Shown piece by piece: positions 1-64,000 of a stretch of 64,000 nt of DNA. Every line of letters begins with the position of its first letter. The stretch's first letter is position 1. A program made the position numbers and the translations under genes. The stretch is from the NCBI GenBank assembly GCA_000388065.2, contig KB932202.1. One strand, written 5' to 3'. The stretch is from Fonticula alba ATCC 38817. Its lineage: Eukaryota > Protista > Nucleariida. Below the pieces are notes generated by a model. It saw only the letters and a program-made list of their open reading frames with translations, did no database searches and was not told the origin of the DNA.

Positions 1-300
1 GCTTCCCAGGGAGGCCTCCCGGTGTGTATTTCGGCGGGGGGGGGGGGGGGGGAGTTCAGATTCGGGCTCGCCAGGCGGGCATCGCGCCGAGGATGCGGGT
101 GGGTCGAACCCCGCGAACTGCGAACGGAGGAGGAATCACAATTCGCACAACCAATTAACAGAACGGATCTACTGAAGGAGAAGGACATTCAACCCTCGCG
201 ATGTGGCTGCTCGAAAGCACAAACCCTAGGGCCGGTGGGTGATCAGCTGCCTGGGAGAATAACGAAGGGAGGAATGTCGTTTATTGTCGGTCGGTTGAGA

Positions 301-1999
301 TCAATCGCTCAGGGAACTGTTTTTGAGAGAATTAACCATCTCTTCGACCGCCTGGCCGGCTCCGCCCTCGGCCCGGCCGCCAGCGTCATCATCTGGCCGG
401 TCGCCAAGGGATGCGGCGGAAATGGCCGCCGCAGCGGCAACAGCCGCGGCAGACGCCACAGCCGGGCTGGCGGCCATGAGCATCTCGATGTCGCACAAGC
501 GACAAGTGTCCGGGCTCATCTGGAGGAGGGTCTGTTGAGGCAGGCGCCCAGCCCGCAGGGCGGGGGCGGCACGGGGAGGGACGTCGTGGGGCAAGGGGGC
601 GGCCGGCGGGGTCAGTGGGGAGCTGGCAATTGTGGGCGGTATTCGGGTCCCCTTCGGCGGGCTTCCCCTCCCCCCGTACCAGGTCCTCGGAGGAGGCGGT
701 CAGCGTGGCCCCCGGCGATGGGCCACGGCACAGGTGGACATCGAACACCGGGTGCGCCAAGGCCTCGCGAGCCGACGGCCTGTCCGCCGGGTTGTACATG
801 AACATGATGTCGATGAGGGTATTGAACTCCTTGCAATCGACCATGGTGCGCTCCGACCAGGGAGGAGGTGTCGGCAGGGGGGTGCCCAGCCTGCGGAGGT
901 AGACATTCCGAAGGCGCTCCTACGTTGGGGAGGGGGTGTTTTTTTTCGAATCAACAACACACACACACACACACCCGAGGGTGCGAAAGGGCAACAGGGG
1001 TGCACGGCGGAGGGGACAAGGGGTCAGCTCGGGGCCCCGCGAGAGGGCGCGCGGCCCGAGGGGAGGGGGGGGGGGGGTTCACGCACAAGCAGGCCATCCA
1101 TGGATGTCGCATAGTCCGGATTGAAGGTGGTCAGCTGGTGCACGTCGTCAGGCAGGCCGGAGGGACGTCGCATGTTGGTGAAGTCGTAGATGGCCCGGAC
1201 TCTCGCGGCCCAGTGGGAAAAGAGGTCGGCGATTTTGAGAACCGAGCCAGTATGGTCTGGGAGCCGGTGGCGAGGGTGCGGCGAGAAAGGAGCGGTCAGT
1301 TCGGGGGAAAGCCCATTCGCCAGGCGGCCCGAGGCGAGGCGAGGCGAGGCGAGGCGAGGCGAGGCAGAAGGCGCGCACCTTTCAGGAGGAAGACCTCGCC
1401 AGTCAGCATCTCCACAATGACGCACGCCAGGGACCAGATGTCCACTGGGGCGTCGGGGAGGAGGCAAAGGCGGGGGAGGGAGGGGGGGACAAGGAAAGCC
1501 GAGGGGCGTCAGAAGTCAACAATACCCGGAGGGTGGCCCGCCAGATGGACGATGACGAACCCTTCTCGGCGTATGGCTTGCTCAGGAGAATCTCCGGGGC
1601 CCGGTAGCTCCGTGTGCCGCGGTATTCACTGGGCGAGAAGTCGTCATCCGGGCTGAGAAAGCAGGTCGAGTCGAAGTCCGAGATCTAGGGCACCACAGGA
1701 GCCAGACACACGAGTCAGAGCGGTGGACATGGGTTGCGGCAGCCAGGCACTTACACGTGCCTTAACGCGAGACAGGCAGTCGGACACCAGGATGTTTGCC
1801 GGCTTGATGTCGCGATGGAAAAACCGGTTGTCGTGGAGATGCTGGGCGGGTGCCGATCGGGGGGGGGNNNNNNNNNNNNNNNNNNNNNNNNNNNNNNNNN
1901 NNNNNNNNNNNNNNNNNNNNNNNNNNNNNNNNNNNNNNNNNNNNNNNNNNNNNNNNNNNNNNNNNNNNNNNNNNNNNNNNNNNNNNNNNNNNNNNNNNN

Positions 2000-2046
<47 letters not shown>

Positions 2047-3493
2047 CGGGGGGGGGGGGGTGGGGGGGGTGGGGGGGGGGGAGGGGGGGGTCAGGGCGCG
2101 TCAGTGCCAGGCATGCGCGCACACAGATACGCCCGCGAGGAGGAGAGGAGCAGGGGTGGGGGGGGGGGGGAGTGCGCCATTTCCGGGAGTTTGCCCGATG
2201 TGAGTCGCCGCACGGGCAGGCGCGCCCATCGCACCTGGAGACCCTGGAGCAAATGCCAGGAGACCCTTAGCACCTGGCGCAGGGGCATTTGGCCATGCTG
2301 CTCTAGGTACCCCTCCAATGAGTGGTCCATCCAGGGGGTAGCAATGAAGCTGAGGTGGGGCGGAAGTCGGCCGGCGCCAAGGTGGCATGGGCGGCAGGAG
2401 GTCCCCGGCAAGAAGTGGTCAGCCGCCAAGCTCCATGGTGAGCATCCAGGTGGGGAGGCGCGTACATTCGCTGGTTGGCCATGAAGGAGGAATGCAGGGA
2501 GTTGAGCTGTGTGCAGGGTCACCCGGCCGTCCCCTCTCGGGGCGAGGAGGGAGCAGAGTGAGTCACAGAATTCGAGGCTGGCAGGGAGTGCCGATGGGCG
2601 GGGGGNNNNNNNNNNNNNNNNNNNNNNNNNNNNNNNNNNNNNNNNNNNNNNNNNNNNNNNNNNNNNNNNNNNNNNNNNNNNNNNNNNNNNNNNNNNNNNN
2701 NNNNNNNNNNNNNNNNNNNNNNNNNNNNNNNNNNNNNNNNNNNNNNNNNNNNNNNNNNNNNNNNNNNNNNNNNNNNNNNNNNNNNNNNNNNNNNNNNNNN
2801 NNNNNNNNNNNNNNNNNNNNNNNNNNNNNNNNNNNNNNNNNNNNNNNNNNNNNNNNNNNNNNNNNNNNNNNNNNNNNNNNNNNNNNNNNNNNNNNNNNNN
2901 NNNNNNNNNNNNNNNNNNNNNNNNNNNNNNNNNNNNNNNNNNNNNNNNNNNNNNNNNNNNNNNNNNNNNNNNNNNNNNNNNNNNNNNNNNGGGGGGGGGG
3001 GGCAGCCGACGTACGAAATCGGACTTCATGTGCTTGAGCACGAAGATCTCCTTGAGCATGGAGAAGAGGACCTTGCTCTCGGGGCTGGGGTTGCGGTAGT
3101 TCTTGAGCGCCAAAATCTGCTCGGTCTCCACACATTGAACCTTGCTGCAGGGGGCGTGTGTGTGTGTGTGTGTGTGGGGGGGGGGGTGAGACGGGACCAC
3201 GCCGTGGGGCGGGGGGACGAAACCAATCCGATGGCCCGCGAGGCAGGAGCAAGGGAGGAGGGGGGAGGGGGAAGGGGAGGAAAAGAAAGGCCGAAAGGCA
3301 CGGCAGGGAGGGAGGCGGCCCCGGATACGCACAGCACCAGGGATTTCTCCTGGGAGTAGATCTCCTCCAAGATGCGATACTTGCGGCTCGGCGAGGTGAT
3401 CACTCCGTTTGAGGAGTTACCGACGGAGATTTCGCTGCCGGGGGCGGCTTCGGGGTGCGAGTCATTTCGCTGGCTGAGGGTGACGGCCGACAT
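301..3493 (-). CDS. Divergent CMGC (MAPK/CDK-like) Ser/Thr protein kinase, 10 exons
   Basis: Hand-spliced, phase-consistent exons: 3333-3493, 3015-3144, 2466-2506, 2235-2349, 1761(or 1755)-1841, 1561-1684, 1379-1444, 1087-1256, 680-919, 301-531. Translation has ALK, KEI, HRDIKPANILV, ISDFD, SEYRGTRSYRAPEILL, VDIWSLACVIVEMLTG and RPSAREALAHP. Stop TGA at 301-303. Confidence 0.85.
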
Positions 3494-4378
3494 GTCTCAC
3501 GGGGGAGGGCCTCCCGCGAGGGGGGTGACTCGGGGCGCTGGCACGTAGCGGAGCGAGGCGGTGGGGAGGCCGAGGCGCTGGAGGCGACGCGTCGGCGCGG
3601 GCGGCAGCGGGGCGGATGCAAGGCGTCGGGGACAGGGCAGGATGCTGGCGGCGGGCGGGCAGGCAGGCGAGCGAAGGAGGGATGAGTCGGTGGGCTGGCG
3701 CCATTCGGCGGAGTGGCGATCTGAAAAAAGTCCTTCCACCCAGATCTCAGACCCCGGGGGGGAGAGGAGGACGGGGCTGGAGAAGTGGCGCCCAGACTCT
3801 CGACCGAATGTCCCTGCAGAGGGTGACAGAAAGAGGCAGAGAAGCCCACTCGCTTACAGACCGTGCGCGCGCGCGCGCGCGAGGGAGATGGAGATGCTGT
3901 ATATTGGGCGAGTGTGTCGCCAGGGGGGGGGGGGGGAGTACGTGGAGAGCATGCGAAGGAGATGTTTGATGTGCCGGCGAGAGTGGTGTTCGCCCGGACG
4001 AATGGGCATGAATTGGCTGTTGCGCCAGTGAGCCTCATTTTGGCAATCGAGGGCCGGAGGGCGCGCCGGCCGTGGGCGTGGCGAGAGCCAGCCAGAAGGC
4101 GGGGGAAGGGCCGGCGGGGGAGCAGAGCGCCCGAGAGGAGGAGGCACAGGCGCACACACATGCAAAGAGGGAGGGTGTACTGTATATTGGGGAACTGACT
4201 TGAGGGGCAGGGAGCCTCAGAGGGAGAGTGAGGGCGGGCATGTATTTGGGCGTCGGGCCACGACGGCGAGATCGGGGTCCTCTTTGATCTTCTTCTTTCT
4301 CCTTTCGCCACACCTGGGGCAGGGGACAAAGCAACATGGGGCGCGCGCGCTCGGGCGGCGCCCGGTCCATGACGGCGT

Positions 4379-5467
4379 CTAGTTCGTGGCGGCCGAGGCG
4401 GCAGCCTGGCGGGCCTCCTTGGCCATGCGGCTCTCGTACTCGATCTCGAAGGCCTTGGCCTGCATGAACTCCACAAGGACTGGGCAGCAAAGGCAAATGG
4501 GTGAGCATGGGCGGGGTGTGAATGTGGCGAGTTGGACAATCATCAAGAGAGAGAGAGAGGGGGGGGGGAGCGAGGGCGACAATCGCGCACCCTGCATGTT
4601 CTGCTGGGCCTGCTGGATGCTGGCGTTAAGCTGAGCCAGCTCGGCATCCAGCATGGCGTCCTTGCGCTCATAGTAAGAGGCGGCCTGAGTGACAGACTGC
4701 GAGGCCGGAGGGGGGTCGGGGTCAGCAATCGGCGCTGTAGATGCGGGGCAGCGGGCATATCCATGCGCACACGCGCAGGAGCACAGGAATGAACATGTTT
4801 TGCAAAAAAAAATAATAATATGTGTGGTGCGAGGGGGAGCCATACCATCTTGATGAAGTAGTCAGTGCCGACGTCGACGAGGACGTGGTTGACATCGGTC
4901 AGGGTGCCCGGAACGTAGAGCTTTTGCGGGGACAGAAGGAGAGGGTGAGTGGCCAGGGCGGGGGGATATCATTGCGGGTGTAGCTCGGGGGGGGATTCAC
5001 AAGAAAGCCCGCCCAGGGAAAGAGGGCGTACAGAGGTGGTGATCGGGAGCATGATGTTCTTGTCTGCAGCGGGAAGCAACGGAGCGAGCGGGGACAGGGG
5101 AGAGCCAGGAGGGTGGAATGTCAGTGGTGAGTAGGGGGCAGCAAGCTGCAGCGAGTGGGGAGGTGCCCCGGGCGCACCCTTGTTGTCGGGCTTCATGACC
5201 GACAGGGCGGCGGCCGAGGAGAGGAAGCGCATCTTCGACTCGCGCAGGACCGAGTAGGAGCTGGTCAGCATGTTGATCTCCTGCGGAAGGAGGACGATGG
5301 GGAGCAGAGGGTTAGTTAGACGAGGAAAAGCCCCCCCTCTCAAGGGGGGGGGGAGGGGGGGCGAAGGAGGCTGAAGGACTGCGAACCTGGGACATCTGGC
5401 GCTGGGCCTCCTGCAGCTGACCGAGAGTCAGACGGCTGAGGTCGAAATCCTGGATGGAGGTGGCCAT
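4379..5467 (-). CDS. PFDN5: Prefoldin subunit 5 (alpha-type)
   Basis: Exons 5387-5467, 5178-5280, 5032-5063, 4846-4920, 4591-4696, 4379-4479. MATSIQDFDLSRLTLGQLQEAQ...NIMLPITTS|LYVPGTLTDVNHVLVDVGTDYFIKM matches the PFDN5/Gim5 signature (ILVPLTSSxYVPG...VLIDVGTGYY). Confidence 0.92.
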
Positions 5468-6052
5468 TATGACACTGTGGACCGGCGAGGGTGGCGACGA
5501 GACATGTGTGCATGTGTGCGTGTGTGTGTGAGAGAGAGATACTCAGAAGGAGGGTGGGCGAAGGGGGGACGGGGCGGGGGGGGGGGAGGGAGAGGGAGAG
5601 AGAGAGAGGGAGGGAGGCGCGGGCATACGTGGGAGGGAGGTCTGGCTGGGGCAGGGGAGAAGGGCAGACAGGGGAGGGGGGAGGAAAGGGGAAGAGGTGG
5701 TCTGCCGAGGGCGGCGGGCGGCGGACGCTGCATGGCGGCCTCCCAAGAACTCGGGCGAGGACCTGCGCATCGGCTGGCGGGGCCCTCCCCCCGCGCGAAA
5801 CAATGTGCGTTGCCAATGCGCGCGCGCGCGCGCGACGGGGCGGCGAGACGCCAGAGCGTGGGCACTAGTAGGGTGGCACCTCGGGCCGCCGTAGTCCTAT
5901 CCTCGTTCGAGGCCTGCCTGGGTGGACGAAGTTCGAGGGGGGGGGGGGGGACATGCCACGGTCGCAAGGCATGTTGAATTCCCGCGCTGGCTTCGCCCCC
6001 ATGGAAGCAGTCCCAGCTGTTGTACGCTAGTGGGCCGCAGTGCCTAGGTATG

Positions 6053-6055
<3 letters not shown>

Positions 6056-6092
<37 letters not shown>

Positions 6093-6392
6093 GGATGGCC
6101 TTTTTGATGATGTGTTTTCAATGTATTTATTTCACCAGGCAAGGCACCGCCCCCCAGCTTACATAGACCGCGGGGCAGGGTCGTTGACCACCCGAGCGGC
6201 CAGACGTTCGGTCTCGGCGCGCTGCTCATTGCGGTACTTGACGAGGGCCAGCTCGTCATTGTGCTCGCTTTCCTGGCGACGGCGCTGCAAGCGGATGGCA
6301 CGCTGGGAAAGGCGTCCAGAGAGAGCTGTGAGGCGGTCCATCTCGGCCTTGAGGGCCAGCAGTCTGGCGGTCTGTGGCCCGGCATCTTGGAG

Positions 6393-6432
<40 letters not shown>
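6056..6432. repeat. (TG/CA)n microsatellites, representative of many in introns and UTRs
   Basis: Runs at 6056-6090 and 6394-6432. Similar runs occur near 3157, 12145, 37791, 40735, 49680 and 59478. Confidence 0.9.
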
Positions 6433-6436
<4 letters not shown>

Positions 6437-7233
6437 AGGCACGCATGCAAGTATGGATGGGTGTGCATCCTGGGATATATGCACATGTGTGAAGGAACAA
6501 ATGCGTCGGAGGGGGAGCGAAGAGAGGCGGCGCGGTTTGAAGAAAAAATGGCCAGGATGGTGGGGGCGGAGGAGAAAAAAAAAGAGCACGGGCATGACAC
6601 ATACGGCCTTTTTGACCTCGGGCGGAAAGGCCGAGCGGGTGGGATCCGCGGCGTCTCCCCAGCGGGCTGACGCCTGGCGGAGCTCCTCCAGCAACGCAAG
6701 CTGGCTGGATCTGAGGGGGGGGGGGAGAGGGTCAGCATGTTGACAGGAGGCGGGGAAAGAGCCGGCCCAGGACGCCGCCGCGGCCACCTTCGGTGTGGGA
6801 TACGTCGGCCCCAAGGAGGGACAGAGGGGAGGCCAGGGGGGGGGGGGACGCACTCAAGTTCGGAGATCATGGATGAGGCGTCACGAATCAGCGGGAACAC
6901 TTGGGACACCAGCAGCTCCGGCATGGTTGTGGGCAGGGGGACCGCCGGAGGCGCAGGCTGAGGAGCAACCGCGAGCGCAGCCGCCGGATCGGGCAGCGCC
7001 TGGCCATCGGGCGCATGCTGCGCCGGCGAGGACGACGAGCTGGTCTCCGGGGCAGCATCATCGGCGGGATCCCCTTGCACTGGCGGGTCGCCAGTCAGGC
7101 GGTCTTGCCCGCCGGCAGGGCTCGAGGCGGCCAGCAGGGTGGAGCTCTCGTCTCCGGGCAGGGCCGATGAGGGAAGCTGCTCGGCGTCGGCCTCACCCTT
7201 GAGGATCCTCTTGCGGCCAGTACGCTTGGACAT
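6159..7233 (-). CDS. BLOC1S6: BLOC-1 subunit 6 (pallidin)-like coiled-coil protein
   Basis: Exons 6854-7233, 6605-6710, 6159-6392. LLVSQVFPLIRDASSMISELESSQLALLEELRQ and ARLLALKAEMDRLTALSGRLSQRAIRLQRRRQ line up by eye with pallidin (LLSHYLPDL...ELTQNQVVLLDTLEQ; AKLVNIRKEM...LKKRALKLQQKRQ). The N-terminus is disordered. Confidence 0.75.
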
Positions 7234-8021
7234 CTGGAGCTGTGATAACAGGGGCAGTGGAGGGCGACCGGGGAGGGGGAGGGGGGACGAGGAGAAGGAG
7301 AAAAGGGCTGGAGGCAGAGAGAAGCCGAGAAAGAGGGAAAGAGGGGAGGAAGCCGCAGGTCTGACTTGCCTCCGTCTCCCGGCGGCAGGTCCGCCCGACA
7401 AGCCAATCGAAAAACCGCGCCCCATCCCCGATGATCGGCCTTGCCCTGTCCCATCGACGCTGGCTCCGGAACGCTGGGCATGCCCTCCCCCCCCNNNNNN
7501 NNNNNNNNNNNNNNNNNNNNNNNNNNNNNNNNNNNNNNNNNNNNNNNNNNNNNNNNNNNNNNNNNNNNNNNNNNNNNNNNNNNNNNNNNNNNNNNNNNNN
7601 NNNNNNNNNNNNNNNNNNNNNNNNNNNNNNNNNNNNNNNNNNNNNNNNNNNNNNNNNNNNNNNNNNNNNNNNNCCCCCCCGCCCGGTTCTCCCGTCCCCG
7701 CGGTTCCCTGCCCCGGACTTGAACCATGGCCGGCAAGGCGCGCGCACGGCCCCCGGCACACCCGGGCCCGGCGCATCCGGCACGGGCTCCGGCGCGGGCT
7801 GCCAACGATTCGCGTTGATTCTGCCGCCCAACATGTGCCGGGCAGGCCCCAGGCGTAGGTCCCATTTCGGCAGCCAGATCGCCGCACCCTCGCGGGCCCG
7901 GGGCGCGGGTCTCTGCCAGACAAAGCCCCTCGGCCGCTGCTCGGCCGCCACCACTTCCGTCACTGCCCTCTCCTGCCTTTTTTTTTTTCGCCCCTCTCCC
8001 TCGAACCTCCCTTCCCTCCTC

Positions 8022-8070
<49 letters not shown>

Positions 8071-8093
8071 TTGCCCTTCCCCGGCGCACATCC
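7234..8093. promoter_or_regulatory. Probable divergent promoter region between BLOC1S6 (-) and SLC25A38 (+), partly a gap
   Basis: Head-to-head starts ~860 bp apart. Inferred from geometry only. Confidence 0.4.
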
Positions 8094-9627
8094 ATGAGTG
8101 TCGCCCCGAGCGGCCCGGCCACAGACACCGGATCTCATGCCCGGCAAACCCTGGCGGCGCTGGTGTCCGGCGGCGCCGCGTCGCTGGTCTCATGCCTGCT
8201 CTTCCAGCCTCTGGACTTGCTGAAAACCCGCCTGCAGCAGCCGGTCCCCGGGGCGCTGTCGCCCCGGCCGGGCAATGCGCCGGCCGGTGCTTCGGCCATG
8301 GCAGCCAGCGGGCCCCGGCCGCCGAGCAGCATCTCCCAGGTGTCGAGGGAGATCCTGCGAACGCACGGGCCGGCCGGGTTCTGGCGCGGCTCGCTGGCCA
8401 CGGTGTTGCGCACGGTCCCCGGGTCGGCGCTCTACTTCGGGGCTCTGCGATTGGGCCGCAGCCGGCTGGACGCCCTGGCGGCCGGGGCACTGCAGCCGGC
8501 GTGCAGTGCATGCCTGGCAGCCGACGCCCCGGCGACCGGGGGCCTGGCCAGATCACGGCGCAGCTGGCCAGCCACCCAGCAAGGCGCCGCGTGTGTCCTC
8601 TGCACGCGGCCCGTGGGACCCGGGGCACTGAGTGTCTTCCTGCCGGAGGGGGCCCTCTCGGATGTGCTTCTCCGGAGTTCTCAGCAGGAGCTTGACCTGG
8701 CTTTGGCATTTGCGGCGCGATCCACCATCGCCGGGCTCCTGAATCCGGTGTCCGTGGTGAAAGCGCGTTTCGAGGTATGCCCGGGTGCTGTCGGGCGCGG
8801 GTTCCCCGCCGGCCCACCTTCCCGCCCGTGATCCTGTCCTGCTTCGCCCCCCCCCCTTTGCCTTGCACCTCTCCTTCTCTCATCGCCCCCCTCAATCCGC
8901 CTTCTTGGTCCTCCTCACTCACTCCATGGCGGGTCAGAGCAACTACTATGCATATCGGTCGCTCGGGGAGGCGATGCGGGCATTGCTGGCCTCCGAGGGC
9001 CCGCGCGGGTGGCTGCGTGGACTCGGGGCCACGGTTGCACGCGATGCCCCATACAGTGCCCTGTACTACTCGACGTACCGCTCCCTGCAGGGGGCCAGCC
9101 AGCATGCGCTTGCCGCGCGCGATGGTACGCCGGATCACACTCGCTTCTCGGGCCTCGGGGTCTGTCCGGCCAATGGTGCTAATCGCCCTGGCCCTCTTCC
9201 CCCCTCCCCTCCCTCTCCCTCTCTCTCCTTGTCTGCTTGGGATGCAGTGGATATCCCAGCACCGGTGCGGAACTTCGCGTGCGGCGTGGCAGCCGGTGCG
9301 CTGGCCACGGCCTTGACACACCCCTTTGACGTGGTGAAGACGCGCGCGCAGCTGGCCCCGGGGGCCTATCCCAACTCCCTGCGCGCGCTGCTATCGTTGG
9401 CCACGGCGCCGGACATGGGGTTCCTGGAGGTGGGGCGCGCAGCGGCCGGGCGGCTGGGCCTGCCCGGCTCGGTGTCCGGGCCGGCGGCGCAGGCGTACGC
9501 CATCTGTCGGACGGCATTCTCCGGGCTGGCCCCGCGCTTGGCTCGAAAGAGCCTGCAAACGGCCCTCACCTGGACCCTGTTCGAGGAGATCACTCGGCTG
9601 GTGAACCGGCTGGCGGCCTCCTCCTGA
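8094..9627 (+). CDS. SLC25A38: Mitochondrial carrier, glycine transporter SLC25A38/Hem25-like
   Basis: Exons 8094-8774 and 8938-9627, with a probable extra in-frame intron at 9125-9247. Three carrier signatures: QPLDLLKTRLQQ, NPVSVVKARFE|S, HPFDVVKTRAQ. GLGATVARDAPYSALY and RLARKSLQTALTWTLFEE are typical of the SLC25A38 subfamily. Confidence 0.85.
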
Positions 9628-12137
9628 GGATGCTGGCGACCCCTGGGCCTCTGTCCTCCTCACCCGGTGCTGGTGCCTGGATTGAGAGCAGCAGCAGCAA
9701 CGAGGGAGATGGAACGCGGCAGAAGGACGCGCGGCCGTGACTGCACAATAGATTGTTAGATTTTTCGGGGGTCGTGTTTTTTGGTGATGGTGTTTTTTTT
9801 TTCCCCCTCGTGGAAGTCTCGCGGCGTGCAAGCACGTTCTTGCCGGCCGCCGGGGGGGGGTACGTACGGCGAAGTGGTCTCGGGCGGGGGGTGCTGGTGA
9901 TCGGGGGCTATCGAGATCTGCAATGAAAGCACTGCGGCTAAGTGCGGCAGGGCCGGCGGGGNNNNNNNNNNNNNNNNNNNNNNNNNNNNNNNNNNNNNNN
10001 NNNNNNNNNNNNNNNNNNNNNNNNNNNNNNNNNNNNNNNNNNNNNNNNNNNNNNNNNNNNNNNNNNNNNNNNNNNNNNNNNNNNNNNNNNNNNNNNNNNN
10101 NNNNNNNNNNNNNNNNNNNNNNNNNNNNNNNNNNNNNNNNNNNNNNNNNNNNNNNNNNNNNNNNNNNNNNNNNNNNNNNNNNNNNNNNNNNNNNNNNNNN
10201 NNNNNNNNNNNNNNNNNNNNNNNNNNNNNNNNNNNNNNNNNNNNNNNNNNNNNNNNNNNNNNNNNNNNNNNNNNNNNNNNNNNNNNNNNNNNNNNNNNNN
10301 NNNNNNNNNNNNNNNNNNNNNNNNNNNNNNNNNNNNNNNNNNNNNNNNNNNGGGGGGGGCACTCCCAGTAACGGGAGACACCTCCTTGTCGTGTGTATTC
10401 CCGGTGTTGTTGGCAAGAATGTCGGGCCCGGGCGGCGGCGGCGGCGGCGGCGCCGATCGGGTTCCGCGCGGAAATGCTCCAAACAGAATGTGTCACTTTC
10501 GGCGTCGCCGTGTGTTGCCTGGCCCGGGGGGGGGGGGTGCATGTGGGCAGGAGGCGGCCGCTCGCGCTCTCTCGGCTCGGTCGGTCGCGCGTGCGTGCGC
10601 GCGCCGGTCCACCTCTTTCGCGAACACACCTGCCCCCGGGGGACGCCCGCCGGGCCGGGGGTGTGCGGCCGACACCGGGCGCCCGGGTGGCGGCTGTGCA
10701 CGGGCGCGGAGGGGGGGGGGAGATTTGTATGGCGCTCCCGGTCGCCGCGCCCTTGGGCGGAGAAAACAGCAGCCCGACTCTGGTCGCTTGGCCGCCCAGA
10801 GCAGCCCTGGGGGGGCAGGGGGCGATCTCCCCCGGCTCCTGAACTGGCCGTGCCTCGGCCGGACGCCGGGACGGCGGCGGGGGCGGGACATGCTTTTCGG
10901 TCTGTCCCCGCCCGGCAGACGGGGAAACCGCTGGACGCGACATTTGTCGTGTTCACGCGCAGCAGCGGGGCCGCCTTCGTCCCTGCCTGCCCTTCGGCCT
11001 GGGGGTCCTGGTTCTCTCTCTCGCCAGCTCGGTCGGCGGGGCTAGCTCCGAGGGTGGCTCACCGGGCGAGCCCGCGCCGGCCGGTCGGCCTGCCGCGCAT
11101 TGTCCCCGGGCGTGGGCGAAAGAATGCGAGGCATGAGCGCGCGCGCGCGCGCGCGCCCGCTGGCCCGCCGGCCTGTCTTACCCTTCTGTCCCTCGGCCTG
11201 CTCCGCCCCCTGGGACTTGGGTGGGCGGGCGTGAACAACGCGTTTGTGGGCCTGGCGGCACCTCGGGGACCTGCCGATGGGGGGAAGAGGGCCGGGTGGG
11301 GTTGACAACCGCCACCCGGCCGGGGGGGGGGGAAGGGGGGCGAGGGCACGGACCGCAGCGCCCCCTAGTCGCCCCGACCCCCGGCACGCAGGGGCCTGGA
11401 GGTGGTTGAGGACCGCGGGCGGCCACGCACCGGGCCGGAGAGCTGGCACCAGCGCCCCGGAAAGGGCGCGGACTCCCCGGGTCCGACCGGGGCAGGGCAC
11501 AGCTGGCAGCACCATCGCCGCTGCCGGCACTGGCCGTCGTCCTTGCTGCCCCCCCACCCTCGGGGAGGCAGGGGCGGGGGGGGGGGCGGGGGGGGTGCCA
11601 GAGTACGCCACCCGCGGCCCTGTGGCCAAAGGGCGTGCATTCTCCACCCCCCCCCCCCCCCCCCCCCTGGCCGGGGGGCTGTACAGCCGCCGGGAATGGA
11701 TGGGCCTTCGCCGAAGCGCGCGGGCTGGTTGGCGCGCCGCAGCGGCGAGCCACACCATCGCGCTGGCAGCCCCCATCACCCCGGGCCCCGGGGAGCGGCC
11801 GGCCGGCGTCGGTGCGCCCCGCCACCCGGCGGGCACATTCAAAGCGCCTGAGGCTGATCGCCGGCCGGCCGTTCGCCGACGCCGCGGCACTGCTTTTCTC
11901 CCCGTTCCCCCCTCCCCTCCTCTCTTCCCCGCCCCCCCCCCCCCTCCGCCGCACCTGCACCCGCATCCTTTCCCCCCGCTCGCCGCTCGCCTGCGCCGGC
12001 CCTGACCGCGCCCCGCGATCCCTGGGGGCCAACACCCGCCTCCCGGCGCCGCACGCCCCCTCCCCCCTCCCATCCTTCTCTCCCCCTCGGGCGGTAGCGT
12101 GTGAGCGCGAGCGCGTGTGTCTGTATCTGTATCTCTG

Positions 12138-12169
<32 letters not shown>

Positions 12170-12438
12170 CGTGCGTGCGTGCGTGAGTGTGTGGGTGTAG
12201 TTTGTGAGCGCGCATGTGTTCACGCACTGCCTGTGTGTCTCCCCGCCCTCCGCCCCACTCCCCGGCTGTCCTGCCGCCGGCGCCACACGTTGACTCCCGG
12301 CTCTCCGGCCCTCAGTCAGCCCCCCCCCCCCTCTCTCTCTCTCTCTTTCCACCTCCACCCCCCATCTCTCGCCCCTTGCTTGTCCATCCCCCCGCCCCCC
12401 ACCTCGCCCGGCCGCCTTCTCTCCCTGCCTGAGGCAAC

Positions 12439-15400
12439 ATGACCGACGACGTTGAGGACTGGAATGCCTCCTTCGTTTTCGGTGGGGAGGCTGATGGGCT
12501 TGCCCTTGGTGGCGGCGCCGGCCGTGGGGGTCTCCGGCCGGTGGCCGCCGTCGCCGCCGATGCTCCCATCGCTGTCGGTCCGGCCTCCCTGACTCGGGCC
12601 CCGGCCACCGCCGCGGCGTCCTCCCTGCTGGACCGCTTCGCCGAGGAGGACAGTGACGGCTCCAATTGGGACGAGGCCTTTGACTCCGGCAGCGGGACCG
12701 TGTCGCCGGCCCTCGGGCCGACGCCCGCCGGGGCCGCCCTCGCCAGTGCCCCGGCCACGCCCGGCCCGGCCGCGACCCCGATCCCGGCTCCCTCCCCCAC
12801 GCCGGTCACCATCACGCCGCGGCTCCAACGGACCGGGACCATTGTGCGCACGTCGCGCGGGGCCGGGGCCCGCGCGGCCAGCGCCCCGGCCACCAGCCCC
12901 TCCCCGGCCGAGGCGTCGCAGCCCTCCGGCGATGGGCTGTCTTCCAGCTCCAGCAGCTGGTCCTTGACATCGTCCTCGGCCTCGGACGGGGACTTCTCGG
13001 CGTCCGGGACCGAGACCGAGACCGAGGCCGATCCCTGGGCCGGCACGGCGCCGGGTCCGGTGTCGGTGCCCGTCTCGGCTGCGGCCCCGGTGCGGCCCTT
13101 CGGCGGGGACCTCCTGCCGGCCAGCCCGCCGGCGGCGCAGGTCCTGCGTGCGGCCGTGACCGCGGCGGCCACCGCCACCGCCACCGGCGGCGGCGGCACA
13201 GCCACCCCCCGCCCGCGCACCCCCATCCAATCGCCGTCGAGCCTGCTGCCCGCGCTGGCCGGCGGCTCGGGGGCCGCCCCCCCGGTCCTGGTCGGCCGGG
13301 CGTCCAATCCGAATGACCTCCAGTCTTGGGATGACGATTTTGACTTCGACTCGCCTGCCTCCACCGGGGGGGGCTTCGCCCTGCCGGCCTTTTCCGGCAG
13401 CAGGTCCGGCGCCTCGACCGGCGGCGGGCTGACCCCCTCGCGCAGCACGACCAGCGTGCGCGCCGCACGCGGGCCCACCCGCCGGTCGGGCCCCGGCCAT
13501 GGCCGCACCCAGTCCACCTACCACGCCACCCCGGACCAGCACGCCCCGGCGGCCGGCCTGCCGGGGTTCCACCTGGCCGGGGCCACCAACTCCCCGGCTG
13601 CTGGCTCGCCATCCCTCAGCCGACGGTCCACCAGTGCGTCTGTCGCGTGCCTCCTCTCGGGCCGATGCCCCTACCGCCATCTCCCTGGCCACTTTGTCCT
13701 GCTTAAGCGGGCTCTTGCTCACCTTCTCGGCTCGTTTGTTTCGCTTTGCTTTGTGCCGGCTCGCTTCCCCCCCCCCCCCCCCTCCTCCCTTGGCGCCCGG
13801 TGTCCGGTGGCTGTGCCCGCCCCTTGCCCGCCGACGACCACTTTGTGACAGCATCTGCCGCCGGCGGGGCTCTTCCCCCTCCGTTGGCTTTCATCCGGCA
13901 CTCGGTGTTGGCCGGTGACGGGTTCAATGTTCCCGGCCTGGGGGCCGAGTCGACGGCCCTCCCCCCGGCGGCCCTGGCCACCGACATCAGCGACAGCGGC
14001 CAGTCATCGCTCTGGGGCTCGACCTCGGCTTCCTCCCTGTCGGCCGGCAACAGCAGCGGCCTGAGTGCCGAGTCTTGCTCCTCGCTGGCATCCCTGTCGC
14101 CGGCTTCCGGCGGGGATTCCGAAAGCCACTCGGACTGGGCCTCCGGCGGGGGGCTGACCATGCGCCTGGGCGATGGAAATGCCAGCCTGTCGGACGATGC
14201 GTTCTTCGATTCGGACGATGCGGCGCCGGCTGGCGGCTTGCGCTTGGCCCTGCCGATGGCCGGGCCCAAGGCACCCGCACCGCGGGCCTCTGTCCTGGAT
14301 GACTTTGCCGAGTCCGAGGATGGCGATGATGATTTCGCCGGGAGCTTTGCCACTGGCTCCGGCGGCGGTCCGTTTGGCGGGCTGTCGCTCGGCCTCGGCG
14401 CCGGCGCCGGCGCCGGCGATGACAATGCCCTCGATGATCTGGACGACTTCGATGAGGATTGGGATGCGGAGATCGCGGCCAAAGAGCGCGGTGCCGGGGG
14501 CCTCACACTGCCCGGGTCCGGCACCGCCGGAGCCGGGCGCGGCTCGCTGGCCGATTTCCAGGAGGACGATGACGACTTCGAGGTACGTCGGCCCTTGCTC
14601 CCTCCCCTTTTTCCTGTGCTCCGCCCCTCCTCTGCGTATCTGTTATCTGTCTTGCTCTCTTTCTCTCTTTCTCTCTTGCTCTCTTGCTCTCTTGCTCCCT
14701 TGCTCCCTTGCTCTCTTGCTCTCTTGCTCTCTCCCTCTCTCCCTCCCTCTCTCTCTCTTTCTCGCGACCGCCAAGGCTGTTGCTGACACTCCGGCCTTCC
14801 TCCCTCCTGCTTGCCTCCAGGACTGGGATGCTGAGTTGGGCATTTCCTCCGGCCCAGCAGCCTCCTCTGCCTCCGGTCCATCGGCCGTCAATGCCACCCT
14901 CTCGGCCTTGCGGAACGTCCTCTTTCAGTCGGACGTCTCGTCTTTCGCGCCGGTTCAGGAGCGCGAGGACTCGGTCCCCGCACGGCACACGGTTCCTCGC
15001 GGGCCGGACGGCCGGCCACAGGCAGCCGGCGTGGCGGCCGGCGCGGCTGGCACATACGTGCGCAATGACATCACCGGGACCTCGATGCTGGTGGCCAAGT
15101 TCCCCCGGCCCTCGCAGTTTGTCGACCGGGTCCTCAGGCCGCAGCGCGCCGGGGTCGTGGTCAATGAGCATGGCCTGACCGGGTTCCTGTCATCCCTGTC
15201 GGCCGAGCCCGGGGCCGCGGCGGCAGCCTCCTCCTCGGGTTCCACCGGCGACGGCCCGGCCGCGGCGGCCCCCGGGCCGCTGACCCTTGACGCATTGATC
15301 CAAGCCCTGTGCGCGGTGACCAGCGACAATTCGCAAGATGCCTGGGGCGGGTTCGGCCTCGGGGTGGGCCAGTCTTCGGCCCCGGCGGCTGGCGGGGTCC

Positions 15401-16719
15401 TGGCGCGCGCGGTCCATGCCCTGCCCCAGTCGCTGGATCTCCTGTCGGAGGCGGTTCTGCATGCATCCTCCGGCCTGCACCCGTCGGTGCCGCGTCTTCT
15501 TCGCCGGCATCTGTTTGGCTCGGCCGAGGCGGAGCGCATTGCGGCGGCCACACAGCCACGCGCGGCTGCCCAAAGTGTCAGCCGGTCGCGCTCGGAGTCG
15601 CTGCTCTCTGCCGGGAGTGCTCCCGTGTCGGGAGCGGGTGCGGCCCCGGCCCCGGCCCCGGCCCCGGCCCCGGCCGCCGTGTCAACCGGGCGCTCGGCCT
15701 CCATGTCCACCGGGGTCTCGGCCTCGGCCTCGGCCTCGCAGTCGTCCCTCTCCTCCGGGTCCTCCTCCTCCTCCTCTCCGGCGCCTTCCAGCTTGGCTGG
15801 GCTTTCCTCGAAGTTGTCGCTATCGAATCCGGCTCTGTCGGCACGGTCGCCGACGGGTCCTACCGGTCGGCGTCCCTCCGGCGGCGATGCCTCCCCCTCG
15901 TCCTCGACATTGTCCTTCTCCGAGGGCGGGGGCGGCGGGGCGGCCCCCCCGTCGGGCGGTCTGATGGGCGCCCTGTCGACGCCGGCCTCGCAGCGTGTTC
16001 TCCTTGGCCACCCGGCCTTCGGAGTGTGGCTCGGCTGGCACCTGGCCTCGGCGGTGGCCCTGCAGGCCTTGTCCATCGAAGCGGCCGGCGGCGAGACGCT
16101 CCAGCCGATTCCCACCTCCTCCGGGCGCGGGGTGCGCCCGGTGTCCGTCATTTCCACGGCCTCCGGGGGTCCGGGCGGGTCTGGGGCCCTGGCCGGTCTC
16201 CTGGCCCCGTCAACCAGCAGCGGCAAGCTTGTGGACACCGGCATGCTGCCGCCGACCTTCATCCTGCTGGAGCGGGTGCGTGCTCCCTCTCTTCGCCCTC
16301 GTCTCTGTCCCCCTTTCTTCCCCTGGGTCTTGCCACTCGCGTCTGTCGGCACACGGGAGAAGGAGGGAGGGGGGGGGTCAAGCGAAAGGGGGCTCCCCGG
16401 GGTGGCCTTCGATGTCCCTCTATCCGCCCTTGTGTCTGCCTTCATCTCTCTCCCTCCCTCTCCCTCCCTCTCCGTCCCTCTCTGCCGTCACCTTGCTCCT
16501 TCACTGCTAGCCATCTGACACCTGCTTCCCGGCCCCTGCCGGGCCACCGCGCGCGGCCATGTGGTGTAGTTTTTGCACACGCTATGCGCCTGTCTGGCCA
16601 CATGTGCCTCCGGCCGCGATCCCGAGGACGATCCGGTGGCCATCGTGCTGCTGGAGCGCTCGGTCCGGGACATCGTGGACGCCCTAGCAACGGTGGCTGC
16701 ATCGGCGGCAGCGACCTCG

Positions 16720-16758
<39 letters not shown>

Positions 16759-19700
16759 CCGGCTGCCGGTGCCCCTGGAGCCCCGCCCACCGGTGGGCCC
16801 GAGTCTTCCGGAGCCGAAGCGTCTCCCTCACGCGGGGCAGACGCCGTCGCCGGCGCCGGCGCCGCCACCGCCGGTGGCAGCCTGACGCGCAAGCTGTCGG
16901 CCGGGTCCGTGCGCCTGGCGCCCTCCTCGCCCTCGTCGGGGTCCTTGCATTTGCGGACCTCCTCCTCGTCGCAGTCGCTGGCATCGCTGTCGTCCACCGG
17001 CTCGGCGGCGTCGGGCTTCTCGCCGCGCAATTCCCCTCCCCCGCTGGTCCGGCGGTATCGCTCCACGGTGTCCCTGATGGAGGACTCGCCGCCGGGGCCG
17101 CGCGCCGGGGCCGGAGCCCCGGCCGCCGAGGCGGCCCCCCTGGCCCCGGAGCCGGCCACCGAGGCGCCGGTGGACAACGGCGACTCGGACTATGCCCTGG
17201 TGCTGTTTTACGTGTGCACCCTGCTTGAGTGGCTGTCCCTCGGGTATGAGCCGTCCTTCTGCAGCACGCACTACCACGCGACCACGGTCTATGACCTGGT
17301 GTCGCGGTTCTTCTACTCCTACTACGAGGTCATTGTGACGGCCATCCACTCGGCGGCGGTGGCGGCCGCCGGTGGCCCGGATGCCATCCCCGACCCGGAG
17401 AACTTCCGCATCTCCGACGACTTCCTGGCCTCGGTGACCGACCCGTCCATCTTGGGGGCCATTTCGGCGGCCGACGGGCTGGCCGTCCTGCTGGATCCGG
17501 TCCGGCGGCTGGAGGTCCTGGCGGCCGGGCTCGGCACGCGCATGCTCTGTCAGCGTGCGCCCACGCTGGCGGCCAAGGCGTCGCTGGCGTGTGCCACGCA
17601 CCGGCTCCTGGCCGGCGACGTGCCGGGCACCGAGGACTCGGCCTTCCAGGCCCTGTGGCTCCTGTGCTATGGGGTTGACGATCCGAAGGTGGCCCCGGTG
17701 GCGCCGGGAATTGCCCTGCTCACTGGCCGTGCGACGCCGGGCTCGCGGCCGTCCCTGCCGAATGCCCGGCCCCGGCCGGACTCCGGTGGCAGCCGCCTGT
17801 CGCTGTCCTCCTCTTCCTCGTCCCCCGGGGCCGGGGCCGGGGCCGGGGCCGGGGCCGGTGGTGGTGGTGGTGGCGGCGGCTCCTGGACCATCACTGGGGT
17901 GTTTGGCCACTCGCCCACCCCGGCCTTGGGTGGCTCCGGGGCCCCCACCTCCAGCTCTCTGAGCCTGGTTGCGTCGGACACCATGCCGGGCAGTCTCTTT
18001 GGCGATCCGGACACCGACTTCAATGACCCCTTCGATGTGAACATGATCGAATGGCAGGATGTGGCCCATGCGTGGCGGCTGTTCGAATCGCACGGTGCCC
18101 TGGCCTTCCAGGTGCGAGCCCCNNNNNNNNNNNNNNNNNNNNNNNNNNNNNNNNNNNNNNNNNNNNNNNNNNNNNNNNNNNNNNNNNNNNNNNNNNNNNN
18201 NNNNNNNNNNNNNNNNNNNNNNNNNNNNNNNNNNNNNNNNNNNNNNNNNNNNNNNNNNNNNNNNNNNNNNNNNNNNNNNNNNNNNNNNNNNNNNNNNNNN
18301 NNNNNNNNNNNNNNNNNNNNNNNNNNNNNNNNNNNNNNNNNNNNNNNNNNNNNNNNNNNNNNNNNNNNNNNNNNNNNNNNNNNNNNNNNNNNNNNNNNNN
18401 NNNNNNNNNNNNNNNNNNNNNNNNNNNNNNNNNNNNNNNNNNNNNNNNNNNNNNNNNNNNNNNNNNNNNNNNNNNNNNNNNNNNNNNNNNNNNNNNNNNN
18501 NNNNNNNNNNNNNNNNNNNNNNNNNNNNNNNNNNNNNNNNNNNNNNNNNNNNNNNNNNNNNNNNNNNNNNNNNNNNNNNNNNNNNNNNNNNNNNNNNNNN
18601 NNNNNNNNNNNNNNNNNNNNNNNNNNNNNNNNNNNNNNNNNNNNNNNNNNNNNNNNNNNNNNNNNNNNNNNNNNNNNNNNNNNNNNNNNNNNNNNNNNNN
18701 NNNNNNNNNNNNNNNNNNNNNNNNNNNNNNNNNNNNNNNNNNNNNNNNNNNNNNNNNNNNNNNNNNNNNNNCCCCCCTCCCCCCTTGCATATGCTCCTCA
18801 TGCCACGCGGGCTAACTCGAATCGCTGCCTCTCCGCCGGGGCTGTCCCTGTCTCTTGCCCTTCCTCTCGTGAATGACGCCCAGCCGGCTGCAAAGCGAGG
18901 AGGGCCGCCATGCGGCGGCCGAGGCCTGCCTCCTTGCGGCCATCCGGTCCCTCCCGCGGCAGCACCGGGTCATGTCGTATGCGGCCCTGCGCGCTGGGCT
19001 CGGCGCCGGGGGGTCGGTGTCGGCATCGGCCCCGCCGGTCGGCGTCCAGGCCTTGCCGCTGGTGGCCGACCTGGCGGCCCTGTACCTGGACGAGGGGGAG
19101 GTGGACAATGCGATCGTCCTGCTGGAGCATGTGCTTCTTCGCGATGCCATTGCCCCGGCCACGTCGTCGTCGCCGTCGTCGTCGGCGGCGGCGGCAGCGA
19201 CCCCGGCCGCAGCTGCATCGGGTTCCGCCCCCGGCTCGGCCGATGGGGAAGGCAGTGGGTCCGGTGTTGGGGCGGTCGCCGGGGCCGGCCCGAGCCCCGG
19301 TCCCGGCGACCGCGCCAGTGCGGGCGGGGGGTCTGCTCCTGCCCCGGGGCCCGGGTCGGGCGGTGGGCCGGGCGCTTCGACCGGCGCGCCGGGCCCCGGG
19401 ACCGGGCCCGGGGCCACCCGGTCGCCGGACTTGTCCACCGGTGCCGGGGCGGCGGCCGTGGCGGCTCTCAGCTCGGTCGGCCTGCCGGCCGGCCTGGCCG
19501 CCGGGTGGCCGCTGCACAAGCTGTCCCAGCCGCTGGCTCTCCTGGCGCGGGCTTACTCGCTGAAGGGCTGGCCGCGGGATGCCCTGTCGGTGTTGCTGCT
19601 CTTCGACCGCCATGATACCGGTCTGTCGGCGTGTCACATTTCCAGCCTGGTGTTCGGGGCGCTGCCGGCGTTCGGGGAAAACCGCGTGTGCCTGATGGCA

Positions 19701-22700
19701 CGCCGGCGCCTGGAAGAGGCGGCCGCGTCGGCCACCGGGCCGGGAGGGTCGACCTCGGCCGGTGGTGGGACCGGCGCCAGCGCCGGGACCGGCAGTGGCA
19801 GCTGCATCCCGGTGGCGGTGCCTTCGCCGGCGGCCGGCGGCGGCTCCGGCACCCTGGTCATCACCATCGGCGGGGTGGCCGGGGCCGTGGGCGGGCCCGA
19901 CACCCCGGTGGCCATGGATCCCGGGGCGTCGATCGGCGCGTCGGCATCCGTCGGGCCGTTGGGCGGCTCGCTGGCGGCCGGCGGGTCGACCTCCACCGGG
20001 GCCGGGCCCTTCGCCGGGCCGCCGACCAGCGGGGCCATGTACTTCAGCCTGACGACCCCGGGGCTGCGGTACCCGGTTCCCGAGTCGCTGCCCTTCAACA
20101 CGCCGAGCTTGGTATCGCGCACGTTGATCGCCTGCAGCATGCCTTCGGATGCCCTGCGGGTGGTGGACTGCTGGCAGGACCGGCTCTTTGCCTCGTCGGC
20201 GGCTTCGTCCTCTTCCTCGGCGGGGCCGGGCGCCGTTGGTGGCGGTGCCTCCTCCTCCGGAGCCGGCTCCGGAGCCGGAGCCTCGCCTGCCGGGTCGGCT
20301 CGGTCCACCTCGCCGGCTCCCGGCGGCAACGGCAGCGGCAGCGGCCTGTCCTCCTCCGGCCCGGCCACCGGCGGGTCCTTCCGCGGGTCGGCCGAATCGC
20401 TGCCGGCCCAGCTGCCCGGTGGCAGCGGCGACGCGTCGGCCTGGTCGCTGAGTGCCTCGGGCGGCAGCGGGCGCACGCGCGCCGACAGCGTGTCCTCGCA
20501 TGTCAGCGCCCGGTCGGGCCAGACAACCGCCTCTTCCGGGTCCGGGTCCGGGTCCTCGTCCCTGGGCCCGGGCGCCAGCCACCCGGAATCGCCGCAGTCC
20601 CTGTCATCCGACTCGCGGGCCTCGTCCTCCTCGTCGCTGGTGGCCCCGACGGTCGGTGGGTCCTTCTCGCCCAAGGCCCCGTCGCTGGATGTCCGCACGG
20701 CCGGGGGGGATCCCCCGGGCGAGGGCCCCCCCGGGGTGGTGGGGACTTGGGCGGCTTCCTCGCCGACGAGCCTCGACTCGCCACACTCGCCGACCGACTC
20801 GCTGAATGCCTCGCCCCGGGGGCGGGCCTCCTCCACCGGGGCCGATGGCGGCAGTGGCGCCGGCGGGGGCACCGGCTCCGGCACATCGGTCCGGCGCTTG
20901 AATTCCGGCAGCGGCCGGGGTTCCGGGCCCGGCGGCCCGGGGTCCGCTCCCGGTGGGCCGACCTCCGGCTCGTCGCTGGCCGCCCGCGGCCGGCTCATGA
21001 TGACCAAGGCCCGGGTGCTGCTGGCCCAAATCAATCACCAATCCTCGACCGTGGTGGATGCCTCCTCCTCGCTGTTGAACTCCACCTCGGCCAGCAGCCT
21101 GGCCGGGCAGGCCGCCGGGCCACCGCCATCTGGCAAGCAGTCGTCCATGTCCGGCGGGGGGCCCCTGTCACGGTCGTCCTCGGCCGGCCGGGGCGCGGGC
21201 GCGGGCGGTGCTCCGCTCCGGCCCTCGCAGTCCATTGACTCGCTTCTGTCGGCCGGGGCCGGCCCGCCGGGGGCCCTGGCGAGCTCGGCCCCGGCCCCGG
21301 CCCCGGCCCCGGCCCCGGCCCCGGCCCCGGGCCCGGGGGCCGCGCCTCTGGCCGGGTCCTTCTCCAGCCTGCCGCTGCCCGGCGACAGCGCCGAGTCCTT
21401 CCCCCAGTTTGTGGACATTTCGCTGGACGATGTGCCGGAGCATGTGGACGCGGTGGCGGCCGGGCCCGGGACCCCGGCGTCGGCCCCGGCGGCCGCGGTG
21501 GCCTCCGTCGGGTCGGCCATTTCGCGGGCCTTCTCCCATCGGCGAAGCCGGTCCGAAGGCCCGGCGGCCCTGGCCACGGCCGGCGACCTGTCGGGGCTGA
21601 CCGGCGGGGGGGTGCCGCCGCCGCCGCCGCCCCTTCCGCCGCCGGCTGTGGCGGCGGCGGCGGCGGCCGCGCTGGCGGCCCGGCGCCGGCCGGACTCGAG
21701 CGCCGGTGCCCCGGGCGCCGGGCCGCTCCACTCGCTGGACGACCTGGACCTGTTGCCGCCGACGCCGGTGACCCTGCCGGCGCGCATCCTCAGCGCGGAT
21801 GACGTGCACGCGCGCTGGGTCGGCCGGGCCAAGGCGGCCTTTGCCCAGGCGGCCCAGCTCCTGCAGGCGGCCGGCGACACGCTCGGCGTGCTGAAGGCCC
21901 GGGTCCGGTCGTGCGAGGCCCGCGTGGCCAAGCGCCTCCGGCGGATCTACCCCCCCGGGCGGCTGGCCATCACCTCGCTGTCGACGGCCTCGTTGTTGGT
22001 GATGCGGTCGTCGGTGGGCGATGCGCTGGAGTATGCCATCGCCATCGGTGCCTACCCGATGGCCATTCGCTGCCTGGTGGCCATGGCCGAGATCGAGTGG
22101 TGCGTGGCGTCGGCCGACTCGCTGGCGGCCCTGTCCGAGGCGGATCGACATGCGGCCCGGTGCGCGGCGGCCCGGTCCCGCGGGTACTGGGTTGAGGCGT
22201 GGCGCCTGGCGCAGGATGTCTACTTCCCGGATGGGACGACCTTCCGGTTCGGGCGAACGGGCGCCACCTCGGCGCGGACCCTCAGCAGCCTGCATGTCCT
22301 GCTGGCGCGGCTCTTCTGCCTGATGCGCATGTATTGCGCCTCCTCGGCGGCCGAGCTGGCCGAGGGGGCCGACCTGCTGGGCGATGGCCGGCCCCGGGCG
22401 GCCCGGTCCGGGTCCTTCTCCTCGGGGTCCTCCTCGGTGTCGGGGCCCGGGCCCGGCGACCCGGCCGGCGGGGGCCCCCCCTCGGAGGAGGACGACACGT
22501 CGTCCCTGGCCGATGGCGAGGGCAGGGCAGCCAGCCGGCCGGAGGATCCCGGCCAGGCCTTTGCCCGGCTGCATTGGCGCCTGCCGGTGGCGCTGGCCGA
22601 TGTCGAGTGGCGCATCAGCGTGTCGGTTCGGCGTTTCGGGGCCGGCGGTCGCGAGGCCGGCGGTGCGTGCGTCAGCGAGCCGCTGGCCCGCTTTGTCGGG

Positions 22701-24252
22701 CTGTATCCGCAGGCGGGCGGGCCGGTGGGCCCGGCCCCCGGGGCCGGGGCGCCCTCCGGCGCGGACCGGCTCTTCAGCGGCGTGCGCGGCGTCTTCCGCA
22801 GCCTGCTGGGCCTGGGCGGCGCGGAGGCCGGCAGCAAGGCCGGCCTCTCGGGCGCCGCCAGTGACAAGGCCGGCCCCGGGGCCGGGGCCGATACCGCGGC
22901 GGCGGCCCTGCGCCTGTCGGCCGAGGAGGCCGAGCGCGCCTGCCTCGCGGCCCTCGGGGAGGACACCTTCCGGGGGTTCCTTCGCACGGGGGGCGGCGCG
23001 CTGGCGGCCGAGTCGGCAGCCGCCGGGGGGTCCGGCGGTGCCGGCGGCAGCCCCCTGCGCTCTGGCGGCCGGGGCCCGGCCGGCGGGGCGGCTTCACCCG
23101 GCGGCCGTCCGCTCGGCGACCCGTCCACCTTCGACAGCTTCTACGACGAGGAGCCCCATGCCCTGGCCCTGTCGGCCGAGGAGCGGGCATGGGCCTGTAC
23201 GCGGCTGGTCCGGCGCCAACTCCGGGCCTTCCGCCGGGGCCGGCTGACCTACGAAACGGCGCAGTCGCGCTCCGGGGCCGCCTGGGCCGGGTTCTTCGGC
23301 ACCCTTTACCCCTCGGAGCCCGGGGTGGATGTCAATCACATCCCGCTGACCGGGGCCGGCCCGGCCGGGGACAGTGCCTCGGCCGGGTGGTTCCCGGCGC
23401 CGGAGGGGGGCCTCCTGCGGCCTGGGGCCACGGTCTCCGAGCAGGGCTCCGGCGCGGCCTTCTCCGGCCTGCCGCCGGCCAAGCTGCTGGTGGTTTTGAC
23501 GGCCGACGCGCCCAGCGCGGCGGCCACATGCGGCGGCAGCGGCGGCGGGTGCCCCGGTGCCAGCCCCGGCGGGCTGGACGGCCGCGAGTGTGTGCTCTTC
23601 TCGCCGCTGCTCGGGCGCTTCTTCTCCAAGAGCCTGCCGCGGTTTTCGCTCTTCGGCCCGGGGGCGATGCTCGGGGGCCCGATGGCCGGGGGTCCGATGG
23701 CCGGGTCTCTGGCGGCCCTCCTGCCGGCCGGTGCCGGGGGCCTCGGCGACGCCGGCCCCGGTGGCGGTGTCCCGGTGTCGGTCCTGTCCCCGGGGCCGGG
23801 GTCCTCCTCGGGCCCCGGCGGCGGGCCCGGCAGCGGCATCGGCCCGGGTGCCTCGTCGACCCCCAGCGGCATCGCCATGCCCCCCTCCGGGGGTGGACTC
23901 TACATCAATGTGCAGATTGGCAGCTCGCCGCGTGACTATGTGGTCCTGCGGGCGCAGGTGTCCGGCAGCCCGGCCGGGCTGCTCGGGCCCGCGGCCGGCG
24001 CCGGCCTGCCGGACGACCGGGACCTCACCGTTGCCACGCTGGTCCGGCTGCTGGTTCACAGCGCGTCCATGTCCTCGCCCATGGGGTCGGCCGCGTCGTC
24101 GGCCTTCTCCTCGCGCCAGCCTTCGGTCGGCATGGAGTCGGTCATGCAGGCGGTCGATCGCCGCCGGCAAATGCAGCAGGCCGACCAGCAGCCACAGCAG
24201 CCCCCCGGCCAGGGGGACGTCGCCAGCCCCGGTGTCGGTGTCGGTGTCGGTG

Positions 24253-24283
<31 letters not shown>

Positions 24284-27200
24284 CGGCCCGCCCGGGCTGC
24301 TGGTCCCCCACCGGCCGACCACCTCGCCGGAGATGCTGAGCGCCGGGGTCACCGTGGCCGAGGGGTCACCCGGCTTCTCGGATGCCATCACCCGGCTGAA
24401 GTCCCTCCTGGCGGCGGAGACGTACGTCACCTGGCTGTGGCCCGGGGGCCTTGCCACTTCCTCTTCGCCCCCCTCCGCTCCTCCTTTCCCCTGCCTCGCT
24501 TGCCCCTTTTGTGCCCTCCTTCCATTGGCCGTCCTCGGGCGGCGCCCCCGACCGACTTATGCCCCTCGACTGACCGGTGTCCCTCCCCCGGCTGACCTCC
24601 GCTCCCGGCTGCCGACCATGGGCATGCCACCACCAGCGTGCTTGGCCTGTATGTGATCATCGATGGCCGGCCGCTTGCCCTGCGCCCGCACCATGATGAT
24701 ACATCGTTGCTGCTGGTGGCGCTGGATGCCCGGCGCGGGGGCTCGGTCGATGCGCCGTTGCTGCTGCAATTGCGCGTGGTTCCGCGCGTGCCGCGCTTGA
24801 AGACCCGGCCCACACGCCGGCGGGGAGGCCGGTCAGCCGCTGCCGCCGCCATGGCCGCCGCATCCTCTTCGGAGGCTGGCCGACCGGCCGACACGGTGGA
24901 GGATGCCCCCACCGAGGAGATCTGGGAGAACCTGAGTGCCGTGCCCCGGGTCCTGCGGGCCATTTACGAACGGTCGGCCCCGACCCCGGCCGAGATTGCG
25001 GCCGGTGTCTCGGGCCCGAGCCACAGCGCCGCGCACGCCGAGACGTCGGCCCTGCTGCCGCGTTCCCTGGCCACCGACATTCAGAATGTCGTACGTCTCC
25101 GCGCACGGCATGTCCCTTTCCCCCTCCCAAGGCAAGGATGGCTGTGGCTGTGGCTGTGGCTGTGGCTGTGGCTGTGGCTGTGGCTGTGGCTGTGGCTGTG
25201 GCTGTGGCTGTGGCTGCGGCTGCGGCTGCGGTTGCGGTTGCTGCCACCGACATGCCCTCCCCTCGCCCTCCCCTCGCCCTCCCCTCGCCCTCCCCTCGCC
25301 CTCCCCTCGCCCTCCCCTCGCCCTCCCCTCGCACCCTCCTCCCCCTGTACGCCCATTTCAAAGACTGACCACTGGCTTGTGTCTGCTCGCGACGCCCATC
25401 GACGCAGTTCATGCCCTCCTGGCGCATCTGCTGCGAGCGGATCCTTGCACGGGTGCCGCGCGCCGTCCAGGTGGACTCCTTCCAGAGCGGAGCCATCGTC
25501 CTGCCCCACTGGTCGCTGGTGTGTAGCCCTGCCCTGTCTGTGGTGCCCTGGGAGCGCATGATGCCGGGGACCGTGTCATCCTCCAGCAGCGGTGGCCCAG
25601 TCATTCGAGCCACGCCGGCATTCATCCTGGGCGGCATCTCGGCCTTCACGCCGCCGCTTCCCCGGCGCCCCTGCTGCCTCGGCCGGCCGCTGGCTGCCTG
25701 CTCGTACTGCTTCAGTGCCAGCCTGGCACAGCCGGGCCCCCCGGCGCCAGGTGCCCCAGCGCTGGCCACCGGCGCCCAGTCCCCTGCTGGCAGTGCGGCC
25801 GCCGCCAATGCCACCGGTGGGCTGGGCTCGGGCCCAGTGGGCCCTCCCGCGGGGGAGCCCCCCGCCGGGGTGCCCCTGTCGCCGAAGGCCGCCCTTCGCC
25901 GGCGGCTGCCCGGGTCGCTGGCCGTGACCATCGTCGTGTGCGGGTATGACCGGCCGGCCGGGCCCCCGGCCGACGACCTGATCCCGGCCGGGGGTTCTGG
26001 CCCCGCGCCGGCCGGCGTGTCGCTCTATGACCGGGCCGACCAGGTCCCCCCGTCCAAGTTGGCCGAGGAGGAGTACCTGCTGCTCCGGTCGAGTGCCCTG
26101 ATCCGGTCGCTGATCGCCTCCTCCTCGGCGTCGGTCTCGCCGCCGGCGCCGTCGCTCTACTTCGATCTGACCGGCCAGCAGGCAGCCCTGTCTCCCTTCG
26201 CCTCGGCTTCCGGGCAGGTGTCGCGCCTGCTGTCATCCGTATGTCGCCATTCGCCCCTGTGCCGATGCCGCCCATGCTGCTGCTCTTGCTGCCCGCCCTC
26301 GGCCGTGCCCCTGTGTTGGCTAGCCCGGCTCTGACCCTCTGCCCCCATGCGTGCCCCCCCCCCCCCCCGGGGCGACACGGCCCCAGCGCTACTGGATCGA
26401 GACCAGCCGCGCGGCCACCCGCTTCGAAGCCCGGCCGGTGCCGCTCTTCCGCCATCCGCGCGTGACCAAATTCCTGTCCTTGACTTCCCCCTCGGTCGGC
26501 CCGGCCTTCCCCTTCACACGCACGCTGGTCGGGGCGCCTGGGACTGGAGCCGGTCCCGGGGGCCTGGCGGCCGGCGGCCCGGGCGGCTCCGGCGGCCCGA
26601 TGCTGCCCCTCGGCGCCGGCGGCGGCACCCTCGGCCGGTCGGCCGGTGCCAGCAACAATGCCCTCATGGCGGCCAGCTTCATGTCGCTCGGGCCGAGCGG
26701 GCCCCCGGGCGCCGGGGCCTATGGCGGGAGTGGCTCCCGCGGGTCCGGCGGCTCCGCGGTGATGGCCTCCGCCGCCGATGCGCCCACCTTCGGCCGCAAG
26801 TCCAGCCAGCGGTCGGCCTCGGAGGCCCTGCTTCCCTCGGGCCCGGATGCCGATGTCATCCTGGCGCTGGTGCCCCTGAGTGGGGGCCCGCTGGCGCGCT
26901 CGCCGCGCGCCGTGCTGGCCCGGCTCTTTTCCGTGCCGCCGGTGGCGGCCTCGGCCTCGACCACGGCCGCCGGGGCTCTGCACGCCGGGGCCGTTCTCAC
27001 TCCGCTGATGGTGTCCCGCCAGACGGCGGTCCTGCTCAATCCCCCGGTGGCGGAGTCCTCCATCAAGAAGTCCCGCCGACGCCTGTTCAGTTCCTCCTCG
27101 ACGTCGGCCCATGTCGAAGCGGATTCGGTGCCCCTGGCCCATGCCTCGGCTCCGAGCCTGTGCCTGGGCGCCGCGAGCGCGGCCGGCGGGGGGGCGGCCC

Positions 27201-27835
27201 CCCCGGCCGGGGCCGGCACCTCGAGTCGGTCCTCCGGGCGGTCGGCCAAGTCGGTCTTCCGGCCGCTACGGTCTTCCTCCTCTCGGGCGGCGGCGGCGGC
27301 GGCGGCGGCGGCGGCAGCCGCATCAGCGCCCGCGGCGTCGGGCCCCGCCAACCCCGCCCCCGCGCCGGCTACCACCGGGGCTGGGGCCGGGCCTGGCTCC
27401 GCCCAGGGGGCCGGCGCCGACGCGGGTCCCCTGGCCGGCCCCACCCTCGGCCCGCGCTTCCGCCGGCACATTGTGGTCATCCAGTGCCTCAGCGACTTGG
27501 TCTTCTGCCATCCGTGGTCCGTGAGCCTGGTCGATGTGGCCGGCTCCATCCTGCCGCTCGAGGTGGCCCGGGCCCTGGCCGACGGGGCGGCCCTCTCGAC
27601 CGTCGCCCCGGCCGACATGGCCATCTGCCCGCTGGTCACGGTGATCTTCATCCCGCGCATCCAGGCCGCCCGGCTGGTGCGTGTCATCGAGGCGGCGGCC
27701 GTCCACCTGTCCGGCTCGCCGGCCTTCACCGCCCCCGGAGCCGAGGCCATGTCCCCATCGGAGGAGCGCGCGCGCCTGATCGCTGCCATCCTCAGCCGCG
27801 CCAATGCCATTGACCTGGCGCCGGCCATCTTCTAG
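12439..27835 (+). CDS. Giant (~4,400 aa) low-complexity protein with TPR-like helical blocks and a C-terminal separase/CHAT-like region
   Basis: Exons 12439-13633, 13852-14582, 14821-16275, 16570-18111, [gap 18123-18771 probably hides an exon], 18884-24421, 24637-25090, 25408-26238, 26387-27835. Splice phases are consistent except across the gap. Helical blocks such as VADLAALYLDEGEVDNAIVLLEHV and LALLARAYSLKGWPRDALSVL are separated by Ser/Gly/Ala/Pro linkers. Stop TAG at 27833-27835. Confidence 0.75.
25138..25335 (+). repeat. Intronic tandem repeats: (TGGCTG)n followed by (CCCTCGCCCTC)n
   Basis: Directly visible inside intron 25091-25407 of the giant gene. Confidence 0.9.
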
Positions 27836-28148
27836 ACGCCCGCCGGCGTCCGGCGTTCCTCCCCGCCCCCTCCCCCCCCCCCACCTTTGAATATACATAT
27901 ACATCCTTGTGCCAATGGGACCGTTGTTTTTTCTATTCCCCCCCCCCCCTACTGGCCCCGAACCGTCGAATGGGGAGGGCCACTCCTGCGAGGAGGCCTC
28001 CTGCATGGGGGCTGCGTGGAAAAAAAAAAAAAAAAAGACCAAGCGCCAATACACGAGGAAAGTGGCCGTGTATGTGTATATTTGCATGTGACGTACGCAT
28101 GTGAAGGCTGGAGGGGGGAGGGCGCGTCAAGCCGAGCACAGAGGGAGG

Positions 28149-31100
28149 CTACTCGTCGCCAGACGGGAAGGTCGCAAACGTGAAGGACCCGAACTCCTCC
28201 ATGTCAATCGGGCCATCGGCCGGCGCGGCCGCCGAGCCGGATGCCACCGCCTGGGGCCCTTCGTCAGAAGAGGACGAGGCCCCGGGGCCCGAGGAGGCAG
28301 AGCCGGGGGATGTCGTGCCGGCCGCCGCCGGCGCTTCGCCCCCCGACGAGGGCGGCGACGACGCCTGAAGTTGGGCCATGTAGTCAGACATGATGGCGAT
28401 CTGAGACTCATACGCCCGACGGGTGGACTCGCCATCCTCCAGGGCCAGGGTGGCCCGGCCCTCGGCATCCAGGGCCCGCGTCGTCAGCAGGGCGATTTCC
28501 TGATGACAGGCGGCCAGCTCCGACTCGATGGCACGCAGGCGGATCTCGGCCGAGGTGCGCTGGCTCGCCAGGCGAGCCAGGCGAACGCTCACCCCCGAGG
28601 CCGCAGCCGAGGCGGCCCCCTCGGGCGACACAAAGTCCCCCGGCAGGGCCAGCGGCAGGGGCAGCGACGACTGTGGCACCGGAGGACCAACGGCCGGGTG
28701 TCAGTCAGTTGAGCGGACACACGGCATGCGTGAAGCAATCACCCCATTACAAACGCACCACACTGGACCCGGTCAGGGGATCTTCAAAGAGAACGGTGGC
28801 CGCCGAGTGGCCCCACTTCGAGGAGGCCGGAGCCACATGGACCGACTGCGAGGGCCCGGCCACCGGCGGGCCTGCCTGCAGCCCCGCCGGCCCACCGGCC
28901 GAGGTGCCGCTTCCCGGTCCCGGGGAGGCCGGCCCGGAGTTGACAAAATCCCCGAACCCGTCGTCCGGCTGCTCGGTCGAGCCGGGCGACGCTTGGGCAG
29001 CCGGCTTGGCCCCGGGGCCCGGACTGCCGGCCACTGTGGCCCAGCTGAAGGCAAATTCATCGCCAGGCACAGGGGGGCTGGCAGCCGGCTCGGGGAAGCT
29101 CGGCCCCGAGAGGTCCAGCAGCATGCCGATGCTCGGTGAGGATGGGCCACTGGCGCCGGCACCGGACCCCGGGGCCGGCAGCAGGGCCGCCGACGGGACC
29201 GGCGATTCGGAGTCCGACCCGGACGGCGGCGAGGGGGAAGGCGAGTGGATGCCCAGCGACCCGGCGGCAGCGGGCGACCCGGCGCCCGGGGGCTTTGTGC
29301 CCGGCTCGAGGTCGCCGGCCGGGGCCGCCACAGCCATGCCGGCCGGGGCTCCGGCCGTGGCGGCCGCAGCCTCCAGGGCGGCCACCTGCGCGGCCAAAGC
29401 CGCACACCGGGCCCGAAGCTCCGCCTGCTCGGCCTCGGCCTGGCGACGGAGCTGGGCCTCTGACCGGAGCTCCGCCTGGAGCGCCTGGGTGGCGCGCTCG
29501 GCGGCGGCGACGCGCTCGCGGCTGGCGGCGCGCTGCTCCGAGAGCTGGGCCACCTCGGCGCGCAGCCGGCGCTCCGTCTCCCGGTGCTCTTGCAGGGTCA
29601 CCTGGACGGCGCGCGCGTCGCGCTGGAGCCCGGCATTCTCGGCCCGGAGGGCCTCCTGCTGGGCCATCAGCGCGCTGTGCTTCTCGCGGAGTTTGACGAT
29701 GCCCTCTGTGGGCGACCAGCCCACCAGGCAGGCACAGAACGGCAGCGGCCCAGGGCAAAAAGACCCAGGGGGGGGGGGGGGGGAGCCATGGCAAAGACCG
29801 CGGACAGAGGCAGCGTTAGAGCGCGCCACACGGGGACAAGCAGAGCACCAGTCCCGGGACGGACCTTTCAGGGCGGCAACCGACGCCTCGGAGGTTCGGA
29901 TCTTGCTCTCGGCCTGCTGGGCCACGCTCGCCTGGCGCAGGGCCTCATGGTGCGGAATGAACTCCGGCTCGGCGGGCTGGTGGCCCGAGACAGCGACCGG
30001 GGAGCACGGGGGGGGGGGGGCAGGGGAGCGACAAGGGGCAGAGGTCAGCCGAGGAGGAGGGCAAACGCGCGGGGCAGACCCCTGCCGGCCGGGACGAGGC
30101 GCACCAGGTCCAGCCCGGCAAGCATGTAGCTCCGGGTCCGGAGGGCCAGATCATCACGGTCGGCCCCGGCGGCCAGGTGGCCGCGGTTCCCCGGGGCCAG
30201 CATGTCCGTGGCCAGCATGAGCCCATCGCGCGTGGCCGACTGCACATGCCGCGTGGCCGAGAAGGCGATCGGGAACATGCTGATCAGCGGCCGGACCGAG
30301 GCCGGCAGCGAATTGGAGGACGTCACCAGGCGCGGGAGGAGGACCAGCTGCTGGCTTGGGGCCGGGCTGGCGGCCGACGCCAGGCCCACCGGGCGCGAGG
30401 GGCTCTGCGCGATGAAGGCATGCGCCGCCACGGCGGCCAGCGCCTCCGAGGTGCTCAGCTGCTGGAAGGCATCCATCAAGCCGGCCACCTGGCCGGGGAT
30501 CCGGCCACAGGCATTCGGCAGCTCGCGCAGGGCAGACCACTCATCGGCAGCCTCCCGGAGGCGGTATGCTCCGGCCGAGACCGACCGGACAAAGGCCTTC
30601 TCCGTGGAGGAGAACCCGGCCAGAGCGGTGAAGAAATCTGCCACACCACAGGCGCCCGGGACGGTGAGTGGGGGGGGGGGGGCACAGGAAGGATGACAGG
30701 GCGAGCCGAGGGGGAAGGGCATGGCCGCGAGGACAGGGCGGGAGGGGGTGCGGGGGAGGGGGCCGGGGAGGAGCGGAGGGGCAAGAGGCACACACCTTTG
30801 GTATTGCGCGCCAGGGCATGGGACGAGGCACTCCGCAGGACGAGGTAGGTTTGGAGGAGAGCATGCCGGCCACCGGGCCCGGGGCAAGCCGAGCCCCGGC
30901 CGAAGATGGCCTCCCGCTCGGCGCTCACAGATGCCAGGGCCTTCTCCAGCGAGACGATCAGGATCGAAAAGTAGGACACCAACTTTTGCGAGGAGGTGAT
31001 CAGCTGCAGGAGCTTCGGCGGAACCTCATTGGTGGCCAGCAGTCGCAGGGCGGTCTGACACTCGAAGGATACCTGCCGCTGGTGGTGCCGCAGCAGGGTG

Positions 31101-31862
31101 CCAAAGTGCCCAAGCAGGGCCACCAGCGCATCGAGAAGGCCCTCGCCGGGCCGGGCGGCCGGCGGGCCGGAGGTATTGAGCACGGCGGCCAGGTCATCCA
31201 GCGCGGTGCCAAACTCCTCAAGTGGGCCGGTCTGATCTGCAGCGTCGAACAGCTATCACCCCGGCGAGTTTGGTGAGTAGAGAATCCGGCGAGTAGAGAA
31301 TCCGGCGGGTTGAGAACCGAGGGAGAGAGGGAGAGAGAGAATGTGCGTGTGTGCAGTGTGCAGTGTGAGTGTGAAACCGGAGAGCGGGAGCCAGAGCGGA
31401 CAGATACTCGCATCGAGGAGGCTGACTGGAGCCGAGAGAGCCACCACAAGAGGAACGCACCTGGAGGAAGAGCCCAGCCAGGGTGGTATCCGAGTCGCTG
31501 GACCCCGGAGAGGAAGCCCCACTGGACATTCCACCGGGTGAAGCCATGTCACTTGGCCCGGTGAGGTCCCCCGACTCCGGCAGCGACACGGACGATAGTC
31601 GAGCAAAGTCCACCCCGAAGGCAATGCTGGGCGATTCGTCCAGCGACAGGACATTGCCGCAGCGGAGCTTCAACAGGCCCTGGAACTGGCCAAGCCCCTC
31701 GGCCAAAGCGGCCCACGCCTTGCCGATATCTTGAAGGGGCTGAGCAGTCACCGGTGCAAGGGGCGACGAGGAGGACGGGCAAGCGATGCGGAGGAGCCGC
31801 TGTCAGGCACACAGGTCGATGGCGAGAGGGACCGAAAGAGAGGGAGAGGGGGACCGCGCGAT

Positions 31863-31896
<34 letters not shown>

Positions 31897-32971
31897 AGCC
31901 ACTGGCGGAGGAGGGCCACCCCAAAGGCGCCATGGGCGGGCAAGAAGTCGTACAAGGGCCAGGGGCGGCAACCACCGGCGCTGCATGTCCAGCAACCACC
32001 AGCTGGTGATGCGGCCAGGGTCGATCCAGCCGCCGGCGCGCCAGCGCGAGGCCGACGTCAGGACGATCGCATGCGCCGCCGAGTGGGCCACCTCCGAGGT
32101 CTCTCGCAGCCGAGTCAACGCCGAGCTGGCGGCCTGCCGGGACTCCTCCAGCGCGGCGGCCGCAATCCGGGCATTGGCTTCGGCCTGCTCGGCGGCCAGA
32201 CGCTGCTCCAGCAGCAGCTGCTCCTTCTCCTGGGTCAGCTGCTCGGATTGCTCCTGCGTTTCGGTGAGGCGCTGGCGAAGGGCAGCCGCGTGGGCGGCCG
32301 CCTCGGCCACCTCCGCCTCGAGATCGGCCACAAGCGAATGGAGACGCGCTGCAATGCCGATGAGTCAGTCTGCGCCAGGGCATCCGGTGGCCAAGGCCAG
32401 CCATACGTGGCCGGCACCCGCGGAAGGGAAGGCGGGTCACATGCTTGGGCCGGCAGGAAAAAAAAAAAAAAAAAGGGCGCACCGGCCTCGGAGATCCGCA
32501 GCGACAGGTCGTCCTTGATGGTGTCCAGCTCGCCACACACGCGCGCATACTCCTTCTTGGGGATGCCGCCAATCCAGGCCGAACCACTGGTGGCCTCCTG
32601 CACGGGGGAAAGGGGGGAAGCCGGTCAATGCCGAGTGGGGCGCGAGGCGCAGGACAAGGCACGCAAGGCGAGGAGCCCGTCCGCAAGAGGGGCAAGAGGT
32701 AGACCGAACGCACGATCTGGCGGATCTCCTCCTGCAGGCTTTCCACACGCCGGGTCAGACGCCCATTGTGGAAGTTCAAGATGCTCGACTCCTCGGAGAG
32801 CTGGCGTGAAGGCCGGGCACAGATGCATCAGCACACGAGCATGGACACACGGGCAGGCGATGAGGGAAGAGCCGAGGGCAGGGCTGGCCAGGCGAAAGAC
32901 AGTCGGACCTTGTGAAGCTCAATCTTCTGCGCCCGCGAGTCGGCCTGCAGCTTTTGCACGGACTCTTGCTC
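28149..32971 (-). CDS. PPP1R21: PPP1R21 (KLRAQ1/CCDC128; FERRY subunit Fy-2) homologue; first exon probably lies in the gap 33028-33699
   Basis: N-terminal exons EQESVQKLQADSRAQKIELHK|LSEESSILNFHNGRLTRRVESLQEEI resemble the KLRAQ domain (DSLTFRNLQLAKRVELLQDEL). The last exon (28149-28670) has STRRAYESQIAIMSDYMAQL, matching TTKRSYEDQLSMMSDHL. Long coiled coils lie between. Confidence 0.8.
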
Positions 32972-33942
32972 CTTCGAGCAGGGGACCGCAGGGCAGGCAA
33001 GGACCAGAAAAAAGAAGAAGAGAGACANNNNNNNNNNNNNNNNNNNNNNNNNNNNNNNNNNNNNNNNNNNNNNNNNNNNNNNNNNNNNNNNNNNNNNNNN
33101 NNNNNNNNNNNNNNNNNNNNNNNNNNNNNNNNNNNNNNNNNNNNNNNNNNNNNNNNNNNNNNNNNNNNNNNNNNNNNNNNNNNNNNNNNNNNNNNNNNNN
33201 NNNNNNNNNNNNNNNNNNNNNNNNNNNNNNNNNNNNNNNNNNNNNNNNNNNNNNNNNNNNNNNNNNNNNNNNNNNNNNNNNNNNNNNNNNNNNNNNNNNN
33301 NNNNNNNNNNNNNNNNNNNNNNNNNNNNNNNNNNNNNNNNNNNNNNNNNNNNNNNNNNNNNNNNNNNNNNNNNNNNNNNNNNNNNNNNNNNNNNNNNNNN
33401 NNNNNNNNNNNNNNNNNNNNNNNNNNNNNNNNNNNNNNNNNNNNNNNNNNNNNNNNNNNNNNNNNNNNNNNNNNNNNNNNNNNNNNNNNNNNNNNNNNNN
33501 NNNNNNNNNNNNNNNNNNNNNNNNNNNNNNNNNNNNNNNNNNNNNNNNNNNNNNNNNNNNNNNNNNNNNNNNNNNNNNNNNNNNNNNNNNNNNNNNNNNN
33601 NNNNNNNNNNNNNNNNNNNNNNNNNNNNNNNNNNNNNNNNNNNNNNNNNNNNNNNNNNNNNNNNNNNNNNNNNNNNNNNNNNNNNNNNNNNNNNNNNNCC
33701 CCCCCCCCTCCGGCAAAAGACCGCCGAGATCGCCGTGACAGGGGAGCGCCGATGCGTTGGCAGTATATTCTCAAGGGCAAGGAAGCGGATGGAGTGGAAA
33801 AACAGCCCGGCACAACGCGCGCCAGGCTGAGGGAGGGAACTGGAACAAGAGACTAGACCCCGATGGAGGGGGGGGGGGGGGCAAGGGGCGAGTGCGGCAG
33901 CACGCCCAAAAAAAAAAAAGAGGACCAAGGGGAGCGTCGCCG

Positions 33943-36245
33943 CTACCGGTGCGGCGGCGGAGGCGGGTGCATGAGGTGCGGGCTGCCACCATGAGCCGGC
34001 ATCCGGCCACCGGGGGGCGGCGGCATGTGCAGGGCACCGCCCGGCGGCGGGGGCCCATGCATGCCCGCGTGCGGGTGGTGGTACCCCAGAGAGGCCGGAC
34101 CGCCAGGCCCCCCGGGCCCGGGCGGCAGGGAGGCCGGGCCCCCGGCCCCCGGCGGAGACAGGTGTGCCCCGGGCGGTGGCGAGCCACCCGGGCCGCCAGC
34201 CATCGGGCCAAGGTGCGGGCCACCGGGCGGCGGCGGCGGCGGGCCGCCAGGCGGCATGCCACCCGGCACCATGGGGTGCCGATGCATCGGCGGCCCGGCA
34301 CCCGGAGGAGGCCCAGGGGCGAAGCCTGGCGGCGATCCGGCCGTGGTCGGCGGCGACGTCAAGGATGAGAGAACGATGCCAGGGTGGTGGGCCCCGGCCC
34401 CGGCCCCGGCCCCGGTGCCAGAGTACGATGAGTCATAGTCCGTGTGGAAGGACTGGCGGCAGCATGCCGAGGGCCAAAGAGGGGGGCGAGAGGTGAGCAT
34501 CGCGGCGAGGGGGGCCGCCAAAGCGCGGGGACTACCCTGTGGCATGGTAGGGAGGGGCACGGGGAGTGCGACCAGCAGCGGGCGGCCGGCGGGGAATGCG
34601 GGAGATGCACAGGCACACACACACACAAACGTACAGGATGATCATCGCGAATGACGCCAGTGGTAATCAGTGCCTCGAGTGTGGCAAATGCAAAGGCCGG
34701 GTGGTCTTGGAGAAGGGCCTTCAGCTTGAGCGGCTCGTGGATGGTCATGTGCTGTTGTGGGAAGCAGGGAGGAAGTATTGGACGTGGTGGTGGGGGGAGG
34801 GGGCGGGGGGAGGGACAGAGGGAGTTAGCCAGGCGAAGGGACAGACAGGCTGCCGGACAGGCTGCCAGACAGGCTGCCGGATAGGCTGCCAGACAGGCTG
34901 CCGGATAGGCTACCAGACAGGCTGCCGGATAGGCTGCCGGATAGGCTGCCAGANNNNNNNNNNNNNNNNNNNNNNNNNNNNNNNNNNNNNNNNNNNNNNN
35001 NNNNNNNNNNNNNNNNNNNNNNNNNNNNNNNNNNNNNNNNNNNNNNNNNNNNNNNNNNNNNNNNNNNNNNNNNNNNNNNNNNNNNNNNCCAGACAGGCTG
35101 CCGGATAGGCTGCCAGACAGGCTGCCGGATAGGCTGCCAGACAGGCTGCCGGATAGGCTCCCCATGAAGGCAGCAGCGGACGGACCTTCAACTCCAGCAG
35201 CAACTCACTCATCTGCTGGGCAGACATGGTGTGAACAGTGGAGCGGATGCGCTCCAGGACGCCGATCGGGTTCTGTGGGGGAAAAAAGGGGGTATTTCAA
35301 GAGGAGGAAGTGGAGCAGTGCCCGAAGGTGGGCGGGTGAGTCGCCAGGTCAAAGGGGAGAAGGCCGAGGCAACAAGCAAATGCCGCATGACGTACCGAGC
35401 GCCCGTCACTCGCGCCGAAGCCCGGCATCTGCAGGGCGTTCAGCACGGCCGGGCTGCCCATGGGCCCAGGTCCCATCGGCCGGGAGTGCACGCCGCCAGG
35501 TCCTCCACCGAGAGCCATCGGGCCGCCCATCATCGACATGCCGCTGTGGCCGCCGACGCCGCCAGCGCCACCACCGTGGCCGCCGTGGCCGCCGTGGCCG
35601 CCGCCACCGCCACCGCCACCGCCCCCATGGCTGCCGCCACCGCTAGACGATGAGGAGGAAGTGGGCGCCGACACACGAAGCGGCCGGTTGTGCAGGGTCA
35701 GGGACTTGTTGATATTCCGAATGGCCGACTGAGCCGACAGAGCGTCGACATAGTCGCAAAAGCCGCTGCCTTTGGACTTGCCGGTCTTCGGATCGATGTG
35801 AAACCTGGCGGCCAGCCGGGGAAGCCGCGGAGGGACAACAGTGCATCGGATGGGCCATCGGGGCCCGGGGGGGATCCCGCACAGAGAAGGAGGCAGGGGC
35901 CATGTTAGGGTCAGAGGTCGCCAGGAAGGGCCCGGGGATGCTGCGGAGAACACATACCGGAAGGAAACGACCGGCCCAGCCCGCTGCATCACTTGGATGA
36001 CTTCCTGCTCCGTGGCCTCGAATGGGATGTTTGCCACTGGGAGGGGGTTTTCCCCGGGGGCATGGGGGAGGCGGGGGCGGGGGGTCAGAGGCCACGAAGG
36101 AGATGGCCCAAGAGGGAAAGCGCAAGAGCAAAGGGGCATGGGCAAAAGTCGGGGAGAGGAGGAGAGGGAGGGAGAAGGGGCAGGGGCAGGGGCAGGGGCA
36201 GGGAGGGCGAGGCGTACCGAAGACGGTGTTCTCATTGCGCGACAT
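33943..36245 (-). CDS. CSTF2: Cleavage stimulation factor 64 kDa subunit (CstF-64/Rna15)
   Basis: Exons 36218-36245, 35958-36036, 35396-35804, 35186-35272, 34635-34751, 33943-34452. RRM: VFVANIPFEATEQEV...GPVVSFR...DPKTGKSKGSGFCDY...SAIRNIN. Hinge: MSAQQMSELLLELK...LLQDHPAFAFATLEALITTGVI. Confidence 0.88.
34849..35157. repeat. 12/24-bp minisatellite (AGACAGGCTGCC / GGATAGGCTGCC) in a CSTF2 intron, interrupted by an assembly gap
   Basis: Units visible on both sides of the gap at 34953-35088. Confidence 0.9.
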
Positions 36246-37075
36246 GGTGGCGGGTCACCGAGGGCGGGGGAGAGCGCAGCGCGGAGAAGCCAGGCAGGGG
36301 GGAGGGCGAGGGGCAGGGAGGCAAGCAAGCGGAGGGGAAGAAAGGGAACACACAGGGACGAGGGGGGAGGGGGGAGGGGGGAGGGGGATGATGCGTATTG
36401 CCGAGATGTCTCGCGCGGCTCCCACCCCAGGGCGGATCCCGAGATAGGCCAGCAGATGCCCACGCACCATGAAATGCCGATGCAACGGACTATCATGTGT
36501 CCTCTACCTAAATAACTGTTACCGGGCTGCCGCTTTTCAAACTGCCTGTTCCCGCGCCGGCGGCCGGGAGCTTTTGGCTTGGGACGGGCGCGTGCGTGTG
36601 TGCCGGAAACTGGCGCCGAGAAGGGCCATCCCTCTCGGGAGGGGGGGGGGGGGGGGATGTCTGCGCGTGTGTGGGTGCGAGGGGGCTTGGGGAGGCCATA
36701 TGTCCGACCGCGATCCGCCGATCGGATCGGCAGTGTTTCCAAGCCGCCTGGTCGCCGGGCCGCCGGTTTCCAACGAGGGGAGGCCCAACGGCATGGAGGG
36801 CGCCCGAATCCCAGGGGGCGAGGGGAAGATCGCCGAGCCCCCTCGGGGGCAAGGCACGGGCGCCGGAGAACCACACTCATCGGGGTGGCCAGTGCTCCCT
36901 TGGCGGAGCGACGCGGCACCATCCCCCGTCGCCCGCCATCGGCCCCTCCCCTGCTTTTGCCTTTCTCTCCCTCGCTTTCTCTCTCTCTCTCTCCCCCCCC
37001 CCCGTGCCGTGCAGCTGCTCCCCTCCCTCGGCCCTTTCTCTTTTCCCCCTCCCCGCCCCATCAAGCGCACCTCCA
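36246..37075. promoter_or_regulatory. Probable bidirectional promoter / 5' region between CSTF2 (-) and CAP-H (+)
   Basis: Head-to-head ATGs ~830 bp apart. Inferred from gene geometry only. Confidence 0.45.
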
Positions 37076-40000
37076 ATGGCGCAGCACTCCAGGCGGTCAG
37101 TTCCCTCGGCGGATGTGGCGGCCGCCGTGTCGGCAGCCATCGCCTCCGGTGACGCTGGCCGGGACGTGGCCCCCACGTCGCTCGCCAATGGCGCCACCCT
37201 GGCCGGGCAATCGTGCTACGGCCACATCTCTGCCGAGCAGTACAACGCATGGATGAAGATCTGCACGGACAATGTACGTCGGCTGGCCATGGCCATCCCC
37301 AGGGCACGAGGCGGAGGCAGGGAGCGGAGGGGCGGGGAGAGGGGGGGGGGGGGGGGGCCCTGCCGCGTGCCTACGCCCAGCTTCGCCCTGACGGCCTGCC
37401 CGGCCCCATGCTTGCCCCTGTTGCTGACCCGATGCGATGACAGAAAATCAACTCCACCAACTCCTGGGATGTGGACCTGATCAACTTCTTCCACGCGGTA
37501 ACCGTGGACCCGGCGCCCAGTGCGGCGGCCTCATCGACGGCCGCCGCGCTGGGCTTCACGTCCGGCTCCACAGGGCAGATCAACTTCCAGGTGGCCAGCT
37601 GCACGCTGGACGGCTGCGTCAAGGTGTACTCCACCCGTGTGGACTCTCTGTCGGTGGAAACCAACCGGCTGTTGACCGGTCTGGCGGCCTCCTACACCGA
37701 CCCCGGCAAGGAGACCGCCGGGTCGGATGCCGCCGGCGAAGATGGCACCGGTGTCGCGCCCAGGAAGCGGGTGCGCCTCGATTCCCCCGCATGTGTGTGT
37801 GTGTGTGTGTGTGCCAGCCTGGCCCCCCTGTTTGCCCCCTCCTGACCCGGGCGCTTTTGGCGCCCCCCTCCTTCGTTCCCTCGCCCCCCCCCCCCCCCTT
37901 GGTCCCCCTGCCCCTCCCGCCTCCGGTCCGGCCTCTTTGCCCTTGCCCGCCCACGGCACACAGACCACGCGCACTCTGGAGGAGAACGAGGCCAACCTCA
38001 GCGCCAAAGGCGGGGACATCCACTCTGCGCCGGACCCCCTCTTTCAGAAGACCACGGCCGAGTTCGATGAGGGCGGCGTGTCGGGCCTGCTCCTGAATAC
38101 CCTGTCGCTGGATTTCTCGGGTCGCGTGGTTTTCGACACGTCGGCCGCGGCTCCGCTGCGCGACCAGGTCCGCGAGGCGGGGCAAATCGCCCGCGAGCCG
38201 CAGCTCGCCTCCACCGACCGCAGTGAGGCCATCGCCCGGCTGCGCGGTATGTCCAGCCGCTATTGCTGATGTTGCTGATGTTGCTGCTGCTGTTCCTGCC
38301 GGTGGCAGGTGGCTTCCCCCCTCCCCGCGTGTGCCCTTTTTTTTTTCCTTCCCCTGACCCATGTTCCTCCTGCGTCGGCCTGGCGTGTGGCCGGCGGCTT
38401 GGCAACCATGCCCGCCCTGCTTTTCCTCCTGCCGCAGAATCCTTCCTCCCGCTCCTGGTCACGGTCGACCGGCGGGACATCTGCCCGACTTTCAAGAACT
38501 GGTCCTTCGCCGAGCTGGTGCAGCAGGCCGAGAAGGGCGAGCTCCCCAGCCTGCCCATCCCCTCGACCATTGGCCTGAATGCCGGGCCTGGCGGGCTGGC
38601 CGGCGCGCTAGATGGCTCGCTGGACACGGAGAAGAATGTGGCGGCCACCATTTCCGCGGCCCTGGGGTCGGATGCCGGGCCGATGGGCGCCAGTCAGCGC
38701 ACCCCGACCCCCGGGCCGGACCACGAGGGCCTGGACTTCCAGTCGCTGTTGGATATGGCCACGGCCGACGATGCGGCCGTGGCCCAGGCCGCGGCCGGGC
38801 TCGGGCCCGCGGGCGACGCGCGCCTCTCGGACACCGGGGCCCCATGGACCGCGCCGGACCATGATCCGTACTACAATTTCGACTTCGACACCGGGGCGCC
38901 GGACATGCCGCTGGACCCGGCCACCGCCTCGGGGCTCGGGAATGGGCCCGACGACCAGGGGGCCGACCTGCCGGGCGCCTCGCTGGCCGGGTCCATCCTG
39001 GGCGCGGACTTGGACTCGCTGGCGGCCTTCGCCGATCTGGAGCCGCGCGCTGCCTCCCTGTCCAGTGCTCTGCTCATGGGCGGGTCGAATCAGGCCGGCG
39101 CGTCGCTGACCGCCGAGGAGGCCCTGGCCGCGGCGACCAAGCGCCGGAAGTCCACTCGCAAGGGGCAGGGCCCCTTCCTGATGGACCTGCTCGGGTGTGT
39201 GGCCGAGCTGGAGGAGGCCGCCCAGCCGGGGGGCTCGGCCGGCCGCGGCACCGACGGAACGGATGCCGAGGAGGACACCGGTGGCGCCGGGCCCGGCGCC
39301 GGCGGCACCGGCCCCACTCCGGCCCCCGGGTCCGAGGTGGTTCTCGGCTGCCGGCTTTTCATCCGGGCCAAGCCCTCGCAAATTGACCTGCCCTCGGTGG
39401 AGCGCTTTTCCGTCCTGACCATGGCCGAGCTGGAGGAGGCGGCTGCTCTGGCCGGGCGTCCGACCGGGCCCGGCAGCCGGCCGAAGCTCCGGCAGCTGGC
39501 CGCCGCGCAGAAGGCCCGCTTTGCGGCGGCCATCCGGTCGGATGCCATCCAGCGCCGGGCGCGTGACTATCTGCTCGACGAGTCGCGGGAGAATGACGCG
39601 CTCGAGATGCGGCGGCTGTTTACGCGGGAGCCGCTGGACAATCGCCTGTTGCTGGCTCCGGCCGATGGCACGGGGCCCGAGGCCGGTGGTGCCGGGGGAA
39701 TGGGCGCCACTTCCGGCGGGCTGACCGCCGGGGGGGCGTCCGGGCACCTGGCCGACGATGACCTGCACCACGACGACATGGACTTCCCGATGATGTTTGG
39801 CGCGGGCGGCGACGGGGAGGAGGGCATCCGCGCCGGGCCCGGGGCCAATCCCTTCGACGATACGCTTGGCAATCAGACCCTCACGGATTTGAGCATGTTC
39901 CCGGATCTCGGCGAGACGGCTCTCTTCCCGGAGGCCGGCGGGTCGGAGTATGGCGATGAGCTGGTGGCCAAGCCGCGCACCATTCACCGCATCGCCATCG

Positions 40001-40151
40001 AGTATGCCCGGACCGCCAAGCGGGTGGACATCAAGCGCTTGAAGAAGCACCTTTGGTCGGAACTGGAGGAGACCATTGCCCAGCCGGACCGGTGGTCCGA
40101 TTTGCTGGAGGGCATTCGCGCTCAGCAGGAGGCCGCCGAGGAGGCGTCCAA

Positions 40152-40183
<32 letters not shown>

Positions 40184-40659
40184 ACACCCAGGAGGATGGG
40201 TCCTCCTCGGGGGCGGAGGGGACCCCGGCCCCGCAGCCCGGGCATGAAGCCTCCCCCGGGGCCCCCATCCCGGGGGACCTCTACTATGAGCCCTCGGAGC
40301 GGACGTATCGCGCCCCTCCGGACGATGCCCTCCCCTTCAGTGCCATCATGTCGTCCCTGCGCAATGTCTACCCTCCGAAGCGCCTTTCAGAAATTTCCGC
40401 CGCCTATTGCTTCATCTGCCTGCTGCATCTGGCCAACGAGCATGGCCTCGATGTGCGGGACTCCACCGGCCTGGATGACTTGTACATTGTGGCCCCGGAG
40501 GGCACCCCGGCGGTGGTGGCTGCCGGGTCCTCCGGTGCGGGCTCCCCCCCGGCCGCTGCGTCCACCCGTCCGGCAGCCAAGGTAACCTTCCAGCTGCCGG
40601 AGGAACCCCCTGCGGCAGCCTCGGAGCTGGCCGAGCCGGTGCCCATGCAGCTCGACTGA
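37076..40659 (+). CDS. NCAPH: Condensin I kleisin subunit CAP-H (barren/Brn1/Cnd2)
   Basis: Exons 37076-37273, 37444-37770, 37964-38246, 38438-40659. WMKICTDN|KINSTNSW, NFQVASCTLDGCVKVYSTRVDS, TLSLDFSGRVVFD, IEYARTAKRVDIKRLKKHLW and ISAAYCFICLLHLANEHGL are Cnd2-family signatures. Confidence 0.95.
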
Positions 40660-41077
40660 AGGCGCATCCCCGCGCCAGAGGGCTGTTTCCTTTGCCGGAA
40701 GGGCGAGGATGGGTGCCGGGGGGATGCGTCCATATGTGTGTGTGTGTGTGTGTGTGTGCGCGCGAGTGTGTGTTCTTGCCTGGGTGCTCCAAAGCGGCGA
40801 GCCCCCTCGCACACACGCATGTGTGCGCCCGCCTAGACATACAGCCGCATGGATACACACTCCCCTCCCCCTCTCATCCTGCCCCTAGGAGGCGAAAAAT
40901 ACACTTGTCAACCATGCACCTCGTTCTGGGACACCATGAGGTCCCTTTTTTTCTTGTTTGGCTCTCTCTGATTTTTGCCATTTCGCCGGCGACCCATCTC
41001 CTGGCAGTCCATTGGGGGAGGACAAAACAGGGCACACGGAAAGGAAATACATGCATGTCGAGGATCCGTCCACCTAA

Positions 41078-41113
<36 letters not shown>

Positions 41114-41176
41114 CAGCAGCCGCGCCCGGGCCCCTGTGCACACGGACTACGCCGCCTCAGGGCCAGCGAGCCCTAG

Positions 41177-44125
41177 CTAGCCGAGAAAGAGCCCACGGAA
41201 AGTGGCCTCGATGATGCGCGCCAGGTCAGTGGCCGCGTCGTGGCAAATGTCTGCCAGATCGCCGGTGACAGTGCCATCAGCGGTGCCGACTTCGGTGAAC
41301 AGCCGGACGATGTCCTCCGTGCCACTGGGCCGGACGAAGGCCCGCGCCACCAGCGGCAGCCCGCACCGGGTCTTGAGGCCATTGAGTCGGGCCACCTCAG
41401 CCGCCAGGGCCTGGGCCACCTCGGTCGGCTGGCACAGCACATCCTCCTGATCCGGGGAGGTGAGGAACTTCGTGCGGTCGAGCTGCATCCAAGCGGCGTC
41501 CCCGGGGGCATCGAGTGTGAGCATGTAGCAGCTTAAGGTGGTGAGTATGCTGTGCTGCGTTGCGCCGTGCGACGATGTGCGACGCTGTGCGGGGCACGTA
41601 TGGGCATGGGTGTGTGTGTGTGCGCGCGCGCAGCAGGGAAAGGACTGCCCATGACATACCTTGAGGCTCTGCAAGTGCGAGGGCCAATCCCGATAGAGGT
41701 CGATCCAGCGGCGGAGCTCGACATCCAGATCGCTGGCAAGCTCAGTCCCAGGAGGAATGCCCTGGCCGGCCGGCAGGCATGTGGCCAGCGCGCGCCATGC
41801 CTCCTGCGCCCGGAGGGCCGCCTCGACCGCATAAATCAGACCAATCCCATCGCCGGTGAACTGGTTGAACAGCCGGCTGAAAGAGAGCAGCGCCCGGGCC
41901 GCATGGTGGAGGGGGGCCTGGTCGGCCGGAGTGGCGGCCAAATCAAGCAGGGCCCGACAGGCTGCCGGCGAGAAAAGCACCGTCCCATGGCCGTTGGCCT
42001 CGAAGTAGACCCCAACATCGAAGTGCCGCTCGGCCAGCGCGTGGAGGTTCTTGACGCCGGAGTTGGCGAACAGCGTTTCCACCCCCTGAAAGGGGGGCGA
42101 AAGGCGCGAACGGCCGAGGGGCGAGGGCGGCGGCGGTGGCGGTGGCGGTGGCGGCAGCGAGAGGAAGGGATGCGCTTTGGTCAGGGTCGATGAACCACGG
42201 CCAGGCCCATCGGCAAAGGCGAGAGGTGGCGGCGAGCAGCGAGAGGTGGCGGCGAGCAGCGCGAGCCGGCGAGCGAGGGGCCGAGGCACGCACCAAGACC
42301 TCGCGCGTGTACTTGGTCGACGCGCCATTGGCATAGCGCGTTTGCACGAACCCCAGGCGCAGCGAGGCTGCCACCTCCGGGCGAAGGTGCACCACCACCG
42401 CGATCAGCGACCGCATTAGCCGGAGGAGAAGCACGGCAATGCGATCGCCATCCAGGATGTCGAATGCCCGGGTGGCTGCCAAGGGCCGAGCACGTCAGGC
42501 ACGCAGACACGAGAAGGCGAGATGGCTGCCTGGGCGAGGACGAGCGGGCAAGTGCCCTGGCGTACTGGTGCTCAAGGAGGAGTAGATCAGTCGGTCGCCA
42601 TCACCATCGAGAGAGGCAATCCGCAGGGCAGGTGGCAGGCCGGCGAAGGACCCTCGCCCGGGTGGAAGGCGCTTGGATTTGACGAAGTCCGCGCCGCACT
42701 GCGGCCCGCGGGCAGGGGCCCGAAAGAAGAGGCACCCGGGACCGGCGGACCAGGGGGCGTTCCGGTGCGACCACATGTGCGCGCGTTAGCCCTGGTGCCT
42801 GGCAAGCGTGGGGGGAGAGGGGGAGAGAGGCAGGGAGACAGAGAGAGGGAGGGAGAGGACGCACGCCGGCATTGACGACGCTGCCGCGCTGCTCGGCCGG
42901 CAGCGGATCATTGTAGATCTGGCAGAAGCCCGGCGCCAGGTGCATGCTCTCGAGGACAGTGGCCCCGACGCCGTTCGCATGGTCGACGAAGACCGGGCAG
43001 GGTGTGGGGCTCGACACCGGACGGGCGGGCCCCTCGACACCAAGATGCCGGAGCACATCGCGCGTGGCCGCCAGGAAGGCATCGAAATGCCGCTGGAACC
43101 CAGCGTAGTATGTGGCCGGGGTGAGGGTGGCCTCGCGGTCCGCGAGCGGGTCCAGGCCGTTGGCCCGGGCCACGGCCCAATGGACCGCCGGCGTGGTGAC
43201 CGACCGCATGTCGAGCAGCTCCACGCCCTTGCCCGGGGGGAGGATGCTTCGCGCCCCGGCCAGCAGGGCGGCTTTGAGCCCGGGGCAGGAGGGGCGATTG
43301 TCGACCCCGACCAGCACCCGGGCCAGGGGCTGGCCCGGGGGGGCGGCATGCGCCTGCCGGAGGCGCTCGATCGTAGCCTGGTCCACCAGCGACAGGAGGG
43401 AGTCCGCCACGGCGAGGGCATCGGCCAGACGCGCGGCCTGGCCGAGCACCGGCTCCCAGGCAGCCTCCAGCATTTGACCCTGCGTGTCAATGATCTTCAG
43501 GCCATTGTCCTGCCGATGCCGGGCGGTGTGTTTTTGGCTGTTGGCGTGAGTGGGCGTCCAGGGGCTACAGACTGGTGGCCATGAGGGAAGGCCGGAGGAG
43601 GGAGCGAGAAGGGGGGCGGGGGGTGAAGAGGGGGNNNNNNNNNNNNNNNNNNNNNNNNNNNNNNNNNNNNNNNNNNNNNNNNNNNNNNNNNNNNNNNNNN
43701 NNNNNNNNNNNGGCGGAGGCGAAAGACGGCGGCATGAATCGCCGCGACGCCTCGACCCCCGCAGCCGTGGGCATCAGGGGGGGGGGAGAAGAAAAAAAAA
43801 ACAAGAAAGCAAGAGAGGAGGGGCCTTGACCGGGGGCAAATGAGGGGCCTACCTGGGGGGGATTGTGCGAGGCGGTGATCATGACACCGACCGCGGCACC
43901 GCCGGCGGCGAACGATCGCAAGGCGGCCGCCACACCAACTTTGGTCGCAATCGACTCCAGCACCGGGTCCGCCGTGCGACGGAACCCGGCTGTGCCATAA
44001 GTGATGTTCGCCAGGAGGGCATCGGTCCACTGGATTTGGGGGCTGGTAAAGTGCGCCACCGCCGAGGCGATGGAGCCCCGCACCGGGCAAATGTCGCCCA
44101 CAGAAGGGCCAGGAGTGGTGGTCAT
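41177..44125 (-). CDS. PGM3: Phosphoacetylglucosamine mutase (AGM1/PCM1)
   Basis: Multi-exon. YGTAGFR, VMITASHNP (catalytic Ser loop), VDHANGVGA, SLDGDGDRLIY (metal loop), GFVQTRYANGAS, VYFEANGHGTVLFS and FVRPSGTEDIVRLFTE. Stop TAG at 41177-41179. Confidence 0.95.
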
Positions 44126-44857
44126 GCTCCGGCTTTGCCTTGGCCGAAAGGGGGAGGCAGACGAGCGTCAACGGGTGACAGCGCGAGAGGCTGAACACGT
44201 ATGGGCAAGACGGGAGGATTGTGCGAGGTGCGGCGGCGGGGCTATGGGGAAGGGCAGAGCGAGAGAGAGAGAAGAAGAGAGAAGAAGAGGAAGACGGGGA
44301 GGGGCTGGGAGATGGAGTGGCGGCGAGAGCACTGCCCGGGCCTCCCCCCCGGCGGCGCGACGGCAGACACGCCCCGGCGCCTGAAGATGACGGCACCCTG
44401 GCCGGGGGCGCCGATCGCCGTGGATCCGTTGGCAGTCGCCGGACATTGTGGGCAACATCCCTGCCGCCACTGCCGCCTCATGACGGACCGCGCCGATGGC
44501 CGCGCCCCGAATGGCCGAGGCTGAACCCCGGGCGCCGGGAAGCCCACTCAAGATGCCCCGCAGTCTGGACGGCAATCGCACAAGGCCGCACGAAGAGCAC
44601 ACCCCCTGGACGGCTTCTGGCCAGTGACTTGTGAAATGTGTATTTGAGTGCAGGGAGATGGCGCCCGCGCGGCTGTGCGGCGGGAAGGGTGCGACAAGGA
44701 GGCGGGGTACCAGGCCATGGTAGCCACCCGGAGCCATGTCGGGAGGAATGCACCAGGGAGGGAGATGGCGGGAAGGGACAAGACAAACAGCCGGGTCGCA
44801 GGCGCCAACGCGCCACAGGCCCCGACCCAGGCGTCGCCGAGCGCCGCGTGCATGCAT

Positions 44858-45082
44858 TTACTCGAAGCGCGGCGGAACCGTCCCCCCGGGGATGTAGATC
44901 TGCCGAGGCCGGAAGATGCGCCCGGCCGGCTTCTCGTGGACCGTTTCGCGCCAGTGCGACAGCCAGCCCGCCAGGCGGGGCATGGCAAACATAACCGGGA
45001 AGAACTCTACACACACACAAGCACACAAATACGGACACGCACATGCGAGAGAGAGATAGCGAGAGAGAGAGCGAGAGAGAGC

Positions 45083-45139
<57 letters not shown>

Positions 45140-45289
45140 NNNNNNNNNNNNNNNNNNNNNNNNNNNNNNNNNNNNNNNNNNNNNNNNNNNNNNNNNNNNN
45201 NNNNNNNNNNNNNNNNNNNNNNNNNNNNNNNNNNNNNNNNNNNNNNNNNNNNNNNNNNNNNNNNNNNNNNNNNNNNNNNNNNNNNNNNN

Positions 45290-45323
<34 letters not shown>

Positions 45324-47752
45324 TCCAGGGTGAGACAAGGCAGGACGCATGGGCGGGTCTCGATGTGCCAGCGAGGAAGAGAGAGAGAGAGAGGGTGGCG
45401 AGGAAAAGGAAAAGGCCCGGCAGAAGGACACGGCAACGGTATGTGCAGGGAGGACGCACCTGTGGGAATGCCGAGAGCTGAAGGCCACAACGCGGTGGAT
45501 GACCCACAAGGGCAGGCGTGTCAATGGCAAGGCGCCCACCGCCGGGTGGCGAGGAGATGACCGACGAGCCGAGGAAGGGCACAAAGCGGCAGCCGAGAGA
45601 CGCACCCTTGTACAGGAGCCCGGTCCAGAAGTCGACATTCGGGAAGAGCTTGCGATCGCGGAAGTACACGTCATTGAGAGCCACCTCCTCCAGACGCCGG
45701 GCAATGGCCGCCAGACGGCGGACATCGGCGATGCGCTCGGCGTCGAAGGTCTGACCGGCGATGTCGGACTTGGGGCCGGCGTCGGCCAGCGCGGCCAGCG
45801 TGTCGACCACATCGCGAGCCGCCTCGGCCGCCTGCCGCGCGCGCGGATCATAGTTCTTGTACACCCGGTGGCCGAAGCCCATGAGCAGGCATTCCCGGCG
45901 CTTGACCTTCTCCAGGTACCCGGGGACCTGGTCCACGTGGCCGATCTCCTCCAGCATGCGAAGGACCGCCTCGCAGGCACCCCCATGCAGGGGCCCATAC
46001 AGGGCGGAGGCCGACCCGGCCACGGCGCTGTACGGGTCCACCGCCGACGAGGAAATGTGCCGCATGGCCGAAGTGGAGCAGTTGAGCTCATGCTCGGCGT
46101 GCAGGACAAACAGCAGGTCCAGGGCCTTGGAGAAGGCCTCCGGCGGGGGCAGGCTCCGGTCGGCACCCATGCCGAGCTGCGACCCCGAGGCCGTGCGGGG
46201 GGGGGGGGGGGGGGGGGAAGTCAAAGGGAGGGACAGCGGACAGATGTTAGAGTATGGGCCAGGGAGAAAAACCACCGGGCAATGCATACACCGGGCAGGG
46301 GCGGCCCGGCAGACGCCACCAGGCACGCACACCGGACATGGCCAGGAAGGTGGTGGCATAGTCCCAGCCCTGGGCCTGGGCGTGGCTCGAGGCGGCGGCC
46401 ACCGCGGCGAGGGCGTCGCGTGCGAGCGGCTCGTCGATGAGCTTCTGCGCCGTGAAAGAGGCCATCGCCTGGGCGGAAGACACTTCGGAGAAGGTGCGCT
46501 CCTCGGCGGGGCTCAGGCGCCCGGCCTCGGCGGCCATGGTCGCCTCGATGCTGGCCCCCTCGGCGCGGTACTTGCACCGGCGGAAGATGAGCGCCGCCAG
46601 GACCGGCGATTGGCGAAGGATCCGCTCGATCTGCCGGTCCGCCTCGGCTGGGTTGTTGCGGAAGTAGTTGTGGCCCGACGACTGCAGCATCCGAGGCCGA
46701 GGGGGGGCGGGGGGGCGGGGGGGTCAGCATGTCAGCGAGGATCCCGGCGGCGAAATGTCCCACCCGCATAGGTGGCGAGAAGTTCCGGCGGGAGGGGGCG
46801 GAGGAGAGCGAGAGAAAGGAGGCGAGAAAAAAACCGCGCCACCTACCGAGAGAGCCGGGTTCGAATCCGAGTGGAGGGCAGACATGGCACCCAGACCGCT
46901 GGGAACGAGGAAGACCGAAGGAGCGGAAGACGGACATGGCAGGCAGGCAGGCAGGCCGGAGGATGTTAGTCGTGTGATGGCGGGTGGCCCACAGCCGGGA
47001 GGCTCGATCGTTTGGCCTGGCTGCTTGGGCATCCGGGGACGTACCTGATGAACATGGACATCGGGTGGCCGGAGGTAGGCAGGGAGAAGATCAGCCGGGC
47101 CAGGGAGGCCATGTTGTCCGGCGTGGCCGCCGGGCTGAGGATCTGCTGCCACTCGCGGCGCTTTTCCGGCGTGGCGGGGGCCTGGCCGAACAGCAGCAAG
47201 TGCGCCACCTGGCACATGTCAAAGTTCTTGGCGATGTCCTCGATCGGGATGCCCCGGTACCGGAGGATGCCCTTCTCGCCATCGACGAAGGAGATGGACG
47301 ACTGGGCCACGGCAATGCTGGCCAGGGCCGGGTCGAAAATGAGCAGCCCCGGCCCGCCGCCGGCGGCAGGCTCCTCGGCCGAAGTGGCGGTCTTCTCCAC
47401 AGCCGGCGCGGGGTAGGGGCCGGGCAGGGGCCCGGGGGCGGTGATCTTCGCCAGATCCGAGGCATTGACGATGTGGCCATGGCGGATGGGAATGGTGTGC
47501 GTCTACGGGCCGGAGCGGGGGGAAGGCCCGAGCACGGCGAGCGTGACAAGTGGAGGGCAGTGTCAGGGCCATCAGGCTGGGGGGGGCGGAAAATCGGGCG
47601 AGGCCTACCTTGCCGGTGCGATTGTCCACCACGGTCAGAGTCTCTTGATAGTCCGGCGCGGCGGGGGCGGTCTGCAGGTGGTTGGCCAGCGAGTGCAGAC
47701 GCTGCTGAGCAAGGATGTCACCAGCGGCAGAGGCTCCGCCACTTTCGGTCAT
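44858..47752 (-). CDS. CS: Citrate synthase, peroxisomal/glyoxysomal (bacterial-like) type with a PTS2
   Basis: Exons 47609-47752, 47045-47502, 46847-46898, 46331-46681, 45606-46176, 45460-45477, 44858-45006, plus a possible upstream exon 48164-48204. ISFVDGEKGILRYRG, LHAEHELNCST, GPLHGGA, LMGFGHRVYKNYDPRA, PNVDF and RPRQIY are present. The N-terminus has RLHSLANHL. Confidence 0.95.
45050..45318. repeat. (AG)n microsatellite spanning an assembly gap in a citrate synthase intron
   Basis: Directly visible on both sides of the gap. Confidence 0.9.
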
Positions 47753-50700
47753 GATGGCGTAGAGTGAGCGAGGGGGGGGGGGGGAGGAGCGCAGGGCAGG
47801 TGGCCAGGCGAGAGAGAGAGAGAGAGGGAGAAAGAGGGGGGGGGAGGAGGAGGGGCAACAGCGATAAACGGGCGCGGTTGAGAGAGGGAGAGGACAGCAC
47901 GTGTGCATGCAGAAGGCTGCGATCACCGGGAGGGACAGAGAGAAGGGCAGCTTTTGTAGGCCCTCTGCCCCTCGCTCGCCGCTGCCGGGCAGCCGACCGA
48001 GTGAGGGAACTTGGCTAGCTGAGATCCCCGGGGCCTGGGCGTCTCACTGGAGCCATGGGCATGCGCGTGGGTGCGGAGGCCAGCCCAAAAGAAGCATGCA
48101 GCCATGGATCCCTGGCACACAGGCCGAGAGGCCAAAGCGAAGGGAGGGGAGGGGGGCACTTACCTCTGGAAAAATCTGGCGAAAGGCCACTCATTGGCGG
48201 ACATGGTATCTCTTTCTCTCTGCGCGTGGGCGTGTCTGAGTGTGTGTGTGTGTGTGTATCCAGTACTTTGTGGTCGGACGGAGGATTGGTCAGCGGCTCA
48301 GGCGCTGCAGAGCAGGGTCAAGAGGGGCAGCAGGAGCAGACCGGGATATCCCGGGGGGAGGGGCTGGGGGGACAGCAAGAACAACGAGGGCGAGGGCGGG
48401 GAAACAGGGACAGCCCGAGCGAATGGAGCACGGAGGGAGATCGCGTCGCGCCCAGGAGAGCGCCCCCACCCGGAGGCCGGCTAGTGATGAATCGGCCACC
48501 AGTGGATGTGGAGGTATCTAGTCACCGATGGAACAAAAACACACCCACACACAATCACACAAGCGTGCACGCACACGGCGGCCCCCCCCCCCGCCCGCCC
48601 TCGAGCAGGCGAGCCGGCCTCTGATCGATCAAGGCCCCGGCTCCCTCCCGGGACAACAGTTGGCACCCGCTGGCCGCCGCCACGAACCGGGCTCCAGTGT
48701 TGATGCCTGGCGTCAATCCGACGATGACACCGGCAGGACACCATCACACGCCTCACGGACACGCGCGCCGGGCGCCATCGACATTGTGGTCGCCAGCCGG
48801 CGGGCGGGGGGGGGAGGGGGGCACGTTCATGCGTAAGCAGCCCCGCGAAATGTGGGACCCATTTCACAAGGCGCCCCGGGAGCGCCCCGGACCCAGCTGC
48901 TTTCTCTGCGGCCCCCCGCCCCCCCCCCGCCCCGCCGGCAGGCACCTAGGGCCGGGTGTCCCCGCCGCAGTGCGAAGGATCCATGCTCGCCCACACGGGC
49001 CCTGCCCGGTCCGCGGGGCTGAGGTCCAAACTGGGCACTTCTCGCTGGCAGGCGTGCCCCCTGCCCGCCCGGCGCCACGGCCCGCCCACGCCCGCCAGCC
49101 GGGCCGACCACACTCCGGCAGCCACATCAATCGGAAGGGCACCCCCCACCCTCCCCTCCCCCGGGCGGGTTGGGGGGGGGGCGCGCGGACACCCGAAGAC
49201 ACCCAGCAGGTGGCGGAAAAAATACCCGACACGGCCTTGACGCCGCTCGCCGAGAATGCCCGCCACACCCCGGGAGCGGCGGCTCGCCGCTGGGTCCGCA
49301 GGCGCCGGCCGCAGCACCGGGGCACGGTCCCCCGGGCCCGGCATGTCCCCCGGGGAGCGGGGGGGGGGAGCGGCTCGCGGCTCGCGGCCGGGGGCCCGGG
49401 GGCCGAACGAGCAAGGGCTCTCAAAGGGAAGAAGGCCCGCCCGGCCGCATCCGTCCGCGGCCGCGCGAAAACAAACAAACCGGTACTGCAATCGTGGATT
49501 CCAGAGGGCGCCAGCATCTTCGGCGTGATTAGCGCCGCCCTGTGGCCCGGGAGGATCACGCCCCTTCGGGACCCTCTTTGGGGTCGGGCGCCGGACCCGC
49601 ACGGCCCCCGCGGCACCGGCGCACCTCATCCAGGCCCGAGGCATGTGAGCGGCGCCCGCCCCTACACACGCGCGCGGACACACACACATACACACATACA
49701 CACACACACATCCGGCCGCGCCGGGCCAGATCGCCCCCATCCACCCATGTCCGCATGTGTGCCCGGGCCGATGCCGCTGGGGAAGCGCCGAGCCTCGCCG
49801 AAGGCACGACCAGTCACGGCAAGCTCCCCCCCGGCTGGGGAGGCCTCAAGGATGACGACGATGAGGGCGGCCCGCCAGCCCAGTGGTGGTTGGGAGCANN
49901 NNNNNNNNNNNNNNNNNNNNNNNNNNNNNNNNNNNNNNNNNNNNNNNNNNNNNNNNNNNNNNNNNNNNNNNNNNNNNNNNNNNNNNNNNNNNNNNNNNNN
50001 NNNNNNNNNNNNNNNNNNNNNNNNNNNNNNNNNNNNNNNNNNNNNNNNNNNNNNNNNNNNNNNNNNNNNNNNNNNNNNNNNNNNNNNNNNNNNNNNNNNN
50101 NNNNNNNNNNNNNNNNNNNNNNNNNNNNNNNNNNNNNNNNNNNNNNNNNNNNNNNNNNNNNNNNNNNNNNNNNNNNNNNNNNNNNNNNNNNNNNNNNNNN
50201 NNNNNNNNNNNNNNNNNNNNNNNNNNNNNNNNNNNNNNNNNNNNNNNNNNNNNNNNNNNNNNNNNNNNNNNNNNNNNNNNNNNNNNNNNNNNNNNNNNNN
50301 NNNNNNNNNNNNNNNNNNNNNNNNNNNNNNNNNNNNNNNNNNNNNNNNNNNNNNNNNNNNNNNNNNNNNNNNNNNNNNNNNNNNNNNNNNNNNNNNNNNN
50401 NNNNNNNNNNNNNNNNNNNNNNNNNNNNNNNNNNNNNNNNNNNNNNNNNNNNNNNNNNNNNNNNNNNNNNNNNNNNNNNNNNNNNNNNNNNNNNNNNNNN
50501 NNNNNNNNNNNNNNNNNNNNNNNNNNNNNNNNNNNNNNNNNNNNNNNNNNNNNNNNNNNNNNNNNNNNNNNNNNNNNNNNNNNNNNNNNNNNNNNNNNNN
50601 NNNNNNNNNNNNNNNNNNNNNNNNNNNNNNNNNNNNNNNNNNNNNNNNNNNNNNNNNNNNNNNNNNNNNNNNNNNNNNNNNNNNNNNNNNNNNNNNNNNN

Positions 50701-51480
50701 NNNNNNNNNNNNNNNNNNNNNNNNNNNNNNNNNNNNNNNNNNNNNNNNGGGGGGGGGGGGGGGGCGGGGCCGGCGTCCGCTCGCCCGCGCCGAGCCTGGG
50801 CTCGTCCCCGGGGCCTGCGGTCAGCGCTGGGAGCCGCGCGCCTGGCATGCAGGGGCCCGGGCGGTCACGCAGGGCAACAACTCCCTGCTGCCCGGCGACC
50901 CGCGCATCCCCGCGCGCACGCCCTCCGCCTCGGAGCGCCCCTGTTCCTTTCCTCTGTATCCCCGCCCTTCGTGACCCCCCCCCCCCCTGTTCCCTGCTGC
51001 CCCGCACCCCAGAGCCTCGCCCCAAGGCAGCGGCGGGGGCAGTGGCAGCCGGTGGCCGGCATTTCGTCCGAAGAACCGCCCGCCGCCCGCGCCCCCGGCA
51101 GCAGGCGAGGCAGAGGGACGCGGGACGGGAGGAGCGGAGCCCCCCCGCTGGTGCCCGTGTGTAGAACGAGCGCGTCGACCGCGTATTGCCCGGCCCACAC
51201 TCACCACTGATCCCCCCCCCCCCCCTGAGCTCCGTCTGCTGGCCTCCTGGCGGGACTGTGCCCTCGGCATTTTTATTGTTATTGTTTACCCCCCGCGTGC
51301 GGCAGCGCGTTGCCTCCAGAGCGCCCTTTCTGCCACCCTCACCCCCTTCCCCCGCCCAGCCTCCCTTCATCTTCCTTCGCTGCCCCTCTCCCCCCTCCTT
51401 TCCCCCCCCCCACCCCTACCCACGCGTGTCTGGTCGCCAAGTCAGCCGCATCTCGCGCTTCCGCCTGGTGGCCCGCTCTC

Positions 51481-51517
<37 letters not shown>

Positions 51518-51618
51518 ACGCGTGTCTGGTCGCCAAGTCAGCCGCATCCCCCCCCTCCGCCTGGTGGCCCGCTCTCTCCCCCCCCCCCCCCGCCTCCAGC
51601 CTTCCCCACCTCGCCAGG

Positions 51619-54600
51619 ATGTCCTTCCACTCTGTGGCCGTCTCGGCCTTCCTGCAGTACGCGTCCCCTGCACCGGCTCGCGATCGCGCCTCTTCTCGCT
51701 GGCTCCCCTCACCCTCCATGCGCCATCCTTCCTGCCCCCCCCCCGCCGCCCAGTGACTCTGCCGGGTCCAAGGGATACACTCCCTACGGCACGCTGGACC
51801 TGAATCTGAAGCTCGGCGACAAGGGCGCCTTCATCCTGAACCTGGACAAGGCCGGCACCGTGTACACCAGTGCCCCGATCAGCCCGGACTTCTCGCTGAC
51901 CGTGCGTATGACCCGGGCACACACACACACACACCCAGAGAGAGAAAGAGAGAGAGATGCCTGCCTATGCACGCCTACAGGCCGCCACCCCGCACCGCCC
52001 CTGACATGCTCCCCCCCCCCCCCTCCCCCCCCCCCGCTCCCTTGCTGTGGGCCGCACGCCATAGCCCCTGGACGAGACGTCGGCCATGTTCACCGGCGAG
52101 CATGGTCGCTCGTGGACCGTGCGCTTCTCCTCGGTTGATGAGGCCAGCAACTTTTATCTCAAGGTCACCTATGCCCGCGCCTCGGCCGCCCAGTTCAAGG
52201 AGCTGGTCATCCAGGACTCCCTCGTCGGCACTGGTGATGTATGTTTCCGTCGGCCCGGCCGTGTGACCCTCCCTGATGCTGCTCTGCCTCTCTTCGCCCT
52301 GCTTACGCACCATTCGCTCCATTCGATCCATTCGATCCATTCGATCCACTCGACCCTGCTCCACCCCAGGACTCCCTCGGCCCGGGGTCCCGCGCGGCGG
52401 TGGCCTACAATGCCTGGTCCTTCAGCCAGAACTCCCTGAGCCCCTTCCATACCGGACTCAACAACCCCGATCAGCAGCAGACCTTCACCATCGGTCGCGG
52501 CAAGGTGTGTGCCGGCTGGGAGACCGGTGTTCGCGGCATGAAGCTCGAGGGCCGCCGCTTCATCATGGTCCCCGCCACGATGGCCACCAGCGCCCAGGGC
52601 TTCCCCACCGGCTGCCCGCTCTTCTTCCACATGAAGCTGGCTCGCGCTCGGTTCGAGGGCTCGGCCGCCTCGGCCGCCGGCACCCCGGCCAAGGATTCGC
52701 CGCGCAAGTTCAAGACCGTGCAGGAGATCCCGCTCCCCTCCCTGCCTGTGGCGCCGGCCTCCTCCTCCGAGGTGGACGAGGATGACCCCATTCAGAGCCT
52801 GGTACGCTGCTCCACACATGTGCCCTCCCCCCGGTGGGGGGCGCGGGCTCGGTTGGGGGCTCTGCTCTTTCCCCCTGCTCCCCCCTCCCCCCTCGGCAGA
52901 CCCCTTCTCTAACCATCCCTTTCGCGACGCTTGCCCAGCGCGGCCGCGATCAGAAGCAGCAGGAGGTCATCGACCGCGTCTCGAAGTTCGGCCAGAACAT
53001 GCTCAGCAGCCTGCCGGCTCCGGCGGCTGCTGCCATGAACGACGAGGTTGCCATGACCCTGAGCCAGCGCAACAGCCAGCAGCCCGCTCAGCAGCAGCAG
53101 CAGCAGCAGCAGCAGCCCGTCCAGCAGCAGCCTGTTCAGCAGCAGCCTATGCAGCAGCAGCAGCAGCAGCCCGTTCAGCAGCAGCAGCAGCAGCAGCCCA
53201 TGTACCCCATGCAGCAGTCGCAGCAGCAGCCCATGTACCCCATGCAGCAGCAGCAGCAGCAGCCCATGTACCCCATGCAGCAGGACCCGTGGACCGGTGC
53301 CCCGCAGGCCGGCCCCGGCCAGCTGGCCCTCTATCACCCATACCAGCAGGCTGGTGCTCCGGGCGCCCCCTTCCGGCCGGCCCTTCCTGCTCCCGGGCAG
53401 CACTACGGCAACCCGGGGCACTATCACGATTCGGCTGCTGCCACGGCGGCCGCTGTGGCGGCTGCCACCGTGGCCGCGTATGCTCCGGCCGCCGTTGCCC
53501 CGGCCGCCGCTGCCGCGTCTCCGGCCCCGGTCGCCAGCCCGGCTCCGGCCCCCGGCCCGGTCGCCCTGTCCGATGAGGACCGGCGCCTGCTGAGCGCCAC
53601 GCACGATGCCGCGCAGAAGGTGGCCACCCAGCAGACCACCATGGCCACCTCGGTGGCCGGGGTGGCCGAGCAGGTGTCCACCCTGCGCGAGGGCGTCGGC
53701 CGGATTGTCAACAATCCGCTCTTCGCTTCGGACGGCGGCAAGCCCGCCATGGAGGGGCTGGAGCTGCTGCGCGCCATCCAGAAGCTGGTGACCGAGAGCG
53801 ACCGCCTGCGCCGGGAGATCGACGAGCGCTCGACCACGGTGGAGCGTCTGCAGGCTCGCGTGGCCGGCCTGGTGACCGAGAAGGAGCAGCTCATCGACGA
53901 CCGGAACCAGATGCTGGACCGGCGGAATGAGTCGCTGCGCGCGACGTCCGAGCACTCGGCCGACATCCTGCTGAAGCTGCAGCAGGACAAGTCCCGCATC
54001 GAGGCCGACCTGGCTGCCGCCCAGTCGGACCTGTCCTCGGCCCAGCGCCAGGTGGCCGGGCTGACCCGCGTGGAGACCGAGCTCCGCGAGGAGACCGCCA
54101 CCCTGACCCTGGCTCTGGAGGAGGCGCGCTCCGACGCGGACACCCTGCGCACGGAGGCCGCCACGCGGGAGACCCGCGTCAAGCAGCTGACCCGCCAGCT
54201 GAAGCTCCTGAAGGCGGCCAAGGCCGAGGCCGATGAGCGGATCACCGCCCTCGAGGAGGAGGTCAGCGACCGGATCCGCGAGCTGGAAAACGTCCGTGCC
54301 CTGTCGGACGAGCGCCGGCGCAAGTCCGATGAGGAGCTTGCCCGTGCTGAGCAGGTGCGCGCCTGGCTGCCTTTTGTGCCCCTCTCGCTCTCACTCGCTG
54401 GCCCTCGGATGAGGAGCCATGGCCTCTTCCCCGGTCACTGACACATGAATCGCACGACGCTCTGGCGTGTGGGGGGGGGGGGGCGGGGCGGGTCCCGGCT
54501 CGGTTGGGCGCGCGCGGTCCGGCAATATGACAGACCTACATCGACAGCCAGAAGGCCCTGGAGAAGGACATTTCGACCCTGCGCGAGCAGCTTCGCCGCG

Positions 54601-57205
54601 AGCGTCTGTCCTCCGGCGAGGCAACCGCCACCCGCCTCCGCGAGATGGAGGAGGAGCTCGAGGCCATCTGGACCCAGAAGCTGGAGCGCGTGCAGGAAGA
54701 CCTGCGCAAGGCCCATGCCACGGCCGTGGCCAACATGGAGATTGCCCAGCGCCAGGCCCTTGAGCAGGCTCGGGCGGAGGAGCGCGAGCTGGCCGCCGCC
54801 GCGGCCGGGTCGACCACCCGCCAGCAGGAGGCCCGCACGGCTGAGCTCGAGGCCCAGCTGGCCGAGGCCCGTGCCAAGGTGGCCCAGCTGCTGGCCACGG
54901 TGGAGGAGCTTGAGAAGACCCCCGGCGCCGCCCCGGTGGGAGCCGCTGCCGGTGGGCAGTTTACCTTTGACGATATCAAGAAGATCATGAACGGCGTGGC
55001 ACGCGGTGTGCTGCCGATTCTGGCCGACCCGGAGGAGCGCGCCACCGTGACCGGCATCATTCGTGACGCCACGCTGTCGGTTCTGAACCCGGAGCCCGTG
55101 GTCGCGGAGTCTGAGGAGTCCGAGGAGGAGTCTGACGAGGAGTCTGCTGAGGAGTCCGAGCACGAGTCCGAGCACGAGTCCGAGCACGAGTCCGAGCACG
55201 AGTCCGAGCACGAGTCCGAGCACGAGTCCGAGGAGGAGGAGGAGGAGTCCGCCGATGAGGCGGCTGCCCCTGTCGCCGAGGAGACCTCCCTTGCCGCCGA
55301 GGAGTCCGACGAGTCCATCACTGAGGAGGCCGTTGCCCCGGCTGCTCCCGGCGTGCAGGAGGAGTCCGAGGATGAGGATGAGCTCCCTGCCGTTGCGGCC
55401 CCGGGCCCGGCCCAGACCGCTGCCCTTCTCTTCGACTCGGAGGACGACGAGGAGGACCTGCCGCTTCCGGAGGTGGCGACCAAGCCCCAGGCGTCGAGCC
55501 TTCTCCTCTCGGATGACGAGGATGAGGATGATGACCCCTTCCTGCCGGCCCCCGGCAAGACTGCCGCCGTGAGCCTGGGCTTCTCGGACGACGAGGAGTC
55601 TGACGTGGCGGAGGATCCTGCCCCGTCCATGGCCGCTGCGGTCGTCAGCGATGATGCCACTGGCAGCGATGACGGTGGCGAGGAGGATGAGGACGATGCC
55701 GTCTTCGCGGCGGCCGCGTCTCCCACTGCCGCCACCCCGGCCAAGGGTGGCCTCTTCGACACTGACAGCGAGGAGGACGACCTGGAGGTCGATGCTGCGC
55801 CCACTCCCGAGGTGGAGCCTCTCGAGGAGGATGCCTCGATTGACTCTGGCGCCGAGACTCCCACTCACGAGGAGGGGTCTGTCGCTCAGAAGGAGGATGA
55901 CGACGAGCCCCTCGCTGAGGAGGCCGACGATGAGCCTATCACTGAGGAGGCCGACGATGAGCCCCTCGCCGAGGAGGNNNNNNNNNNGAGCCTATCACTG
56001 AGGAGGCCGACGATGAGCCCCTCGCCGAGGAGGACGACGACGAGCCTATCACCGAGGAGGCCGAGGAGGAGTCCTTCTCCAGCCTCGCGGCCGCCGCCAC
56101 CATCGAGAGCGATGACGATGATGATGATGCTTTCTCATCGGCCGCCGCTGCCGTGACCACCAAGAGCAGCCTCTTCGACTCCGACGATGACGAGGAGGAG
56201 GAGGAGGAGGAGGAAGACCTGCCTGCTCCTGTTGCCGAGAACACGGGTGACGAGGACGTTGCGCAGGATGCCGCTGCCGCCCTGTTTGATAGCGACGACG
56301 GCAATGATGGCGTCAACGCCGATGAGGCGGAGGAGCAGCAGCCCGAGCCCGCCGAGGAGGATCCGCTGGCCGCCGGCGGCGATGCCCATTCGTCGGACGG
56401 CGCATCCAATGCCACCTCCTCGCCCTTTGACATCGTCAATGAGGACATCGCCACCAGCAGCGACGACCACCACCTGTCGAATGACACCCTGGACAAGGAG
56501 GAGGATGCCAGTGCTGACCCCTTCGGCGATGCGGTGTCCGTCACCCTGAGCGACGCCCAGGCCCTGCAGTCGGCCTCGGTTCTGTCGGTGGCCGACTCGG
56601 ATGCCGAGGAGGCCGGCGACCCGTTCGCTGCTCCGGCCGCCAGCGCGCCGGCCGCCAGCTCCCTCTTCTCTTCCGATGACGAGGAGGACACCGCCCCGGC
56701 GCCTTCCCTCTCGGCGGCCACCACCGTGGTCGAGGATGACGCGGAGGCGGCGGCGGCCCCGATCCAGCTCCCGCCGGCCATGGACCCGCTGGTCATGGAC
56801 CCCTGGAGTCAGCCCCTGCCCGAGGCCGCGACCGCTGTCGCCGCCGAGCAGGTCCCGGAGGACGAGGCAGCGGCGGAGGAGCCCACCGAGGAGCCGCCCG
56901 CGCCCGCGCCCGCGCCCGCCATCAGCAGCAAGATCGACGATGATGACGACGACATGGACTGGCTCAATGCCACCCAGCCGAAGGCCACCGGCCCCCGGGT
57001 GACCAGCCTCTTCGGCGACACCGATGACGAGGATGATGCGCCCTTCGACACGGGCGCGTCGCCGCGTGCCGGCACCGCCGCCGCTGCTCGGTCCCGGACC
57101 AGCTCCATGCTCAAGCGCCCGGGCCGCTCGGCGTCGGTCCTCAAGTCCCCGGCCGCCAACAAGCCGACCAGTCTCTTCGGCAGCGATGATGATGACATCT
57201 TCTAA
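51619..57205 (+). CDS. FKBP15: FKBP15 (WAFL/FKBP133)-like protein: WH1-like domain, FKBP domain, coiled coil, long acidic tail
   Basis: Exons 51619-51656, 51754-51901, 52065-52238, 52370-52801, 52939-54354, 54534-57205. The frame shifts across the 11-N gap at 55978-55988. GRSWTVRFSSVDEASNFYLKVTYAR resembles human QNWSIMFESEKAAVEFNKQVCIAK. FKBP fold: FTIGRGKVCAGWETGVRGMKLEGRRFIMVP. Also VIDRVSKFGQNML. A CAG just before the ATG leaves an upstream exon possible. Confidence 0.8.
55145..55235 (+). repeat. Coding 12-bp tandem repeat (GAGTCCGAGCAC, ESEH x~6) in the FKBP15 acidic tail
   Basis: Directly visible. Confidence 0.9.
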
Positions 57206-59476
57206 GGACGCGAAGAGCGAGACAAACCCCCCCCCCCCCCCCCCCTCCTGTGCGGGAGTCGGTGCCTGCTTGNNNNNNNNNNCCCCCCCCCCCCTCCTGT
57301 GCGGGAGTCGGTGCCTGCTTGACGTTCCCGCGCACACACGCGCACGCGCACACCCGCGTGTACCCACAAACACATCCCCTTTTTAGCCTTTCTTTTCCTC
57401 GCCCTTGCGAAAAACATCCCTCAAGAAATACATTCAGCCTGCTGGATCCCCTCGGCCGTGTGCCCTGAGAGGGGGGTATCCCGTCCTTCATTCGGGCAGA
57501 GGGAGGGGGGGCGGGGGCCGTGTCTTGCTCCGCAGACAGGGGGATGGCGCCTCCTCGTTGAGGCCACGCCAGGGGAGGGCGTGCGGTCCAACAGGCAGTG
57601 GGCCCCCGGCCCGCACGCACACACACGCGCGTGCGCGCGTCATGCTCAGAGGGCCGCCGAATCAGCGGAGCACGAAGCTGCGCCTCGGGAAAAAATCCAG
57701 CTGGCAAGGCCGCGCAAGCCCCGACGGAGGGAGCGACGTGTTTGGTTGGCGCCACGGGAGGGCACACCGAGGGGCCCCTCGGCCGGCGGAGGCCCATCCC
57801 CGGTCGTCCCGTGGAACACAAGACCGCGGCAGACACGCGCCCGGAGGGGGGGGCACAGCTAGCCCGACCCACGCCCCGGGCCTGGCCGGTGAATTAATCT
57901 ACAACTGGAGATGGCTGCCCGCGGTCATGCAGAATCGGCCGTTCTGTAAGTCCGGACGGCCAGCGCACATTCCAACGCCCGGCGCAGGGACGCGCGCGCC
58001 TTTCGGACTGTCTGCGCATGCCGCAACTGATCGGAGCATCGCCATCTCCCGAGCACCATAGTCTGGGAAAATAGAACAGGCCGGCGCTCGGGACACCCCG
58101 CTCGGGGGGAGCACCCGGCCGACTCTCCGCCCCCCCCCCCNNNNNNNNNNNNNNNNNNNNNNNNNNNNNNNNNNNNNNNNNNNNNNNNNNNNNNNNNNNN
58201 NNNNNNNNNNNNNNNNNNNNNNNNNNNNNNNNNNNNNNNNNNNNNNNNNNNNNNNNNNNNNNNNNNNNNNNNNNNNNNNNNNNNNNNNNNNNNNNNNNNN
58301 NNNNNNNNNNNNNNNNNNNNNNNNNNNNNNNNNNNNNNNNNNNNNNNNNNNNNNNNNNNNNNNNNNNNNNNNNNNNNNNNNNNNNNNNNNNNNNNNNNNN
58401 NNNNNNNNNNNNNNNNNNNNNNNNNNNNNNNNNNNNNNNNNNNNNNNNNNNNNNNNNNNNNNNNNNNNNNNNNNNNNNNNNNNNNNNNNNNNNNNNNNNN
58501 NNNNNNNNNNNNNNNNNNNNNNNNNNNNNNNNNNNNNNNNNNNNNNNNNNNNNNNNNNNNNNNNNNNNNNNNNNNNNNNNNNNNNNNNNNNNNNNNNNNN
58601 NNNNNNNNNNNNNNNNNNNNNNNNNNNNNNNNNNNNNNNNNNNNNNNNNNNNNNNNNNNNNNNNNNNNNNCCCCCCCCCGCCCCTGGGTCCTCGCGCTTC
58701 CCGGGCGGGTGCCCTTCTTCAGGAAGCTTATGCTCCCTCCGCCCGCACACCCGCGACCGGGCTCCCCGCTTTTTCGGGGCCGGTAAATCCGAAGTCCATT
58801 TCCTCCCCCCTCCCAGGGATGGAGACGATCTGGTGAACTACCGCTGCTCGCCCCCGCCCCGCCGGCACGGGGAGAGATGCGACCCCCCCCCCCCCCTCGC
58901 CAGGGAGGCGGCCTTTTCGCCATGCAACCTGCCAGCCCCCGAGGGTGAACCTGGCCGGACATCCCACATCCGACTCCCTCCCCCTGCTGCCCCCTGCCCC
59001 TGCCCCCTTCCTCCCCTCGTCCGATACACGCGCCCGGCTGCGCGCACGCGCGCACTCCCCAGATCCGCTCCCCCTAGCCTCCCCCGCCTGCCGTGCCCCC
59101 CCCCTCCCCCCCCCTTCCTGATCCGGGCTGCTCCGTCGGAGGGCTCCACCGAGGGCGAGGCGCGTCGTTGCCGCCGCTGCCACCACCACCGCCACTGCTC
59201 CTGCAGCCACTGCCACTACCAGAGCAGCTGCGTCAGCGGCGGCCCCACCTCCCGCCGGCTCCCTGGCCTGCTTTTCCCCTTGCGCCGCCCCCCCCCCCAG
59301 CAAGGGCCAGCAAGTGAGGCCCTGCCCGATTGTCGACCCACTCTCTGGATCTGCTACGTCCGCGGATCAACACTATGAATTTGACCCGACACTCGGGCAT
59401 CCCCATCGTATCTGTGCGCGGTGACCCCCGGCGCCCCGTCCTGCACTCTGCGTACACCATCTCGGTCTCTGGAGCT

Positions 59477-59513
<37 letters not shown>

Positions 59514-59618
59514 GCACGCACGCACGCACGCACGCACCGTGCTCTGGCGGTGCCCCTCGCGCAGCCCACCCTCTTCGGCGCCATCGATCCCCTGCCAGTG
59601 ACTTGGGGGCGCGTCTGA

Positions 59619-62054
59619 ATGGGGTCCGACCAGCTGGGACGTCGACCGCCGCCCCCGCGCCAGCCGGTCGCCAACGCCCCCATCAGCACCACCACCACCA
59701 CCACCACCACCACCACCACGGCCAACATGCTCCCGCAGCAGGTCCTCCACCCGGCCGGCGCCACGACCAGTGCCACCATCGCCACCGGGCCCGGCGCCGA
59801 CCCGAGCTCCCTGCTTACGGGGCATCACCACCACCACCACCACCATCACCATGCGCATGGGGGGGCTTGCGACCCGACGGTCGGCCAGCCAAGCTCCCTG
59901 TCGCCGTACCCCGGGGCCGGTCCATCCCACTCGGCCACCACCCTGCCGACCGTCTCCTCGTCCACCTCCTTCGCCTCGATCTCGCCCTCCTCCTCGCCAG
60001 TGACCCCATCGGCCGGCGGCGGGACCGGGCCCGGCCCCGCCGGCGCGCCAGTCTCCGCGTCCAAGTCCTGGCGGTCCAAGTTCAATCGCTTCATCCGGTT
60101 TTCCAGCGGCGGCCCCAGCCCCACATTGAGCACCACATCCAGCGAGTCATCCTCCCTGCTGTATCAGCCCTCCCCGCCGCAGGTGGTCTCCCCCTGCACC
60201 GAACGCCTGGCCACCTCCTCCCTTCCCTCGACCCCGCGGCTGACGGTCAATTCGGAAGCCGGCGGCATGGATGCCGCTGGGCCCCGGGGCCCGGGCCCCC
60301 TTGATGAAGGTGCCTCGGCCTCGCCGGCCCCCGATGCTGCGCGGATCACCCCCGACCGGGCCTCCCTACTGGCCTCTCTGGGCCCCGGGCCAGCGCGGCC
60401 TGCCGGCTCGCCTGGGGCTGATCCCCTTCGCCGGAGCTCCTCGGCTCCCGGGCCGCCGGCCTTTCTGGCTGATCCGGCCGGCGCCTCGGCCGGGGGGGCC
60501 TCGCCCCGGGTCGCCCCGGGCACCCTCATCCACAGTCGCCCCCCCTCGATGGACGATGCGGAAATCCAGCGCGCCATTTCGGAAGCACGCGACGCCGCGC
60601 GCGAGGAATATGCCAAGGCGCTGGCCGCGCGCGAACGCGCCCGCCGGCGCGAAGTCATCCTCACCGGCCTGGTGGAGCCACTCTTCCAGCCCCTTCTCGG
60701 GCCTGATGAGGATGCCTCCCGGTCGCCGGTTGGCCATGCGTCCTCCATGGCCCCGGTCGCCGCCGCCGCCGCTGCCGCCCATACCCCGGTCGCCACCGGC
60801 ACCGCCACCACGCCTGGGCCCTGGTCGCCCTTTTCCCCGGCCTCCTCGGCGACCGCCGGCGGGGGCCCCGGGGAAAATGCCTCACATCTGGCCCGGCTCC
60901 AGCGCGACGACGCGTACTGGGCCTTCCGGCAGGATCTCATCGCGCGCCTGCTGGGGAATTCGGACCTCCTGCCGGGCGACCGGACCTGGCCCGTGTGCTC
61001 GGGATTGCTTTCCATCCTCCCGGAGGAGGGCCCCTCCCCCGGGCCAATCACCGCCCAACAGGAGGGCGATGAGGGGCCGGCCGCCGCCAATGACGAGCCC
61101 CCTGCCGCCCTGGTGCCCGGCCAGCAGCCAGACTCCGCCACCACTTCGACCTCCTCGCTGACATCCACCAGCCAGGCATCGGCACCTGCGTCCCCTTCGC
61201 CGGGGATGGGCCCCGGCGGCCGGCGGTCCAGTGCGGTCCTTTCGCCCCCGACCCCCTTGCTGTCCCCCGGCGGCGGCGCCGCCGCCGCCATGCAGCAGTA
61301 TTACGTCGGCCCGCGGCGGCCCCCACCGTCGCACGACCCGTCGGCGGCCAAGTGGCTGGGCTTCCACCAGTATGACCTGGCCCGGGTGCCGGACATGACC
61401 CCGTGCGGCTTCGACACCTGGGAGTTCGTCTTCAACCCCAGCCAAACGGCCCCGGCGGTGGTGCCCCTCAGCGCCTTGCCGCCCAATTCCCAGATGTCCT
61501 TCTTCAGCAGCAGCAGCGGCAGTAGCAGCGCTGGCGCTGGCGCCGGCCCCGGGGGAGCTGCCCCCTTGCGCGCATCCTCAACCACCTCCCTCTCGTCGAT
61601 CGCCTCGCTGGCCCTGCCGACTTTGGTCCCGGCGCTGGTTGTCCCGCCCTTGGCAGCGACTCCGGCCGCCGTGGCTCAGTGCCCCGGTCGCCGTGCCTCA
61701 GCCGACCCCTGTCCATACGGTCAATTGGCCGCCGCTCCGCCCTCCGGCGGGCAGGCAAGCCCTTCACAGCAGCAACAAAAACAAAGGCACGACCAGCCAC
61801 CTCGAGCCACTCCTGCGCCTCCGGACTGGTCGGGTGTCTCGCCAGCCCCGCCCTCCGGGGGTCCCCCATCCGCCACTGCCTCCCGGTCTCCCTCCCGCGA
61901 CAACCCATCCAAGGATCCAGTTGATCCCCTTGCGATGGATTCCCCCGTGGCGGCGGCGGCGGCGGCGGCGGCGGCGTCGACCACAGCGGCTGACGCCCTC
62001 CTCGGAACGGCTGAGGCCATTGATGACCTCATTTCACAATACTCCAACTACTAA
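59619..62054 (+). CDS. Hypothetical low-complexity protein (811 aa) with Thr and His tracts; possible upstream exons
   Basis: Uninterrupted 2.4-kb ORF with the same codon and low-complexity style as neighbouring genes. It has islands of ordinary composition (DDAEIQRAISEARDAAREEY...; YWAFRQDLIARLLGNSDLLP; KWLGFHQYDLARVPDM...WEFVF) and ends in a tandem stop TAA TAG. Confidence 0.65.
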   Translation: MGSDQLGRRPPPPRQPVANAPISTTTTTTTTTTTANMLPQQVLHPAGATTSATIATGPGADPSSLLTGHHHHHHHHHHAHGGACDPTVGQPSSLSPYPGAGPSHSATTLPTVSSSTSFASISPSSSPVTPSAGGGTGPGPAGAPVSASKSWRSKFNRFIRFSSGGPSPTLSTTSSESSSLLYQPSPPQVVSPCTERLATSSLPSTPRLTVNSEAGGMDAAGPRGPGPLDEGASASPAPDAARITPDRASLLASLGPGPARPAGSPGADPLRRSSSAPGPPAFLADPAGASAGGASPRVAPGTLIHSRPPSMDDAEIQRAISEARDAAREEYAKALAARERARRREVILTGLVEPLFQPLLGPDEDASRSPVGHASSMAPVAAAAAAAHTPVATGTATTPGPWSPFSPASSATAGGGPGENASHLARLQRDDAYWAFRQDLIARLLGNSDLLPGDRTWPVCSGLLSILPEEGPSPGPITAQQEGDEGPAAANDEPPAALVPGQQPDSATTSTSSLTSTSQASAPASPSPGMGPGGRRSSAVLSPPTPLLSPGGGAAAAMQQYYVGPRRPPPSHDPSAAKWLGFHQYDLARVPDMTPCGFDTWEFVFNPSQTAPAVVPLSALPPNSQMSFFSSSSGSSSAGAGAGPGGAAPLRASSTTSLSSIASLALPTLVPALVVPPLAATPAAVAQCPGRRASADPCPYGQLAAAPPSGGQASPSQQQQKQRHDQPPRATPAPPDWSGVSPAPPSGGPPSATASRSPSRDNPSKDPVDPLAMDSPVAAAAAAAAASTTAADALLGTAEAIDDLISQYSNY

Positions 62055-62634
62055 TAGATTTACCCCTCTCTTGTTGTCGAGCTCGATTGCCTTCGCCCAC
62101 GGTGGTGCCTTGGCTTCTTTTCCGGCCCCTGGGGTGAGCATGCCGGGCATGGGAAGCAGCAATGCCCATGCTGCGCCTGGCGTGTGGGGCTCTTTCCCTT
62201 GTCGCCGCCCGCTTGCCACGGCTCCCACCGTGTCGCTGCCCGGGTTGGTGGCTGCGAAATCCGGCCTGCCAGGACCCCTATTCTGCACGTCATCCCGAGC
62301 ATGCAAACACCACCCACGCTCGAGCCCTGGCCAAGCGCTCTTCTGAGGATGACCAGAAAGACCCCGCACAAGGGGGGAGGTGGAGGATAGAAGGAAGGGT
62401 TCATGTATTTGGGGGAGGAGGGAGGGGGGGGGGGGGACGTGAGGGAGGCAGGGAGGAACTCACACACACTCTCACGCTATCTGAGGCAACTGCATACGCG
62501 TTTATGTATGAAGTAAGGGGGAGGGGGGAGGGGGGGGGGGGGGGCGAACGAGAAGAGAAGGGGCAACGAGGACAGGGGGAGGGGGTAACGTGCAGCATGT
62601 GCATATGCACGGCTGCACAGCTGCTGTGGGCACT

Positions 62635-63990
<1,356 letters not shown>

Positions 63991-64000
63991 CTGTGTGTAC

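Follow-up and report, generated by a model that had tools for sequence, protein, structure and literature searches.

In FAM21/WASHC2, repeated LF-acidic (LFa) elements bind retromer and thereby recruit WASH. The repeats follow the consensus [L/I]F[ED]3-9[L/I]F; repeat 20 (IFDDDMDDIF) sits in a basic groove of VPS35 (site 2), the DPL of repeat 21 binds VPS29, and the repeats have several readers, namely the SNX27 FERM domain, TBC1D23 and Commander (PMC11331091). Retromer binding is measurable for repeats 20 and 21 and for the region of repeats 1-4, and not for repeats 5-19 (PMC11010949). Since most FAM21 repeats bind no retromer measurably, LF-acidic strings argue only weakly for such binding. 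Human FKBP15 is tied specifically to VPS35 and FAM21 (PMC4024763, PMC3374753). It co-precipitates with VPS35 even when FAM21 or KIAA1033 is knocked down, whereas VPS35 D620N abolishes the co-precipitation, and FKBP15 is the partner hit hardest by this Parkinson’s-linked variant (PMC4024763). In the literature searched, LF-acidic motifs in FKBP15 were found nowhere described, and the family-wide motif reported below seems to be undescribed; with regard to WASH and FAM21 in Fonticula, the same literature gave only general statements of their loss in fungi.

The window analysed here is a stretch of 64,000 nucleotides from contig KB932202.1 of Fonticula alba ATCC 38817. It contains a real, expressed FKBP15 gene of six exons on the + strand, at 51619-57205, the structure of which is set by spliced RNA contigs (Table 1). 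Contigs of RNA run X2 splice 51901 to 52065, 52238 to 52370, 52800 to 52938 and 54351 to 54531, all introns are GT..AG, and every exon is open. Exon 6 is covered by RNA contigs at 54531-55181, 55203-55961 and 56017-57260, so that coverage of the tail reaches 57260, with the frame open on either side of the assembly gap at 55978-55987. Exon 1 is predicted; one X2 contig (record 9) has 63 unplaced letters ahead of 51754, a length that would suit exon 1 together with a short 5′ UTR, and the identity of the predicted start with the true N-terminus is uncertain. An N-terminal LF-acidic motif was found in no + frame of 46000-51760, a stretch that contains an 850-N gap (49899-50748). The polyA RNA run X24 comes from another organism, matching poly-G/poly-C runs only, and carries no weight on expression.

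Judged by its domains and alignments, the predicted protein of about 1,610-1,625 residues is the FKBP15 (WAFL) orthologue of Fonticula alba, and the earlier note was right to read the gene as an FKBP15 homologue. Exon 5 matches Pfam PF23649 (FKBP15) at 6.2e-14 (52.6 bits, cut-off 27) and, by blastp, residues 504-748 of Lingula FKBP15 (3e-27). Exon 4 matches Pfam FKBP_C (2.7e-8, 34.4 bits, cut-off 21.1) and also FKBP domains of FKBP15 orthologues at the corresponding position (blastp 1e-13 to 1e-15). Exon 3, which gives no Pfam match when scanned alone, matches residues 143-189 of Protostelium FKBP15 (5e-4). Across the exons the matches fall in order (orthologue residues 143-189, 182-294, 504-748 and 757-936), spliced RNA contigs place them on one transcript, and the colinear exon-by-exon partners are the FKBP15 proteins of Lingula, gecko, Protostelium, Entosiphon and Ploeotia. 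The best full-length matches by phmmer are FKBP15 orthologues. A representative search with exon 5 returned 86 relatives, the best match being a 176-aa metagenomic fragment (39% identity) and the window’s own protein being absent among the matches. In the predicted order of domains, a WH1-like N-terminus and a divergent FKBP domain are followed by a linker rich in Q and P, by the FKBP15 coiled coil with a conserved helical segment behind it, and by an acidic, disordered tail of ~700 residues. A Pfam scan of both tail pieces gave no match but one sub-threshold nucleoporin-FG. Its C-terminal region is acidic and combines LF-acidic motifs with an acidic-DWL element, a criterion for FKBP15 that was derived here from 42 relatives and is not a curated definition. 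FKBP15 has thus been retained in the amoebae most closely related to fungi.

Table 1. Exons, repeats and short motifs of the Fonticula alba FKBP15 gene (positions in the window)
Feature	Position	Strand	Evidence or remark
Exon 1 (predicted)	51619..51656	+	ATG 51619, reads MSFHSVAVSAFL.., donor GT 51657; read from sequence
Exon 2, putative N-terminal (WH1-like) domain, first half	51754..51901	+	Spliced RNA contig; GT..AG introns
Exon 3, putative N-terminal (WH1-like) domain, second half	52065..52238	+	Spliced RNA contig; blastp match to Protostelium FKBP15
Exon 4, divergent FKBP-type domain	52370..52801	+	Pfam FKBP_C 2.7e-8; blastp 1e-13 to 1e-15
Exon 5, Q/P/A-rich linker, then FKBP15 coiled-coil domain	52939..54354	+	PF23649 6e-14; blastp 3e-27
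Exon 6, coiled-coil end, conserved helical segment 54951-55085, acidic tail, stop 57203-57205	54534..57205	+	
12-nt tandem repeat, (ESEH)n, tail start	55152..55232	+	6.8 perfect copies; contigs break here
LF-acidic motif 1, LLFDSEDDEEDLPLPE	55425..55472	+	Near-identical grammar in Ploeotia, GSLFETEDEGDGELPLPV
Variant motif LLLSDDEDEDDDPF	55500..55541	+	LL replaces LF; DPF at end
Variant motif LGFSDDEESD	55575..55604	+	
LF-acidic motif 2, GLFDTDSEEDDLE	55749..55787	+	
27-nt tandem repeat, [DE]DDEP[LI][AT]EEA	55891..56071	+	Contains assembly gap 55978-55987
LF-acidic motif 3, SLFDSDDDEEEEEEEEDLPAP	56168..56230	+	
LF-acidic motif 4, ALFDSDDGNDG	56279..56311	+	
EEDPL, acidic Asp-Pro-Leu element	56354..56368	+	Mere resemblance to DPL of FAM21 repeat 21
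LF-acidic motif 5, SLFSSDDEED	56660..56689	+	
KIDDDDDDMDWLN, KI replaces LF	56930..56968	+	Counterpart of animal FKBP15 C-terminal LFGDDDDDDDLDWL[SGN] motif
LF-acidic motif 6, SLFGDTDDEDDAPF	57005..57046	+	Near-bipartite
Basic patch ..RSRTSSMLKRPGRSASVLKSPAANKP..	57050..57165	+	Only one in tail, between last two motifs; holds 8/17 tail K/R
LF-acidic motif 7, SLFGSDDDDIF, extreme C-terminus	57170..57202	+	Only exact [L/I]F[ED..]3-9[L/I]F match

The acidic tail extends from ~55095 to 57202 and comprises 699 residues, 225 of them D or E and 17 K or R; its mean hydropathy (0.41) lies well under the Uversky boundary of 0.52, and it is accordingly predicted to be unfolded. Seven clear LF-acidic motifs and three variants occur within it. 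All of the motifs listed in the earlier note were recovered, in one reading frame apart from the shift at the gap, and the other five frames of the tail DNA are essentially free of them. The earlier note was right that the tail has repeated LF-acidic motifs of the FAM21 kind. The full bipartite LFa consensus is matched exactly once, at 57173, and nearly at 57008; the remaining five are half motifs that consist of LF and an acidic run. That only one of the 7-10 motifs is fully bipartite speaks against retromer binding. A family of DNA repeats (D7) sets KIDDDDDDMDWLN in register with the LF motifs. The tail also holds three DPF elements (DDPF, ADPF and GDPF), APF and SPF elements and, after the gap, the acidic-Trp element DDDDDDMDWL. 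Capping-protein-interaction (CPI) motifs have the consensus L.H.[TS]..RP[KR], and a pattern search for this consensus or a loose variant found none in any exon.

Similar motifs recur throughout the family. At least one LF-acidic motif is present in 35 of 42 relatives of at least 850 aa, and the tails of the relatives hold 55 motifs versus 5.1 expected. A motif lies within the last 45 residues in 25 of the 42 and within the first 35 in 21, and 19 have a conserved acidic-DW[LFI] end. Animal orthologues have an N-terminal MF..DDDD.DFLSP and a C-terminal PLFGDDDDDDDLDWL in common, the termini of human FKBP15 being MF..DDDD.DFLSP and PLFGDDDDDDDLDWLG. Motif-bearing examples include Euleptes, Mixophyes, Pristiophorus, Lingula, Anneissia, Ptychodera, Priapulus and Tubulanus and, among protists, Protostelium nocturnum, Entosiphon sulcatum and Ploeotia vitrea. 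Among euglenid and amoebozoan orthologues the copy number ranges from 4 to 9, with 8-9 in Ploeotia, where the grammar [GS][GSN]LF[DE][ST][DE]DE..LPLP is shared with the window protein. The copy number of the latter is at the top of the range and is matched only by Ploeotia among the 42 long relatives.

These observations bear on the proposal of the earlier note that FKBP15 may here carry its own FAM21/WASHC2-like tail, duplicating or replacing FAM21, which would amount to an acquisition and a lineage-specific rewiring of the WASH-retromer link. Acquisition would fit the copy number (seven motifs and three variants, exceeding that of 41 among the 42 long relatives) and the last motif, which agrees with the LFa consensus and stands at the very C-terminus, as FAM21 repeats 20-21 do. 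However, the motif class spans FKBP15 from animals to euglenids and was therefore not acquired at this locus, while the tail shares an exon with conserved FKBP15 sequence and has neither a FAM21 head nor a CPI motif; the proposed rewiring is considered unlikely. With motifs found in vertebrates, invertebrates, Amoebozoa and euglenids, tails of this kind are largely standard for FKBP15 (35/42), and one euglenid orthologue equals the copy number, so that the wiring loses its claim to be unusual. Nor would a direct link between FKBP15 and retromer be new wiring, because an association of human FKBP15 with VPS35 that is in part independent of FAM21 has already been reported (PMC4024763). A different concern is that the long tail might be a chimera, with the sequence after 55978 derived from another gene or frame. 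The frame does shift across the 10-N gap, from 0 to 2, and no DNA or RNA contig of any run bridges 55961-56017, but the gap falls within the 27-nt (9-residue) tandem repeat, and the change of frame is explained exactly by the register of this repeat and by the 46 nt that are identical on the two sides of the gap: the frame is recovered either if the gap is really 8 nt long or if the duplicated flanks are merged. (Identical 46-nt flanks also border the second 10-N gap, at 57273.) RNA depth is comparable on either side (78.6 vs 99.3), both sides have the same motif class and composition, and the C-terminal DDDDDD[ML]DWL element of the family sits beyond the gap, all of which makes a chimera most improbable. 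We infer a continuous reading from the register of the repeat, the openness of the frame and the comparable RNA depth; the region after the gap belongs, as the earlier note had supposed, to the same transcript region. Hardly more credible is the view that the tail is low-complexity acidic filler, with LF strings arising from composition or replication slippage and having no specific function. Its composition is extreme and it does contain tandem repeats of the slippage type (12-nt ESEH and 27-nt DDEPLAEEA), yet 6-7 LF-acidic motifs are observed versus 0.3 expected (P<5e-5, 20,000 shuffles), and 7 of the 17 Phe residues are preceded by Leu versus 0.9 expected, counts that no shuffle reached. 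The DNA encoding the motifs is alike only over the motif itself (64-81% over 36 nt), which implies that these are not recent copies, and orthologues that diverged over a billion years ago have the same motif.

On the whole, we lean towards a reading in which this FKBP15 orthologue has kept, at high copy, LF-acidic motifs that are an ancestral feature of the family, with no acquisition from FAM21, and in which they make the tail a multivalent candidate ligand of VPS35. The structure and expression of the gene, its place in the family, the non-random motifs and their conservation across FKBP15 are shown here, whereas the partner and the avidity mechanism are inferred. Each motif would act as a short linear element for binding, with LF as hydrophobic anchor and, behind it, a negatively charged stretch that is often Ser-rich and CK2-site-like; such an element may weakly engage basic grooves on a partner in the endosomal coat. 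For this partner the leading candidate is retromer VPS35 in its C-terminal part, where FAM21 repeats 19 and 20 have their site, and the strongest candidate binding site is the terminal LFGSDDDDIF. Many copies would provide avidity for densely packed retromer, and FKBP15 would thereby gather on the endosomal retrieval domain, next to the WASH complex rather than in its place. Retromer binding by the tail is plausible. A real if distinctly less probable alternative is that the motifs are functional and have a main partner other than VPS35. Candidates are retriever VPS35L or the CCC complex, a PH-fold reader as in TBC1D23, an SNX27-type FERM pocket, AP-2 or clathrin appendages (through DPF, APF and SPF), Arp2/3 (through DDDDDDMDWL) and the protein’s own WH1-like domain (autoinhibition). 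Arp2/3-binding motifs can be of an acidic-Trp type, which the acidic-DW[LFI] end of 19 of the 42 relatives resembles, and the presence of DDPF, ADPF and GDPF likewise favours another partner, as do the several readers of FAM21 LFa repeats (SNX27 FERM, TBC1D23 and Commander; PMC11331091) and the failure of most of these repeats to bind retromer (PMC11010949). Against this, the acidic run of aDLF motifs precedes D[LI]F but in this tail comes after LF, the terminal DDDDIF excepted, and the published human data link FKBP15 to VPS35 and FAM21 specifically (PMC4024763, PMC3374753).

A wider proposition, held only tentatively and doubtful as it stands, is that FKBP15 may form a second family of LFa-type ligands, multivalent and so ancient as to predate the Euglenozoa/Amorphea split, which would bind VPS35, or a sister coat, directly. 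If so, the ligands in animals would be the N-terminal MF..DDDD.DF and the C-terminal LFGDDDDDDDLDWL, with up to 8-10 copies in Fonticula and euglenids, and the FKBP15 of motif-rich species could gather retromer into clusters with an avidity like that of FAM21. This would account for an unexplained result (PMC4024763), the association of human FKBP15 with VPS35 that is independent of FAM21 and sensitive to D620N, the family-wide motifs offering a simple molecular basis for it.

Compared with animal FKBP15 (WAFL, FKBP133), the window protein has the same domain order of putative WH1-like N-terminus, FKBP domain, PF23649 coiled coil, helix and acidic C-terminus, with colinear matches; LF-acidic motifs and a DDDDDD[LM]DWL element are common to both. 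Animal proteins are shorter (about 1,100-1,400 aa versus about 1,610-1,625) and have a median of two motifs, whereas the window tail of about 700 aa has seven and three variants; in the latter the DWL element is internal, has lost its LF and is followed by two more motifs, the predicted N-terminus is without MF..DDDD.DFLSP, and the FKBP domain has diverged further (34 bits). The protist orthologues (P0072 of Ploeotia vitrea, P0056 of Entosiphon sulcatum, P0067 of Protostelium nocturnum, and P0058) are alike in their multi-copy tails (4-9 motifs), in local grammar that includes LF-acidic-..LPLP, and in matching Pfam FKBP15 and, in some, FKBP_C. Identity with them is low (21-31% in domains), and their tails are Lys/Pro-rich between motifs, while the window tail is Ala/Glu/Asp-rich with nearly no basic residues.

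Resemblance to the FAM21/WASHC2 tail lies in a long, disordered, acidic sequence with repeated [LI]F-acidic elements and an acidic DPL element, and the terminal LFGSDDDDIF resembles FAM21 repeat 20, IFDDDMDDIF; both FAM21 and FKBP15 are linked to VPS35 in human cells (PMC3374753, PMC11331091, PMC4024763). In contrast to FAM21, the window protein has no FAM21 head, its N-terminal 900 residues being FKBP15 domains with no FAM21-related Pfam match in any exon, its tail has no CPI motif, most of its motifs have no second [LI]F, and about 10 motifs occur in 700 aa against 21 LFa repeats in 1,100 aa. The window protein is not a homologue of FAM21, and what they share is the use of a short motif. The lasting point that emerges is that FKBP15 orthologues across eukaryotes retain the type of motif that FAM21 uses on retromer.

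The gene at 51619-57205 (plus strand) is a homologue of FKBP15 (WAFL), an assignment made in the earlier note and upheld by Pfam matches (FKBP_C in exon 4, 2.7e-8; the FKBP15-like domain PF23649 in exon 5, 6e-14), by phmmer relatives and by blastp matches that are colinear through the N-terminal domain, the FKBP domain, the coiled coil and a segment past the coiled coil. Similarity searches were performed exon by exon. With the PF23649 region (53545-54354) as query, an exhaustive phmmer search returned 86 relatives, including proteins named FK506-binding protein 15 from Lingula, Anneissia, Ptychodera, Priapulus, Tubulanus, gecko, frog and shark, and transcriptome-derived proteins from Protostelium nocturnum, Entosiphon sulcatum and Ploeotia vitrea; Pfam confirmed several members of this set. 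The best match to the domain, P0001, is a 176-aa metagenomic fragment (JGI/ENA; 39% identity) that may come from an unsampled relative of Fonticula. The neighbouring genes are ordinary (features at 38263-40656 (+), 41180-43473 (-), 35300-36922 (-) and 59619-62051 (+)), and include the C-terminal region of condensin subunit 2 (Cnd2), a split phosphoacetylglucosamine mutase and an RRM protein. A further ORF nearby, 811 aa long and rich in Ser, Pro and Ala, carries poly-Thr and poly-His stretches and has no Pfam match.

The run X2 is identified as RNA because its contigs are spliced. One contig joins 51754-51901, 52065-52238, 52370-52800 and 52938-53081, a second joins 53272-54351 to 54531-55181, and two more cover 55203-55961 and 56017-57260. 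Exon ends were set by moving ambiguous letters to canonical splice sites; each intron runs from GT to AG, and every exon stays open in its phase. The acidic tail shares its exon with conserved FKBP15 sequence.

Coding exons of the FKBP15 gene and their support
Exon	Position	Support
1	51619-51656	predicted from the sequence
2	51754-51901	spliced X2 contig
3	52065-52238	spliced X2 contig
4	52370-52801	spliced X2 contig
5	52939-54354	spliced X2 contigs
6	54534-57205	X2 contigs

The RNA contigs break off at tandem repeats, namely poly-Q (53082-53271), ESEH (55152-55232) and a 27-nt repeat. The first of these is a Gln-rich linker in exon 5 that carries the repeat QQQQPMYPMQQ and connects the FKBP domain to the coiled coil; the contigs of all runs end there. 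Long poly-C/poly-G runs lie in the 5′ flank (51460-51600), in intron 5 (54460-54490) and just past the stop codon (57226-57250), and in all runs aligned they collect unrelated reads in very large numbers, along with spurious joints. Runs X9-X14, comprising DNA runs labelled as another organism ('organism B', 2025), a soil metagenome and a sediment metagenome, cover 40-70% of the locus at low depth with near identity, which suggests that those samples contain the amoeba itself or a strain close to it. A few substitutions, and a deletion of 9 nt at 52318 within intron 3, set X9 apart from the window.

The N run at 55978-55987 sits within the 27-nt repeat (6.6 copies, encoding [DE]DDEP[LI][AT]EEA). 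The reading frame upstream is that of 54534 (mod 3 = 0), and downstream that of 55988 (mod 3 = 2). Identical stretches of 46 bases flank the gap, and the only other nearby 10-N gap (57273-57282, 3′ UTR) likewise has the same 39 bases on both sides (57234-57272 and 57283-57321); both look like overlapping contig ends left unmerged. The 5′ flank (51440-51600) has a similar look, with 'cacgcgtgtctggtcgccaagtcagccgcatc' occurring twice around long poly-C runs, and the short 10-N gaps of this assembly may generally conceal no sequence. Two repairs restore a single frame. One takes the gap to be 8 nt long, making up a whole repeat unit; the other collapses the duplicated flanks into one, at the cost of 56 nt. 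Alternative repeat-unit counts all differ by multiples of 27 nt. The interval 55961-56017 is crossed by no contig of the DNA runs X1 and X9 or of X2, and one RNA contig end at 56000 carries a different neighbouring repeat unit. An uninterrupted ORF is therefore well supported, by inference rather than by a read, and the protein would be ~1,607 (flanks merged) or 1,625 residues (8-nt gap).

All motifs named in the earlier note are present in translations of 54645-55977 and 55988-57205. The tail (~55095-57202) comprises 699 residues, of which 225 are Asp or Glu, 17 Lys or Arg and 19 aromatic, and is predicted to be unfolded since its mean hydropathy (0.41) falls well below the Uversky boundary (0.52). 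Seven of its 17 phenylalanines have Leu before them and an acidic run after them, and the remainder mostly come after acidic residues and then Pro, Ala or Ile (DDPF, ADPF, GDPF, APF, DDDDIF). The LF-acidic pattern occurs 6 times in the tail, compared with a mean of 0.29 and a maximum of 4 over 20,000 shuffled versions, and the LF dipeptide 7 times (shuffled mean 0.9); the pattern is essentially absent from the other reading frames of the tail DNA. The enrichment is real and not due to chance. The coding DNA segments are alike over the motif alone, and the copies are old and maintained rather than recently duplicated. The element KIDDDDDDMDWLN, which the DNA repeat family D7 aligns in register with the LF motifs, is the counterpart of an animal C-terminal element, with KI replacing LF. 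Between the last two LF motifs lies the sole basic island of the tail (57050-57165; RSRTSSMLKRPGRSASVLKSPAANKP), with RxRxxS-type and RxxS phospho-site-like strings; this island might serve as a switch that regulates the terminal motifs.

The same motif definition ([LIVM]F, with 4 or more Asp/Glu among the 8 residues after it) was applied to the window and to all matches, and family counts cover the 42 relatives of at least 850 aa. At least one motif is found in 35 of the 42, within the final 45 residues in 25 and within the initial 35 residues in 21; 19 have an acidic run and then DW[LFI] at the C-terminus. The final 400 residues of these proteins hold 55 motifs, with 5.1 expected from shuffling. 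Animal FKBP15, vertebrates included, shares an N-terminal motif, M(S)(L)F..DDDD.DFLSP.GG, and a C-terminal motif, PPLFGDDDDDDDLDWL[SGN], and frequently has a third 50-80 residues upstream. Protist orthologues have higher copy numbers (Entosiphon 5, the relative P0058 4, Protostelium 4-6, Ploeotia 8-9) in the same grammar as the window, [GS][GSN]LF[DEG][ST][DE]DE.., a likeness that in Ploeotia extends to 'GSLFETEDEGDGELPLPV' (window, 'LLFDSEDDEEDLPLPEV'). The window protein has 7 motifs, plus LLLSDDEDEDDDPF and LGFSDDEESD, and stands at the top of the family-wide range, since its relatives have a median of 2 and a maximum of 8. The earlier note had suggested that the tail (55420-57205) may be an unusual WASH-retromer wiring that duplicates or replaces FAM21, and had named a count of motifs in orthologues among its checks; that count indicates that LF-acidic tails are largely standard in FKBP15, and the unusual wiring is not borne out. 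The motif-rich Fonticula protein adds one member to a known family. No description of LF-acidic motifs in FKBP15 was found in the searchable literature, and the family-wide regularity, which is directly testable, seems so far undescribed.

Human FKBP15 binds both VPS35 and FAM21 (PMC4106150), and its co-precipitation with VPS35 persists, though reduced, upon knock-down of FAM21 or KIAA1033 (PMC4024763). FKBP15 is the partner most affected by VPS35 D620N (PMC4024763), and proximity proteomics finds it labelled from the end of VPS35 that is distal to the membrane (PMC12311110). A 2026 preprint places FKBP15 adjacent to the FAM21 LFa region and has it promote endosomal WASH recruitment (10.64898/2026.09.08.749775). 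The most economical reading is that FKBP15 itself grips a basic groove of retromer, or of a related coat, through these conserved motifs; multivalency, which is high in Fonticula and euglenid FKBP15, would provide avidity on dense coats. The assignment of the partner to retromer or a related coat is tentative, at somewhat short of even chances, and the general idea of a multivalent short-motif tether is held with greater confidence. The motifs may instead be read by other partners of the FAM21 repeats, such as a SNX27-type FERM pocket, a TBC1D23-type PH fold or Commander/retriever; DPF-reading adaptors may be partners of the tail, and Arp2/3 may be a partner of the acidic-Trp element.

The original definition of the FAM21 LFa motif is L-F-[D/E]3-10-L-F (PMC3374753), later refined to [L/I]F[ED]3-9[L/I]F (PMC11331091). 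Repeat 20 (IFDDDMDDIF) occupies a basic groove of VPS35, and repeat 21 binds VPS29 via an Asp-Pro-Leu element (PMC11331091); measurable retromer binding is limited to repeats 20 and 21 and the region of repeats 1-4, with none for 5-19 (PMC11010949). Within the window, the full consensus is matched only by the terminal LFGSDDDDIF, LFGDTDDEDDAPF comes near to it, and the other five are half motifs. The single EEDPL of the tail and the DDEPL/DDEPI encoded by the tandem repeat are possible leads for VPS29 binding, nothing more. Neither the FAM21 head (by Pfam, in the exons) nor a capping-protein-interaction motif was found in the window protein. WASH and FAM21 predate opisthokonts and were lost in fungi (PMC10881157, PMC6733946). 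Judged from its sequence, the Fonticula protein is not a relative of FAM21, and it uses a similar kind of short motif.
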